Part shown: positions 1 to 36,774 of the stretch, piece by piece
Layout: every line of letters starts with the position of its first letter
Position numbering within the stretch: the stretch's first letter is position 1
IMG/VR virus record: IMGVR_UViG_2639762884_000004
Strand: one strand, 5' to 3'
Origin: a virus
Lineage: Duplodnaviria > Heunggongvirae > Uroviricota > Caudoviricetes
Length of the DNA: 36,774 nt
Position numbers and translations under genes: made by a program
The notes under the pieces: generated by a model
The model's database searches: none
What the model was told of the DNA's origin: nothing
Seen by the model: the letters and a program-made list of their open reading frames with translations, nothing else

Positions 1-1053
1 TTACGGGGTAATGCCAACCGCTGCCGCCACTTTGTCGCCACTTGGCAGCGTTGCCAGAGGATTGAAACGGAGCGCCGTTTCCAGATGATCCGGTGCCAGA
101 TGTGCGTAACGCATAGTCATTTTTATATCGTGGTGTCCGAGAATTTTTTGTAAGGCCAGAATGTTTCCACCCGACATCATGAAGTGCGCCGCAAACGTAT
201 GGCGCAGAACGTGTGTGAGTTGACCGCGAGGGAGCACGATAGACGTTTTTTCCATCACGGATAAAAATTGAAAATAGCAGTCTGTGAAGAAATTGAACCC
301 ATCAAGCGCCATGATCTCTTCGTAAAGCTCTTTACTGATAGGGATGCTTCTGTTTTTCTTCCCCTTCGTTCTTACAAAGGTAATTCGGTATTTGGTCACC
401 TGTGAGCGGGTAAGATTTACGGCTTCTCGCCAGCGTGCGCCTGTGCTTAAGCATATCTTAACTACCAGTGCCAGAATTGGGTCCTGACGTTTGCAATCAG
501 CTAGTAATTCAACAATCTGCTCATGGGTAAGCCATGCCATCTCTTTTTCTGCGATGGTGAATTTTCGCATGTTCTCCAGTGGGTTCGGATACGACCATTC
601 GCCCAGGCGGGATAGTTCGCTAAAAACACTACTTAGATAGCTTTGCTCCAGGTTAATGGTGACCGGGCTTGCTCCTTTCTTCCATTTCTCACTGAAGTAG
701 ATCTCACCTGTCAGGCGTTTATCTCGATAGTGGGCAAACATTTTAGAGGTTAGATCAGTTGCAAGGGGATTGCCCAGAGCGTCAACCATCAGCAGCAATT
801 TGTCATAGACATGCTGCCCAGCAGTCAGAGATTTACCATGTAGTTTGAACCATAGCTCAACCACGTCTTTCAGTGTTCGACGATCCACTGATTCACCCAG
901 CCAGGGCTTTGCTTCGGTTTCTTCCATCGTGTGACGCTCAAAAGCCAGTGCTTCGCCTTTGGTGGCGAATTGTTTACGCACACGACGCCCACTACGTCCG
1001 GCGGGGTAACATTCGCAAAGCCATTTTCCTGTGGTGAGTTTTCGTACTGCCAT
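1..1053 (-). CDS. int: Tyrosine integrase (P2/186 Int-like)
   Basis: 350-aa ORF; C-terminal catalytic region HTFAAHFMMSGG...LGHHDIKMTMRYAHL is typical of tyrosine recombinases; located at the prophage end next to the att repeat. Confidence 0.9.
   Translation of the reverse strand: MAVRKLTTGKWLCECYPAGRSGRRVRKQFATKGEALAFERHTMEETEAKPWLGESVDRRTLKDVVELWFKLHGKSLTAGQHVYDKLLLMVDALGNPLATDLTSKMFAHYRDKRLTGEIYFSEKWKKGASPVTINLEQSYLSSVFSELSRLGEWSYPNPLENMRKFTIAEKEMAWLTHEQIVELLADCKRQDPILALVVKICLSTGARWREAVNLTRSQVTKYRITFVRTKGKKNRSIPISKELYEEIMALDGFNFFTDCYFQFLSVMEKTSIVLPRGQLTHVLRHTFAAHFMMSGGNILALQKILGHHDIKMTMRYAHLAPDHLETALRFNPLATLPSGDKVAAAVGITP
19..40. repeat. Putative attL core (22-bp direct repeat, copy 1), lying inside the 3' end of int
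   Basis: CGCTGCCGCCACTTTGTCGCCA; matches 33920-33941 at 21/22 positions; flanking sequence on either side does not match. Confidence 0.7.
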
Positions 1054-1058
1054 AATAA

Positions 1059-1078
1059 AGCCCTCATATCAGAGGGCT
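1059..1078 (-). terminator. GC-rich hairpin (AGCCCTC-N6-GAGGGCT) followed on the minus strand by a U-rich tract, immediately upstream of the int start codon
   Basis: 7-bp stem, 6-nt loop; minus-strand RNA reads stem then UUUAUUAUG. It overlaps the GAGGG that would serve as the int ribosome-binding site. Confidence 0.45.
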
Positions 1079-1094
1079 AAATTTAACTGTATGT

Positions 1095-1109
1095 TTGACC
1101 AGTGGTCAA
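1095..1109. promoter_or_regulatory. Perfect 15-bp palindrome TTGACCA-G-TGGTCAA between the KAP gene and int
   Basis: Perfect 7-1-7 inverted repeat; a 1-nt loop rules out an RNA hairpin, so a dimeric protein-binding site is the likelier reading. Confidence 0.35.
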
Positions 1110-1139
1110 TGTATGGTTTAGTTTATTCAAACAATGCTT

Positions 1140-2657
1140 TTAATCAAATGATGTGGCCAGTTCAATTAATTCAATGTAATTATGTAAGGCATAAAAAGAT
1201 GTATTCAGACCATTCTCTATAAGGGCTCCTTGCAAATACTTTATAGCTGTATCACCATCAATAGGGCCTTGTTGAGATATAATCATTAGTGAATTTTGCC
1301 CATTGTTTTTTATACTTGATTTAAGCATGTTTATATTATTAATAAAATACAATGCAACATCTAAGTAATTTATTAATGTTAAATTTATTTTGGGCTCGAT
1401 CTGTGAGATGAATAATCTACTGCTCGCCGTTCTATAGATATAATTGACACCTATTCTTTGCTGATTTGTATCAAGATTTAATTCAAGGATGGCTTGAGAA
1501 ACACCTTTTAAATTGGAGCTTTGCTTTATCGAATCAGTGAAACGTTGTGCTGCATTTCTTCGACCAATTAGTCCATCTATAATTTGACGATCCTTATCAT
1601 ATATAATCATTAGCGAAATTATAAAAATATAATCTACTTTCTTTTTGACTAAATCAGATTTAAGAATGTCTATTAACCTTTCAGTATTTCGGATTGAGTC
1701 TCTTAGATTTAACCCAAATGCTTCAAATACGTTGGAAATATTTATTGAAAAGTCTTCTAATGTTGCTGTTAGTGGGTATGTTTTTGATGTGATATTTTCA
1801 AAATCGGTACCAATATAATCACCAACAACACCATTAATTAAATCTTTAAGTTCAGGTTGTTTTAAAGTAAATCTTCTATGAAAAAAACGGCCTAAATAGT
1901 CATTTGCGGAAAAATCATTACCGTAAACATTCTTGATTGAATGTTGTAATTGATCTGTGTTAGTAGCAATAATAAAGACAAAATTTTTAATATCGAATAT
2001 ATGTTTAACAATCTCTAAAAGAGAAATTGCATAATCTGGCCTGCATCTGTCTAATTCATCTATAAAGATAAATATAGGACATGAAAAACTATTTTCATAT
2101 GCCAACCTAGACCATAACGTTAGTTCTTTTTTTAATACCTTAATGCTCTTCAGTTTTTCCTGGTGTTCCTTCAGCATTATTAATGAGGCTTCTTTGGCTA
2201 TATCACCTACATTATCTACTCCTGCATAAGTCTTGATTAGGCCAGATATGATTTCAGGTAGAACACCTTTTGTAAAGCGTCCGATAGCATGGCCGCTTTG
2301 TATCAATCGAGCATCAAGTTTTCCTGCATATGTTTGCAATTGTTGTGACAAAGAAGAAAAAAGGGTTAAAAATGCATCATCAGAAAAGTCTTGCTTCCAG
2401 GCATCAATGTAAACGCATGGGTGTGCATCTTTTATTGAGTTATAAAATCTCTTTATGAAAAAACTTTTACCAGCTCCCCATTCTGCATTAAGGTTGATTA
2501 CCGTGTTGTTCTTTTGCCCCTTTTCCTTAAGATAAAAATATAGATATTCTGCATAGTGTCTCCGATTAAGTTTGTCTTTGGAAAGAATTTCCTCTTCGTC
2601 GTCTAATATAAAGGTAGTTTCTTCATCCCAGTTCCAATTACAATCACCACATTTCAC
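1140..2657 (-). CDS. KAP-family P-loop NTPase (AT-rich cargo gene)
   Basis: 505 aa; Walker A AEWGAGKSFF and Walker B/KAP signature IFIFIDELDRCRP; GTG start with GGAG 7 nt upstream; only 25 nt after the CI-paralog stop; markedly AT-rich relative to the phage core; no obvious transmembrane insert. Confidence 0.7.
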   Translation of the reverse strand: MKCGDCNWNWDEETTFILDDEEEILSKDKLNRRHYAEYLYFYLKEKGQKNNTVINLNAEWGAGKSFFIKRFYNSIKDAHPCVYIDAWKQDFSDDAFLTLFSSLSQQLQTYAGKLDARLIQSGHAIGRFTKGVLPEIISGLIKTYAGVDNVGDIAKEASLIMLKEHQEKLKSIKVLKKELTLWSRLAYENSFSCPIFIFIDELDRCRPDYAISLLEIVKHIFDIKNFVFIIATNTDQLQHSIKNVYGNDFSANDYLGRFFHRRFTLKQPELKDLINGVVGDYIGTDFENITSKTYPLTATLEDFSINISNVFEAFGLNLRDSIRNTERLIDILKSDLVKKKVDYIFIISLMIIYDKDRQIIDGLIGRRNAAQRFTDSIKQSSNLKGVSQAILELNLDTNQQRIGVNYIYRTASSRLFISQIEPKINLTLINYLDVALYFINNINMLKSSIKNNGQNSLMIISQQGPIDGDTAIKYLQGALIENGLNTSFYALHNYIELIELATSFD

Positions 2658-2682
2658 TATGAAGTCTCCATGAAAAATTTAC

Positions 2683-3606
2683 TTAATGTAAACAACTTAT
2701 AATAACTTTTGCAATAAACTCAATGTCTGTAAGCGAACATTCAAAAGAGTGATTTTGGGATGAAATATAAACTCGTCCTTTAGGTAGTCGAGTTATCATT
2801 CTAAATGAATTCTCTCCATCAATATTTACTAGCCACTTACCATCATGTACATCTTTAAAACCCATTTCACATATTAATTCAGAGTCTTCGGTAGATACTA
2901 CGAATGCATTTTTTAAATTGGAAGGTAGAAAGCATGGGTCAAATAAATATGAGCCATCATTTATTAACTTGCCATTGATTAATACTTTTTTCACTAATGT
3001 TAAAGTATCTTTATTTTTTGCGTTTTTCATTTCTCCTGTACCAAATGAAATCCATTCAATAGAATGGCCCGTTTCTATTGCACACTGCAAAACCCAGTCT
3101 GCAGGAAAAATGTCACGCATGTATCGTGTGGCTAATGTGCTTTTTGAAATACCTAGGTGATCAGCTAATGCTTGGTGCGTTTTGTAACCGTAAGCCTCGA
3201 CAATTCGTTCTATTGTTGCCTTACCCCCTCGGTTAAAATTCATGAGTTTTTCATTATCGAACTTTATAGTGGGAATGTATACTTCATTGCAAAGGCCATT
3301 AACGGCATGTTTTTCAGAATATTGCTCTGATGAAGGAGCAGTATCTGAACCAAGAACTAACCATTCAATTGATGCTCCTGTTTCTATGGAACATATAACA
3401 ACCCAATCTGCAGGAAAGGTATTACGTGCATATCTGTTGGCCATAGTACTTTGGGAAATACCTAGATGATTACATAATGCCTGTCGTGACTTGAAGCCAT
3501 AGGCTAGGAGTATACGCTCAATAACTTTTTGCCCTCCACGATTCTGCATAACTATTGCTTTCAGATCGTTTTTGATATGGCTAAATTTTAATTTTTGAGT
3601 TGACAT
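2683..3606 (-). CDS. CI-repressor paralog with two tandem CI-type N-terminal HTH domains and a CI-like C-terminal domain
   Basis: 307 aa. Residues about 20-90 and 125-190 each resemble the cI N-terminal domain; domain 2 shares the helix segment ISKSTLATRYMRD with cI exactly. C-terminal part aligns with the cI C-terminal domain (FLPSNLKNAFVV versus FLPSTLKNPFVI; DGKWLVNIDGE...ITRLPKGRV versus DGKWVISIDAE...ITRLPGGRI). Confidence 0.75.
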   Translation of the reverse strand: MSTQKLKFSHIKNDLKAIVMQNRGGQKVIERILLAYGFKSRQALCNHLGISQSTMANRYARNTFPADWVVICSIETGASIEWLVLGSDTAPSSEQYSEKHAVNGLCNEVYIPTIKFDNEKLMNFNRGGKATIERIVEAYGYKTHQALADHLGISKSTLATRYMRDIFPADWVLQCAIETGHSIEWISFGTGEMKNAKNKDTLTLVKKVLINGKLINDGSYLFDPCFLPSNLKNAFVVSTEDSELICEMGFKDVHDGKWLVNIDGENSFRMITRLPKGRVYISSQNHSFECSLTDIEFIAKVIISCLH

Positions 3607-3625
3607 ATTTTTTACACCACAACAA

Positions 3626-3641
3626 ATGCTTTACCAAGCAT
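3626..3641. promoter_or_regulatory. Palindrome ATGCTT-TACC-AAGCAT in the 50-bp gap between cI and the CI paralog
   Basis: 6-bp arms, 4-bp spacer; candidate operator or weak attenuator hairpin (AT-rich stem followed by a U/G-rich stretch on the minus strand). Confidence 0.3.
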
Positions 3642-3656
3642 AAAAACATTCCTATA

Positions 3657-4226
3657 TTACTCAAAGTACTTAACTGTTATGCTTATAATTTTTCCAATAA
3701 TTTCGATTTCTTCTTTTTTACATTCGAAAGCCCTATTTCCACCTTCAACTAAGATTCTTCCACCAGGTAAACGAGTGATATCGCGGATTGTTACTTCGGC
3801 ATCAATACTTATTACCCATTTGCCGTCACGAATATCGTTAAACTCTTTATCGCAAATAAAAACGGAATTGTTATCGGTGATTACAAACGGATTTTTGAGC
3901 GTAGATGGTAGAAATTCTTTATCGAAAATATAAAAACCATCTTCCTGCAAGGTTCCATCAGATAATACATATTTAACGACTTCCATAGTATTTGTATTAC
4001 CTGAAGTTTGCTTTGAACCATGTCCGGTCGTGAGCCAGTTAAGCGAGGCGCCCGTTTCAAGTGCGCACTGGATTACCCATTCAGCAGGGAATGAGTCACG
4101 CATATAGCGTGTGGCGAGAGTACTTTTAGAGATTCCTAAGTGATCGCACAACGCCTGTCGAGTCTTGAAGCCATATGCTTCTACCATGCGCTCTATAGCG
4201 CCTCGTCCGCCTTTCTCCAAATTCAT
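3657..4226 (-). CDS. cI: Immunity repressor CI (186-type, HTH N-terminal domain plus oligomerisation C-terminal domain)
   Basis: About 190 aa; divergent from apl across a short switch region; ATG at 4226 has GGAG 6 nt upstream, and an in-frame GTG at 4232 is an alternative start. Confidence 0.8.
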   Translation of the reverse strand: MNLEKGGRGAIERMVEAYGFKTRQALCDHLGISKSTLATRYMRDSFPAEWVIQCALETGASLNWLTTGHGSKQTSGNTNTMEVVKYVLSDGTLQEDGFYIFDKEFLPSTLKNPFVITDNNSVFICDKEFNDIRDGKWVISIDAEVTIRDITRLPGGRILVEGGNRAFECKKEEIEIIGKIISITVKYFE

Positions 4227-4250
4227 GGTCACTCCAAGTGAACTTTTGTC

Positions 4251-4347
4251 TTGACGATTTCACTATGCGATCGTATGTTTATGATGTTCACAAAATACAA
4301 ACGATCCGTATTCGTCCTGATTAATCAACATTAAACGAGGAATGTTG
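4251..4347 (+). promoter_or_regulatory. Lysis-lysogeny switch region: pR-like promoter (TTGACG-17-TATGTT, 4251-4279) and inverted repeat CAACATT-N8-AATGTTG (4326-4347) spanning the apl ribosome-binding site
   Basis: Good sigma70-like hexamers oriented toward apl; a 7-bp inverted repeat encloses GAGG. Operator identity is not established. Confidence 0.45.
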
Positions 4348-4351
4348 CATC

Positions 4352-4573
4352 ATGAAACCTAACATTTCAATCACTCTTACCACGCCTCATGTGACTATTG
4401 AACGTTATAGCGAGCTGACAGGGCTATCCATCGATACTATCAATGACATGTTGGCTGATGGACGTCTTATCCGTCACCGTCTGCGGAAAGATAAAAAACG
4501 CGAAAAAGTGATGATCAACATAGCAGCCATGACCGTTGATGCGCTTTCAGAATGCAATCTAAACCTTAATTAG
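4352..4573 (+). CDS. apl: Apl/Cox-family excisionase and transcriptional regulator (small HTH protein)
   Basis: 73 aa; first gene of the rightward early operon, divergent from cI; HTH-like segment [21 protein letters not shown]. Confidence 0.6.
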
Positions 4574-4605
4574 TTCGATTCTGAAATACATCAGAGGCAT
4601 TGACC

Positions 4606-5115
4606 ATGTTTGATTACCAAGTTTCCAAACACCCGCATTTTGATGAAGCCTGTAGAGCTTTTGCACTTCGTCACAATATGGCGAAGCTGGCAGAACGTGC
4701 AGGAATGAATGTCCAGACTCTGCGAAACAAACTCAACCCAGATCAACCGCATCAGCTCAATGCGCCAGAAATCTGGCTGCTTACCGATCTGACTGAAGAT
4801 TCAACGCTGGTAGATGGCTTTCTGGCACAGATTCACTGCCTGCCATGTGTACCGATTAATGAGGTGGCAAAAGAGAAACTGCCGCATTACGTCATGAGTG
4901 CAACTGCAGAGATAGGGCGTGTCGCGGCAGGTGCGGTTTCTGGCGATGTAAAAACCAGTGCAGGCCGTCGTGATGCGATCAGCAGCATTAACTCTGTTAC
5001 ACGACTGATGGCGCTGGCTGCTGTTTCATTGCAGGCCCGTTTACAGGCTAATCCTGCGATGGCGAGTGCAGTTGATACCGTGACTGGCCTCGGTGCTTCA
5101 TTCGGTTTGCTGTGA
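4606..5115 (+). CDS. cII: CII-like lysogeny establishment activator
   Basis: 169 aa from ATG 4606 (the track ORF begins at TTG 4600); position immediately after apl and size match 186 CII; HTH-like segment [19 protein letters not shown]. Confidence 0.6.
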
Positions 5116-5122
5116 GGTGCTT

Positions 5123-5323
5123 ATGCTGACGAAAGAACCATCATTTGCATCGCTGCTGGTAAAACAAAGTCCGGCAATGCACTACGGTCACGGCTGGATC
5201 ATGGGTGAGGATGGTAAACGCTGGCATCCGTGCCGTTCACAAGATGAATTGCTGGCAGAACTATCAACGAAAAAACGGGGGAACCAATGGCTATTGAAGG
5301 CGCTGCGGCGACTGTTCCATTAA
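5123..5323 (+). CDS. Hypothetical early protein (fil-like position)
   Basis: 66 aa from ATG 5123, preceded by GAGGTG; tightly packed after cII. Confidence 0.45.
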   Translation: MLTKEPSFASLLVKQSPAMHYGHGWIMGEDGKRWHPCRSQDELLAELSTKKRGNQWLLKALRRLFH

Positions 5324-5628
5324 GCCCCGGTGAACGCCTGAATGGACTTAATCATATTGCGGAATTAAGAGCGAAAGTTTTTGGCCTGAATATTGAGTCA
5401 GAGCTTGAGCGGTTTATTAAAGATATGCGTGATCCACGGGATATCAATAATGAACAAAATAAACGGGCACTGGCTGCCATATTCTTTATGGCAAAAATTC
5501 CAGCTGAACGTCATAGCATCAGCATTAATGAGCTGACCACTGACGAAAAGCGGGAGCTGATTAAAGCAATGAATCATTTTCGTGCAGTGGTGAGCTTATT
5601 TCCCAGACGGCTAACCATGCCGAATTAA
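5287..5628 (+). CDS. Hypothetical early protein
   Basis: 113-aa ORF with GGGGGAA 5 nt upstream; overlaps the previous gene by 37 nt. Confidence 0.45.
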   Translation: MAIEGAAATVPLSPGERLNGLNHIAELRAKVFGLNIESELERFIKDMRDPRDINNEQNKRALAAIFFMAKIPAERHSISINELTTDEKRELIKAMNHFRAVVSLFPRRLTMPN

Positions 5629-5695
5629 CCAACTAATGAAATTCATGGCGTAAACCCGCCAGGCATCCCTTTATCTAAATTCAGGAGAATTGATT

Positions 5696-5929
5696 ATGCG
5701 TAATATTGAAACCCTCACGACTAAAACCGGACCGGATGATGCAGGGCTTAATATTTTACTGACAGAGGCTCGTCTGGAAGAACGCCGGGCAAGGGCTGAA
5801 GCAATGGCAGCTCGCCTTGATAGCCTGGCGTGTCATATCACATCCCGCCAGCTAAACCACGTCGAAGCGGCAGAACTGCTGCGTGTGACTGCTGAAGCAA
5901 TCCAGAACGAAGCGCAGGAGATCCACTGA
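5696..5929 (+). CDS. Hypothetical early protein
   Basis: 77 aa from ATG 5696 with AGGAG 8 nt upstream; stop overlaps the next start (ATGA). Confidence 0.5.
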   Translation: MRNIETLTTKTGPDDAGLNILLTEARLEERRARAEAMAARLDSLACHITSRQLNHVEAAELLRVTAEAIQNEAQEIH

Positions 5930-6156
5930 TGGCTGATGCAATGGATCTCGTACAGCAGCGCGTTGAAGAAGAACGCCAGCGTCATATCCGTGCTGCCCGC
6001 GCCAAAACGCCGGGCGTATCCCGCGTGCTTTGCATTGAGTGTGAAGCACCAATTCCGCCAGCACGACGTCGCGCCATTCCGGGTGTGCAGCTTTGCATTA
6101 CCTGTCAGGAAATCGCAGAGCTGAAAGGCAAACATTACAACGGAGGTGCTGTATGA
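5929..6156 (+). CDS. TraR/DksA-family C4 zinc-finger protein
   Basis: 75 aa; CIECEAPIP...CITCQE gives two CxxC pairs; translationally coupled to neighbours. Confidence 0.6.
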   Translation: MADAMDLVQQRVEEERQRHIRAARAKTPGVSRVLCIECEAPIPPARRRAIPGVQLCITCQEIAELKGKHYNGGAV

Positions 6157-7010
6157 GCACCATCCTGAAATGGGCGGGTAATAAAACCGCCATTATGCCA
6201 GAACTGAAAAAATACCTTCCTGCTGGCCCGCGACTGGTTGAACCTTTCGCGGGTTCTTGTGCTGTGATGATAGAGACGGATTACCCCAGCTATCTTGTTG
6301 CGGATATTAATCCTGATTTAATCAACCTCTATAAAAAGGTTGCTGCTGATTGCGAGGCGTTTATATCTCGTGCCAGAGCTTTATTTGAGGAAGCAAACAG
6401 GGAGGTGGCTTATTACAACATAAGGCAGGAGTTTAATTACTCCACTGAAATTACTGATTTCATGAAAGCGGTATATTTCCTGTATCTCAATCGTCATGGT
6501 TACCGTGGGTTATGTCGCTATAACAAGAGCGGGCATTTCAACATTCCCTACGGGAATTATAAAAATCCGTATTTCCCTGAAAAAGAAATTCGCAAATTTG
6601 CAGAAAAAGCCCAGCGAGCAACGTTTATCTGCGCCAGCTTTGATGAAACGCTGGCGATGTTGAAGGCGGGGGATGTGGTGTATTGCGATCCGCCTTATGA
6701 CGGTACGTTTTCCGGCTATCACACTGATGGCTTCACTGAGGATGACCAGTATCACCTGGCATCCGTTCTTGAACATCGATCATCTGAAGGTCATCCGGTC
6801 ATTGTTTCTAACAGTGACACATCCCTGATTCGTTCGCTGTATCGCAATTTCACTCACCACTACATCAAGGCAAAACGCAGCATCGGCGTGTCGGCTGGCG
6901 AGAGTAAATCTGCAACAGAAATCATTGCTGTTTCCGGGGCGCGCTGCTGGGTGGGATTTGATCCTTCGCGTGGCGTGGATAGTTCTGCTGTGTACGAGGT
7001 GCGTGTATGA
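6153..7010 (+). CDS. dam: Orphan DNA adenine methyltransferase (Dam-like)
   Basis: 285 aa from ATG 6153; LKWAGNK near the N-terminus, catalytic DPPY (VYCDPPYDG), and [16 protein letters not shown] region, all as in Dam; no adjacent restriction endonuclease. Confidence 0.85.
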
Positions 7011-9421
7011 GTCATGATGATATGAGCAACTCTAGCGGCTTTAACGAGGCCGCTGCAGCATTTTCATGGAACGGCCCGAAAAAGGCCATTAACCCTTATC
7101 TGGACCAGGCGGAAGTTGCGCCGGAGTCTGCACTTTCAAACATGATCACTTTGTACGCTGCCGATAACGAGCAGGAACAGCTGCGCCGCGATGCACTGAG
7201 TGAGCAGGTCTGGGAGCGTTATTTCTTTAATGAATCCCGTGATCCTGTCCAGCGCGAAATGGAGCAGGATAATCTCATTAGTCGGGCAAAGCTGGCGCAT
7301 GAGCAGCAGCGTTTTAACCCGGACATGGTCATTCTGGCGGACGTCAGCGCCCAGCCCACCCACATCAGCAAGCCGCTGATGCAACGTATCGAATACTTCA
7401 GCAGCCTGGGCAGGCCAAAGGCTTATTCCCGCTATTTGCGTGAGACGATTAAGTCATGTCTGGAGCGACTGGAGTATGTACGCGACAGTCAGCTATCCGC
7501 TTCTTTCCGTTTTATGGCAAGCCATCAAGGGCTTGAGGGCCTGCTGATCCTGCCTGAAATGAGTCAGGATCAGGTAAAACGCCTGTCCACCTTGGTAGCA
7601 GCGCATATGAGCATGTGTCTTGAGGCCGCTTGTGGTGATTTGTATGCCTCCGATGACGTTAAGCCAGAAGAAATCCGCAAGACATGGGAAAAGGTGGCAG
7701 CGGAAACCCTGCGTCTGGATGTTATCCCGCCTGCGTTTGAGAAACTCCGTCGGAAAAGAAACCGCCGCAAACCCGTGCCCTATGAACTCATACCGGGTTC
7801 GCTGGCACGTATGCTTTGCGCCGACTGGTGGTATCGAAAATTGTGGAAGATACGTTGCGAATGGCGGGAAGAGCAGTTGCGTGCTGTCTGCCTGGTCAGC
7901 AAAAAAGCATCTCCCTATGTCAGCTATGAAGCAGTGACGCATAAACGTGAGCAGCGCCGCAAGTCGCTGGAGTTTTTCCGTTCTCATGAACTGGTGAACG
8001 AAGACGGCGACACGCTGGATATGGAAGACGTGGTAAACGCCAGCAGCAGCAACCCGGCGCACCGCCGCAATGAGATGATGGCCTGTGTTAAAGGTCTGGA
8101 GCTTATCGCGGAAATGCGTGGTGACTGCGCCGTTTTCTACACCATTACCTGTCCGTCACGTTTCCATTCTACGCTCAATAACGGCAGACCAAACCCAACC
8201 TGGACAAATGCGACGGTAAGACAAAGCAGCGATTATCTGGTCGGCATGTTTGCTGCATTTCGTAAGGCTATGCACAAAGCCGGGTTGCGCTGGTATGGCG
8301 TGCGGGTGGCTGAGCCGCACCATGACGGTACTGTGCACTGGCATCTCATGTGTTTCATGCGCAAAAAAGACCGCCGCGCCATTACTGCATTGTTGCGTAA
8401 GTTTGCCATCCGTGAAGACCGCGAGGAACTGGGCAATAACACTGGTCCACGCTTTAAGTCTGAGCTGATAAACCCGCGCAAAGGAACGCCGACAAGCTAC
8501 ATCGCGAAATACATCAGTAAGAACATTGACGGACGTGGTCTGGCTGGCGAGATCAGCAAGGAAACGGGTAAATCCCTGCGTGATAACGCCGAATACGTTA
8601 ATGCCTGGGCGTCTCTGCATCGTGTTCAGCAGTTCCGCTTCTTTGGTATTCCGGGGCGTCAGGCGTACCGTGAACTTCGCTTGCTGGCTGGTCAGGCGGC
8701 AAGGCAACAGGGTGACAAAAAAGCAGGTGCGCCGGTACTGGATGACCCGCGCCTTGATGCCATCCTGGCTGCCGCTGATGCTGGCTGTTTTGCCACCTAC
8801 ATCATGAAGCAGGGCGGCGTACTGGTTCCCCGCAAATATCACCTTATCAGAACAGCTTATGAAATTAACGAAGAGCCGACCGCTTATGGCGATCACGGTA
8901 TTCGTATTTATGGCATCTGGTCACCCATTGTACAGGGCAAGATCTGCACTCATGCAATGAAATGGAAAATGGTTCGTAAGGTCGTTGACGTTCAGGAGGC
9001 GGCAGCCGACCAGGGCGCTTGCGCCCCTTGGACTCGTGGCAATAACTGTCCCCTTGCTGAAAATTTGAACCAACAAGGGAAAGACAAATCAGCTGATGGG
9101 GACTCCAGAACGGATATTACCCGTATGAATGACAAGGAGTTGCACGATTACCTGCACAGTATGAGCAAAAAAGAGCGCCGGGAACTGGCTGCAAGGTTAC
9201 GCCAGGTGAAACCGAAACGGCGTAAAGACTACAAACAGCGAATTACAGACCATCAGCGACAGCAGCTCGTCTATGAACTGAAGTCCAGGGGATTTGATGG
9301 CAGCGAGAAAGAAGTCGATTTGCTCCTTCGCGGCGGCAGTATTCCGTCAGGAGCAGGCCTGCGTATCTTCTATCGGAACCAGCGTCTGAAGGAAGATGAT
9401 AAGTGGCGGAACCTATATTAA
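7007..9421 (+). CDS. A: Rolling-circle replication initiator (P2 gpA-like)
   Basis: 804 aa; HUH motif in [10 protein letters not shown] and tyrosine motif YIAKYISK; position matches P2 A / 186 repA. Confidence 0.85.
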
Positions 9422-9515
9422 TTACGCGGGTTAACAATTCGTGCTCTTAATAATACCAGGCATATCAGGCCGATGAACGTAAAAAAACGTTTTACATCAG
9501 TAAGATTATTATATA

Positions 9516-9531
9516 CTGTAAATATAAACAG
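9516..9531 (+). promoter_or_regulatory. LexA (SOS) box CTGT-N8-ACAG overlapping the -10 of a promoter for the downstream small operon
   Basis: TACTGTAAATATAAACAGTG; TTTACA -35 candidate at 9491-9496 with 17-bp spacing to TACTGT. Confidence 0.7.
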
Positions 9532-9573
9532 TGGTTATGTGTACAGTATTGTTTTGGTGTCATAGGAGGAAAG

Positions 9574-9762
9574 ATGCAGGACTATTTTTTGGAGTCTTTG
9601 AAGCTCCAGCGCATTGATTTTTTTCTTAAGCTTGTAGCGGCTAGTGAGTGTAGTGATGAAGAGAAGGGGCTGGCTCTGCAGTGGGTTTCTGAATTGACTG
9701 ATGAACTCATGGCAAAAATCAGAAGCCACGAATACAACCGCTCAATGGATGTCATCAGCTGA
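9574..9762 (+). CDS. SOS-regulated small protein, possible antirepressor (186 tum-like position)
   Basis: 62-aa ORF with strong AGGAGG ribosome-binding site directly downstream of the LexA box. The protein is much shorter than the size I recall for 186 Tum, so the functional assignment rests on position only. Confidence 0.4.
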   Translation: MQDYFLESLKLQRIDFFLKLVAASECSDEEKGLALQWVSELTDELMAKIRSHEYNRSMDVIS

Positions 9763-9772
9763 GGTGACTTTT

Positions 9773-10006
9773 ATGCGCATTGAAATAATGATCGATAAAG
9801 AGCAGAAGATTAGCCAGTCTACCCTGGACGCCCTTGAATCCGAGCTTTACCGCAATCTGCGCCCCCTGTATCCCAAAACGGTAATTCGCATTCGCAAAGG
9901 TAGCTCTAACGGTGTGGAACTAACCGGACTGCAACTGGATGAAGAAAGAAAACAAGTGATGAAAATTATGCAGAAGGTGTGGGAGGACGACAGCTGGCTG
10001 CATTAA
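9773..10006 (+). CDS. dinI: DinI-family protein
   Basis: 77 aa from ATG 9773 (GAGGTG upstream); MRIEIMIDKEQ...ALESELYRNL...VWEDDSWL resembles DinI; second gene of the LexA-boxed operon. Confidence 0.75.
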   Translation: MRIEIMIDKEQKISQSTLDALESELYRNLRPLYPKTVIRIRKGSSNGVELTGLQLDEERKQVMKIMQKVWEDDSWLH

Positions 10007-10014
10007 GAAATGTT

Positions 10015-10044
10015 GCCCCCAGGAGGATTCATTCTGATGGGGGC
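10015..10044 (+). terminator. Possible terminator hairpin after the dinI operon
   Basis: GCCCCCA / TGGGGGC 7-bp stem with a long 16-nt loop, followed by TAGTTTG; weak. Confidence 0.3.
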
Positions 10045-10198
10045 TAGTTTGGGCAATGAGTGAAATAAGGCGTAAGGTGGGCGGTTATTTTGATAAGTGA
10101 TCGTCCGCTTTGTGTCAGAAGCAGAAGTGGGAGTGTCTGAGACTCTCTAAAAGTTGATGATTCACTTACAAAACCATTTTCCTGATGGATGCTTACAC

Positions 10199-10534
10199 TT
10201 ACGAATGATCATTCTGTTTAGTCTTCATGAGAAAATCCCGAATCTTTGCCAAGTTTGAATTTTCGGGGATTGAATCCATGTACGGATCACGCTCAAACAC
10301 TAATTGCTCAGATTCAACGAAAGCCTGCCACTCTACTGGGTCTAGCTCAAATCCCATTGCTGTCATATCACTTTCATCTTCCCCCTCGATCCAGTGGACT
10401 AAATAAAACAATTCATCATCAGGAGAATCATCCTCACCATCAACAATATCAACATCGGTTACAGTGATACGTAGGGTGGGATCGATTTTTGAGACATAAA
10501 TTCCTAACTGTGGTATAGGGGGAATATTGTTCAT
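10199..10534 (-). CDS. Strongly acidic small protein of unknown function (AT-rich cargo gene)
   Basis: 111 aa, rich in D/E with few basic residues; AAGGAG 7 nt upstream of the ATG; opposite strand to its neighbours. Confidence 0.55.
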   Translation of the reverse strand: MNNIPPIPQLGIYVSKIDPTLRITVTDVDIVDGEDDSPDDELFYLVHWIEGEDESDMTAMGFELDPVEWQAFVESEQLVFERDPYMDSIPENSNLAKIRDFLMKTKQNDHS

Positions 10535-10913
10535 GGAAACTCCTTTTATTGGTGTTTGCTATTTGAATAAAAATACGCCAAACAGAGTGTTAACTGTGAA
10601 TATGGAAAGAATCGTTGTAAGTACCCCGCTTAGGTGTCCCATTCTATTTTAGAGGTTCTCGTGCATATGGATTATGTTATCTGAAAGTTAACTTCCGCTT
10701 CCCGTTCACAGCGAACATTCATCTTTGTAAACCCGTATGATCCGTTTTTCAAGTGGCCATTCAGATACGGATTTTTACTTCTTTGACAGTGCATGACTAT
10801 GCTGCATGAAATCGCATGATCGATTGAGGATCGTCTTTGCTCAGATCCGCCAGAACTGGCGGGCTTTTGCTCATGTCATGCATGTGCATGAAAACCACTG
10901 CATAAAGCGGGCA

Positions 10914-10932
10914 GGCGTGGCGGGGATACGAT
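10914..10932. other. Candidate cos (cohesive-end) motif inside a ~470-bp noncoding region
   Basis: GGCGTGGCGGGGATACGAT; the first 13 nt match my recollection of the 186/P2 19-nt cohesive end GGCG(T/A)GGCGGGGAAAGCA(T/C). Recollection only, not verified. Confidence 0.4.
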
Positions 10933-11001
10933 TGCGCGCAGAAGATTATTATTGGTACACTGTCGGTGACTCTCTACGCAGATCTTACACATTAATTTCT
11001 A

Positions 11002-11814
11002 ATGGGGCATGCTATGATCTTTCTAAGTCATAATCACCGTGACAAAAGGTTTGTAAGTGTTATAGCGGAAAAACTAGCAGATGTTTATGGGCGTGATAAC
11101 GTATTCTACGATTCTTGGTCTATCCAACCCGGAGAGGGTATTATTGACAAGATGAATTTAGGAATGGAGAATGTATCGTTCTTTTTCTTTTTTGTCACAG
11201 AAAATAGTTTGGCAAGTAACATGGTAAAAATGGAATGGCAAAATGCTTTAATTAAGGCATCGTCCGGGAAGTGTAAATTTATACCAATACGTTGCCAGAA
11301 TATATCCTTGCCTGCTCTGCTTACTCAAACGCTATATATTGATCTTTATTCGTATGGGATCGATGTGGCAATAAGACAAATTATAGATGTCATTAATCAA
11401 CAAAATACGTATATTCCTAATCCTGAGAAGTATTCAAACCTCTCCTATGATATTAAGGATGGTGATGGGGGTAAGATAGTGAAATTATCAGCAATGGATT
11501 TTTTAGAACCAATTGCTGATTTTATGATGATTATGGATAATACAATTAAGCATGATGATGTTGTTGTTATGGTCAATGGAGAAAGCACATTCACTCAGGG
11601 GTTTATTGAAAATGCATCTTTAGAAAATGGTATGAAAGTAAGTGGTGCCACTGTTGGCCTAAATCGGGGGTTAACACCAACGATGCCAATGTATGTTTCT
11701 CTTAGGTTAAAGGATGGTTCACCTTTGAATATATTTGCGGTGCTACATCGAGTAAGTACCGAGCGTTATGCTCCTATACCACATAAAGCCGATGATGCCT
11801 TTAGAGTAAAATAA
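11002..11814 (+). CDS. TIR-domain protein with an uncharacterised C-terminal domain (AT-rich cargo gene)
   Basis: 270 aa (alternative ATG at 11014). N-terminal IFLSHNHRDK followed by NVFYDSWSIQPGEGI and FFFFFVTENSLASNMVKMEW fits a bacterial TIR fold; C-terminal ~140 aa unrecognised. Confidence 0.6.
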   Translation: MGHAMIFLSHNHRDKRFVSVIAEKLADVYGRDNVFYDSWSIQPGEGIIDKMNLGMENVSFFFFFVTENSLASNMVKMEWQNALIKASSGKCKFIPIRCQNISLPALLTQTLYIDLYSYGIDVAIRQIIDVINQQNTYIPNPEKYSNLSYDIKDGDGGKIVKLSAMDFLEPIADFMMIMDNTIKHDDVVVMVNGESTFTQGFIENASLENGMKVSGATVGLNRGLTPTMPMYVSLRLKDGSPLNIFAVLHRVSTERYAPIPHKADDAFRVK

Positions 11815-11823
11815 AAAGCAATA

Positions 11824-11849
11824 TGGTGGCTATATAATTAAGGCCACCA
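11824..11849. terminator. Bidirectional terminator hairpin between the convergent TIR gene and portal gene
   Basis: TGGTGGC-N12-GCCACCA; U-rich tract on the minus strand (TATTGCTTTTTATT) and A/T-rich on the plus side. Confidence 0.45.
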
Positions 11850-11858
11850 ATTTATATC

Positions 11859-12887
11859 TCATAAACAATAGGATGAAAATGCAATAACTTTCTCACCCAG
11901 CCAATGGTTTAACTCCTCCATGCGTTTCTGTAATGGCAAAAGTTCATTGCGCACAAACACATTTGCGGCCTTCTCCACATCCCCAAACCCTCCAACATTA
12001 TTAGGCATAATCCCCATCATTTGCGGCGGCACGCGGTGCGCAGCCATCATGTCATCGCGGCTCACGTTCTTGATATTCAAAAACTCATCCTTCGCCGCCA
12101 CCTCTGACAACGGGATAATCTGAAGCCCGTCCTTTTTGCCGTTAGGCGAGTACATAAACAGGTTGCGGAAGTTACCCGGACCTTTGGCACTTTTCATTGC
12201 ATTGCGGAGGTTGTTCACGTCCTCCTGGTTCTGCGCAGCATCGGTCATGTACATGATGAAGCCTGCATGACTACCGTTAATGTAATACTTGCGGCGGAAC
12301 AGCGTGGCGGACTCATTGAGCAGGGCGGACGGAATGGCAGAAAGATAGCCGGGCAGGCCGTAGATCTCCTGGTTAATGTCCGGTTCCATCAGATGAAAAA
12401 TGCTGCCTTTCGTGAACTGATACGGCTGGGTTGTCATACCGTATTGCACAAACCAGTAGGTATCCAGGTCTAACCCGCGTCGGGTGTATTTTGCCAGAGC
12501 AGGCTCAAGGGCGATAACTTCACCGAAGCGGTTCGTGCGTTTCTCCAGGTAGGCGTTACCAAATACCAGATAGTCCTGCACAAAACGTGAAAAAGCCTGC
12601 TGGCTGAGCAGCGGGTGAGGGATGTAGGTACTGGTCAGAATGTTGCATTTCACCGCAATTGGTGAACTGTGATGCACGGCGGCGCGGAAGGTGCGCGCCA
12701 GTCCGTCAAAGCTTACTGGCGGCTCATACCAGCGATCTGTCTGTACGCATTCCACATAGTCCAGCAGTTCTCGGCGGTCCAGAACAGGAACGGGATCGCC
12801 GAAGCTGAATGCTTCGGCTGTAGTTTGACTTTTAAGCTGGATCTGTTTCGTCGCCGCAGCGCGGTTCTTCTTACTCTTTCCCATCAA
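11859..12887 (-). CDS. Q: Portal protein (P2 gpQ-like)
   Basis: 342 aa; size and position beside the terminase ATPase match P2 Q (about 344 aa). Confidence 0.85.
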   Translation of the reverse strand: MMGKSKKNRAAATKQIQLKSQTTAEAFSFGDPVPVLDRRELLDYVECVQTDRWYEPPVSFDGLARTFRAAVHHSSPIAVKCNILTSTYIPHPLLSQQAFSRFVQDYLVFGNAYLEKRTNRFGEVIALEPALAKYTRRGLDLDTYWFVQYGMTTQPYQFTKGSIFHLMEPDINQEIYGLPGYLSAIPSALLNESATLFRRKYYINGSHAGFIMYMTDAAQNQEDVNNLRNAMKSAKGPGNFRNLFMYSPNGKKDGLQIIPLSEVAAKDEFLNIKNVSRDDMMAAHRVPPQMMGIMPNNVGGFGDVEKAANVFVRNELLPLQKRMEELNHWLGEKVIAFSSYCL

Positions 12888-14650
12888 AAAATCTCCACAA
12901 TATTGCTGGTATTGGCGGACTCGCCTTGCAGCGGTTCGTTAAACAGTGCGTGCATTGTTGCCCAGGCCAGATCGGCATGGCTGGCTTCTTCGCTGCGGCT
13001 GGCTTCATAGGTCGGGCGGTTGCCGCTGGCGGTGGTGGCGCGACGGATTGCCATGAATGACTGCGCAATGTCGGTGTGTCCGGCGTCAAACTCCAGACGG
13101 CGGTGGCTGATAATGTCGTAGGCCTTGAGCACCAGGGCGTTTTTAACGTTGGGGTTGTAGACAAACTCCCGGACGGCAGGAAAGAATGCTTTCACGTTCT
13201 CGTAAACCCCGTGACCAACGCCGGTTGAGTCGATACCGATATAAGTCACGTTGTACTGTTCGGTCAGTTTTTTGATGGCGTCAGCCTGAGCGCGGAAGTC
13301 CATCCCGCGCCACTGGTGACGCTCAAGAATGCGGAATTTACCGCCCGGTACGGCTGGCGGTGCCACCACCACGCATCCGGCACTGTCGCCGTTCTGAGTA
13401 CCTTTTGCGGGGTCATAACCGATCCATACTTCGCGCCAGCCAAACGGGCGCAGGGCCAGTGCATGAAAGTCGGTCCAGACTTCCCAGCTGTCCACCATGC
13501 ACGCCTGCAGCTCGCTGAGCGGGAACACGGACGCGAGATCATCCACGAACTCACACATCAGCAGGTTCTGGTATTCGTCCGGGCTGTACTCCATGCGCAA
13601 CTGGTCGAGATCGAACAGGTTACAGCCGCCGCGCACCGCATCTTCCACGGTGACTATCTGGCGGTATTGCCCGTCTGCGCACAGCAGGCCGGGGGCCAGA
13701 TTGTTGTGGGACAGGTCGATGTCCACCTTATCGGCTTTGTTGCGCCCACGATTGAACAGCGCACCGGACCAGAACGGATAAGCACTATGAGTCAGGCTGG
13801 ATGGCGTGGAAAAATAGGTTTGTCGCCATTTCTTGTGAATAGCCATCCCGGAAGCCACTTTGCGCAGCTCCTGGAATTTCGGTATCCAGAAATATTCATC
13901 CAGATACAGGTTGCCGTGGTAACTCTGGGCCGTGCGGGCATTGGTGCCGAGGAAGTAAAGCGTGGCTCCGTTAGGAAGCACCATCGGATCGCCTTTCAGC
14001 TCCACCTCGACTTCTTTGGCGAAGTCTATGATGTACTGCTTAAAGACGTGAGCCTGTGCCTTACTGGCAGAAAGGAAAATCTGGTTACGTCCGGTAAGCA
14101 GGGCGTCGATCAGGGCTTCACGGGCAAAGTAAAAGGTCGCGCCGATCTGGCGTGACTTCAGCAGGTTGCGGATGCGGTTGGTTTTTCCGGCTGCCCACCA
14201 GTGGCGCTGGTAGTTGAACATGGAGGAATGGAAGATTTCTTCCAGCTTCTCAATCTGTTCATCGGTGAAGACATTCTTTTCCGGCTGACGGCGCGGGCCC
14301 TTGTTGCGGTTGGCGACGTTAGGATTTAAGTCGGCTTCGTTGCCGCCATTGTTAAACTTGCCGATCCGCGCGTGGCGCTCCGACTGGCGCGCCAGCAGGT
14401 CAATCTCTTTGAAATCTTTCCCTTCTTTGTGCTCCTTCATGATGAGCTGGCAGTAGCGTGCGGCGGTGGTGAGCTGCATCTGATCCAGCGGCCCATAGTC
14501 ACCCCACTTGTCGCGTTTTTTCCAGCTGTGAACGGTTGCAACTTTCTCGCCCAGCATTTCAGCAATGCGGGCTACGCGGTATCCCTGAAAGTACAGCAGC
14601 ATGGCCTGCCGACGGGGATCGAGATCTGCGGGTGTCAGTGTGGTGTTCAT
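12884..14650 (-). CDS. P: Terminase large (ATPase) subunit (P2 gpP-like)
   Basis: 588 aa; overlaps Q by 4 nt; divergent from the capsid operon. Confidence 0.85.
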   Translation of the reverse strand: MNTTLTPADLDPRRQAMLLYFQGYRVARIAEMLGEKVATVHSWKKRDKWGDYGPLDQMQLTTAARYCQLIMKEHKEGKDFKEIDLLARQSERHARIGKFNNGGNEADLNPNVANRNKGPRRQPEKNVFTDEQIEKLEEIFHSSMFNYQRHWWAAGKTNRIRNLLKSRQIGATFYFAREALIDALLTGRNQIFLSASKAQAHVFKQYIIDFAKEVEVELKGDPMVLPNGATLYFLGTNARTAQSYHGNLYLDEYFWIPKFQELRKVASGMAIHKKWRQTYFSTPSSLTHSAYPFWSGALFNRGRNKADKVDIDLSHNNLAPGLLCADGQYRQIVTVEDAVRGGCNLFDLDQLRMEYSPDEYQNLLMCEFVDDLASVFPLSELQACMVDSWEVWTDFHALALRPFGWREVWIGYDPAKGTQNGDSAGCVVVAPPAVPGGKFRILERHQWRGMDFRAQADAIKKLTEQYNVTYIGIDSTGVGHGVYENVKAFFPAVREFVYNPNVKNALVLKAYDIISHRRLEFDAGHTDIAQSFMAIRRATTASGNRPTYEASRSEEASHADLAWATMHALFNEPLQGESANTSNIVEIF

Positions 14651-14696
14651 GGCACAAACCTACAGCCTTGAATGAAGGCTTTCCCCGCCTGTGGTT

Positions 14697-14714
14697 TGTG
14701 TGGTTGTCGGTACA
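14697..14714. promoter_or_regulatory. Ogr-type late-promoter dyad TGT-N12-ACA between divergent P and O
   Basis: TGTGTGGTTGTCGGTACA in the 142-bp P/O intergenic region; centre about 88 nt upstream of the O start. Confidence 0.55.
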
Positions 14715-14792
14715 AATACCGTGCATTGTTTCACTGCCCCCATCACCGCAACCATAAGGCTCCAGTAAGTTTTTTCTAACGGAGCACGGCTC

Positions 14793-15626
14793 ATGACAGT
14801 GAAAGCAAAGCGTTTTCGCATCGGGGTGGAAGGTGCCACCACCGACGGACGCGAAATCCAGCGTGAATGGCTGGAACAGATGGCAGCCAGCTACAACCCG
14901 GCGGTTTACACCGCGCTGATTAACCTTGAGCACATCAAGTCTTATCAGCCGGACAGCACCTTTAACCGCTACGGCAAGGTGACGGCGCTGTTTGCTGAGG
15001 AAATCACGGAAGGTCCGCTGGCAGGCAAGATGGCGCTGTATGCCGATGTTGAGCCAACGGAGTCTCTGGTGGAGCTGGTGAAAAAAGGCCAGAAATTATT
15101 CACTTCTATGGAAGTCAGCCCGAAGTTTGCTGATACGGGCAAAGCCTACCTGGTCGGCCTGGCTGCCACTGATGATCCCGCCAGTCTGGGGACGGAAATG
15201 CTGACTTTCAGCGCCAGTGCAGCCCATAACCCGCTGGCAAACCGCAAGCAAAATCCTGCCAATCTCTTTACCGCTGCAGAGGAAACGGTGATCGAACTGG
15301 AAGAAATCCAGGAGGACAAACCGTCCCTGTTTGCCCGTGTCACGGCGCTGTTTACCAAAAAAGAGCAGTCCGATGACGCCCGGTTCTCTGATGTGCATAA
15401 GGCCGTGGAGCTGGTCGCCACTGAGCAGCAGAACCTGAGCGCACGCACCGAAAAATCCCTTTCTGAGCAGGAAGAACGTCTGTCTGAGCTGGAGACAGTT
15501 CTGCAGGCACAACAGGCCGCCTTTAACGAACTGGTGGACAAGCTGAGCTATGAAGACAGCCGCCAGGACTACCGCCAGCGTGCAACGGGCGGTAACGCCC
15601 CCGCTGACACTCTGACCAATTGCTGA
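14793..15626 (+). CDS. O: Capsid scaffolding protein (P2 gpO-like)
   Basis: 277 aa; N-terminal FRIGVEGATTDGREI...INLEHI resembles P2 gpO. Confidence 0.85.
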   Translation: MTVKAKRFRIGVEGATTDGREIQREWLEQMAASYNPAVYTALINLEHIKSYQPDSTFNRYGKVTALFAEEITEGPLAGKMALYADVEPTESLVELVKKGQKLFTSMEVSPKFADTGKAYLVGLAATDDPASLGTEMLTFSASAAHNPLANRKQNPANLFTAAEETVIELEEIQEDKPSLFARVTALFTKKEQSDDARFSDVHKAVELVATEQQNLSARTEKSLSEQEERLSELETVLQAQQAAFNELVDKLSYEDSRQDYRQRATGGNAPADTLTNC

Positions 15627-15642
15627 TGGAGCACAAAACCTG

Positions 15643-16701
15643 ATGAAGAAGAATACCCGCTTTGCTTTTAACGCTTACCTGCAGCAGTTGGCGCGTCTGA
15701 ACGGTGTGGCAGTTGAAGAACTGTCCAGCAAGTTCACCGTGGAGCCGTCTGTACAGCAGACGCTGGAAGAACAGATCCAGCAGTCCGCCGCTTTCCTGAC
15801 GCTGATTAACGTCACGCCAGTGACTGAGCAGTCCGGTCAGCTGCTGGGGCTGGGTGTTGGCAGCACCATTGCCGGAACCACTGACACCACCGCGAAAGAG
15901 CGTGAACCTGTCGATCCGACGCTGATGGTCGATGTGGAATACAAATGCGAACAGACCAACTTTGACACGGTGCTGACCTACGCGAAGCTGGACCTGTGGG
16001 CGAAGTTTCAGGATTTCCAGGTGCGTATCCGTGACGCTATCGTGAAACGTCAGGCACTGGACCGCATCATGATCGGCTTTAACGGCGTGAAGCGTGCGAA
16101 AACCTCCAACCGTAGCGAAAACCCGCTGCTGCAGGATGTGAATAAAGGCTGGCTGCAGAAAATCCGTGAGGATGCACCGGATCACGTCATGGGCAGCACC
16201 ACCACGGGTGGTGAAACCACACCGGGTGCGGTGAAAGTCGGGAAAGGTGGCGAATATGCCAACCTGGACGCCGTAGTGATGGATGCCGTCAATGAGCTTA
16301 TCGACGTGGTTTACCAGGACGATGACGATCTGGTGGTTATTTGCGGGCGTGAACTGCTGTCTGACAAGTATTTCCCGCTGGTCAACAAAGAGCAGGAAAA
16401 CAGTGAAAAACTGGCTGCCGATATGATCATCAGTCAGAAACGCATGGGTGGCCTGCAGGCCGTGCGTGCGCCGTTCTTCCCGCCGAATGCGCTGCTGATC
16501 ACCCGTCTGGATAACCTGTCCATCTACTGGCAGGAAGACACCCGCCGCCGTTCAGTTATCGACAACCCGAAACGTGACCGGATTGAAAACTTTGAATCCG
16601 TTAACGAAGCCTATGTGGTTGAGGACTACCGCTGCGCCGCACTGGTGGAAAACATCCAGATTGGTGATTTCAGCGCCGCCGCAGCCGAAACCGGAGCGTA
16701 A
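15643..16701 (+). CDS. N: Major capsid protein (P2 gpN-like)
   Basis: 352 aa; position and size match P2 N. Confidence 0.85.
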   Translation: MKKNTRFAFNAYLQQLARLNGVAVEELSSKFTVEPSVQQTLEEQIQQSAAFLTLINVTPVTEQSGQLLGLGVGSTIAGTTDTTAKEREPVDPTLMVDVEYKCEQTNFDTVLTYAKLDLWAKFQDFQVRIRDAIVKRQALDRIMIGFNGVKRAKTSNRSENPLLQDVNKGWLQKIREDAPDHVMGSTTTGGETTPGAVKVGKGGEYANLDAVVMDAVNELIDVVYQDDDDLVVICGRELLSDKYFPLVNKEQENSEKLAADMIISQKRMGGLQAVRAPFFPPNALLITRLDNLSIYWQEDTRRRSVIDNPKRDRIENFESVNEAYVVEDYRCAALVENIQIGDFSAAAAETGA

Positions 16702-16704
16702 TCC

Positions 16705-17355
16705 ATGAGCCTGAGTCCCGCACGGCAGCATCGCCTGCGCGTTCAGGCTGAACAGGCCGCCCGCGAGGGCGGCAGTGTTCGCCACGCATCGGGCTATGAC
16801 CTGATGCTGCTGCAACTGGCGGAAGACCGCCGCCGTCTCAAGGGCGTTCAGTCCACGGTCAAAAAAGCGGAAATCAAGGTGGAGCTGCTGCCGAAGTACG
16901 CCGCCTGGGCAGAGGGTGTCCTGGCTGCCGGAGGCGCTCAACAGGATGACGTGCTGATGTACGTGATGCTGTGGCGCATTGATGCCGGAGATTATGCCGG
17001 AGCGCTGGAGATCGGGCGTCATGCCCTGCGTCATGGCTGGGTGATGCCGCTGGGTAACCGCAACGTGCAGACCGTGCTGGCAGAGGAAATGGCAGACGCC
17101 GCGCAGAGCGCAATGCTTGCCACCACCGGCTTTGAAGCCGATCTGTTGCTGCAGACGCTGGAGCTGACAGACGGTCTGGATATGCCGGACCAGTCACGGG
17201 CGCGTCTGCATAAAGCGATTGGCGCGGTCCTGAGTGAAAGCAATCCGGCGTCTGCCCTTAATCATCTCAACCATGCGTTACAGCTCGATCCCCGCTGTGG
17301 CGTGAAAAAAGACAAACAGCAGCTGGAGCGCAGACTGCGCAATGACAGCCGCTGA
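16705..17355 (+). CDS. M: Terminase small/endonuclease subunit (P2 gpM-like)
   Basis: 216 aa; follows N as in P2. Confidence 0.75.
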   Translation: MSLSPARQHRLRVQAEQAAREGGSVRHASGYDLMLLQLAEDRRRLKGVQSTVKKAEIKVELLPKYAAWAEGVLAAGGAQQDDVLMYVMLWRIDAGDYAGALEIGRHALRHGWVMPLGNRNVQTVLAEEMADAAQSAMLATTGFEADLLLQTLELTDGLDMPDQSRARLHKAIGAVLSESNPASALNHLNHALQLDPRCGVKKDKQQLERRLRNDSR

Positions 17356-17450
17356 CAGAACGTGCCCCCGCGCACGGGCGGCACGGGGTGGCGAAAGGCA
17401 CTGCCACATCAAAACCCCGTCCACCGCCCTCTATTTCAGGAGAAAGCAGC

Positions 17451-17915
17451 ATGAAGTTTGTTGCGCCAGAACAGGCACCGGAACAGGCGGAAATCATCAG
17501 AAATACGCCGTTCTGGCCTGATGTGGACCTGTCGGAGTTTCGCAGTGTCATGCGCACTGACGGCACGGTGACGCAGCCGCGTTTAAAGCAGGTTGCGCTG
17601 TCGGCAATTTCGGAGGTCAACGCAGAGCTGTATGAGTTTCGCAGACGCCAGCAGATGCTGGGGTATGCCTCGCTGGCAGAGGTTCCGGCGGAACAGCTGG
17701 ACGGCAAAAGTGAGCGCATTCAGCACTATTTCAACGCGGTTTACTGCTGGGCACGCGCCATGCTCAACGAACGTTACCAGGACTATGACGCCACGGCATC
17801 CGGTGTGAAGCGGGGCGAGGAACTGGCGGAAGCCAGCGGTGATTTATGGCGTGACGCCCGCTGGGCCATCAGCCGGGTACAGGACGCGCCGCACTGCACA
17901 GTGGAGCTTATCTGA
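17451..17915 (+). CDS. L: Head completion/stabilisation protein (P2 gpL-like)
   Basis: 154 aa from ATG 17451 (AGGAGA upstream); the track ORF extends further upstream. Confidence 0.75.
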   Translation: MKFVAPEQAPEQAEIIRNTPFWPDVDLSEFRSVMRTDGTVTQPRLKQVALSAISEVNAELYEFRRRQQMLGYASLAEVPAEQLDGKSERIQHYFNAVYCWARAMLNERYQDYDATASGVKRGEELAEASGDLWRDARWAISRVQDAPHCTVELI

Positions 17916-18118
17916 TGAAAGTGCGTGCGCATCAGTATGACACGGTGGACGCGCTTTGCTGGCGTCATTACGGGCGCACGCAGGGTGTCACGGAGCAGGT
18001 ACTGAAGGCAAATCCGGGGCTTGCCGAATATGGCCCCTTTTTACCTCACGGGCTGCAGGTGGAGCTGCCGGACATTCCGACAACCACCACCGTGCAGACC
18101 GTCCAGCTATGGGACTGA
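17915..18118 (+). CDS. X: Tail protein X (P2 gpX-like)
   Basis: 67 aa, same size and position as P2 X. Confidence 0.7.
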   Translation: MKVRAHQYDTVDALCWRHYGRTQGVTEQVLKANPGLAEYGPFLPHGLQVELPDIPTTTTVQTVQLWD

Positions 18119-18121
18119 ATT

Positions 18122-18337
18122 ATGACGCTTGAGCGAATCAGCGCCTTTATCACGTATTGCATCGCCGTCGTGCTGGCCTGGCTGGGCGATTTGTCCATCA
18201 AGGATGCCTCAACGCTGGGCGGCCTGATGATCGGTGTGCTGATGCTGGCTATCAACTGGTACTACAAACACAAAGCCTACCAGCTTCTGCGCGACGGGCA
18301 GATCACGCGGGAGGACTATGAATCCATCAATCGTTAA
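18122..18337 (+). CDS. Holin, probably a pinholin (two transmembrane domains)
   Basis: 71 aa with two hydrophobic segments and a charged C-terminus; immediately upstream of a SAR-type endolysin. Confidence 0.65.
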   Translation: MTLERISAFITYCIAVVLAWLGDLSIKDASTLGGLMIGVLMLAINWYYKHKAYQLLRDGQITREDYESINR

Positions 18338-18830
18338 ACGCTGCCTTGTCGGGACCGTGCTGGCTATTGCTGCCACGCTGCCGGGTTTTCAGCAGCTTCA
18401 CACCTCCGTGGAAGGACTGAAACTGATTGCCGATTACGAAGGCTGTCGTCTGCAGCCGTATCAGTGCAGCGCGGGTGTATGGACTGACGGCATTGGTAAT
18501 ACGTCGGGCGTCATTCCCGGCAAAACCATTACGGAACGACAGGCAGCAGAAGGGCTTATCTCCAACGTGCTGCGTGTGGAGCGGGCGCTGGAAAGATGTG
18601 TGAAGCAACAGCCGCCACAAAAGGTGTATGACTCGGTGGTGTCGTTTGCCTTCAACGTGGGGACAGGCAATGCCTGCAGCTCCACGCTGGTGAAATTGCT
18701 CAATCAGCGGCGCTGGGCGGATGCGTGCCGACAGTTGCCGCGCTGGGTTTATGTAAAAGGTGTGTTTAATCAGGGGCTGGATAACCGCCGTGCGCGGGAG
18801 ATGGCCTGGTGTTTACAGGGAGCAAACTGA
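18318..18830 (+). CDS. Endolysin, T4-lysozyme family (GH24) with N-terminal signal-anchor-release domain
   Basis: 170 aa; N-terminal weakly hydrophobic LVGTVLAIAATLPGF, then catalytic E-8-D-5-T pattern EGCRLQPYQCSAGVWTDGIGNT. Confidence 0.8.
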   Translation: MNPSIVKRCLVGTVLAIAATLPGFQQLHTSVEGLKLIADYEGCRLQPYQCSAGVWTDGIGNTSGVIPGKTITERQAAEGLISNVLRVERALERCVKQQPPQKVYDSVVSFAFNVGTGNACSSTLVKLLNQRRWADACRQLPRWVYVKGVFNQGLDNRRAREMAWCLQGAN

Positions 18831-18831
18831 A

Positions 18832-19209
18832 ATGAAAAAGAAATTAATCAGCGGACTGTTTCTGATGTTATGGATGGCGTTGTTAATCGCAGCAATGGTG
18901 TATCCGCAGGGGATTTTTCCGGTACTGGCAGCGTCCGGCGTTTGGGTAGCCTGTTTGCTGACATGGGCGGTAATTCCGGTAGCACTGGCTGCGTTAATTA
19001 AGAATAGCCCGCTCTGGCAGGAGTTAAGGGCATCTTTGCTGAAGACAATTACCCGAAAAGAAAACGTATTTATCAGTTGGGTGATGCGATTGCTGATTGT
19101 CGTAAGTCTCGCCTGGACGGGGTGGGCTATTACCCTGGTCTTTTATCTGCTGACCGTTATTGCCTTCTGGATCACCCGTAATCAGATGGCGCAACAGGTA
19201 GCAGCATGA
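18832..19209 (+). CDS. LysA-like membrane protein (lysis timing)
   Basis: 125 aa from ATG 18832; several hydrophobic helices; P2 lysA position. Confidence 0.55.
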   Translation: MKKKLISGLFLMLWMALLIAAMVYPQGIFPVLAASGVWVACLLTWAVIPVALAALIKNSPLWQELRASLLKTITRKENVFISWVMRLLIVVSLAWTGWAITLVFYLLTVIAFWITRNQMAQQVAA

Positions 19210-19634
19210 ACCGGTTGCTGCTGGTTGTGCTGGCGTTATTACTGGCGGCGCTGGGCTGGCAGACGTGGCGGCTGGCTGATGCCAGCCAGACCATCAGCAC
19301 GCAGTCAGACGAGCTGCAGAGCAAAAGCCAGGCACTGGCAAAGAGCAACAGCCAGCTTATTAGCCTGTCCATTCTGACTGAAACCAATAACCGGGAGCAG
19401 GCGCGGCTCTATGCCGAAGCAGAACAGACCAGCGCGCTGCTGAGACAACGACAACACCGGATCGAGGAGCTGAAACGTGAGAACGAGGATTTACGCCGCT
19501 GGGCTGATACTCCTTTGCCTGCTGACATTATCCGGCTGCGGGAACGTCCGACACTCACCGGAGGTGCAGCTTACCGTCAGTGGTTGTCCGCGAGTGACGC
19601 CGTGTCGGCTGGAGCAGGCAACGCCGCGCACTAA
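19206..19634 (+). CDS. Rz-like inner-membrane spanin (P2 LysB-like)
   Basis: 142 aa; N-terminal transmembrane helix then charged coiled-coil-like region. Confidence 0.65.
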   Translation: MNRLLLVVLALLLAALGWQTWRLADASQTISTQSDELQSKSQALAKSNSQLISLSILTETNNREQARLYAEAEQTSALLRQRQHRIEELKRENEDLRRWADTPLPADIIRLRERPTLTGGAAYRQWLSASDAVSAGAGNAAH

Positions 19635-19767
19635 CGGTGATCTGGACGCGTTGCTGGATGAAACGGAGGCCGCCTGGGCGGTCTGTGCAGACAAAGTGGA
19701 CATGATTATTGCGTGTCAGGAGCGAAACAGTGAACAAACCACAATCCCTGCGCCACGCCCTCAATAA
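19477..19767 (+). CDS. Rz1-like outer-membrane lipoprotein spanin (P2 LysC-like), in +1 frame overlapping lysB
   Basis: 96 aa, GTG start; signal peptide with lipobox LTLSGC. Confidence 0.5.
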   Translation: MRTRIYAAGLILLCLLTLSGCGNVRHSPEVQLTVSGCPRVTPCRLEQATPRTNGDLDALLDETEAAWAVCADKVDMIIACQERNSEQTTIPAPRPQ

Positions 19768-20161
19768 AGCGGTGCCTTATGTCCGCAATAACCCGGACAA
19801 ACTGCATCTGTTTGTGGATAACGGTTCGCTGGTTGCCACGGGGGCCAGCTCCATGTCGTGGGAGTACCGTTACACCCTGAACGCGGTGATTGAGGATTTC
19901 AGCGGCGACCAGAATCTGCTGATGGCCCCGGTTTTGCTGTGGCTGAGGGATAACCAGCCCGATGCCATCAATAACCCGGCGTTACGGGAAAAGCTATTCA
20001 CCTTTGAGGTGGATATTCTGCGCAACGATGTCTGTGATATCAGCCTGAACCTGCAACTGACGGAACGTGTGCTGGTCAGCACTGACGGCAGTGTGTCGAG
20101 CGTTGAAGCTATAGCGGAATCTGATGCACCTGAAGAAATGTGGACGGTGAAACGTGGCTGA
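19730..20161 (+). CDS. R: Tail completion protein R (P2 gpR-like)
   Basis: GTG 19730 with AGGAG 7 nt upstream (track ORF starts at TTG 19709). Confidence 0.7.
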   Translation: MNKPQSLRHALNKAVPYVRNNPDKLHLFVDNGSLVATGASSMSWEYRYTLNAVIEDFSGDQNLLMAPVLLWLRDNQPDAINNPALREKLFTFEVDILRNDVCDISLNLQLTERVLVSTDGSVSSVEAIAESDAPEEMWTVKRG

Positions 20162-20600
20162 ACTGCAGAAGGTGGACGACTGGCTGAGTGCTTTGCTGGC
20201 GAATCTGGAGCCAGCCGCCAGAAGCCGCATGATGCGCCAGCTGGCGCAGGAACTGCGCCGGACACAGCAGCAGAATATCAGGATGCAGCGCAACCCTGAC
20301 GGCAGCAGCTATGAGCCGCGACGGGTAACAGCACGAAGTAAAAAAGGGCGCATCAAACGTCAGATGTTTGCAAAGCTGCGCACCACAAAATACCTGAAAA
20401 CCGCCGCCAGCGCGGATTCTGCCAGCGTACAGTTTGAAGGTAAGGTGCAGAGCATTGCCCGCGTTCACCATTATGGCCTGCGTGATCGCGTCAGCCGCAA
20501 AGGACCGGAGGTCCGTTACGCAGAGCGTCGCCTTCTGGGTGTAAATGATGATGTTGAGGCAATGACCCGCGACATGATTCTGCAATGGCTGGCGGGGTGA
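20154..20600 (+). CDS. S: Tail completion protein S (P2 gpS-like)
   Basis: 148 aa; overlaps the R stop. Confidence 0.7.
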   Translation: MAELQKVDDWLSALLANLEPAARSRMMRQLAQELRRTQQQNIRMQRNPDGSSYEPRRVTARSKKGRIKRQMFAKLRTTKYLKTAASADSASVQFEGKVQSIARVHHYGLRDRVSRKGPEVRYAERRLLGVNDDVEAMTRDMILQWLAG

Positions 20601-20604
20601 TCTT

Positions 20605-20622
20605 TGTATCAGCACTGATACA
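20605..20622 (+). promoter_or_regulatory. Ogr-type late-promoter dyad TGT-N12-ACA upstream of V
   Basis: TGTATCAGCACTGATACA in the S/V intergenic region. Confidence 0.55.
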
Positions 20623-20668
20623 AGTTGCAGCACTGCCGCCTTTCTTCCTCTGATGGCAACCTTTCCCT

Positions 20669-21247
20669 ATGAACGCACAATTAACCGAAATCATGCGCCT
20701 TATCACCAACCTGATCCGCACTGGTGTAGTCACCGAAGTGGACCGGGAGAATTGGCTTTGCCGGGTGAAAACGGGCGAGCTTGAAACCAACTGGATCAGC
20801 TGGCTGACGCTGCGTGCCGGGAATGCCCGCACATGGTGGCGACCATCGGAAGGTGAGCAGGTGGTGCTGCTGAGTCTGGGCGGCAATCTGGAAACCGCGT
20901 TTGCCCTGCCTGCGGTCTACTCAAACCAGTTTCCGCCACCTTCAGATTCTGAGGACGGCAACGTGGTTGAGTACCCGGACGGTGGCTGGTTTGAATACGA
21001 ACCCGCCACCGGGCGCTGGTATGTCAGGGGCATCAAATCAATGGTCATTGAGGCCGCTGACAACATCACCATGAAAACCAGTGAGTTTGTACTGGAGGCT
21101 GACCGCACGCGCATTAACAGCGAAGTGGTGATCAATGGTGGCGTTACCCAGGGCGGCGGAGCGATGAGTTCTAACGGGATCGTGGTTGATGCGCATCAGC
21201 ATACTGGCGTCCTGAAAGGCGGCGACACAACCGGAGGCCCGGTATGA
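20669..21247 (+). CDS. V: Baseplate spike/assembly protein V (P2 gpV-like)
   Basis: 192 aa; N-terminus MNAQLTEIMRLITNLIRTGVV resembles P2 gpV. Confidence 0.8.
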   Translation: MNAQLTEIMRLITNLIRTGVVTEVDRENWLCRVKTGELETNWISWLTLRAGNARTWWRPSEGEQVVLLSLGGNLETAFALPAVYSNQFPPPSDSEDGNVVEYPDGGWFEYEPATGRWYVRGIKSMVIEAADNITMKTSEFVLEADRTRINSEVVINGGVTQGGGAMSSNGIVVDAHQHTGVLKGGDTTGGPV

Positions 21248-21603
21248 CGCTTTATAGCGGGATGAACAATACCAGCGGTAAAGCCATTACTGATATTGAC
21301 CATCTGCGCCAGTCGGTGCGGGACATTCTGCTGACGCCGCAGGGTAGCCGCATTGCTCGTCGGGAATATGGTTCCCTGCTGTCGGCACTGATAGATCAGC
21401 CACAAAATCCGGCGTTACGCCTGCAGGTTATGTCGGCTGTGTATGTGGCACTGAGTCGCTGGGAGCCACGGCTGACGCTGGATTCCATCACTATTAACAG
21501 CAATTTTGACGGTTCAATGGTGGTGGCGCTGAACGGGCGGCGTAATAACGGTGTGCCTGTTTCCCTTTCCGTATCAACAGGAGCAGAGAATGGCAGTGAT
21601 TGA
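21244..21603 (+). CDS. W: Baseplate wedge protein W (gp25-like)
   Basis: 119 aa; size and position match. Confidence 0.75.
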   Translation: MTLYSGMNNTSGKAITDIDHLRQSVRDILLTPQGSRIARREYGSLLSALIDQPQNPALRLQVMSAVYVALSRWEPRLTLDSITINSNFDGSMVVALNGRRNNGVPVSLSVSTGAENGSD

Positions 21604-22498
21604 CCTTTCGCAGTTGCCTGCGCCGCAGATTGTGGATGTGCCGGACTTTGAGACGCTGCTTGCCGAACGCAAGGCAGAATTTGTGGCGCTTCATCCGAAA
21701 GATGAGCAGGAAGCAGTGATCCGCACGCTGGAACTGGAATCTGAACCCGTCACCAAATTGCTGCAGGAGAACGCTTACCGTGAGTTGCTTCTGCGCCAGC
21801 GCATTAACGAAGCCGCGCAGGCTGTGATGGTGGCTTACGCGATGGGCAGCGATCTTGACCAGCTCGCTGCCAACTACAACGTGAAACGCCTGACGGTGAC
21901 GCCTGCTGATAATGACGCTGTGCCGCCCGTTGCAGCTGTGATGGAAAGCGATGAAGCGTTACGCCTGCGTGTGCCTGCAGCCTTTGAAGGGCTTTCAGTT
22001 GCGGGGCCAACTGCAGCTTATGAATTTCATGCCCGAAGCGCCGACGGTCGGGTGGCGGATGCCAGTGCAACCAGCCCGGCACCTGCAGAGGTGGTGCTGA
22101 CTGTCCTTAGCCGCGAAGGCGATGGAACTGCAGAAAAAGACCTGCTGGACGTGGTGGAAAAAGCTCTGAACAGTGAGAACGTCCGCCCGGTGGCTGACCG
22201 TCTTACGGTTCGCAGCGCAGAAATCATCCCGTATCGCGTGGAAGCCACCATTTTTCTCTATCCGGGACCGGAAGCAGAGCCGGTAATGGCAGCGGCAAAA
22301 GCCAGTCTGCAGAAGTACATTGCCAGCCAGACGAGGCTTGGTCGGGATATTCGCCGTAGCGCCATCTTTGCTGCTCTGCATGTTGAGGGTGTTCAACGTG
22401 TGGAACTGGCTTCTCCGCTGGCGGATGTGGTCCTGAACAAAACACAGGCGGCATCATGTACGCAGTGGAGCGTAACCAACGGAGGAACGGATGAATAG
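21590..22498 (+). CDS. J: Baseplate protein J (P2 gpJ-like)
   Basis: 302 aa from ATG 21590, the same length as P2 J. Confidence 0.8.
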   Translation: MAVIDLSQLPAPQIVDVPDFETLLAERKAEFVALHPKDEQEAVIRTLELESEPVTKLLQENAYRELLLRQRINEAAQAVMVAYAMGSDLDQLAANYNVKRLTVTPADNDAVPPVAAVMESDEALRLRVPAAFEGLSVAGPTAAYEFHARSADGRVADASATSPAPAEVVLTVLSREGDGTAEKDLLDVVEKALNSENVRPVADRLTVRSAEIIPYRVEATIFLYPGPEAEPVMAAAKASLQKYIASQTRLGRDIRRSAIFAALHVEGVQRVELASPLADVVLNKTQAASCTQWSVTNGGTDE

Positions 22499-23096
22499 TC
22501 TGCTGCCACCGGGTTCAACTTCACTGGAGCGCCGACTGGCGCAAACCTGTAGCGGGATTTCTGATTTGCAGGTGCCGCTGCGTGACTTGTGGAATCCGGC
22601 TACCTGTCCGGTCAGCTTCCTGCCTTATCTCGCCTGGGCGTTCTCTGTGGATCGCTGGGACGAGGGCTGGACAGAAAGCGTCAAACGCCAGGTAGTGAAG
22701 GATGCTTTTTATATTCATCAGCATAAAGGAACCACTAGTGCCGTGCGGCGAGTGGTGGAACCGTTCGGATTCCTGATCCGCATTATTGAGTGGTGGCAGA
22801 CCGGAGAAACACCGGGCACGTTTCGCCTGGATATCGGCGTGCAGGACCAGGGCATCACTGAAGATACCTATCTGGAACTTGAGCGACTGATAAGCGATGC
22901 CAAACCATGTAGCCGCCACATGATCGGCATGTCCATCAATCTGCAGACCAGCGGCCCGCATTGGGTGGGAGCCGCCAGCTATCTTGGCGAAGAAATCACG
23001 ATCTATCCGTATATCAACGAAACGATTATTTCCGGTGGCACCGCGCATGAAGGCGGGGCGGTCCATGTTATTGACACAATGAGAGTGAATCCATGA
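22491..23096 (+). CDS. I: Baseplate/tail protein I (P2 gpI-like)
   Basis: 201 aa; N-terminal LLPPGSTSLERRLA resembles gpI. Confidence 0.75.
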   Translation: MNSLLPPGSTSLERRLAQTCSGISDLQVPLRDLWNPATCPVSFLPYLAWAFSVDRWDEGWTESVKRQVVKDAFYIHQHKGTTSAVRRVVEPFGFLIRIIEWWQTGETPGTFRLDIGVQDQGITEDTYLELERLISDAKPCSRHMIGMSINLQTSGPHWVGAASYLGEEITIYPYINETIISGGTAHEGGAVHVIDTMRVNP

Positions 23097-24613
23097 GCAC
23101 AAAATTTTATACCCTGCTGACGGATATTGGCGCGGCGAAACTTGCCAGCGCCGCCGCGCTCGGTGTGCCGATAAAAATTACCCATATGGCGGTGGGCGAT
23201 GGCGGTGGAGTATTGCCAACGCCGGACGCAAAGCAGACGGCACTGGTAAATGAGAAACGCCGGGCTGCGCTGAATATGCTTTATATCGACCCGCAGAACA
23301 GCAGCCAGATTATTGCCGAACAGGTGATCCCTGAAAACGAGGGCGGTTGGTGGATACGTGAAGTGGGCTTGTTTGATGAGTCCGGGGCATTGATTGCCGT
23401 GGGCAACTGCCCGGAAAGCTATAAGCCGCAACTGGCTGAAGGTAGCGGGCGCACTCAGACCGTGCGCATGGTGCTGATTACCAGCAGCACGGACAATATC
23501 ACCCTGAAAATCGACCCTGCTGTAGTGCTGGCAACCCGCAAGTATGTGGATGACAAGGCACTGGAGCTGAAGGTGTACGCGGATGATCAGATGGCAAAAC
23601 ATCTTGCCGCACCGGACCCGCATTCACAGTACGCGCCAAAAGCCAGCCCGACATTTACCGGAACCCCCAAAGCGCCAACGCCAGCGGCGGGGAATAATAC
23701 CACGCAGGTTGCGACCACTGCGTTTGTACAGGCGGCACTGACGGCCCTTATTAATGGTGCGCCAGCCACGCTGGACACGCTGAAAGAAATAGCCGCAGCC
23801 ATTAACAATGATCCGAATTTCAGTACCACCATTAACAATGCGCTGGCACTAAAAGCACCGTTGTCGAGTCCGGCACTCACCGGAACGCCAACAGCCCCCA
23901 CGGCGGCGCAGTCGGTCAACAATACACAGATTGCCACTACGGCTTTTGTGAAATCGGCGATTGCAGGAATGGTGGGTTCTGCACCTGCTGCACTGGATAC
24001 ACTGAACGAACTGGCGGCGGCACTGGGGAATGATCCGAACTTTGCCACGACAATGCTTAATGCGCTGGCAGGTAAACAACCGCTGGACAATACGCTTACC
24101 AATTTGAGTGGAAAGGATGTAGCTGGTCTTCTCACATATCTTGGTTTGGGAGAAGGTTCGGCATTACCCGTTGGTGTGCCTGTTCCGTGGCCTTCCGCCA
24201 CTCCGCCAACAGGCTGGCTGAAATGCAACGGTGCGGCATTTTCTGCTGAAGAATACCCGGAACTGGCAAAGGCTTACCCGACAAATAAATTGCCTGATTT
24301 ACGCGGTGAGTTTATTCGTGGCTGGGATGACGGGAGAGGCATTGACCCCGGAAGGATTCTATTGGCTTCACAGGAGCATGCAATGCAAAACGTCACTGGT
24401 TCAATAGGGAAAATTCAGCTTTTTAAAGATTTAGTTACCAGTGGTCCATTTCGTCATAACGGTAATAACTATCTGACTTCTGGATTAACAGTGGTTACAG
24501 GCACAGGGCATGGTGTCACAACATTTGATTTCGATATGTCAAGGGTGGCAAATACCGCCAATGAAACTCGCCCGGTGAACGTTGCATTTAACTACATTGT
24601 GAGGGCTGCATAA
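23093..24613 (+). CDS. H: Tail fibre protein H: conserved N-terminal part plus variable C-terminal receptor-binding part (current orientation)
   Basis: 506 aa; N-terminus MSTKFYTLLTDIGAAKLA is P2 H-like; C-terminal part carries a phage-fibre-type motif (PPTGWLKCNGAAFSAEEYPELAKAY...LPDLRGEFIRGWDDGRG). Confidence 0.85.
   Translation: MSTKFYTLLTDIGAAKLASAAALGVPIKITHMAVGDGGGVLPTPDAKQTALVNEKRRAALNMLYIDPQNSSQIIAEQVIPENEGGWWIREVGLFDESGALIAVGNCPESYKPQLAEGSGRTQTVRMVLITSSTDNITLKIDPAVVLATRKYVDDKALELKVYADDQMAKHLAAPDPHSQYAPKASPTFTGTPKAPTPAAGNNTTQVATTAFVQAALTALINGAPATLDTLKEIAAAINNDPNFSTTINNALALKAPLSSPALTGTPTAPTAAQSVNNTQIATTAFVKSAIAGMVGSAPAALDTLNELAAALGNDPNFATTMLNALAGKQPLDNTLTNLSGKDVAGLLTYLGLGEGSALPVGVPVPWPSATPPTGWLKCNGAAFSAEEYPELAKAYPTNKLPDLRGEFIRGWDDGRGIDPGRILLASQEHAMQNVTGSIGKIQLFKDLVTSGPFRHNGNNYLTSGLTVVTGTGHGVTTFDFDMSRVANTANETRPVNVAFNYIVRAA
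24129..24154. repeat. Candidate invertase crossover site (hix/gix-like 26-bp site) inside H
   Basis: TTCTCACATATC-TT-GGTTTGGGAGAA; the 14-bp TTGGTTTGGGAGAA recurs in inverted orientation at 25995-26008 and encodes LGLGE in both H and H'. Confidence 0.65.
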
Positions 24614-25215
24614 TGGATAACGCTGTATTAAATAGCGAGTTTATTGCTACGAAGGCAGGGGATATTACTGTTTATAACTATGATGGTGAAACTCGGGAAT
24701 ATATTTCCACTTCAAGTGAATATCTTGCCGTTGGTGTTGGTATCCCGGCATATTCCTGCCTGGATGCACCTGGTATACATAGGGAGGGTTATGTTATCTG
24801 CCGTTCTGTAGATTTTAACTCATGGGGATATGTGCCAGACCATCGTGGTGAAACGGTCTATAGCACTGAAACAGGAGAATCAAAAGAAATCACAGCTCCG
24901 GGTGATTACCCTGAAAATACAACCACTATCGCCCCTTTATCTCCATACGATAAATGGGATGGTGAGAAATGGGTGACAGATACCGAGGCACAGCATAGCG
25001 CCGCAGTAGACGCGGCAGAAGCACAGCGTCAGTCACTGATTGATGCTGCAATGGTTTCCATTAGTCTGATTCAGTTGAAATTGCAGGCCGGGCGGAAGCT
25101 GACGCAGGCAGAAACCACCCGGCTTAACGCTGTGCTGGATTATATTGACGCGTTGACGGCAACAGATACCAGCACCGCGCCGGATGTCATCTGGCCTGAA
25201 CTGCCGGAGGCGTAG
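24613..25215 (+). CDS. G: Tail fibre assembly chaperone G (current orientation)
   Basis: 200 aa; conserved C-terminal tail LDYIDALTATDTSTAPDVIWPELPEA. Confidence 0.8.
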   Translation: MDNAVLNSEFIATKAGDITVYNYDGETREYISTSSEYLAVGVGIPAYSCLDAPGIHREGYVICRSVDFNSWGYVPDHRGETVYSTETGESKEITAPGDYPENTTTIAPLSPYDKWDGEKWVTDTEAQHSAAVDAAEAQRQSLIDAAMVSISLIQLKLQAGRKLTQAETTRLNAVLDYIDALTATDTSTAPDVIWPELPEA

Positions 25216-25618
25216 GCCATTCAATATCTGGCGCACCGGAAGTATCAACCAGTTCCAGTGCGTCCAGATAATCCAGCCACAAATTATATTGCGCCAGTTC
25301 GTCACCTTTCAGACGACCAATAGCGGCTTTACCGGGCCATTGTTTACTGTTCATGTATTCGTTGGCCTGGTTAATTAGTAGCTGTCTTTCTGATTGAGTA
25401 ATTTCAATAAGCTCTTCATGCGTTGGAGGCGGCGCATCGACCCAAGCGGGCAGTCCAGTGCTATCTGCACCAAGCATTTTACCTTCAGGCCAGGCAATAC
25501 CAGCAAATTGGTTGTAGAGGTTAACACTGATTTCAATAGCTGATTCAGGAATAAACCTGCTTTCAGGTTCAATATAAAATCCGTTATCAACGGCGTCATA
25601 AAAGTATCTTGTTTTCAT
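25187..25618 (-). CDS. Alternative tail fibre assembly chaperone (G'), in the invertible segment
   Basis: 143 aa; C-terminal WLDYLDALELVDTSGAPDIEWPTPP parallels the C-terminus of G; convergent with G. Confidence 0.75.
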   Translation of the reverse strand: MKTRYFYDAVDNGFYIEPESRFIPESAIEISVNLYNQFAGIAWPEGKMLGADSTGLPAWVDAPPPTHEELIEITQSERQLLINQANEYMNSKQWPGKAAIGRLKGDELAQYNLWLDYLDALELVDTSGAPDIEWPTPPAVQAR

Positions 25619-25619
25619 G

Positions 25620-26036
25620 TTAATAACCTATTGCGAATAAAGAACCGGCAGCTGAAGTACCCACCCATGAAGTCCCATTAGTTGTTCTTAAAACACGAAC
25701 TTTGACTGTCGTTCTGGTAGAGCCACCAATATCGAAGCCCCACGTTGTGCCGGCCGATCCATTCCACGAGCTAGCAGAAGCACCTGAGTCAATCGCAGTG
25801 GCATGAAACAGAGCGTTAGGAAATGCCATAGGTAATGTCACGGTTGCTACTCCAGTCGAATCGGAAAGAAATCCAGAGACCCACTGGAAAATGATATTTT
25901 GTTCAACCCCACCAATTAAACCCGGGATCAATATTCTCCCGGTATTACCCGTTACCCCTACAGCAGCGCCAAGTTTTGCCGCTTCTCCCAAACCAACGTT
26001 TAAGAAAATGCAGAGGTAACAGCTAACTGGCATCAT
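25620..26036 (-). CDS. Alternative tail fibre C-terminal cassette (H'), promoterless until inversion
   Basis: 138-aa ORF containing the crossover-site peptide LGLGE near its N-terminus; Gly/Thr/Ser-rich fibre-like C-terminus. Confidence 0.65.
   Translation of the reverse strand: MMPVSCYLCIFLNVGLGEAAKLGAAVGVTGNTGRILIPGLIGGVEQNIIFQWVSGFLSDSTGVATVTLPMAFPNALFHATAIDSGASASSWNGSAGTTWGFDIGGSTRTTVKVRVLRTTNGTSWVGTSAAGSLFAIGY
25983..26008. repeat. Candidate invertase crossover site (hix/gix-like) next to the invertase gene
   Basis: TTCTCCCAAACC-AA-CGTTTAAGAAAA; quasi-palindromic half-sites resembling the hix/gix consensus as I recall it (TTATCAAAAACC-AA-GGTTTTTGATAA). Confidence 0.65.
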
Positions 26037-26057
26037 CTCCGGTTTTTATTCAGGGGG

Positions 26058-26630
26058 ATGATCATGCTTATTGGCTATGTACGCGTGTCAACAAATGACC
26101 AGAACACCGATTTGCAACGTAATGCACTGAACTGCGCGGGATGTGAGCGGATTTTTGAGGACAAAATCAGTGGCACTAAGTCCGACAGACCGGGGCTGAA
26201 AAAACTACTCAGGACACTATCGGCAGGAGACACGCTGGTTGTCTGGAAGCTGGACAGGTTGGGGCGCAGTATGCGGCATCTTGTTACGCTGATAGAAGAG
26301 TTGCGCCAGCGTGGTGTGAATTTCAGAAGCCTGACTGACAGTATTGATACCAGTACCCCAATGGGCCGTTTCTTTTTTCATGTCATGGGTGCCCTGGCTG
26401 AAATGGAACGCGAACTGATAGTTGAACGTACCAGGGCAGGGCTGGCTGCAGCTCGTGCCAAAGGCAGAGTAGGTGGACGCCGTCCTAAGTTGACCACCGA
26501 ACAGTGGGCACAGATTGGGCGTTTACTCGAGGCCGGAGAATCAAGACAGCGTATTGCACAGATTTTTGATGTAGGCGTTTCTACCATTTATAGAAAATTT
26601 CCGGCAAATAAGATCAATGAATCCCCCTGA
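26058..26630 (+). CDS. Serine DNA invertase (Hin/Gin/Pin/Cin family)
   Basis: 190 aa; N-terminal catalytic region LIGYVRVSTNDQNTDLQ and C-terminal HTH; sits in the P2 Z/fun position between G and FI. Confidence 0.9.
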   Translation: MIMLIGYVRVSTNDQNTDLQRNALNCAGCERIFEDKISGTKSDRPGLKKLLRTLSAGDTLVVWKLDRLGRSMRHLVTLIEELRQRGVNFRSLTDSIDTSTPMGRFFFHVMGALAEMERELIVERTRAGLAAARAKGRVGGRRPKLTTEQWAQIGRLLEAGESRQRIAQIFDVGVSTIYRKFPANKINESP

Positions 26631-26678
26631 ATCAGCATTATGTTGATTATCCCTGCAAGCAGACAAATACCGTTATTT

Positions 26679-26696
26679 TGTGTGAATAACGACACA
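26679..26696 (+). promoter_or_regulatory. Ogr-type late-promoter dyad TGT-N12-ACA upstream of FI
   Basis: TGTGTGAATAACGACACA, centre about 85 nt upstream of the FI start. Confidence 0.55.
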
Positions 26697-26772
26697 ACTG
26701 CGCTTAGCTGTTTGTCAGGCACAATCACTTCAACATAGGGCGAAGCCTAATCCAATCAGGAGGTTCGCCACT

Positions 26773-27945
26773 ATGGCTCAGGATTACCACCACGGGGTGC
26801 GCGTTGTTGAAGTCAACGAAGGCACCCGATCTATTACCACGGTGAGCACCGCCATCGTGGGTATGGTCTGCACGGGCGATGATGCCGATGCAAAAATGTT
26901 TCCTCTTAATAAACCCGTGCTGATCACTGATGTGCTGACTGCCAGCGGTAAAGCGGGTGAGTCCGGTACTCTGGCCCGTTCGCTGGATGCCATCGCTGAC
27001 CAGGCAAAACCCGTGACCATTGTTGTGCGTGTGCCGCAGGGTGAAACGGAAGACGAAACCACGACCAATATCATCGGCGCAGTGACTGCTGAAGGTAAAA
27101 AAACAGGTATGAAAGCCCTGTTATCTGCCCAGTCACAGCTCGGCGTTAAACCGCGCATTCTCGGCGTGCCAGGCCACGACACCAAGGCGGTAGCTACTGA
27201 GTTGCTGAGCGTGGCGCAAAGCCTGCGTGGATTTGCTTACCTGTCAGCGTATGGCTGCAAGACAGTGCAGGAGGCGATCACTTACCGCGAAAACTTCAGC
27301 CAGCGCGAAGGGATGCTGATCTGGCCTGACTTTACTGGCTGGGACACGGTGCTGAATGCCGAAGCAACGGCATATGCCACCGCCCGTGCGCTTGGTCTGC
27401 GCGCCAAAATTGACGAGCAGACCGGATGGCACAAAAGCCTGTCCAACGTGGGCGTGAACGGTGTCACCGGAATTTCTGCAGATGTGTTCTGGGATCTGCA
27501 GGACCCGGCAACCGATGCAGGTCTGCTGAACCAGAACGACGTCACCACGCTTGTGCGTAAAGACGGTTTCCGCTTCTGGGGTTCCCGCTGCCTGAGTGAT
27601 GACCCGCTCTTTGCCTTCGAAAACTACACCCGCACGGCGCAGGTGCTGATGGACACGATGGCAGAAGCACACATGTGGGCGGTGGATAAACCGCTTAACC
27701 CGTCGCTGGCCCGCGACATTATCGAAGGTATCCGCGCCAAAATGCGCAGCCTGGTCAGTCAGGGCTATCTCATTGGTGGTGATTGCTGGCTGGATGAATC
27801 GGTGAACGACAAAGACACGCTGAAAGCCGGAAAACTCACCATCGACTACGACTACACGCCAGTGCCGCCACTTGAAAACCTGATGCTGCGTCAGCGCATC
27901 ACCGATCAGTACCTGGTGAATTTCGCCAGCCAGGTCAGCGCGTAA
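26773..27945 (+). CDS. FI: Contractile tail sheath protein (P2 FI-like)
   Basis: 390 aa, matching P2 FI in size and position. Confidence 0.85.
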
Positions 27946-27954
27946 GGGGACAAC

Positions 27955-28470
27955 ATGGCTTTACCACGCAAATTAAAACACCTGAACCTGTTTAACGACG
28001 GGAACAACTGGCAGGGGATCGTTGAGTCGCTGACGCTGCCGAAATTTACCCGCAAATATGAGAAGTATCGCGGCGGCGGAATGCCGGGTGCGGTGGATGT
28101 GGATCTGGGGCTTGATGACAGTGCGCTGGACACAGAATTTTCCATTGGTGGTACTGAATTGCTGCTGTTTAAACAGATGGGTAAAGCCACGGTGGATGGC
28201 ATCCAGCTGCGCTTTACCGGCTCTATTCAGCGTGACGATACCGGGGAAGTGCAGGCCGTGGAGCTTGTCGTGCGTGGACGTCACAAAGAAGTGGATTCCG
28301 GCGAGTGGAAGACGGGCGAAAGCAACACCACCAAAGTGACCAGTACCAACAGCTACGCGAAGCTGACCATCAATGGTGAGGTGCTCTATGAAGTGGACCT
28401 TATCAACATGGTGGAAATTGTGGACGGTGTGGACCTGATGGAAGCGCACCGCAACGCCCTCGGCCTCTGA
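27955..28470 (+). CDS. FII: Tail tube protein (P2 FII-like)
   Basis: 171 aa, matching P2 FII in size and position. Confidence 0.85.
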   Translation: MALPRKLKHLNLFNDGNNWQGIVESLTLPKFTRKYEKYRGGGMPGAVDVDLGLDDSALDTEFSIGGTELLLFKQMGKATVDGIQLRFTGSIQRDDTGEVQAVELVVRGRHKEVDSGEWKTGESNTTKVTSTNSYAKLTINGEVLYEVDLINMVEIVDGVDLMEAHRNALGL

Positions 28471-28524
28471 TATATCTGAACGGCGCGGGATACCGCGCCA
28501 GAACCCAATTGACAGGACAGCAAA

Positions 28525-28827
28525 ATGAGCGATAAGCAGACTGAAAAGACCATTCAACTGGATACCCCCATCAAGCGCGGTAAAACAGAAATCACCGAAA
28601 TTGTGCTGCGTAAACCGCAGTCCGGTGCGCTGCGCGGTACACGCCTGCAGGCCATTATGGATATGGATGTAAACGCGATGATGATCGTGATCCCCCGCAT
28701 CTCCAGTCCGGCACTGACTGCACAGGAAATTGCAGAGATGGACCCGGCAGATCTCACTGCCATGTCGGTTGAGGTTGTCACTTTTTTGTTGAAGAAGTCG
28801 GTGCTTGCCGGTTTACCGACAGCCTGA
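28525..28827 (+). CDS. E: Tail assembly chaperone E
   Basis: 100 aa, immediately upstream of the tape measure gene. Confidence 0.7.
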   Translation: MSDKQTEKTIQLDTPIKRGKTEITEIVLRKPQSGALRGTRLQAIMDMDVNAMMIVIPRISSPALTAQEIAEMDPADLTAMSVEVVTFLLKKSVLAGLPTA

Positions 28828-28961
28828 CGGTTGACGATCTGGTGGCAGATATCGCCACCATTTTTCACTGGCCGCCATCCGTTACTGACGTTATGCCGCT
28901 GACCGAAGTGCTGGAATGGCGGTATAAAGCGATTCAGAGAAGCGGGGCCAACGATGAGTGA
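28525..28961 (+). CDS. E+E' fusion made by programmed -1 frameshift at TTTTTTG (28782-28788)
   Basis: Slippery heptamer inside E; the -1 frame stays open to TGA at 28959-28961, overlapping the T start, as in P2 E/E'. Confidence 0.55.
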
Positions 28962-31900
28962 TAACAACCTGCGTCTGCAGGTCATTCTTAATGCGGTTGA
29001 CAAGCTCACCCGCCCATTTCGATCTGCGCAGGCCAGTTCAAGAGAACTGGCTGCTGCTGTCAAAAAATCCCGCGATGCAATAAAGCAGCTTGATCAGGCC
29101 GGGAGCAGTCTGGACAGCTTCCGAAAGCTGCAGGCAGAAAATCAGAAATTAGGCGACAGGCTGAACTATGCCCGCCAGCGTGCAAATTTGCTCAGTCAGG
29201 AACTGGGAGCGATGGGGCCGCCTTCGCAACGTCAGGTTGTTGCTCTGGGCCGTCAACGGCTGGCTGTTCAGCGCCTGGAAGAACGCCAGAAAAAGCTGCA
29301 GCAGCAGACGGCGCTTGTGCGTGCTGAACTGTACCGGGCGGGAATTTCTGCGAAAGACGATGCGGGAGCAACTGCCCGTTTAGCCCGTGAAACATCACGT
29401 TATAACCAGGAACTTTCGAAACAGGAGGCGCGGCTGAAGCGACTGGGGGAAGCTCAGCGCAGGATGAATGCAGCGCGTGCCAGTTATGCCCGTTCGCTGG
29501 AGGTGCGTGATCGTATTGCAGGTGCCGGAGCCACCACCACGGCTGCAGGGCTGGCAATGGGTGCGCCAGTGATGGCGGCAGTAAAAAGCTATACCAGCAT
29601 GGAAGATGCCATGAAAGGTGTGGCAAAGCAGGTCAATGGTCTGCGTGACGATAATGGCAACCGCACTGCACGTTTTTATGAAATGCAGGATGCCATCAAG
29701 GCTGCCAGCGAACAGTTGCCGATGGAAAACGGTGCGGTGGATTTCGCTGCACTGGTTGAAGGTGGTGCGCGCATGAACGTCGCAAACCCTGACGACAGTT
29801 GGGAAGATCAGAAACGTGACCTGCTGGCCTTCGCCAGTACGGCAGCAAAGGCGGCAACAGCCTTTGAGCTGCCAGCGGATGAACTGTCAGAAAGTCTGGG
29901 GAAAATCGCCCAGCTCTACAAAATCCCCACCCGCAATATTGAACAGCTCGGTGATGCGCTGAACTATCTGGATGATAACGCCATGTCGAAAGGGGCAGAC
30001 ATCATTGATGTGATGCAACGTCTGGGCGGTGTGGCTGACCGTCTGGATTATCGTAAAGCGGCGGCGCTGGGTTCCACCTTCCTGACACTGGGCGCTGCGC
30101 CAGAGGTTGCAGCCAGTGCAGCAAACGCGATGGTGCGTGAATTGTCCATTGCCACCATGCAAAGCAAAAGTTTCTTTGAAGGGATGAATCTGCTGAAACT
30201 CAATCCTGAAGTGATTGAAAAGCAGATGACGAAGGATGCGATGGGAACCATCCAGCGCGTGCTGGAGAAGGTAAACGCGCTGCCGCAGGACAAGCGCCTG
30301 TCTGCCATGACTATGTTGTTTGGTAAAGAGTTTGGCGATGACGCGGCGAAACTGGCAAACAACCTGCCGGAACTGCAGCGTCAGTTAAAACTGACAGCGG
30401 GCAATGATGCGCTCGGCTCCATGCAGAAAGAATCCGACATTAACAAGGATTCACTTTCTGCGCAGTGGTTGCTGGTCAAAACCGGAGCGCAGAACACCTT
30501 CAGCAGCCTGGGCGAAACGCTGCGCCAGCCGCTGATGGATATTCTGTACACGGTGAAAAGCATCACGGGGGCGTTGCGCCGCTGGGTGGAAGCTAACCCG
30601 GAACTGACAGGCACACTGATGAAAGTAGCGGCTGTTGTGGCTGCGGTTACAGTAGGCCTCGGCACCTTAGCGGTGGCGCTGGCTGCAGTGCTGGGGCCGC
30701 TGGCAGTGATCCGTCTGGGATTCTCTGTGCTGGGTATCAAAACGTTACCTTCTGTTACGGCAGCAGTAACTCGAACCAGCAGCGCGTTGTCCTGGTTGGC
30801 TGGCGCACCACTGGCACTGCTGCGACGCGGGCTTGCTTCATCGGGCAACGCCGCAGGTTTACTTACTGCGCCGTTGTCGTCTTTGCGCCGCACCGCATCA
30901 CTGACGGGGAATGTCCTGAAAACTGTAGTAGGTGTGCCGGTTGCACTTTTGCGGTCTGGATTATCCGGTTTACGTGCTGTTGCTGTGATGTTTATGAATC
31001 CTCTGGCGGTACTGCGCGGTGGACTGGTCGCCGCAGGCACGGTGCTGCGAGTACTGGCATCTGGTCCACTGGCGATGCTGCGCGTTGCCCTGTATGCCGT
31101 ATCTGGTCTGTTAGGTGCTCTGCTCAGTCCGATAGGTCTTGTGGTTACTGCACTGGCGGGCGTGGCGCTGGTTGTCTGGAAATACTGGCAACCCATCACC
31201 GCATTTCTTGGTGGCGTGGTGGAAGGATTCAAAGCGGCGGCAGGTCCCGTCAGTGCAGCATTCGAACCGCTTAAGCCCGTGTTCCAGTGGATTGGCGACA
31301 AAGTACAGGCGCTGTGGGGCTGGTTTACTGATCTGCTGACGCCCATTAAGTCGACCTCTGCCGAACTGCAGAGTGCAGCGGCAATGGGGCGGAGATTCGG
31401 GGAGGCACTGGCGGAAGGGCTGAATATGGTCATGCATCCGCTGGACTCCCTGAAATCCGGCGTTTCCTGGTTGCTGGAGAAGCTCGGCATTGTCAGTAAA
31501 GAGGCCGCAAAGGCAAAACTGCCGGAAAGCGTGACGCGTCAGCAACCTGCGACGGTGAATGCAGACGGTAAAGTGATGATTCCATCGGGTGGTTTTCCGT
31601 CATGGGGATATGGCTTTGCGGGGATGTATGACAGCGGCGGCTATATCCCGCGTGGGCAGTTTGGCATCGTCGGTGAAAACGGGCCGGAAATTGTTAACGG
31701 CCCGGCAAATGTGACCAGCCGGAGAAATACAGCTGCACTGGCTGCCATTGTTGCCGGAATGATGGGCGTTGCTGCCGCGCCTGCAGAGCTTTCGCCGTTG
31801 CATCCTTTGGCGCTTCCCGCGAAAGGTGGTGAAGCGATGATGAGTCGCGCAGCCACTGTGCCGCCCGTTCAACGGATTGAGGCACCGACGCAGATCATCA

Positions 31901-32031
31901 TCCAGACGCAGCCAGGACAAAGTGCACAGGATATTGCGCGGGAGGTGGCACGCCAGCTTGATGAACGTGAACGCAGGCTGAAGGCAAAAGCCAGGAGTAA
32001 CTACAGCGATCAGGGGGGATACGACGCATGA
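28954..32031 (+). CDS. T: Tail tape measure protein (P2 gpT-like)
   Basis: 1025 aa, coiled-coil-rich N-terminus, Gly/Ala-rich hydrophobic middle; follows E/E'. Confidence 0.85.
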   Translation: MSDNNLRLQVILNAVDKLTRPFRSAQASSRELAAAVKKSRDAIKQLDQAGSSLDSFRKLQAENQKLGDRLNYARQRANLLSQELGAMGPPSQRQVVALGRQRLAVQRLEERQKKLQQQTALVRAELYRAGISAKDDAGATARLARETSRYNQELSKQEARLKRLGEAQRRMNAARASYARSLEVRDRIAGAGATTTAAGLAMGAPVMAAVKSYTSMEDAMKGVAKQVNGLRDDNGNRTARFYEMQDAIKAASEQLPMENGAVDFAALVEGGARMNVANPDDSWEDQKRDLLAFASTAAKAATAFELPADELSESLGKIAQLYKIPTRNIEQLGDALNYLDDNAMSKGADIIDVMQRLGGVADRLDYRKAAALGSTFLTLGAAPEVAASAANAMVRELSIATMQSKSFFEGMNLLKLNPEVIEKQMTKDAMGTIQRVLEKVNALPQDKRLSAMTMLFGKEFGDDAAKLANNLPELQRQLKLTAGNDALGSMQKESDINKDSLSAQWLLVKTGAQNTFSSLGETLRQPLMDILYTVKSITGALRRWVEANPELTGTLMKVAAVVAAVTVGLGTLAVALAAVLGPLAVIRLGFSVLGIKTLPSVTAAVTRTSSALSWLAGAPLALLRRGLASSGNAAGLLTAPLSSLRRTASLTGNVLKTVVGVPVALLRSGLSGLRAVAVMFMNPLAVLRGGLVAAGTVLRVLASGPLAMLRVALYAVSGLLGALLSPIGLVVTALAGVALVVWKYWQPITAFLGGVVEGFKAAAGPVSAAFEPLKPVFQWIGDKVQALWGWFTDLLTPIKSTSAELQSAAAMGRRFGEALAEGLNMVMHPLDSLKSGVSWLLEKLGIVSKEAAKAKLPESVTRQQPATVNADGKVMIPSGGFPSWGYGFAGMYDSGGYIPRGQFGIVGENGPEIVNGPANVTSRRNTAALAAIVAGMMGVAAAPAELSPLHPLALPAKGGEAMMSRAATVPPVQRIEAPTQIIIQTQPGQSAQDIAREVARQLDERERRLKAKARSNYSDQGGYDA

Positions 32032-32513
32032 TGATGGTGCTGGGATTGTACGTGTTTATGCTGCGCACCGTTCCGTATCAGGAACTGCAGTATCAACGCA
32101 GCTGGCGACATGCGGCAAACAGCCGGGTAAACCGACGTCCGTCCACGCAGTTTCTGGGACCGGACAACGACATGCTGACGCTTTCTGGTGTTCTTATGCC
32201 GGAGATAACGGGCGGCAGGCTGTCGTTGCTGGCTCTGGAGCAGATGGCAGAACAGGGAAAAGCATGGCCCCTGATTGAAGGCAGCGGCACGATTTACGGC
32301 ATGTATGTGATTGAGGGACTGAATCAGACTAAAACGGAGTTTTTCCGCGACGGTATGCCGCGCCGGGTTGAGTTCACCCTGTCGCTCAAACGGGTGGATG
32401 AATCCCTGTCCGATATGTTCGGTGATCTCAGTTCGCAGCTGAATAATCTGCAGGACACGGCAACATCTGCATTAAGCGATATCAGTAAAACGGTGGGAGG
32501 GCTGCTGTCGTGA
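32028..32513 (+). CDS. U: Tail protein U (P2 gpU-like)
   Basis: 161 aa; overlaps the T stop. Confidence 0.75.
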   Translation: MMMVLGLYVFMLRTVPYQELQYQRSWRHAANSRVNRRPSTQFLGPDNDMLTLSGVLMPEITGGRLSLLALEQMAEQGKAWPLIEGSGTIYGMYVIEGLNQTKTEFFRDGMPRRVEFTLSLKRVDESLSDMFGDLSSQLNNLQDTATSALSDISKTVGGLLS

Positions 32514-33610
32514 ATTTCAGCTCTGAACTGCTTAACAAAGGCAATAAAACTCCGGCATTCATCATCAGTATTGAAGGCAAGGATATCACCACTGTGCTGG
32601 ACAACCGCCTGATGGGGCTTACGCTGACGGATAACCGGGGCTTTGAAGCGGACCAGCTTGATCTGGAGCTGGACGACGCCGACGGAAAAATCGTGCTGCC
32701 GCGCCGTGGTGCGGTCATCACGCTGGCGCTGGGCTGGAAGGGGCAGCCGCTTTTCCCGAAAGGGGCATTCACGGTGGATGAAATTGAACACACTGGCGCA
32801 CCGGACCGCCTGACTATCCGGGCGCGAAGTGCTGATTTTCGGGAAACGCTGAATACCCGCCGTGAAAAATCGTGGCACAAGACCACAGTTGGGGAAGTGG
32901 TGAAGGAAATAGCCGCGCGTCACAAGCTGAAGATGGCACTGGGTAAAGACCTGTCAGATAAACCCGTGGAACATATAGACCAGACTAATGAGAGTGACGG
33001 CAGTTTTCTGATGCGGCTGGCGCGCCAGTACGGTGCTATTGCGTCGGTGAAAAATGGCAATCTGTTATTCATCCGGCAGGGACAGGGCAAAAGCGCCAGC
33101 GGTAAACCTCTGCCGGTGATCACTATCACACGCAAGGACGTCGACAGTCACCGATTTACCCTGGCTGATCGCGGTGCCTACACGGGCGTAATTGCCAGCT
33201 GGTTGCATACCCGCGAACCCGCGAAGAAAGAAAGCACCACGGTGAAGCGTAAGCACAGGACCGCAAAGCAGAAGAAAGAGCCGGAAGCTAAGCAGGGCGA
33301 TTACCTGATGGGTACAGATGAAAACGTGCTGGTACTTAATCGCACTTATGCCAACCGGAGCAACGCCGAACGAGCGGCGAAAATGCAGTGGGAACGCCTG
33401 CAACGCGGCGTTGCGTCATTCTCGCTACAACTGGCGGAAGGGCGGGCAGATCTCTACACGGAAATGCCCGTGAAGGTCAGTGGCTTTAAACAGCCGATAG
33501 ATGATGCGGAATGGACCATTACGACTCTGACACATACCGTCAGCCCGGATAACGGTTTTACGACCAGTCTGGAGCTTGAAGTGAGGATTGATGATTTCGA
33601 AATGGAATGA
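32510..33610 (+). CDS. D: Tail protein D (P2 gpD-like)
   Basis: 366 aa; position between U and ogr. Confidence 0.8.
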   Translation: MNFSSELLNKGNKTPAFIISIEGKDITTVLDNRLMGLTLTDNRGFEADQLDLELDDADGKIVLPRRGAVITLALGWKGQPLFPKGAFTVDEIEHTGAPDRLTIRARSADFRETLNTRREKSWHKTTVGEVVKEIAARHKLKMALGKDLSDKPVEHIDQTNESDGSFLMRLARQYGAIASVKNGNLLFIRQGQGKSASGKPLPVITITRKDVDSHRFTLADRGAYTGVIASWLHTREPAKKESTTVKRKHRTAKQKKEPEAKQGDYLMGTDENVLVLNRTYANRSNAERAAKMQWERLQRGVASFSLQLAEGRADLYTEMPVKVSGFKQPIDDAEWTITTLTHTVSPDNGFTTSLELEVRIDDFEME

Positions 33611-33700
33611 TTCTTCGCAATGGAGAGCTTTTAAGTTTGCAAAATGGAATAATACGGTATCATTATTGTGAATTTAGCAAAAATGGGGAGAACTCGAAAA

Positions 33701-33919
33701 ATGATGATTTGCCCACTGTGTGGAAGTGCCGCCCATACTCGCAGCAGTTTTCAGGTATCTTCATTGACCAAAGAGCGTTACAACCAGTGCCAGAACATTA
33801 ACTGCAGCCATACTTTTGTTACCCATGAAACTTTTGTTCGTTCGATTGCAACGCCAAAAGAGTCAAATCCGGTTCAGCCGCATCCAATGAAATCAGGACA
33901 GGTGGCGCTCTCTCTTTGA
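33701..33919 (+). CDS. ogr: Late-gene transcriptional activator, Ogr/Delta zinc-finger family
   Basis: 72 aa from ATG 33701; CPLCGSAAH...CQNINCSHTF four-Cys motif; last phage gene before attR. Confidence 0.85.
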   Translation: MMICPLCGSAAHTRSSFQVSSLTKERYNQCQNINCSHTFVTHETFVRSIATPKESNPVQPHPMKSGQVALSL

Positions 33920-33941
33920 CGCTGCCGCCATTTTGTCGCCA
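33920..33941. repeat. Putative attR core (22-bp direct repeat, copy 2)
   Basis: CGCTGCCGCCATTTTGTCGCCA, starting immediately after the ogr stop codon; 21/22 identical to 19-40. Confidence 0.7.
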
Positions 33942-33999
33942 TCGTTAAAAAACAGTGCTTCTAACATCATGATTTTAAACAGTATAAATTTCAGGCAAC

Positions 34000-34042
34000 A
34001 AAAAACCCATCAACCTTGAACCGAAATGGCGGGGTTGATGGG
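34000..34042 (-). terminator. Rho-independent terminator for host ybjL
   Basis: Stem CCCATCAACC / GGTTGATGGG with an inner loop; on the minus strand it is followed directly by UUUUUUGUUG. Confidence 0.55.
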
Positions 34043-34154
34043 CTCCACAAAATGGGGACATCAAAGAAAAGCAGTGGCACTAATTAAGACTGATGCCCTG
34101 CGGAAAAGTTCTGCGGTTGTGCAAAAAAATTTCATTTTCAGGGCAACTTCAGTT

Positions 34155-35840
34155 TTATCCTAATCCTGGCCATACCATGACGATGATTGTCCCTGCCAGC
34201 GTCAGCAGGACGTTGGCGATTGCGTAGGTGCCCGCATAGCCCAGCGCAGGGATGTTACTGCGAGCTGTATCACTGATGATCTCCATTGCCGGCGCGCAGG
34301 TGCGTGCGCCCATCATTGCGCCGAACAACAGTGCGCGGTTCATTCGCAATACATAAGCACCGAACAAGAAACAGATAACCACGGGCACAAGACTGACAAT
34401 TAATCCGGCAATCAACATCTGACCGCCAATCGCGCCCAGGCCGTTATTAATACCGCTACCGGCGCTCAGACCAACGCCTGCCATAAACACCATCAAGCCG
34501 AACTCTTTCACCATGCTTAATGCACCTTGCGGAATGTAACCGAAGGTCGGGTGGTTAGCACGCATAAAGCCCAGCATAATTCCGGCGAATAACAACCCGG
34601 CAGCGTTCCCCATGCCGAAACTGAATGTGCTGAACTGGAAGGTGATCATCCCGATCATCAGCCCAATAACAAAGAAGGCGCAAAATGCCAGCAGGTCAGT
34701 GACCTGGCTGTGAATCGAGATAAAGCCGATGCGATCGGCGATGGTTTTTACGCGACGGGCATCACCGCTGACTTGTAAAACGTCACCTTTGTTAAGCACG
34801 ACGTTGTCATCTATCGGCATCTCAATCTGGCTACGAATGACGCGGTTAAGGAAGCAACCGTGATCGGTCAACTTCAGTTGTGCGAGACGTTTACCTACAG
34901 CGTTATGGTTTTTAACGACCACTTCTTCAGTGACGATACGCATGTCGAGAAGGTCACGATCGAAAACTTCTTTACCGTTACGGAAGCTGGGATCGAGTCG
35001 GGCATGGGCGTCGGGATAGCCTACCAACGCTATTTCATCGCCCATTTGTAGCACGGCATCACCGTCTGGATTTGCCAGAATCCCGTTACGTCGAATACGT
35101 TCAATGTAGCAGCCGGTTTGTCGATAAATACCCAGTTCACGCAGATTTTTGCCGTCGGTCCAGGCCACCAGCTCCGGGCCGACGCGATAGGCGCGGATCA
35201 CCGGTAAATAAACCTTACGGTTGGCATCAGTGTCCAGGCCACGTTCGCGGGCGATTTGCTGGGCGCTGGTCTGTAAGTCCTGATGCTGCAATTTCGGCAA
35301 GTAACGCGCACCAACAATCAAACTCACCAGACCGATTAAATAGGTTAAGGCATACCCGAGGCTCAGATTATCCAGTGCCAGTGAGAGCTGCCTGCTTTCC
35401 ATGCCGAAATGACGCAGTGTATCGCCAGCACCGACCAGAACCGGTGTCGACGTCATAGAGCCTGCTAACATACCGGCCGTCAGGCCAATATCCCAGCCAA
35501 ACAGCTTACCTAACCCTAAGGCGATCACCAGCGCACTGCCAACCATCACCAGTGCTAACATTAGGTAATTTTTCCCATCGCGAAAAAAAATGGAAAAAAA
35601 GTTCGGTCCGGCTTCGACCCCGACGCAGAAAATAAACAGCATAAAGCCAAGATTAAGCGCATCGGTGTTAATGCTGAAATGTTGTTGGCCTAATAACAGC
35701 GATACGACTAAAACGCCAATGGAATTACCCAGTTGGATCGAACCAAGTCGTAACTTTCCGAGACATAGCCCAAGCGCGAGGACCACAAATAATAACAGAA
35801 TGTAATTCCCATTTAACAATTCGGCGACGTTTATATTCAC
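34155..35840 (-). CDS. ybjL: Putative transport protein YbjL (AspT/YidE/YbjL family)
   Basis: 561 aa, multi-pass membrane protein with a central soluble region; recognised as E. coli YbjL by size and sequence character, and by the ybjM/grxA neighbours. Confidence 0.75.
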
Positions 35841-36109
35841 GGAGGCTAACTTCTTGTTTACTAGTAAGCTGTTGAAAGAAATGGTAATTTACGATAATGT
35901 TTTTTACCAGAATTCAGGGCGCAGATTCATTCAGCGCACCTAAACGATAGTAAAGTAACAATATATTTTACTAGTGTAATCACATTAGGTATCAACGGCT
36001 ATATGAATTGCGTTGGCCTATATTAGCATGGAATGCGAAGCGGCTTTATCTTACTGAACGCCACACTGGCGAAAAATGTGTTCGATAGACGCAGTGTCAG
36101 GAGGAACGA

Positions 36110-36487
36110 GTGAAACATAAACAACGTTGGGCGGGGGCAATCTGCTGTTTTGTCCTCTTCATTGTGGTGTGCCTTTTTCTGGCGACGCACATGAAAGGCG
36201 CTTTTCGGGCTGCCGGGCATCCTGAAATCGGCTTGCTATTTTTCATTCTTCCTGGAGCAGTTGCCAGTTTCTTTTCACAGCGTAGAGAAGTCCTGAAACC
36301 TCTATTTGGCGCAATGCTGGCGGCACCCTGTTCAATGCTCATTATGCGGCTGTTTTTTTCACCGACGCGCTCATTCTGGCAAGAGCTGGCATGGTTACTA
36401 AGCGCGGTGTTCTGGTGTGCGCTGGGGGCACTGTGTTTCTTATTTATCAGTAGTTTGTTTAAACCACAGCACAGAAAAAATCAGTAA
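36110..36487 (+). CDS. ybjM: Inner membrane protein YbjM
   Basis: 125 aa, four hydrophobic segments; lies between ybjL and grxA as in E. coli. Confidence 0.7.
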   Translation: MKHKQRWAGAICCFVLFIVVCLFLATHMKGAFRAAGHPEIGLLFFILPGAVASFFSQRREVLKPLFGAMLAAPCSMLIMRLFFSPTRSFWQELAWLLSAVFWCALGALCFLFISSLFKPQHRKNQ

Positions 36488-36507
36488 AGCCCTCAACGCG
36501 AGGGCTT
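36487..36507. terminator. Hairpin between convergent ybjM and grxA
   Basis: AAGCCCTC-aacgc-GAGGGCTT; a U-tract exists on the minus strand but is not directly adjacent to the stem. Confidence 0.4.
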
Positions 36508-36516
36508 GTCAGACGA

Positions 36517-36774
36517 TCAGGCGTCCAGATTTTCTTTCACCCATGCAGCAAAATCGGTATAGCCGCCGATATGTTGCTGATCGACAAAAATCTGCGGCAC
36601 GGTTTCTACGGGTTTACCTGCCTTTTGTTGTAGATCTTCTTTAGTGATCCCTTCCGCACGAATATCTACATACTGATACTGAAAATCATCGCGTTCATTG
36701 CTCAATTTCTCAGCCAGATCTTTTGCACGCACACAGTAAGGGCAACCCGAACGACCAAAAATAACGGTTTGCAT
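36517..36774 (-). CDS. grxA: Glutaredoxin 1
   Basis: 85 aa; active-site CPYC in MQTVIFGRSGCPYCVRAKDL; start codon is at the last bases of the window. Confidence 0.9.
   Translation of the reverse strand: MQTVIFGRSGCPYCVRAKDLAEKLSNERDDFQYQYVDIRAEGITKEDLQQKAGKPVETVPQIFVDQQHIGGYTDFAAWVKENLDA

Follow-up and report, generated by a model that had tools for sequence, protein, structure and literature searches.

The two extra genes between cI and int of this 186-like prophage are probably independent of one another: the KAP-family NTPase gene would be an autonomous defence gene in a cargo slot of the lysogenic operon, and the tandem-HTH CI gene beside it a displaced recombinant repressor rather than its partner. 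Under this reading recombination set two independent items side by side in the cI-int slot; heteroimmune phage recombination evidently stacked a new switch and cI before an old cI-KAP-int operon, and the different switch, with its own short cI upstream, would now run the resident phage. The KAP protein is a stand-alone candidate in an already known prophage cargo slot, and current understanding is not overturned. EPEC E2348/69 and 16 other sequenced E. coli carry a membrane-free candidate KAP in a slot expected to be expressed in the lysogen, in an easily manipulated strain, and the locus is a ready test case for the PDC-S20 family and for KAPs with neither a membrane anchor nor a known effector domain.

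Organization of the lysogenic operon

In the window (the whole stretch of 36,774 nt analysed here), four minus-strand genes follow one another leftward from the switch in the order short cI, tandem cI, KAP, and int (Table 1). The ORF list contains two intact extra genes between int and the switch-proximal cI, encoding 505 and 307 aa, and a preliminary description of the locus was accurate in its genes, their coordinates, and two of the gaps (25 nt between the KAP gene and tandem cI, and 50 nt between tandem and short cI); a further 86 nt separate the KAP stop codon from the int start. It was also right that cI and int are adjacent in one leftward operon in phage 186, where the annotation shows a 1-nt overlap within one lysogenic operon. 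GC content is 0.27–0.38 across about 1050–3900, compared with about 0.46–0.55 in the flanks. Each extra gene had been credited with a ribosome-binding site of its own, which holds for the KAP gene (GGAG, 8 nt before its GTG start codon) but not for tandem cI, which has a weak GGTG-like site only. A terminator scan predicted no terminator in the 50-nt junction and no convincing one between the four genes of the operon. Given the operon layout of 186 and this absence of predicted terminators, the KAP gene should be co-transcribed with cI from the lysogenic promoters, and hence made in the lysogen.

Table 1 Features of the int-to-apl region of the window
Feature	Position	Strand	Basis or remark
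P2/186-type tyrosine integrase, last leftward gene of the lysogenic operon	1..1053	-	Int_N and Phage_integrase domains
Conserved int leader	1054..1118	-	Homology to all relatives stops at 1114–1118
Leader hairpin AGCCCTC-tgatat-GAGGGCT followed by TTATT, ending just before the int ATG	1059–1078	-	Sequence, terminator scan
KAP-family P-loop NTPase, 505 aa, soluble, PDC-S20-type defence candidate	1140..2657	-	Profile matches
Fast-evolving C-terminal alpha/beta domain of KAP, residues about 300–505	1143..1760	-	
Walker B region DELDRC, residues 200–205	2043..2060	-	Translation; I199–P207 invariant in 38 homologues
Walker A AEWGAGKS, residues 58–65	2463..2486	-	Translation; W60, G61, G63, and K64 invariant in 38 homologues
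25-nt spacer with GGAG Shine-Dalgarno for the KAP gene	2658..2682	-	Sequence; identical in 5 other copies
Mosaic tandem-HTH 186-type CI, 307 aa, displaced from the switch	2683..3606	-	Profile and nucleotide/protein comparison
CI C-terminal domain of tandem CI	2698–2994	-	
HTH2 of tandem CI	3037–3231	-	
Codon M122, start codon position of the ancestral single-HTH cI	3241..3243	-	Alignment end point, protein alignment
HTH1 of tandem CI (linker between HTH1 and HTH2)	3349–3543	-	
50-nt junction, short cI stop to tandem cI start	3607..3656	-	Sequence, terminator scan
Resident immunity repressor, single-HTH 186-type CI, 189–191 aa	3657..4232	-	Phage_CI_repr and Phage_CI_C
Lysis-lysogeny switch, pR-like promoter TTGACG-17-TATGTT at 4251–4279	4233..4351		Scans; aligns with relatives' switches
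apl/cox-like first gene of the lytic operon	4352..4573	+	ORF, homology blocks; weak Phage_Cox match for the homologue in L031

The short CI fits the functional role of a 186-type immunity repressor, as its gene is the first leftward one and diverges from apl across the switch; RefSeq annotates its start at 4226. Its N-terminal domain is 87% identical to that of the sole cI of a KAP-bearing relative (L031), and the two switches are nearly identical. The 186-type operator palindrome TTCAC-N5-GTGAA has four one-mismatch matches (1.3 expected), one of them at the switch; an inverted-repeat search of the switch and an alignment of switch regions defined no operators. Int DNA is 96–98% identical to that of KP12, vB_EcoM-813R9, 4LV2017, and the WP4-S18 prophage, copies of int differ by 17 synonymous and 0 nonsynonymous codons, and the variable DNA has its left boundary at about 1119. 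Of 5426 complete E. coli genomes, 17 contain the block with at least 99.2% identity, EPEC E2348/69 among them; these carriers come from several continents and hosts, and metagenome copies of tandem cI-KAP have the same context.

Mosaic structure of the tandem-HTH repressor

Both CI proteins of the window have the domains that define 186-type CI (Phage_CI_repr and Phage_CI_C), the 307-aa protein with two Phage_CI_repr stretches and one Phage_CI_C (E = 2e-55 and 1.5e-25). It shares its Pfam domains with the CI of 186 at only 26–38% identity, shows 61% full-length identity with the CI of 4LV2017, and is 56% identical to the resident short CI over residues 122–290. Tandem-HTH CIs form a large class elsewhere, in which they are the sole immunity repressors at the switch of isolated phages and adjoin unrelated, non-KAP cargo; we found no study of this class. 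The window copy differs from its counterparts in Klebsiella and E. coli P2-like phages (4LV2017 gp03) in that its gene is not the first leftward one: it stands behind another cI and has no switch in front.

Nucleotide comparison resolves the gene into two parts. Window positions 42–3242, comprising int, KAP, and tandem cI codons 122–307, are collinear with int-KAP-cI of two KAP-bearing relatives, L029 and L010 (75–77% identity), so that residues 122–307 correspond to the whole cI of those prophages; the alignment ends at window position 3242, equivalent to L029 position 4413, and the L029 cI starts at 4412. Positions 3068–3614, on the other hand, match the 5′ part of genes encoding sole tandem CIs at 78–79% identity. 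This second homology stops 8 nt upstream of the tandem cI ATG and resumes at 4338, and domain-by-domain identities agree with a split at residues 121/122. Residues 122–307 are thus the orthologue of the cI that lies directly upstream of KAP at the switch of its relatives, and residues 1–121 (HTH1 and linker) derive from the tandem-HTH class of 186-type CIs. Unlike the 4LV2017 gp03 class, the window protein therefore joins a tandem-class HTH1 to the C-terminal domain of a single-HTH lineage. Translation of a short CI isoform from the internal start M122 was considered and is unlikely, there being no Shine-Dalgarno sequence upstream of it.

The collinearity also changes what counts as inserted DNA. 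The preliminary description took some 2.5 kb with both extra genes as a single two-gene insert; relative to KAP-bearing phages, the extra DNA is instead about 3243–4333, that is, HTH1 and linker, short cI, and switch. Turnover of the slot by cI-anchored recombination would move cargo together with part of the repressor and can leave entire repressor genes stacked; a second cI was stacked independently, and has become a pseudogene, in a prophage from a metagenome (L013). The CI immunity repressor of coliphage 186 is a 14-mer wheel, and the tandem-HTH class, with its duplicated and unusually conserved N-terminal HTH, bears on the generality of that model.

Possible roles of the displaced repressor

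Displaced from the switch, the tandem CI may provide extra immunity against phages of the old type or may be a recent relic. The first possibility, to which we give rather less than even odds, is a working second immunity determinant that represses the early promoters of infecting 186-like phages whose immunity type is different, being either that of the ancestral cI or the tandem-CI type; in that case the prophage would keep out at least two immunity groups competing for the rcdA-ybjJ attachment site. Consistent with this, the protein is homologous to sole immunity repressors over its full length and without interruption, its gene is intact in each of the 17 E. coli copies and lies within the lysogenic operon, no terminator being predicted ahead of it, and phages of the other switch type (L018 and L029) integrate at the same E. 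coli site. The module that includes its HTH1, moreover, shows 90% conservation among heteroimmune tandem CIs. Against it, the N-terminal domain is 69–74% identical to those of the 'imm A' group, outside the 78–91% found within that group, the HTH2 helix residues look hybrid in the protein alignment, and the ribosome-binding site is weak. The few substitutions between copies are mostly nonsynonymous (1–3 nonsynonymous and 0–2 synonymous in 5 further copies, too few for a selection test), the window copy has H in place of the near-invariant R144, and the comparable second cI of L013 has decayed.

Several of these observations fit a functionless by-product of heteroimmune recombination, recent enough to be still undecayed, to which we give slightly lower odds. 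The mosaic structure, the restriction to a single young lineage, the nonsynonymous excess with R144H (subject to the same small number of substitutions), and the pseudogenized parallel in L013 all point toward it. So does the absence of cognate operator-like repeats: the 'imm A' switch repeats TCCAAAAG and the 15-mer ATTCCAAAAGCGATC, which are putative operators only, have no above-chance matches in the window. None of the 17 genomes, however, shows an inactivating mutation, although they span several continents and hosts.

The KAP NTPase

The 505-aa protein matches KAP_NTPase (PF07693; E = 3e-45; 155 bits against a cut-off of 20) over residues 32–303, and we assign it to this family on a profile score above gathering and both Walker motifs. 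Profile searches thus bear out the preliminary assignments of a KAP domain to this protein and of Phage_CI_repr to the 307-aa protein, and translation together with a hydrophobicity scan confirms the Walker A and Walker B sequences read earlier and the lack of an obvious membrane insert. The protein has no transmembrane segment, the maximum 19-residue Kyte-Doolittle mean being 1.43, in a buried beta-strand region, and its insert at residues 95–190 is modelled by AF2 as soluble helices (model pLDDT 82.7). KAP proteins as originally defined, reportedly by Aravind et al. in 2004, have transmembrane helices inserted in the P-loop domain; by that definition, the window protein, which has none, is a soluble variant.

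Among defence models, the strongest match is to the PADLOC PDC-S20 model PDLC04959 (E = 4.7e-77, residues 20–389), from which the last ~115 residues are left out; three further PDC-S20 models match, as does phrog_8614 (E = 3e-64), and the Brenneria homologue scores 9e-83 against PDC-S20. By HMM the window protein is a PDC-S20 member and, like PDC-S20, a single-gene soluble KAP NTPase. The source paper offers the 145 PDC systems as predictions only (Payne et al., bioRxiv 10.1101/2024.01.29.577857), and neither PDC-S20 nor the protein's RefSeq accession (WP_000649630) turned up in literature searches. No recognizable effector domain was found in the protein, and no known fold match for its C-terminal domain (residues about 300–505), a putative sensor or effector part.

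Three characterized systems share the P-loop core, and none of them is the system found here. PifA of the F plasmid has the same KAP/STAND-like core (PADLOC, 1.4e-15), with a match confined to profile positions 15–261 of 720 and no full-length similarity to that profile. The QatA match (PADLOC, 4e-13) is likewise to the P-loop core; the protein scores 39.7 bits against an NCBIfam QatA cut-off of 600, and its neighbours are cI and int instead of QatB, QatC, and QatD, which excludes QatABCD. RdrA of RADAR is the best PDB fold match of the model (E = 1e-6, TM-scores 0.35–0.38), a distant resemblance limited to the KAP/STAND-like NTPase core, and the locus has no RdrB adenosine deaminase gene.

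Closer in kind are single-protein KAP NTPases. EF_KAP and KAPs from gut metagenomes are experimentally antiviral, and EF_KAP requires its Walker B motif (PMC13552941); 'Reve' from P4 satellites is a validated single-protein KAP defence (PMC13586616). By description these proteins are also composed of one KAP P-loop domain and a region of unknown fold, and are also carried by mobile elements; each of them acts on its own. The validated EF_KAP and Tmn proteins have the transmembrane insert typical of KAP (two transmembrane helices in EF_KAP), whereas the window protein lacks it. By analogy with these single-protein KAPs and with PifA, RdrA, and QatA, the window KAP most likely acts as an autonomous anti-phage protein, in which the conserved N-terminal P-loop module would power assembly or switching in an NTP-dependent manner and the fast-evolving C-terminal domain would recognize a phage product or deliver the effect.

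Cargo of the cI-int slot

The AT-rich stretch had been taken for cargo, and comparison with related phages supports this, placing it at the variable cargo position of the lysogenic operon. The flanks of the slot are 90–98% identical between phages while the cargo varies, as in a prophage defence hotspot: KAP occupies the slot in some, PD-lambda-1/SNIPE in others, and unknown genes of 324, 349, and 160 + 338 aa in still others. In KP12 and vB_EcoM-813R9 the slot contains PD-lambda-1 (E = 7e-120), which has been validated as the nuclease SNIPE (PMC13190303); in 4LV2017 and the WP4-S18 prophage it contains other unknown genes, and in 186 it is empty. A cI-int hotspot has been described in Vibrio K139-like phages (Rousset et al. 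2022, PMC9122126); in P2, the interval from int to primase accounts for 8% of defence systems (NAR 2026, PMC13586616). [quoted passage not shown]

The cargo comparison bears on whether the KAP protein might instead serve the phage life cycle (lysogeny control, excision, or DNA transactions) or be a selfish addiction module, which we judge improbable. Such roles would accord with the lack of an effector domain, with a subfamily whose defence function is predicted only, and with a constant place beside cI and int in many phages. Yet the gene is dispensable, since siblings have SNIPE or unrelated genes in the slot and 186 has none; its composition is AT-rich, its C-terminal domain diverges rapidly, and a Mu-like prophage and chromosomal sites carry it by itself. 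The models that it matches, moreover, derive from genes embedded within defence systems, and related KAP proteins are proven defences. A plausible defence gene is accordingly what remains of the anti-phage architecture first proposed for the locus, given the PDC-S20 match and SNIPE in the same slot; the two-gene system does not.

Genomic contexts of KAP homologues

We looked up the contexts of eleven KAP homologues outside the window lineage (34–79% identity), all in 186-like prophages (L010/L011, L013/L014, L015–17, L018, L029, L031, L032, L040, Yersinia L020, and Brenneria L006). All eleven lie in the cI-int slot, the switch having one single-HTH cI in each case, and a second intact cI is absent from every one of these contexts. 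Nine have the order switch, cI (186–188 aa), KAP, int; in Yersinia L020 and Brenneria L006, other ORFs intervene between cI and KAP. KAP genes occur without cI in an Ewingella chromosome, a Mu-like prophage, and an Enterobacter remnant, and a Pectobacterium KAP has only a 190-nt cI remnant nearby.

These contexts speak against the pairing of a DNA-binding sensor with an NTPase that was proposed at the outset, since none of the eleven relatives has a second intact cI. That the pairing was not recognizable as a described system is explained by its being a one-off of a single prophage lineage. We attribute the placement of KAP nearly always after a CI-type gene to its operon position, though it may also reflect a functional link to CI proteins generally.

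It is accordingly very improbable that tandem CI and KAP form one two-component defence or superinfection-exclusion system, in which the CI senses or regulates (for example, by detecting an incoming phage antirepressor or DNA) and the NTPase executes: although the genes are adjacent and co-oriented across 25 nt, both are intact with identical spacers in all copies examined, and the KAP family nearly always directly follows a CI-type gene, the pairing is confined to one near-clonal lineage of 17 genomes, the homologues looked up have only the phage's own cI, KAP persists without cI, tandem CIs adjoin unrelated cargo, the tandem CI has no PADLOC match, and the nucleotide-level mosaic accounts for the arrangement without invoking function. 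Its intactness in 17 copies, the 25-nt spacing, and the identical spacers are nevertheless the reason why the tandem CI may have a functional role, including one with KAP. That the spare CI is kept for work with the cargo seems a remote prospect in either of two versions: as a cross-immunity factor, its highly conserved HTH1 may recognize a target that many heteroimmune 186-like phages share, or, as a decoy or guard, it may be inactivated by an incoming antirepressor, which would trigger the KAP NTPase. If true, either version would mean that a prophage had, by a new route, made a spare repressor into an immune sensor. We retain the reading of an autonomous KAP gene beside a displaced repressor as the probable one.

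Two further ORFs were noted in the contexts of KAP homologues and, being absent from the window and its closest KAP relatives, were rejected as general KAP partners. One, of 160 aa, is 91% identical between Brenneria and Pectobacterium, and the other, a membrane-like ORF of 327/338 aa, is common to Yersinia and Brenneria.

Layout of the cI-int region

The window is a complete P2/186-like prophage, and near-identical prophages are found in E. coli O127:H6 E2348/69, where the integration site lies between rcdA/ybjJ and ybjL, and in 16 other complete E. coli genomes. The short cI, tandem cI, KAP, and int genes are spaced by 50, 25, and 86 nt, and GC content is 0.27–0.38 over about 1050–3900, compared with about 0.5 in both flanks. 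In phage 186, cI and int share one lysogenic operon and overlap by one base, so the extra DNA in the window is real. The preliminary description had reported two additional genes in an AT-rich stretch between cI and int, which are adjacent in 186, and our analysis confirmed this. Its domain calls also held in profile searches: the 505-aa protein is a KAP_NTPase (E = 3e-45), and the 307-aa protein has two Phage_CI_repr HTH domains and one Phage_CI_C, the 191-aa protein having one of each.

Features of the prophage discussed in the text
Feature	Window position	Direction	Description
int	1-1053	leftward	ORF, left end of window
Hairpin	1059-1078	leftward	AGCCCTC-tgatat-GAGGGCT, then TTATT
KAP gene	1140-2657	leftward	ORF, 505 aa
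tandem cI	2683-3606	leftward	ORF, 307 aa
HTH1	3349-3543		tandem CI residues 22-86; identity alignment of nine tandem CIs
short cI	3657-4232	leftward	ORF, 191 aa
DinI-like gene	9701-10006
TIR-domain gene	11002-11814	rightward	270 aa
Serine invertase gene	26058-26630	rightward	Hin/Cin type; Resolvase + HTH_7

The hairpin (7 bp, G+C-rich) ends just ahead of the int ATG, with the int Shine-Dalgarno falling in its 3′ arm, and every related phage retains it. In the lysogen, it might act as an attenuator of transcription entering int or keep int translation masked.

Genomic contexts of KAP homologues

A search of 5.8 billion proteins returned 908 KAP homologues, and contexts were examined for eleven of them (34–79% identity; E. 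coli, Klebsiella, Enterobacter, Yersinia, Brenneria, and metagenomes). All eleven are in 186-like prophages, where the immunity repressor and int lie on either side of KAP, and nine have the order apl, switch, cI (186–188 aa, one HTH), KAP, int, with a cI-KAP gap of 0–29 nt; one ORF intervenes between cI and KAP in Yersinia and two in Brenneria. A second intact cI was present in none of the eleven. More distant members lack an intact cI altogether and were found beside a GIY-YIG gene in a prophage remnant of Enterobacter, behind a 160-aa ORF in Pectobacterium (where the sole cI trace nearby is a 190-nt remnant), alone amid housekeeping genes in Ewingella, and within a Mu-like prophage. Because KAP recurs in the slot and is also found without an intact cI, the gene is autonomous, and its usual neighbor is the phage's own repressor because that repressor borders the slot.

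The Brenneria and Pectobacterium versions of the 160-aa ORF share 91% identity (loci L006, 4310–4792, and L023, 4470–4952), and Yersinia and Brenneria have in common, at 49% identity, a 327/338-aa ORF that contains hydrophobic segments (L020, 3986–4969; L006, 4814–5830). These companions of KAP in some lineages could represent additional cargo or partners specific to those lineages. Among the 17 copies of the block of short cI, tandem cI, and KAP, one is carried by a 150-kb record (L036, NZ_JBRERE010000002.1, plasmid pE100181_149 by its label) and adjoins an int allele that clearly differs (70 synonymous and 17 nonsynonymous codon differences), so either recombination has joined the block to a different integrase backbone or the contig label is wrong.

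The cI-int slot in sibling phages

On both flanks the window has 90–98% identity to Klebsiella phage KP12 and Escherichia phage vB_EcoM-813R9, whose slot holds a 558-aa gene matching PD-lambda-1 (E = 7e-120). PD-lambda-1 has since been characterized as SNIPE, a nuclease that is bound to the membrane and cleaves phage DNA as it is injected (PMC13190303). The slot carries unrelated genes without known function in phage 4LV2017 (349 aa) and an E. coli WP4-S18 prophage (324 aa). In all these sibling phages, homology to the window ends at 1114–1118, immediately upstream of the int leader, which is conserved. This position is a hotspot for cargo and holds proven defense genes in sibling phages; a cI-int defense hotspot has already been described in K139-like P2-related phages (Rousset et al. 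2022, PMC9122126).

Mosaic origin of the tandem CI

Tandem-HTH CIs of 290–330 aa form a large class in Enterobacterales, and in many P2-like phages of Klebsiella, E. coli, and Salmonella such a protein is the only immunity repressor; in numerous E. coli prophages, as well as in isolated phages such as 4LV2017 and ST11-OXA245phi3.1, the gene is the sole cI and lies directly at the switch. Window 42–3242 is collinear with int-KAP-cI of the KAP-bearing relatives (75–77% nucleotide identity), and the alignment stops exactly at the relatives' cI start codon, which is M122 of the tandem CI. Residues 122–307 are 68–72% identical to the CI of one relative (locus L010) vs. 46–64% to the resident short CI; for the C-terminal domain, identity to sole tandem CIs is only 36–40%. 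Window 3068–3614 (HTH1, linker, and HTH2) has 78–79% DNA identity to the 5′ part of sole tandem cI genes, the homology ending 8 nt upstream of the tandem cI ATG. The short cI and switch match the sole cI and switch of locus L031, at 87% identity for the N-terminal domain and with hardly any difference in the switch, whereas most KAP-bearing relatives have a common switch of another type, rich in TCCAAAAG repeats; the short cI and switch are of a different immunity type from theirs.

From this collinearity and these class matches, the DNA that is extra relative to KAP-bearing relatives is about 3243–4333 (HTH1 and linker, short cI, and switch), and not the 2.5-kb two-gene block taken for the inserted unit in the preliminary description. 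In the simplest history, heteroimmune 186-like phages would have recombined with crossovers anchored in cI, setting a new switch and repressor ahead of an older cI-KAP-int operon and adding a further HTH to the N terminus of the old cI. A metagenomic prophage (L013, JGI metagenome 3300003848) independently shows both repressor copies and cargo stacked in the slot: a nearly full-length second cI (6841–7373) follows KAP and is pseudogenized by stop codons and frameshifts. Downstream of it lie an 8xMP-domain gene and two unknown genes, then int.

KAP as a defense candidate

The locus probably comprises an autonomous, lysogen-expressed KAP NTPase defense candidate beside a displaced, mosaic immunity repressor. 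The KAP protein has the Walker A motif AEWGAGKS (residues 58–65) and DELDRC (residues 200–205), and a scan of its 505 aa found no transmembrane segment, whereas the classical KAP definition includes transmembrane helices. The P-loop core is conserved, with many invariant residues at positions 10–268, and a long helical insert is predicted at residues 95–190. The C-terminal domain diverges faster than the core (the same homologues have 63 and 51% identity in the core but 46 and 33% in this domain), and nonsynonymous differences between E. coli KAP copies cluster at residues 409–462; int in that comparison has 17 synonymous and 0 nonsynonymous changes. No recognizable effector domain or membrane insert is present in the protein.

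KAP would be transcribed with cI from the lysogenic promoters, judging from the 186 layout and from a terminator scan that found no convincing terminator between the four leftward genes. By analogy with other KAP and STAND-type defense NTPases, it may be an NTP-dependent switch in which the variable C-terminal domain recognizes a phage product or carries the effect.

A search of defense models, as proposed in the preliminary description, makes KAP a PDC-S20 candidate (four PADLOC models matched, best E = 4.7e-77); PDC-S20 is one of 145 predicted candidate defense systems (PADLOC; bioRxiv 10.1101/2024.01.29.577857). PADLOC models of PifA and QatA matched weakly, over the NTPase core alone. KAP was rejected as PifA on that limited match, as QatA on a score far under the cut-off and the absence of QatBCD, and as RdrA, the RADAR ring-forming ATPase, because RdrB is absent and the fold match, although the nearest for the whole modeled protein, is only distant (E = 1e-6, TMq 0.35–0.38). 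Phage protection by single-protein KAP NTPases is known for EF_KAP and three metagenomic KAPs (PMC13552941) and for Reve from P4 satellites (PMC13586616). The locus is not a new kind of system: both the kind of gene, a candidate single-gene KAP NTPase (PDC-S20), and the type of prophage cargo hotspot that holds it are already known. For experiments on PDC-S20 and soluble KAP defenses the locus is a convenient starting point, and it clearly illustrates cI-anchored cargo exchange.

Possible functions of the tandem CI

Mean identity over nine diverse tandem CIs is 90% in HTH1, 76% in HTH2, 34% in the C-terminal domain, and 22% in the linker; given that HTH1 is the most conserved part, the extra head seems to recognize something common to heteroimmune phages. 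A literature search found no study of the class. HTH2 is nearest to the imm A group, the immunity group of most KAP-bearing relatives, yet lies outside its range (69–74 vs. 78–91%), and a motif search did not find the imm A repeat in the window, so its own prophage offers the tandem CI no obvious cognate site. Codon 144 (window 3175–3177) encodes His in the window copy, where HTH2 otherwise has a near-invariant Arg (TRQAL, first HTH helix), present in the five other E. coli copies compared and in all but one of the aligned CI proteins.

The gene is intact in all 17 E. coli copies, and its few differences are mostly nonsynonymous. We tentatively entertain retention of the tandem CI for a second-immunity function; that it is a functionless relic is only slightly less likely. 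A specific partnership with KAP is very improbable given the eleven contexts, the KAP genes found without an intact cI, and the ordinary role of tandem CIs as sole repressors elsewhere. Thus, of the interpretation first put forward, KAP as a defense candidate in a cargo slot survives and the CI/KAP pair as one system does not; the pairing could not be placed at the time because it is a one-off recombinant arrangement of one prophage lineage.

Other features of the prophage

The TIR-domain protein (Pfam TIR_2, 1e-22; PADLOC TIR-NLR, PDC-S66, and ThsB matched weakly) is encoded inside an AT-rich stretch (9400–11,900) at the canonical P2 gpA-portal hotspot, with the DinI-like gene and small unknown ORFs as neighbors, and is therefore a second candidate defense cargo. 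The invertase gene adjoins the tail-fiber genes, which suggests an invertible host-range segment.

Follow-up and report, generated by a model that had tools for sequence, protein, structure and literature searches.

A second, tandem-domain CI repressor gene of chimeric and imported origin in a 186-like E. coli prophage

The CI protein of phage 186 is the reference case of a repressor that forms a 14-subunit wheel wrapping DNA. Engineered single-chain 434 repressors, which carry two HTH domains in one polypeptide, allow asymmetric or re-spaced half-sites to be read, and in the cI-rexAB operon of lambda, defence genes are co-transcribed with the prophage repressor. In the literature searched, we found no paper on tandem-domain repressors of the 186 type, nor on a prophage with two such CI genes. 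Here we describe a 186-like prophage with two CI genes, one of which is of the tandem-domain kind. The window, that is, the whole stretch of DNA analysed (36,774 nt; IMG/VR record IMGVR_UViG_2639762884_000004), is a complete 186-like (P2-family, Peduoviridae) E. coli prophage with some host flank at its far end. In the EPEC strain E2348/69 a region 99.6% identical to that of the window is found, and the prophage there adjoins rcdA/ybjJ.

The genes concerned lie on the minus strand at the integrase end of the window. The integrase gene (int, 1-1053) bounds the cargo slot on its distal, conserved side, and the homology common to all sister prophages resumes near it, at ~1115-1119. Next to it lie the gene for a 505-aa KAP P-loop NTPase (1140-2657), assigned by PADLOC to the single-gene candidate defence family PDC-S20, and a 307-aa CI gene starting with ATG (2683-3606), defined by its ORF, Pfam, BLASTP and modelling and hereafter called tandem CI. 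A nine-codon remnant ORF, MLGKAFVVV* (3612-3641), separates this from the resident single-domain cI, which stands in its native context (3657-4226 for the 189-aa product from the ATG at 4226, or to 4232 for a 191-aa product). The resident pR/pL switch region (4227-4351), placed by consensus matches only, is followed on the plus strand by an apl/cox-like gene divergent from cI (4352-4573; ORF and homology), cII (4600-5115), fil and the replication genes. The present gene order is thus pL, cI, remnant ORF, tandem CI, KAP, int. G+C content is 31-36% over 1001-4000, against ~46-60% over most other parts of the prophage.

The array of KAP, tandem CI and cI occurs in 17 of 5,426 complete E. coli genomes, at an identity of at least 99.3%, and this is the only prophage type among them to carry two CI genes. 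In a further 538 of the complete genomes there is only a cI, of ~89% identity, and the slot holds a small ORF. The sequence of the N-terminal extension and first domain of tandem CI was found in 94 genomes (E. coli search, at least 80% coverage).

Tandem CI, which carries the RefSeq label 'phage repressor protein CI', matches the Pfam family PF07022 (Phage_CI_repr) twice (E 1.9e-55; cut-off 22 bits) and PF16452 (Phage_CI_C) once, at residues 207-302 (E 1.5e-25), all far over the curated cut-offs. In BLASTP, its residues 122-290 align with residues 3-171 of the resident cI product (169 residues, 56% identity, E 1e-73) and its residues 23-93 with residues 7-77 (71 residues, 58% identity, E 3e-30). 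An earlier note on this DNA had read the 307-aa protein as two cI-like N-terminal domains followed by a CI C-terminal domain; Pfam and BLASTP bear this out, and the peptides it quoted occur as stated, ISQSTMANRYARN within domain 1 and ISKSTLATRYMRD in domain 2 as well as in cI. The layout comprises an N-terminal extension (residues 1-22), a Q-type HTH domain 1 (23-88; nucleotides 3343-3540, minus strand; helix 3, SQSTMANRYARN), a disordered linker (89-121), a K-type HTH domain 2 (122-190; 3037-3243, minus strand; helix 3, SKSTLATRYMRD) and a CI C-terminal, or oligomerisation, domain (~200-307; 2686-3009, minus strand), which its identities and fold place in a KAP-linked class.

The nearest PDB structure by sequence is that of 186 CI (2FJR, E 2.5e-22). 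An AlphaFold2 model of tandem CI, built on a 27-sequence alignment, has three well-folded domains, helical at 12-86 and 127-188 and beta-rich at 200-306, with a disordered linker at 92-119 (pLDDT <50); there is no confident packing between the domains, since the pTM is 0.40. Foldseek against the PDB returned 2fjr_A (E 7e-15), and the modelled C-terminal domain superimposes on that of 186 CI (2fkd_A) with a TM of 0.91 and an rmsd of 1.6 Å. The three Pfam matches, 2fjr_A and 2fkd_A thus agree that the domains are CI-like, and the contrary outcome, which the earlier note had named as fatal to its reading, fails on the Pfam, PDB and Foldseek matches. A repressor of the self-cleaving LexA or lambda CI type finds no support, as tandem CI has no significant S24 domain: Pfam gave no Peptidase_S24 match to it at E up to 0.1, while the resident cI product has a sub-threshold one (E 0.0046; 17.1 bits, where the cut-off is 23.3). 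The fold likeness of tandem CI to LexA C-terminal domains is weak (TM ~0.5).

A search of a protein collection gave 609 relatives of tandem CI. Among the best 120 of the clusters at 90% identity, 45 have a representative of at least 290 aa (290-330 aa) with both Pfam families, and the hosts of these comprise E. coli, Salmonella, Klebsiella, Enterobacter, Citrobacter, Edwardsiella and Kosakonia. From an alignment of 27 members we define a tandem-HTH CI subclass by an MSTxK extension, a Q-type domain (SQSTMANRYARD), a variable linker, a K-type domain with SKSTLA[TN]RY[ML]RD and a C-terminal domain. The 307-aa protein shows this pattern in the alignment, in its domain identities and in the lineage of its domain 1. 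It is a complete member of the tandem-HTH subclass of phage-186-type CI repressors.

Elsewhere, tandem CIs are sole repressors. The contexts of five of them were looked up (P0002, P0003, P0005, P0008 and P0011; loci L003-L012): all lie in the same kind of prophage, occupying the same rcdA-adjacent attachment site, with the tandem CI in the cI position at a distance of 88 bp from apl; cargo that varies between loci comes next, and then int. No second CI gene was present in these loci. The Klebsiella phages 4LV2017 (Elveevirus) and ST11-OXA245phi3.1 (Kapieceevirus) have the same arrangement, with the tandem CI as the sole repressor, and the database records of such sister proteins annotate them merely as CI. 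HMMs built separately for each of the three domains and run on all ORFs of 95 sources gave 79 single-domain CIs and 14 other tandem CIs, every one of the latter solo and in the cI position; no source apart from the window and its E2348/69 equivalent had two CI genes. A scan of species-representative genomes gave mostly single-domain CIs, with two tandem ones only. The promoter and operator context divergent from apl that these homologues possess is absent for the tandem CI of the window.

How this arrangement arose can be read largely from nucleotide alignments. From 5999 to 3616 the window is 94% identical to a sister prophage with a single cI (L002), and from 3614 to 3039 it matches, at 79% identity, two-thirds of the tandem CI gene of another prophage (L003), counted from the 5' end, this second homology beginning ~11 bp before the tandem-CI ATG and ending at 3039, within domain 2. 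The recombination joint therefore lies at ~3614-3616 and is marked by the remnant ORF, which is what is left of a small ORF that L002-type prophages have after cI, namely its first 8-9 codons and its AGGA ribosome-binding site. From 3201, in the middle of domain 2, to 1, through KAP and int, the window is colinear with two Klebsiella modules (L097, 78%; L096, 72%), in which a single-domain 186-aa CI, the sole repressor, a 504-aa KAP NTPase and int make up the resident lysogeny module. The close single-CI relatives P0047 and P0050 show the same cI-KAP-int order.

The protein identities are split in the same way. Against P0002 and P0003, domain 1 is 89% identical and domain 2 83-84%, but the C-terminal domain only 35-38%. 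Domain 1 shares 80-91% identity with its counterparts in other tandem CIs and 82% with the single-domain CI of L076, but 64% with domain 2 of its own chain. Domain 2 together with the C-terminal domain is 67-72% identical to the single-domain CIs of KAP-carrying prophages, compared with 56% to the neighbouring cI; for the C-terminal domain, the most variable part of the CI family, the corresponding values are 65-73% for the closest KAP-linked single CIs and 48% for the resident cI. Because of these split homologies we regard tandem CI as a chimera, with a tandem-type front (extension, domain 1 and linker) and the back of a KAP-linked single CI. Since the boundary of the cargo slot in the tandem-CI lineage thus falls inside the repressor gene, the C-terminal oligomerisation domain is swapped together with the defence cargo.

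A recent duplication of the resident cI is ruled out by the domain identities and by a joint that can be placed to the base pair. Of the earlier note's description, a CI paralog with a duplicated DNA-binding domain, the architecture and the homology to CI hold, whereas the domain identities show that it is not an in-situ copy of cI. The tandem architecture itself is best explained as a fusion of two CI lineages, because domain 1 is nearer to the L076 CI than to domain 2; a fusion of this sort could have started from an adjacent pair of cI genes like that in the window. As the alignments show, a promoter-less tandem CI gene and its linked KAP have replaced the small ORF between the resident cI and int. 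Judged by these relationships, tandem CI is an import from a related phage lineage in which such a protein is the only repressor.

The import left its own control region behind. Upstream of tandem CI the native switch region is missing and the DNA is that of the resident cI and the remnant ORF; with the joint only ~11 bp upstream of the ATG, the gene is without its own promoter or operators. Promoter-like matches that could serve tandem CI or KAP alone were no commoner than in shuffled sequence. The gaps are 50 bp between cI and tandem CI and 25 bp between tandem CI and KAP, and neither contains a terminator-like site; one weak terminator-like match lies within the tandem-CI ORF (3067-3052), and the first intergenic terminator-like hairpin comes after KAP (1078-1059). 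The simplest reading, by analogy with the annotation of 186 cI-int, would be a single lysogenic transcript from pL/pE. There is no obvious Shine-Dalgarno sequence upstream of the tandem-CI ATG, and the native context is likewise without one. Because the remnant ORF stops 5 nt before this ATG and has kept its AGGA ribosome-binding site, it may be translationally coupled to tandem CI.

Given this origin, the captured gene probably adds immunity against the donor lineage. We propose, with a probability of about one half, that tandem CI is a second, heterotypic immunity repressor directed against tandem-CI phages with the same attachment site. Transcription that starts at pL and reads through the lysogenic operon would include the gene, and coupling to the remnant ORF would perhaps allow its translation. 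The protein would oligomerise through its own C-terminal domain and bind the pR operators of incoming tandem-CI phages through its HTH regions, which are 91-96% identical to those of the sole tandem repressors P0002-P0005. Tandem-CI phages share the attachment site next to rcdA; the lysogen would then gain heterotypic immunity on top of the candidate defence provided by KAP; effects on the resident switch are possible, but would be secondary. The earlier note had suggested, among other roles, a decoy or a sensor; that the homologues are sole immunity repressors favours a captured heterologous repressor over either.

Alternatively, though we consider this unlikely, tandem CI could be a neutral passenger that arrived only as the neighbour of a selected KAP on one block, whose expression, if any, would have no consequence and which would decay. 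The colinearity with other prophages of the block from domain 2 through KAP to int is consistent with this, as are the lack of a promoter and operators and the rarity of the arrangement (17 of 5,426 genomes), while the polymorphism, with 2 synonymous and 3 non-synonymous variable codons in five genomes of the lineage, comprises too few differences to be informative. However, the five genomes compared all carry an undamaged ORF of full length, and no pseudogene is listed for any of the 17 arrays. The crossover spared the whole ORF, to within ~11 bp of its ATG, and also the mini-ORF that bears the ribosome-binding site, although the position of the joint could just mark the chance site of an illegitimate crossover. 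Finally, the array is at least 99.3% identical across E. coli of human, pig, dog, water and plant origin, a near-identity that is compatible with recent spread but is no proof of it.

A second alternative is that tandem CI modulates the resident switch, by binding pR, FL or FR and/or by mixing with cI oligomers, and so alters stability or induction. The evidence that first suggested this is the helix 3 of domain 2, which is identical to that of cI and from which the earlier note predicted that the protein binds cI-type operator half-sites. To place this identity in context, we compared the stretch corresponding to ISKSTLATRYMRD across all CIs of the 95 sources. The pattern SKST[LM]A[TN]RY[ML]RD proved near-universal among single-domain CIs and spans dozens of loci, Xenorhabdus, Photorhabdus and Yersinia among their hosts, with GVSKSTMANRYLRD in 44 loci; exact copies of ISKSTLATRYMRD or VSKSTLATRYMRD occur in Hafnia, Rahnella, Yersinia and Brenneria prophages with differing switch regions. 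Domain 1 has a distinct, equally conserved Q-type helix, SQSTMANRYARD. Because the segment is a consensus of the whole family, present in phages with other switch regions, its identity to that of cI says nothing on shared operator specificity. Within tandem-CI loci, T or N at position 7 of the domain-2 helix goes with one or other form of the operator region (L003/L007/L008/L013 against L010/L011/L014), in too few independent lineages to carry weight.

The switch regions themselves are partly homologous. In the resident one, consensus matches only give a pR-like TTGACG (4251-4256) and TATGTT (4274-4279) on the plus strand and a site resembling the 186 B type, GTCACTCCAAGTGAA, at 4228-4242; the sequence differs from that of the tandem-CI phage switch, for which a pR of TTGACA-N17-TATTCT, its -35 overlapping the conserved ATG TCA AC start, can be proposed by reading. 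The annotated B-type operator of 186 is ATTCAC-N5-GTGAAT, with the TTCAC/GTGAA pentamer as half-site, and both types of switch have pentamers of this kind, together with the stretches TTAATC...GACGAA and TCGCATA. Cross-binding of tandem CI to the resident operators is possible for this reason. Palindromes and phased repeats were also picked out in the switch regions by hand and are plausible candidate operators only. Over the window as a whole, sites of the form TTCAC-N5-GTGAA number 4 against 1.3 expected, a count reached in 6 of 100 shuffles, and the GTGAA-N7-TCAC form of the tandem-CI switch regions occurs 11 times against 8.2 expected; both are at chance level.

Besides these common elements, the ogr/pB region of the window prophage is 97.8% identical to that of the tandem-CI phage 4LV2017, so that both CI types may read the same pB site, if CI controls pB as in 186. 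Against a role at the resident switch, the number, spacing and orientation of half-sites differ between resident and tandem-type switches, and the C-terminal domain, through which mixing would take place, is only 48% identical to that of cI in what is the family's most variable part. Moreover, a second repressor on which the resident antirepressor has no effect would be expected to hinder induction, while the prophage is seemingly spreading. Modulation of the resident switch therefore seems to us quite improbable, a degree below the passenger explanation.

The third alternative links tandem CI to the adjacent KAP ATPase, which it would regulate or serve as a sensor in a two-gene system. The KAP protein matches PADLOC PDC-S20 with an E value of 4.7e-77; the literature searched yielded nothing on this family. 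Tandem CI and KAP were inherited as one block, with KAP 68-79% identical to its counterparts in the Klebsiella and Cronobacter modules. In Klebsiella, Cronobacter, Serratia and E. coli, KAP homologues (34-79%) immediately follow a 186-type CI: a KAP of the same clade does so in all four of the closest single-CI relatives looked up, the adjacency is seen again in E. coli and Serratia with KAPs that are 34-52% identical, and cI-KAP-int is kept in the degraded prophages L098-L100. In Citrobacter, Hafnia and Brenneria, KAP is further downstream or partial. KAP is thus a recurrent cargo of the slot. According to a 2026 survey, the integrase-primase interval is a minor defence hotspot of P2-like phages, with 8% of systems (PMC13586616).

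Adjacency is, however, expected from the position of the slot directly downstream of cI, where any cargo adjoins the repressor gene. Sister tandem CIs precede unrelated cargo: DUF4747 with a 201-aa protein; GmrSD_N with HEPN_RiboL-PSP; 384-aa and 359-aa proteins with an ASCH protein; a 660-aa AAA_15/AAA_21 ATPase; and a 323-aa protein. In tblastn against a phage collection the DUF4747 cargo was found in 4LV2017-type phages only, and the KAP query gave distant matches only. Nor does similarity to the tandem-CI C-terminal domain track KAP at depth, being 47-52% for non-KAP loci and 38-42% for the KAP-linked L106, L025 and L104, and an Aeromonas KAP homologue stands alone beside the his operon without any CI; an obligate or co-evolving pair of CI C-terminal domain and KAP was rejected on these grounds, since outside the nearest relatives of the block the similarity does not depend on the presence of KAP. 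A two-gene PADLOC defence system was likewise rejected: PDC-S20 is named in the single-gene 'S' series, and neither tandem CI nor the resident cI has a PADLOC match. A partnership with KAP is accordingly very unlikely. Equally doubtful is the bolder proposal that tandem CI on DNA, or titrated by an incoming antirepressor or operators, licenses KAP to abort infection, or, in a weaker variant, that mixed wheels with the resident CI rewire the switch, though if true such a CI-KAP switch would explain both the occurrence of KAP behind 186-type CIs at 34-79% identity and its survival in decayed prophages.

Under any of these readings, the prophage of the window and of E2348/69 is a natural construct, with two CI classes that have different oligomerisation domains in what is predicted to be one operon. 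Three questions become open to direct test in it: whether phages that compete for one attachment site meet heterotypic immunity, whether the oligomers of two repressors stay insulated from each other, and whether tandem-domain repressors began as fusions of neighbouring cI genes. With two different HTH domains in each subunit, such a repressor would have double the DNA-binding heads of 186 CI and could read asymmetric or differently spaced half-sites, which puts the generality of the 186 wheel model to the test.

Among described systems, phage 186 CI (2FJR, full length; 2FKD, 14-mer wheel of the C-terminal domain) has the same two domain families and folds, and homologues of tandem CI hold the same position as the 186 gene, divergent from apl and upstream of int. 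Tandem CI differs in having two HTH domains per chain, a linker of ~30 disordered residues and a 22-residue N-terminal extension, with ~28% identity, and that of the window lies away from any pR/pL switch. The tandem CIs of sister Peduoviridae, namely 4LV2017 gp03 (YP_009789826), the ST11-OXA245phi3.1 CI and P0002-P0011 of E. coli and Salmonella, share its architecture, with identities of 79-89% in domain 1, 67-84% in domain 2 and 83-96% in the HTH regions; yet each of these is a sole repressor with its own switch, whereas the protein of the window is a second, promoter-less copy behind cI and has a C-terminal domain of another class (30-40% identity). The CI and KAP modules of Klebsiella and Cronobacter (P0030, P0033, P0047 and P0050) are colinear with domain 2, the C-terminal domain, KAP and int at 72-78% nucleotide identity, but their CI is without the extension, domain 1 and linker, and is in each case the resident repressor. 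Compared with single-chain 434 repressors, tandem CI is natural, keeps an oligomerisation domain and takes its DNA-binding domains from different CI lineages. Lambda cI-rexAB and the integrase-primase hotspot of the P2 family place cargo directly after cI in the lysogenic operon, as is seen here, and to this pattern the cargo block of the window adds a second repressor gene.

The gene behind the paralog (window 1140-2657, minus strand) is predicted to encode a KAP P-loop NTPase, matching PADLOC model PDC-S20 (E = 4.7e-77), and from its distribution this is a recurring cargo of the slot between cI and int in 186-like prophages. Homologues with 34-79% identity occur in Klebsiella, Cronobacter, Serratia, E. 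coli and Citrobacter; in Hafnia and Brenneria the occurrence is less direct. The KAP gene lies immediately behind CI in the window and in the compared loci L036, L096-L100, L104 and L106, and 0.5-1.7 kb downstream of CI in L017 and L025; the match in L034 is partial. A more distant Aeromonas homologue (L107) is solitary and adjoins the his operon.

Three of these loci, L098, L099 and L100, are decayed 186-like prophages of Klebsiella aerogenes and Cronobacter, which retain a 67-aa ORF at the apl position, cI and KAP. Their cII is truncated or absent, int is intact in L100, split in L098 and not called in L099, and the cI-KAP module borders portal/terminase fragments or a GmrSD gene.

The slot carries a distinct cargo in each of the sister prophages with a tandem CI as sole repressor (L003, L007, L008, L010 and L011, each at ∼6940-9600): the types are DUF4747 with a 201-aa protein, GmrSD_N with HEPN_RiboL-PSP, 384-aa and 359-aa proteins with ASCH, a 660-aa AAA_15/AAA_21 ATPase, and a 323-aa protein of unknown type. 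The slot acts like a hotspot for defence or moron genes, presumably read from the lysogenic promoter. In the window, the KAP-int gap contains a terminator-like hairpin, AGCCCTCTGATATGAGGGCT, with a T-rich tail behind it (1059-1078, minus strand). The hairpin ends right ahead of the start codon of int and might weaken read-through into that gene. The ORF at 11002-11814 (plus strand; 270 aa) has an N-terminal region that is TIR-like (PADLOC TIR-NLR 5e-08, PDC-S66 1e-07, ThsB 7e-04); it lies in a low-GC (0.37-0.42) interval between gpA and the portal gene, the classical P2 defence hotspot.

In tandem CIs the cargo slot has its conserved/variable border within the repressor gene itself, where domain 2 meets the C-terminal domain (window ∼3039; 27-member CI alignment A1). 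Identity is 79-89% in domain 1 and 54-84% in domain 2 but only 20-43% in the C-terminal domain, and each of the five cargo contexts surveyed has a C-terminal domain of its own. It appears that the oligomerisation domain is swapped along with the cargo. The alignment also suggests multiple origins of tandem repressors, because four of them (P0042, P0043, P0054 and P0087) are without the N-terminal extension and have a domain 1 of another type, 58-62% identical to that of the paralog.

By consensus reading, tandem-CI phages have a strong pR-like promoter, TTGACA-N17-TATTCT; it lies on the opposite strand at L003 ∼5978-6007, with equivalents in L007-L014, and its -35 hexamer overlaps the repressor start, ATG TCA AC. 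This putative overlap may explain the conserved MST N-terminus of the tandem CIs; solely the -35 half of the putative pR is kept at the window paralog. Position 7 of the domain-2 helix, T or N (ATRY versus ANRY), tracks the sequence of the putative operator region (60 bp upstream of the tandem CI), which comes in two variants (L003, L007, L008 and L013 versus L010, L011 and L014). This hints at two or more immunity subtypes among tandem-CI phages, from lineages too few for statistics.

Across window 33560-33920, the gene for the ogr/B-like late activator, together with the sequence upstream of it, is 97.8% identical to its counterpart in the Klebsiella tandem-CI phage 4LV2017, although the immunity regions of the two differ. 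If pB is under CI control here, as in phage 186, the same site would necessarily be read by both CI types.

Follow-up and report, generated by a model that had tools for sequence, protein, structure and literature searches.

A strongly acidic protein of the DUF8087 family is encoded by a self-contained accessory gene, or 'moron', of integrated mobile elements. The copy described here lies in a complete Escherichia coli P2/Fels-2-like prophage, which makes up the whole stretch of DNA analysed (the window, 36,774 nucleotides), is 100% identical to strain SOI121 and is inserted between rcdA and ybjL. The gene occupies the slower-changing slot of the P2 hotspot and forms no system with the adjacent TIR gene. 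By analogy, the protein may be a lysogen-expressed decoy or mimic serving phage exclusion, a tentative reading held at less than even probability.

The acidic gene and its protein family

A preliminary description of this DNA had picked out a 111-residue reading frame at 10199-10534, rich in aspartate and glutamate and poor in basic residues. The count bears this out, with 26 acidic residues (15 Asp, 11 Glu) to 7 basic ones (4 Lys, 3 Arg), and the motifs quoted there, DVDIVDGEDDSPDDE and EGEDESD, are both found in the protein. The isoelectric point and net charge, which the description had proposed computing, are approximately 3.95 and -19; the Biopython value of 4.05 is the floor of that routine, and root finding gives 3.95. 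At 23.4%, the D+E fraction is the highest among ORFs of at least 80 residues in the window (the runner-up reaches 17.6%). The remaining compositional claims are likewise confirmed. The ribosome-binding site is strong (AAGGAG, 5 nt upstream of the ATG), the gene is AT-rich (40.5% GC vs 50.8% for the window) and is enclosed by a GC trough from about 10050 to 10800, and it lies on the minus strand, opposite to its DinI-like (9773-10006) and TIR (11002/11014-11814) neighbours, both on the plus strand. The features of the locus are listed by their coordinates in the window.

7007-9421, plus strand: gpA replication endonuclease, from local gene order
9574-9762, plus strand: 62-aa protein (phrog_698) from the last part of the early operon, transcribed toward the DUF8087 gene and outside the cassette
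9773-10006, plus strand: DinI-like protein, likewise from the last part of the early operon, transcribed toward the DUF8087 gene and outside the cassette
10015..10044, no strand: GC-rich inverted repeat GCCCCCA...TGGGGGC at the left edge of the module, where the DinI-like and DUF8087 genes converge
10017..10787, no strand: whole module of ~770 bp, missing in the related phage vB_EcoM-813R9
10160..10212, minus strand: decayed 5' end of a P2-type integrase gene, ~50 nt in length and following the DUF8087 stop, from alignment
10199..10534, minus strand: DUF8087 coding sequence, ATG start, 111 aa, pI ~3.95, net charge -19
10535..10787, minus strand: upstream DNA of ~250 bp, constantly co-inherited with the gene among E. 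coli P2-like prophages
10540..10545 (read 10545-10540), minus strand: Shine-Dalgarno AAGGAG, 5 nt before the ATG, from reading the sequence
10788..10941, no strand: conserved cos region, dividing the DUF8087 slot from the hypervariable cargo slot
10846-10863, no strand: hairpin followed by a T-run, inside the cos region
10914-10932, no strand: cohesive end GGCGTGGCGGGGATACGAT, 19 nt, in alignment with GGCGAGGCGGGGAAAGCAC, the one annotated in P2
11002/11014-11814, plus strand: lone TIR-domain protein (TIR_2 at 1e-22), cargo of the cos-to-portal slot
after the TIR gene, both minus strand: portal gpQ, then terminase gpP, from local gene order

A search for an upstream sigma-70 promoter returned weak matches, none of them convincing; the promoter is presumed to be located in 10535-10787. 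By eye, neither a LexA box nor a P2 late-promoter dyad is seen upstream of the gene, and an Rfam scan of 9400-11900 gives no non-coding RNA match. The inverted repeat at 10015..10044 may be a bidirectional terminator.

The RefSeq record of the protein is WP_001059831, and newer records bear the name 'DUF8087 domain-containing protein'. A PHROGs scan matches it over its full length to phrog_17127 (E = 2e-70, residues 1-111 of 111). A single-sequence search recovers 61 homologue clusters, all Enterobacterales and all assigned to PF26332 (61/61), and a broader profile search recovers 88 clusters with the same pre-annotation (88/88); the PF26332 assignment is that of the cluster pre-annotation and of RefSeq naming, the scanned Pfam release being one without this model. 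Searched with a profile, a library of 1.84 billion proteins yields 35 representatives of DUF8087, and a genome-collection scan with a close DUF8087 alignment yields 5 loci only.

The acidic ORF is a real protein-coding gene under purifying selection. Its dN/dS is 0.12-0.22 against eight orthologues from other contexts and genera, a ninth having reached synonymous saturation; homologues share the start codon and the length, and their hydrophobic core residues do not vary. If the frame had instead arisen by chance in AT-rich hotspot DNA, with no functional gene behind it, the missing recognisable promoter and functional annotation would be accounted for, but this explanation is effectively refuted by the conservation analysis: selection acts across genera on a frame whose start, length and core residues persist, and the frame also has a confident AlphaFold2 fold, Pfam and PHROG families and a strong ribosome-binding site. 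Its probability is negligible.

Scans of the protein with Pfam, NCBIfam and PADLOC return zero domains, 0 families of the PADLOC-DB 2.0 models match it at E <= 1, and the family profile has 0 matches among PDB sequences at E <= 10. In these searches there is no confident homology to an unrelated characterised family, the kind of hit that the preliminary description had named as counting against its reading; DUF8087 (PF26332) and phrog_17127, the families that do match, are catalogued families of no assigned function. A literature search found no mention of DUF8087, PF26332, phrog_17127 or the WP accessions, and no reports of expression or phenotype. One hotspot survey enters the protein just as 'hypothetical', without a test (Rousset et al., 2022). 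It is absent from the text-form supplementary tables of the DefensePredictor paper and was not found in the available part of the P4-satellite hotspot tables.

No signal peptide or membrane segment is seen in the protein sequence. AlphaFold2, given a 30-sequence alignment, predicts a five-strand barrel with helices (mean pLDDT 79, pTM 0.65), in which residues 11-15, 22-32, 42-50, 60-64 and 78-82 form strands and residues 66-76 and 94-109 form helices. Five strands and one helix make up a core domain of residues ~5-82, and the C-terminal helix (94-109) occurs in the Enterobacterales clade only. In the model, acidity peaks in two loops, 33-41 and 51-59, the first of which ranges in length from 0 to ~10 residues across the family. 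Over the wide family, P8, G11 and W69 are invariant and Y13, V25, V28, V46, D56, E63 and L78 are near-invariant; at D56, E63 and E68, at least 91% of sequences have an acidic residue. Distant members (25-45% identity, 68-132 aa) align over residues ~5-82 only, the barrel core, and several of them have a basic N-terminal extension, MGQAKLRGSKEDRIAQ. Strong acidity is a conserved trait of the DUF8087 family, with a net charge of -8 to -22 and a pI of at most 4.5 in relatives down to ~25-30% identity. On fold comparison, the predicted small beta-barrel finds no match among solved structures, known DNA mimics and anti-defence proteins included; as modelled, the DUF8087 fold is novel and has no solved relative.

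A hotspot divided by cos

The hotspot between gpA and gpQ has been defined previously (Rousset et al., 2022). Alignment of the region with Fels-2, phage vB_EcoM-813R9, BL21(DE3), E. coli W and a retron-Ec67 strain shows a block, ~10788-10941, that persists throughout, even in phages without the acidic gene. This block is the cos site, because its cohesive end aligns with that of P2. The cos region falls inside the gpA-to-gpQ interval, and the hotspot is therefore two slots: DinI-to-cos, which holds the acidic gene, and cos-to-portal, which holds the TIR gene. In Fels-2, an unrelated gene, STM2726, replaces the DUF8087 module. The Fels-2 homologue of the DinI-like protein is annotated as similar to PsP3 TumB.

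No gene lies closer to the right end of the packaged genome than the acidic gene, which sits 380 bp from cos and points inward. In the P2 annotation, tin and old lie on the minus strand between A/orf91 and cosR under the label 'lysogenic conversion', and the old/tin mRNA starts ~150 nt from cosR. The acidic gene corresponds to this TO region of P2 in its position between the gene A operon and cosR, in its leftward reading from near cos and in its foreign composition.

The two slots assort independently. The acidic gene is present in 214 of 5,426 complete E. coli genomes (~4%); in 131 of these 214, out of ~1,310 E. coli genomes with a related prophage, the DinI-gene-cos block is whole, at ~99-100% identity. 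The gene itself is kept at 100% identity in at least 100 E. coli genomes, with identical copies in BL21(DE3), E. coli B, E. coli W and EPEC E2348/69. The cargo across cos from the identical gene varies: retron Ec86 in BL21(DE3), GmrSD in E. coli W, a DprA-like protein in E2348/69, and in others retron Ec67 or an AAA ATPase with SIR2. The exact combination of acidic gene and TIR gene occurs in 1 of the 5,426 genomes, and 27 IMG/VR contigs that share the order DinI, acidic gene, cos have 19 different cos-to-portal arrangements. Since many cargos accompany an identical gene, the acidic gene is not a component or specific regulator of the TIR gene or of any cargo. A functional tie between the acidic and TIR genes was rejected, given the cos site between them, their free recombination, the single co-occurrence among the 5,426 genomes and the 19 arrangements in 27 loci. 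The preliminary description had placed both genes in the same hotspot; this is correct insofar as they share the gpA-to-gpQ interval, but they occupy separate slots across cos. Nor is a toxin or partner gene conserved beside DUF8087 across its contexts, as would be expected of an immunity protein or antitoxin.

Other genomic homes and the mobile cassette

The genomic contexts of DUF8087 fall into four types, of which the E. coli cos-proximal slot is type A. Type B comprises P2-like prophages of Klebsiella aerogenes, Buttiauxella and five IMG/VR contigs, where the operon order is CI-like repressor, FlkN-like protein (215-247 aa, tail-anchored), DUF8087 and integrase, and the DUF8087 stop overlaps the integrase start. 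This operon is tight in the K. aerogenes loci L017-L021, with gaps of 9, 10 and -4 nt in L017 and L018. The FlkN-like protein belongs to phrog_5825 and has an Ant/ORF6C-like core with a C-terminal membrane anchor.

The type B operon raises the question of whether DUF8087 is half of a two-gene module with this membrane protein, for example one for membrane-based superinfection exclusion or abortive infection, with the E. coli copy orphaned or degenerate. The FlkN-like gene directly precedes DUF8087 in 11/11 lysogeny-operon loci, and the two have diverged jointly (39-100% identity for FlkN-like alongside 54-77% for DUF8087). However, the FlkN-like gene is absent from the window, from the E. coli cos-side slot and the ST131 island, and from the Morganella, Proteus, Serratia, Lonsdalea and distant-island loci. 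DUF8087 functions alone, because purifying selection acts on the lone gene and at least 100 E. coli genomes keep it at 100% identity, and a two-gene module is thus very unlikely.

Type C covers further enterobacterial islands. At ychF in ST131-type E. coli, a large island carries a ~90%-identical variant, found in ~80 genomes. In a CP4-like island of Morganella and Providencia, the gene is downstream of a 1,169-aa helicase-PLD protein; in Proteus, it lies 930 bp upstream of PD-T7-1; in Xenorhabdus, it sits beside a filamentous prophage; and in Lonsdalea and Symbiopectobacterium, it occurs in ICE-like regions. Type D consists of ~10-kb islands of Nitrosospira and metagenomes that encode an integrase, DUF8087, an AlpA-like HTH_17 protein and a Phage_GPA initiator, with cargo that is Hachiman, a Gabija-like pair, a BglII-type RM system, a TIR-NLR-like protein (TIR, AAA_16, TPR) or SRA-HNH. 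Two possible generalizations from these islands were rejected. A cos linkage does not extend to them, the cos core motif occurring only in cos-proximal P2-like loci and in P2. For rolling-circle replication initiators in general, the link seen with GPA in the distant islands was not confirmed in Xenorhabdus, in ST131 or in loci L062-L064.

Across these contexts, DUF8087 is always beside defence cargo (TIR, retrons Ec86 and Ec67, AAA+SIR2, GmrSD, DprA, PD-T7-1, Hachiman, Gabija-like, TIR-NLR-like and SRA-HNH). Some carrier islands also encode PF03230 Antirestrict, RadC and DUF2787. In tblastn searches at E <= 1e-3, a threshold blind to remote relatives, DUF8087 was found in 0 of 50,697 deposited phage genomes and, under the same limit, in 1 of 72,556 plasmids.

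DUF8087 is a mobile cassette that moves between accessory slots of integrated elements. A ~440-bp segment, the gene with ~50 bp on either side, is 92-96% identical among the copies in Lonsdalea, Morganella, the E. coli ST131 island, Proteus, Serratia and Symbiopectobacterium and in an unrelated tailed prophage. A ~1.07-kb version of the cassette includes the first ~70 codons of a P2-type integrase. The window retains a scar of such an integrase, translated as MIIRKCKHPSGKWFCK: its ATG (10212-10210) overlaps the DUF8087 ORF at its end, a stop closes the frame after 16 codons, and 6 nt are duplicated. Because this integrase 5' scar follows the DUF8087 stop, the E. coli module derives from a type B lysogeny operon and moved beside cos later. 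Judging from the scar, the lysogeny-operon location is ancestral for this clade.

The recurrence of integrase and initiator genes might instead indicate a life-cycle or host-modulating factor that acts on a non-immune DNA-binding protein. Candidate targets include a tyrosine integrase or excision factor, a repressor (with DUF8087 as an antirepressor like CarS or P4 epsilon), H-NS or HU, and the GPA replication machinery; inhibition of H-NS or HU would relieve silencing of AT-rich cargo. Integrase adjacency is repeated: in P2-like prophages from genera other than Escherichia, the DUF8087 stop overlaps the int start; the cassette takes an int 5' remnant along; and int is a neighbour in distant islands. 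A Phage_GPA initiator lies within ~0.4-1.3 kb of DUF8087 in 3/3 distant island types with enough flanking DNA, and P2-like phages also use GPA. There is precedent in CarS of Myxococcus xanthus, an acidic antirepressor of SH3 topology that mimics operator DNA and sequesters a repressor. Such a role for DUF8087 is nevertheless unlikely.

Candidate functions and known systems

The placement of the gene bears on when its product would be made. A lysogen-expressed function is favoured because both P2-type homes are linked to lysogeny (the old/tin slot and the CI-int operon), because the integrase scar marks the operon home as ancestral, because integrated elements are the gene's only home and defence cargo its constant neighbour, and because, at tblastn E <= 1e-3, it is missing from the virulent phages and all but one of the plasmids, where anti-restriction mimics are common. 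The protein itself is probably a stoichiometric binder of something basic, since it is stand-alone, non-enzymatic, folded, persistently acidic and selected in many elements.

Under the tentatively preferred reading, the gene product would be made in the lysogen and for the lysogen's benefit. As predicted, the compact acidic beta-barrel has no catalytic motif and would work stoichiometrically: as a charge mimic or decoy, it would bind a positively charged, nucleic-acid-binding partner and so block it. The sequestered target would most probably be a protein that binds DNA or RNA and comes from a superinfecting phage or satellite, and the outcome would be exclusion akin to that by P2 Tin, rather than a block of host defences during infection. 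We infer lysogen expression, the binding or decoy mode, and the identity and origin of the target.

Several observations weigh against exclusion. A ~75-aa acidic domain with no effector would be an unusual stand-alone defence, and there is no convincing sigma-70 promoter upstream. The protein has no PADLOC match and is not among the entries of the DefensePredictor supplementary tables in text form. Its association with the slot is guilt by association, and hotspots like this one also house non-defence genes, such as partition systems and toxins (Rousset et al., 2022). Among mobile elements, moreover, small acidic proteins are classically anti-defence.

The preliminary description had in fact proposed a possible DNA mimic or anti-defence factor. 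Read in this way, the protein would imitate DNA and block a DNA-targeting host defence (restriction, BREX, or a nuclease or helicase system) and so aid establishment of the element in new hosts. In part this stands: the protein is small, cytoplasmic, acidic and non-enzymatic, and its predicted fold suits a binder, mimic or decoy. Extreme acidity is conserved family-wide and, at 23.4% D+E, a charge of -19 and a pI of ~3.95, is in the range expected of a DNA mimic; the acidity of Ocr, ArdA, Arn and HI1450 is comparable to that of DUF8087. A freely moving cassette of ~440 bp in many kinds of element fits a host-independent, generalist tool, some carrier islands include Antirestrict, RadC and DUF2787 genes, and the gene is the outermost at the right end of the packaged genome, inward from cos.

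The anti-defence part of the proposal, however, gains no support. The outermost right-end slot might be expected of an anti-defence gene, yet slot and orientation are those of old/tin, and in other genera the gene is found in a CI-int operon. The context leans away from anti-defence because the P2 tin/old slot and orientation are those of lysogenic-conversion exclusion genes, because elsewhere the gene lies in a lysogen-expressed operon running from CI through FlkN-like and DUF8087 to integrase, because DUF8087 appears in 0 of 50,697 phages and 1 of 72,556 plasmids (tblastn, E <= 1e-3), and because it has no similarity in sequence or fold to solved DNA mimics or anti-defence proteins. Ocr- and ArdA-type anti-restriction genes reside in phages and plasmids. 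An anti-defence role is somewhat unlikely, though a serious rival.

A broader proposition is that DUF8087 represents a new structural class of nucleic-acid mimic or decoy: an acidic SH3-like barrel of ~75 residues, carried on a ~440-bp cassette by prophages, satellite-like elements and genomic islands of Proteobacteria, that alone would give protein-only decoy immunity to incoming phages or inhibit DNA-targeting defences broadly. This proposition is somewhat unlikely. P2-like prophage hotspots are a main source of newly found anti-phage systems, and the BL21(DE3) copy beside retron Ec86 may, if the proposition is true, already affect phage and defence experiments in E. coli B strains. A mimic or decoy would also bring a new fold to its class and a minimal, single-domain player in mobile-element conflicts on an unusually small cassette. 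Should the protein prove ordinary, what is of use is the layout of the P2 hotspot, in which cos separates two slots that assort independently. The cos-split hotspot, the cassette and the integrase scar were not found in the literature searched. The acidic protein probably joins the small acidic binding proteins of mobile elements and is not categorically new.

Among known systems, the P2 TO region is alike in its slot, its leftward orientation from cos, its low GC and its nature as a foreign, non-essential hotspot insert. The products differ. P2 Tin gives no BLASTP alignment with the acidic protein at E <= 100, and P2 Old is an ATPase/nuclease and Tin a 253-aa protein, whereas DUF8087 is a 111-aa acidic barrel whose exclusion role is putative. 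The lambda rexAB- and sieB-type genes are alike in their placement in the repressor operon, as seen for DUF8087 in P2-like prophages of Klebsiella, Buttiauxella and IMG/VR, and a position cotranscribed with the repressor is a classic site of lysogen-expressed exclusion genes. There is no homology between them and DUF8087, and the window copy has moved to the cos-proximal slot.

T7 Ocr, ArdA, T4 Arn, T7 gp5.9, AcrIIA4, AcrF2 and HI1450/DMP resemble DUF8087 in being small, very acidic, non-enzymatic and encoded by mobile elements. They are unrelated to it by sequence (Pfam, PDB profile) or fold, and for the acidic protein no homology to Ocr, ArdA, Arn or KlcA (ArdB) was found by either route. 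The locations differ as well: the DNA mimics are found in the early regions of virulent phages and the leading regions of plasmids, whereas DUF8087 is found in lysogeny-linked slots of integrated elements.

Two accessory slots around cos

The accessory-gene region between the replication gene gpA and the portal gene gpQ is two independently recombining slots with cos between them. Across 27 loci the cos-to-portal slot takes 19 arrangements, and the DinI-to-cos side is identical in the same loci. The window carries the following features from cos rightward:

10788-10941: cos region
10846-10863: hairpin and T-run, inside the cos region
10914-10932: cohesive-end sequence of 19 nt, inside the cos region
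11002/11014-11814, + strand: lone TIR protein of 266-270 aa with an N-terminal TIR_2 domain (1e-22) and no domain assigned to its C-terminal half

The TIR gene lies 70-80 bp from cos, and several E. coli genomes combine it with a different left-hand slot. Its product, a candidate single-gene TIR defence, gives weak matches only in PADLOC, to TIR-NLR, PDC-S66 and ThsB-like.

The cos-side slot of E. coli, which holds the gene for the acidic DUF8087 protein, takes a variant form in the IMG/VR loci L058-L060 (6323-7610). There DUF8087 is followed by the 5' remnant of a P2-type integrase gene, a 127-aa protein (phrog_26730), and a 139-aa ORF. This slot is therefore gathering cargo as well. The phrog_26730 protein also adjoins DUF8087 in the ST131 island, a large E. 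coli island at ychF. Judged by eye, the 139-aa ORF looks like a GNAT acetyltransferase.

The repressor-to-integrase slot and distant islands

The interval between the CI repressor and the integrase (1140-3606) resembles a third slot of the prophage for accessory or defence genes:

1-1053: integrase, flanking the slot
within 1140-3606, - strand: CI-like protein of 307 aa (phrog_4 repressor)
within 1140-3606, - strand: KAP-family P-loop NTPase of 505 aa, with a weak QatA-like match
3657-4232: CI repressor, flanking the slot

Klebsiella and Buttiauxella relatives instead carry an FlkN-like protein and DUF8087 in this slot. Wherever the FlkN-like protein is encoded in the CI-int operon of a non-E. 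coli P2-like prophage, DUF8087 accompanies it. The conserved FlkN-like protein (209-247 aa; phrog_5825), encoded directly 5' of DUF8087 (L017-L021 from Klebsiella aerogenes, L031, L066-L070), combines an Ant/ORF6C-like core with a C-terminal membrane anchor.

More distant DUF8087 loci (L010, L011-L013, L014) are ~10-kb islands from Nitrosospira and metagenomes that may represent an undescribed family of satellites or integrative elements bearing defence genes. Besides DUF8087, their backbone comprises an integrase, an AlpA-like HTH_17 protein, and a Phage_GPA replication protein. As cargo they bear Hachiman, a Gabija-like pair, BglII RM, a TIR-NLR-like protein (TIR, AAA_16, and TPR domains), SRA-HNH, or SMEK_N.

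Tail-fibre region and early operon

Two further regions of the window stand out:

9574-10006, + strand: 62-aa protein (phrog_698) and DinI-like protein, at the end of the early operon
~26064-26630: "recombinase family protein", by RefSeq annotation only (mapped from NZ_AP035757 3052944-3053510)

Because the recombinase gene adjoins oppositely oriented tail-fibre and tail-fibre-assembly genes (RefSeq annotation only), the arrangement suggests an invertible segment for host range.

The DUF8087 gene of the P2-like prophage is present at 100% identity in NZ_CP026085.1, labelled E. coli DH5alpha. This gene is surprising in a K-12 derivative, so the assembly may be mislabelled or contaminated.

Since the Fels-2 annotation compares the DinI-like protein to PsP3 TumB, this protein and the 62-aa protein probably form the 186-type phage module of DinI and SOS-linked antirepressor.

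Follow-up and report, generated by a model that had tools for sequence, protein, structure and literature searches.

A probable Pin-type inversion switch of the tail fibre in a P2-like prophage of Escherichia coli

Systems in which DNA inversion exchanges the C-terminus of a phage tail fibre have been known since the 1980s, the e14 P segment, Mu G and P1 C being representatives of the type. Among these, the P segment of e14 in E. coli K-12 (stfP-tfaP-tfaE-stfE'-pinE) has an inverted repeat, TTGGTTTGGGAGAAGG, that is the same as that of the locus described here and has been flipped experimentally (PMC12529663). For P2-like prophages of EPEC E2348/69, and also for e14, sequencing and PCR have documented inversion between two variants (Goldberg et al. 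2014, PMC4272514); from their description, the EPEC loci resemble ours in having, next to the tail-fibre genes, an invertase homologous to Hin. The Z/fun hotspot of P2 has been noted as a place for invertases as well (bioRxiv 10.1101/2024.10.15.618418), and Fin of Fels-2 appears, as cited in PMC12529663, as an invertible tail-fibre locus of a P2-like prophage. The type of switch is thus already known, inversion in P2-like prophages and invertases at Z/fun are already published, and the locus reported here contains no new biology.

The window, by which we mean the whole 36,774-nucleotide stretch of DNA analysed, belongs to a P2-like prophage of E. coli that looks intact and is integrated beside ybjL. 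All P2 structural and lysis genes are present in the prophage, and the P2-type late genes of the window follow the order V-W-J-I-H-G...invertase-FI-FII-E-T-U-D-ogr. In P2, G is followed by fun(Z) and then by FI; here the switch locus occupies the slot between G and FI, in agreement with an earlier note on this DNA that had assigned it to the P2 Z/fun position. We posit, with high confidence, that the locus is a Pin-type (Din-family) site-specific inversion switch of the tail fibre.

Two 26-bp crossover sites of the pix/gix type flank the segment. The left site (24129-24154; TTCTCACATATC TT GGTTTGGGAGAA) lies within H, with its central dinucleotide TT at 24141-24142, and the right site (25983-26008; TTCTCCCAAACC AA CGTTTAAGAAAA) has its central AA at 25995-25996. 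Both are imperfectly palindromic and alignable to gix, cix and pix; they stand inverted relative to each other with matching central dinucleotides, and 20 of the 26 bases agree between the left site and the reverse complement of the right. The perfect inverted repeat extends over 15 bp (24141-24155 and 25982-25996), 14 of which fall inside the 26-bp sites. Searching the 36.8-kb window with a hix/gix/cix-style consensus, TTNTCNNAAACCNNGGTTTNNGANAA, at up to 3 mismatches returned the two crossover sites only, against none in 100 shuffles, and the exact inner half-site TTCTCCCAAACC, which in the left site is the same as that of e14, occurs in two copies in the window, both at the crossover sites. 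The inverted pair of hix/gix-like sites that the earlier note had placed here is therefore borne out, as is its figure of about 1.85 kb for the flanked DNA: from crossover centre to crossover centre, the invertible segment (24141-25996) measures 1856 bp. The outer half of the left site, TTCTCACATATC, is degenerate: at positions 9 and 11 it lacks bases that vary little or not at all among 12 reference half-sites. This departure could reduce the rate of flipping.

In the orientation of the window, the tail-fibre gene H (23093-24613, + strand) encodes an isoform of 506 aa, divided at the crossover into a constant part (23093-24140) and a variable, collar-type C-terminus (24141-24613). Pfam recognizes a Phage_tail_fib N-terminus (E=7.5e-65) and a Collar domain (E=3.8e-15) in this open reading frame; residues 1-354 share 50% identity with P2 H and the variable part 58% with e14 StfE, and PDB sequence matches point to fibre tips of the T4 gp12/gp37 type. 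The start codon of G (24613-25215, + strand), a TfaE-like tail-fibre assembly chaperone of 200 aa (Caudo_TAP, E=1.1e-32; 91% identity to e14 TfaE), overlaps the H stop by 1 nt. Facing it is the alternative chaperone G' (25187-25618, - strand; 143 aa), which is TfaP-like (Caudo_TAP, E=6.7e-29; 48% identity to e14 TfaP). The alternative fibre C-terminus H' (about 25620-25997, within an ORF at 25620-26036, - strand) is gp53-like (Gp53-like_C, E=2.2e-9) and, as the window stands, constitutes an orphan 138-aa ORF with a short leader drawn from the invertase side. It shares 51% identity with the C-terminus of StfP, and when the H' tip was searched against PDB sequences no meaningful match, and hence no solved homologue by sequence, came up. 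Each strand thus carries one Caudo_TAP gene, starting no more than 2 nt from the stop of its own fibre C-terminus, and the two convergent chaperone genes overlap by 29 bp at their 3' ends, while the two tips are different folds by Pfam, Collar versus Gp53-like_C. The gene content expected from the earlier note, namely the H C-terminus, G, G' and an opposite-strand H' between the sites, is what the ORFs and Pfam domains reveal.

Comparison with e14 extends to most of these features. Layout and order are the same, the core inverted repeat TTGGTTTGGGAGAAG is shared, the right sites are identical at 25 of 26 bases, and the convergent tfa genes overlap by the same 29 bp; module by module, identity to e14 is highest for G/TfaE and the invertase (83.5%) and lower for the variable part of H against StfE, for H' against the StfP C-terminus and for G' against TfaP, in the values given above. 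The left outer half-sites differ at 5 of 12 bases, and the H' tip and the N-terminal part of G' represent divergent alleles. Moreover, the lambdoid e14 is a defective remnant whose fibre protein StfP is truncated, at 209 aa, whereas the window holds a complete P2-like prophage whose H has a P2-type N-terminus.

Flipping the segment in silico yields an in-frame H::H' fusion of 474 aa, and this is exactly the protein annotated in E. coli SOI121, so that the proposed joining of the N-terminal part of H to the alternative tip holds both in silico and in a natural genome. The earlier note had further proposed that a shared 14-bp core encodes LGLGE in both H and H'. This is only partly correct: GLGE is common to the two, but the repeat is 15 bp long and un-inverted H' reads VGLGE, the L being supplied by the H side after inversion. 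In public sequence data, the exact 506-aa isoform occurs on 17 contigs and the 474-aa isoform on 11, and the exact 138-aa orphan ORF is annotated on 16.

Public genomes contain the locus in both orientations, which was the observation that the earlier note had put forward as its check. Over positions 3093-36774 of the window, the SOI121 genome matches at 100% identity, the one difference being the opposite direction of 24141-25996, itself with 0 mismatches, and CP055713.1 carries the window orientation at 100% identity over 9.5 kb. Both junction types meet on one short-read contig, UCVD01000022.1, which has the native left junction and, past the right repeat, a flipped junction identical to the prediction at 152 of 152 positions. 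The breakpoints of the natural inversion fall inside the 15-bp repeat. Among complete E. coli genomes, 118 show the window orientation and 87 the flipped one, as counted with P2-specific probes of 1377 bp. These replaced 300-bp junction probes, whose counts (422 native versus 937 flipped genomes) we discarded because they mix element types, K-12 e14 itself matching the flipped-right probe at 298 of 300 positions. The full flipped junction, detected by the flipped-left probe, occurs in 1 of 5426 complete E. coli genomes, SOI121, a count that reflects a rare H' allele, from which relatives diverge 9 bp past the repeat, rather than rare flipping. Homology among related phages stops exactly at the crossover site, which fits a role of crossover sites as boundaries for the swapping of receptor-binding cassettes.

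Directly downstream, as the earlier note had also remarked, lies an intact gene for a serine DNA invertase of the Pin/Gin/Cin/Hin family (26064-26630, + strand; 188 aa; Pfam Resolvase, E=1.4e-53, and HTH_7, E=1e-15), which starts 55 bp beyond the right site. Its product shares 83.5% identity with PinE, 76.6% with Cin, 71.0% with Gin and about 66% with a Hin sequence; it aligns without gaps over 145 residues to Gin, Cin and Pin, and over residues 1-184 it matches the sequences of the Gin structures 3uj3 and 4m6f (E~1e-91). The catalytic serine motif YVRVSTNDQ is intact, and the N-terminus, MLIGYVRVSTNDQ, is that of PinE and, apart from Gin's first residue, that of Gin. The 5' end of the gene contains a predicted Fis-dependent recombinational enhancer (26082-26153) that aligns without gaps to the annotated enhancer of P1 cin, at gene positions 19-90. 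A Fis-consensus 15-mer, GNNYRNNWNNYRNNC, at 26134-26148 (gene positions 71-85) is kept in the window, pin, cin and gin; the predicted enhancer is also coding sequence, and a synonymous-site test over the four genes was no more than suggestive at 5/19 versus 7/75 (p=0.06). Fis dependence of the inversion is a prediction from this alignment. In a simple scan of 23900-26900 for promoters and terminators, promoter-like sites were fewer than in shuffled sequence, and neither the invertase nor the orphan ORF had one; for the invertase this concerned a sigma-70-like promoter. Separately, a 12-bp perfect inverted repeat flanking the invertase (26048-26059 and 26621-26632) was considered as a cassette boundary and rejected, since chance alone should produce roughly one repeat of this kind per 6 kb and a second one of the same length exists.

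We suggest the following mechanism. The serine invertase would bind both inverted 26-bp sites, make 2-bp staggered cuts at the central TT/AA (24141-2 and 25995-6) and rotate the 1856-bp segment, probably with the assistance of a Fis-bound enhancer at the 5' end of its own gene. In the window orientation, the first 349 residues of H, which are constant, would lead into the collar-type receptor-binding C-terminus, with chaperone G next; in the other, the same constant part would continue in frame into the gp53-like C-terminus, whose own chaperone, G', would come after it. The virions released by a lysogen population would then carry one or the other fibre tip and would presumably fall into two host ranges, and we infer that a change of host range is what inversion brings about. 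The neighbouring invertase is the probable enzyme of this reaction. Pin-family invertases cross-react, however (PMC12529663), and a paralogue elsewhere in the genome could therefore be responsible.

A different reading would make the flip an orientation-dependent anti-phage device that chiefly benefits the host or lysogen, the orphan ORF (25620-26036, - strand) giving a small StfE2-like adsorption blocker. The idea derives from the e14 P segment, where StfE2 has been reported to block adsorption of other phages and where the inverted repeat is the same as ours (PMC12529663). The layout of StfE2, a short hydrophobic leader followed by a gp53-like domain, is matched by the orphan ORF, with 49% identity over 90 aa to the reconstructed protein, and the exact 138-aa ORF recurs in annotation on those 16 contigs. 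Conservation of the leader is nevertheless accounted for by the crossover site that it overlaps and a short spacer, the - strand upstream of the ORF has no promoter-like site by the simple scan (in which shuffles gave more sites), and a PADLOC search of the ORF returned no match. The StfE2 claim comes from one study that used over-expression and docking, and in a prophage that looks complete, with every P2 structural and lysis gene, a role in the virion suffices. We therefore consider a defence device improbable, and give an equally small chance to the combined case, in which one flip would govern superinfection defence as well as the host range of virions, in a P2-like prophage that is active and not a cryptic remnant. 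Orientation also determines which of the orphan ORFs is turned towards the invertase, in the window the 138-aa StfE2-like one; if the combined case were true, this protein, expressed in the lysogen, could block adsorption of unrelated phages.

Two orientations might also arise with no active switch at all, through rare RecA-dependent or illegitimate recombination at the 15-bp repeat or through the choice of an assembler, the invertase being inert on these sites; the degenerate left outer half-site could favour such inertness. Yet 15 bp is shorter than is usually needed for efficient RecA recombination, and the breakpoints fall at complete 26-bp sites of the invertase type, with matching central dinucleotides. 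The enzyme itself is intact and closely similar to the active PinE, and the near-equal abundance of the two orientations in related prophages also speaks against rare events. A 15-bp repeat is, moreover, too short to mislead a k-mer assembler in the absence of real junction reads, which makes the single contig with both junctions hard to attribute to assembly, and in e14 the same repeat flips at about 1:1 (PMC4272514). An origin of this kind, with an inert invertase, is on these grounds very unlikely. Even less probable is a shufflon-like system with multiple sites and three or more fibre alternatives, resembling Min of p15B or the three-repeat P2-like locus of EPEC. Multi-site loci do occur in P2-like prophages (PMC4272514), but the consensus and exact half-site searches found no additional crossover site in the 36.8-kb window, and the locus has just two fibre C-termini and two chaperones. 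A two-state Pin-type switch of the tail fibre thus remains the reading that we prefer.

The practical consequences are modest and the locus is an ordinary one. Automatic annotation labels its two states 'phage tail-collar fiber domain-containing protein' on the one hand and 'phage tail protein' or 'gp53-like domain-containing protein' on the other, and never marks the segment as invertible; with the states under different protein labels, pan-genome and prophage comparisons count one locus as two. Invertible segments of this kind can also yield odd or chimeric short-read contigs, UCVD01000022.1 being an example.

Set against the wider family, the locus has much in common with Salmonella Hin and its H segment, which share the invertase family, 26-bp sites and a Fis enhancer (predicted in the window). 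Hin, however, inverts a promoter and is encoded within the very segment that it flips, whereas in the window the crossover lies within an ORF and swaps C-termini, and the invertase lies outside. The Mu G/Gin and P1 C/Cin systems are nearer in design: a constant N-terminus is joined to one of two inverted C-termini, each with its Tfa, and 26-bp sites, an adjacent invertase and an enhancer in the invertase 5' end are features of these systems as of the design proposed here. Their segments, at about 3 kb for Mu G and about 4.2 kb for P1 C, are larger than that of the window, and they have other central dinucleotides and half-sites. The C-termini S and S' of the Mu and P1 fibres are unrelated to those of the window, giving no BLASTP matches, and P1 S has only an 80%-identical stretch in common with the constant part of H. 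The earlier note had called the locus the Mu G-segment design; the design is indeed shared, but by its sites, its modules and its invertase the locus is most closely related to the e14 P segment with PinE.

The observation of an invertible segment at 24141-25996 (1856 bp) is confirmed: identical DNA occurs naturally in both orientations, with breakpoints at the crossover sites, and the locus combines these sites with an intact invertase and two alternative fibres that stay in frame, a separate chaperone accompanying each. The two 26-bp sites lie where the earlier note had placed them, at 24129-24154 on the left (TTCTCACATATC TT GGTTTGGGAGAA, central dinucleotide TT) and 25983-26008 on the right (TTCTCCCAAACC AA CGTTTAAGAAAA, central dinucleotide AA), and they agree at 20 of 26 positions when aligned in inverted orientation. 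Common to the two is a perfect 15-bp repeat (24141-24155 and 25982-25996); their inner half-sites are identical (TTCTCCCAAACC), and their outer half-sites are degenerate. Alignment to the hix/gix/cix-style consensus, a check that the earlier note had proposed, yielded matches with up to three mismatches at these two positions only in the 36.8-kb window (none in 100 shuffles), and the exact inner half-site is likewise confined to them, against an expectation of 0.25 occurrences. A chance origin of the sites is thus unlikely. Neither search found a third crossover site in the 36.8-kb window, which rules out a shufflon and indicates a simple two-state switch. The left outer half-site TTCTCACATATC (24129-24140) carries T at positions 9 and 11; among 12 reference half-sites taken from e14, Mu and P1, the base is A in 11 at the former position and C in all 12 at the latter; the segment evidently flips despite these deviations.

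The tail-fibre gene H (23093-24613, +) encodes a 506-aa protein with a P2-type fibre N-terminus and a Collar domain, and its stop shares one nucleotide with the start of the Caudo_TAP chaperone gene G (24613-25215, +). On the opposite strand lie a second Caudo_TAP chaperone gene, G' (25187-25618, -), and the alternative Gp53-like_C fibre tip H' (25620 to about 25997, -), now part of an orphan 138-aa ORF reaching 26036. As previously claimed, a Hin/Gin-family invertase gene follows immediately, 55 bp past the right site (26064-26630, +; 188 aa, Resolvase plus HTH_7), with its N-terminal catalytic motif YVRVSTNDQ intact. The tail sheath gene FI starts at 26773 (+); since fun(Z) occupies the interval from G to FI in P2 itself, the Z/fun position assigned to the locus is correct. 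A 100%-identical public copy is annotated as a complete P2-type prophage, integrase through ogr, inserted beside ybjL. The convergent genes G and G' share 29 bp where their 3' ends meet (25187-25215), and an inverted repeat (25134-25151/25260-25277) falls within the 3', C-terminal coding parts of both. A perfect 12-bp inverted repeat flanking the invertase gene (26048-26059, ATTCAGGGGGAT; 26621-26632, ATCCCCCTGAAT) is probably meaningless, as chance should produce about one such repeat per 6 kb.

The crossover falls in H codon 350, within CTT GGT TTG GGA GAA (LGLGE), and the orphan ORF at the right site reads GTT GGT TTG GGA GAA (VGLGE); the claim that both fibres encode LGLGE therefore holds for H but is slightly off for H'. 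The predicted in-frame fusion stands: when the strands are exchanged in silico at the central dinucleotides, the result is an open 474-aa H::H' fibre without interruption, after which G' starts following a single nucleotide.

Both orientations, which the earlier note had suggested seeking, are found in public DNA. When the segment was flipped in silico and the product compared with complete E. coli genomes, E. coli SOI121 (NZ_AP035757.1) matched in a single piece with 100% identity and 100% query coverage, against a best match of only 96.8% for the native arrangement in the same collection. Comparison of the window with the fetched SOI121 stretch revealed 3093-24155 collinear, 24141-25996 inverted and 25982-36774 collinear, each with no mismatches; these block boundaries place the breakpoints within the 15-bp repeat, as predicted, and the 474-aa fibre is present in the SOI121 annotation. 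The complete chromosome CP055713.1 carries the native orientation with 100% identity, and exact isoforms in public protein collections number 17 contigs for the 506-aa form and 11 for the 474-aa form. The short-read contig UCVD01000022.1 contains both junctions: it traverses the whole segment in native orientation and, past the right repeat, continues into 102 bp of reverse-complemented H constant region (6890-6991), the junction stretch matching the predicted flipped junction at 152/152 positions. Since a repeat of only 15 bp would not mislead a k-mer assembler, reads across the flipped junction were probably present in that same sample. What NCBI labels 'partial gp53-like protein' at the contig end is in fact the C-terminus of the 474-aa fusion. 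The exact DNA is thus already public in both orientations, and the invertible tail-fibre interpretation is supported.

Short junction probes for counting orientations were dropped as confounded, since K-12 e14 matches one of them. Replacement 1377-bp probes, requiring P2-specific flanks and the whole collar module, gave 118 complete E. coli genomes with the native orientation and 87 with the flipped one, roughly the expectation for a freely switching segment. The full flipped-left junction occurs only in SOI121 among the complete E. coli genomes; relatives depart from the H' allele 9 bp beyond the repeat, and this allele is rare.

By analogy with the well-studied family, the invertase would cut the central dinucleotide with a 2-bp stagger and its subunits would then rotate, in a reaction presumably dependent on a Fis enhancer; H and its chaperone would be expressed from the P2 late operon, and host range may change with orientation. 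The invertase gene aligns gap-free with the Cin enhancer region annotated in the P1 record (gene positions 19-90), and a 15-mer at positions 71-85 fitting the Fis consensus (GNNYRNNWNNYRNNC) is conserved in 4/4 genes compared. As this region is coding sequence, we tested synonymous conservation across four genes: the share of identical codons (5/19 within the putative enhancer, 7/75 outside; p=0.06) is no more than suggestive.

Systems of this type have been published before, including examples in P2-like prophages. Sequencing and PCR of single-colony cultures revealed that the two e14 orientations reach a ratio of about 1:1, and that EPEC E2348/69 carries invertible fibre loci in two P2-like prophages, one two-state and the other with three repeats (Goldberg et al. 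2014, PMC4272514); for the P2 Z/fun hotspot, a 2024 preprint describes DNA invertases whose neighbouring genes are inverted (10.1101/2024.10.15.618418). The 15-bp repeat of the window lies within the reported e14 repeat TTGGTTTGGGAGAAGG, which PinE, PinQ and PinR each flip (Kirigo et al. 2025, PMC12529663); because the family cross-reacts, another Pin-family enzyme may act here instead of the adjacent invertase. The same study claims that chimeric StfE2, a short leader joined to a gp53-like C-terminus, blocks T2 adsorption (PMC12529663). The orphan ORF shares this architecture and is 49% identical over 90 aa to reconstructed StfE2, but with no promoter-like site seen upstream and no PADLOC match, an additional role as such a blocker has a low probability.

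Elsewhere in the window, a 505-aa KAP-family P-loop NTPase (1140-2657, -), encoded between the integrase (1-1053, -) and CI repressor genes, has its best PADLOC match in the candidate defence family PDC-S20 (E=4.7e-77), with weaker matches to PifA and QatA, and is probably anti-phage cargo. A 266-aa TIR-domain protein (11014-11814, +; Pfam TIR_2, E=1.2e-22; weak PADLOC TIR-NLR and PDC-S66 matches) is encoded beside the portal gene, at the hotspot called 'old/tin' in P2, with an unannotatable 111-aa ORF upstream (10199-10534, -). The CI-type repressor genes are in tandem (2683-3606 and 3657-4232, both -); the 307-aa one, with two Phage_CI_repr HTH domain copies and a single C-terminal domain, is an immunity repressor that has been internally duplicated or fused.

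The constant part of H is mosaic: identity to P2 H is just 50% over the first 354 residues of the fibre, and residues 181-340 (23633-24112) share 80% protein identity with residues 253-412 of P1 tail fibre S. Klebsiella phages (Kp4860-7 and relatives) match the left 24 kb at 95.4%, homology stopping exactly at 24154, the left site's last base; the crossover site resembles a boundary at which phages infecting different hosts exchange receptor-binding cassettes. The invertase shares 83.5% identity with PinE of e14, 76.6% with Cin, 71.0% with Gin, whose structures it matches at E~1e-91, and about 66% with a Hin sequence. The design is that of the Mu G segment, as the earlier note had it, but Mu S, S', U and U' have no BLASTP match among the window's proteins and e14 is closer. 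There the core repeat is the same, the right site differs at 1/26 bases, and the modules correspond one to one (G to TfaE, 91% identity; the variable part of H to StfE, 58%; G' to TfaP, 48%; H' to the StfP C-terminus, 51%), with tfaP and tfaE overlapping by the same 29 bp (2518-2546 of the e14 sequence compared). The e14 Pin/P segment is accordingly the closest relative, and the locus is a P2-type H gene onto which a P-segment/Pin system has been grafted.
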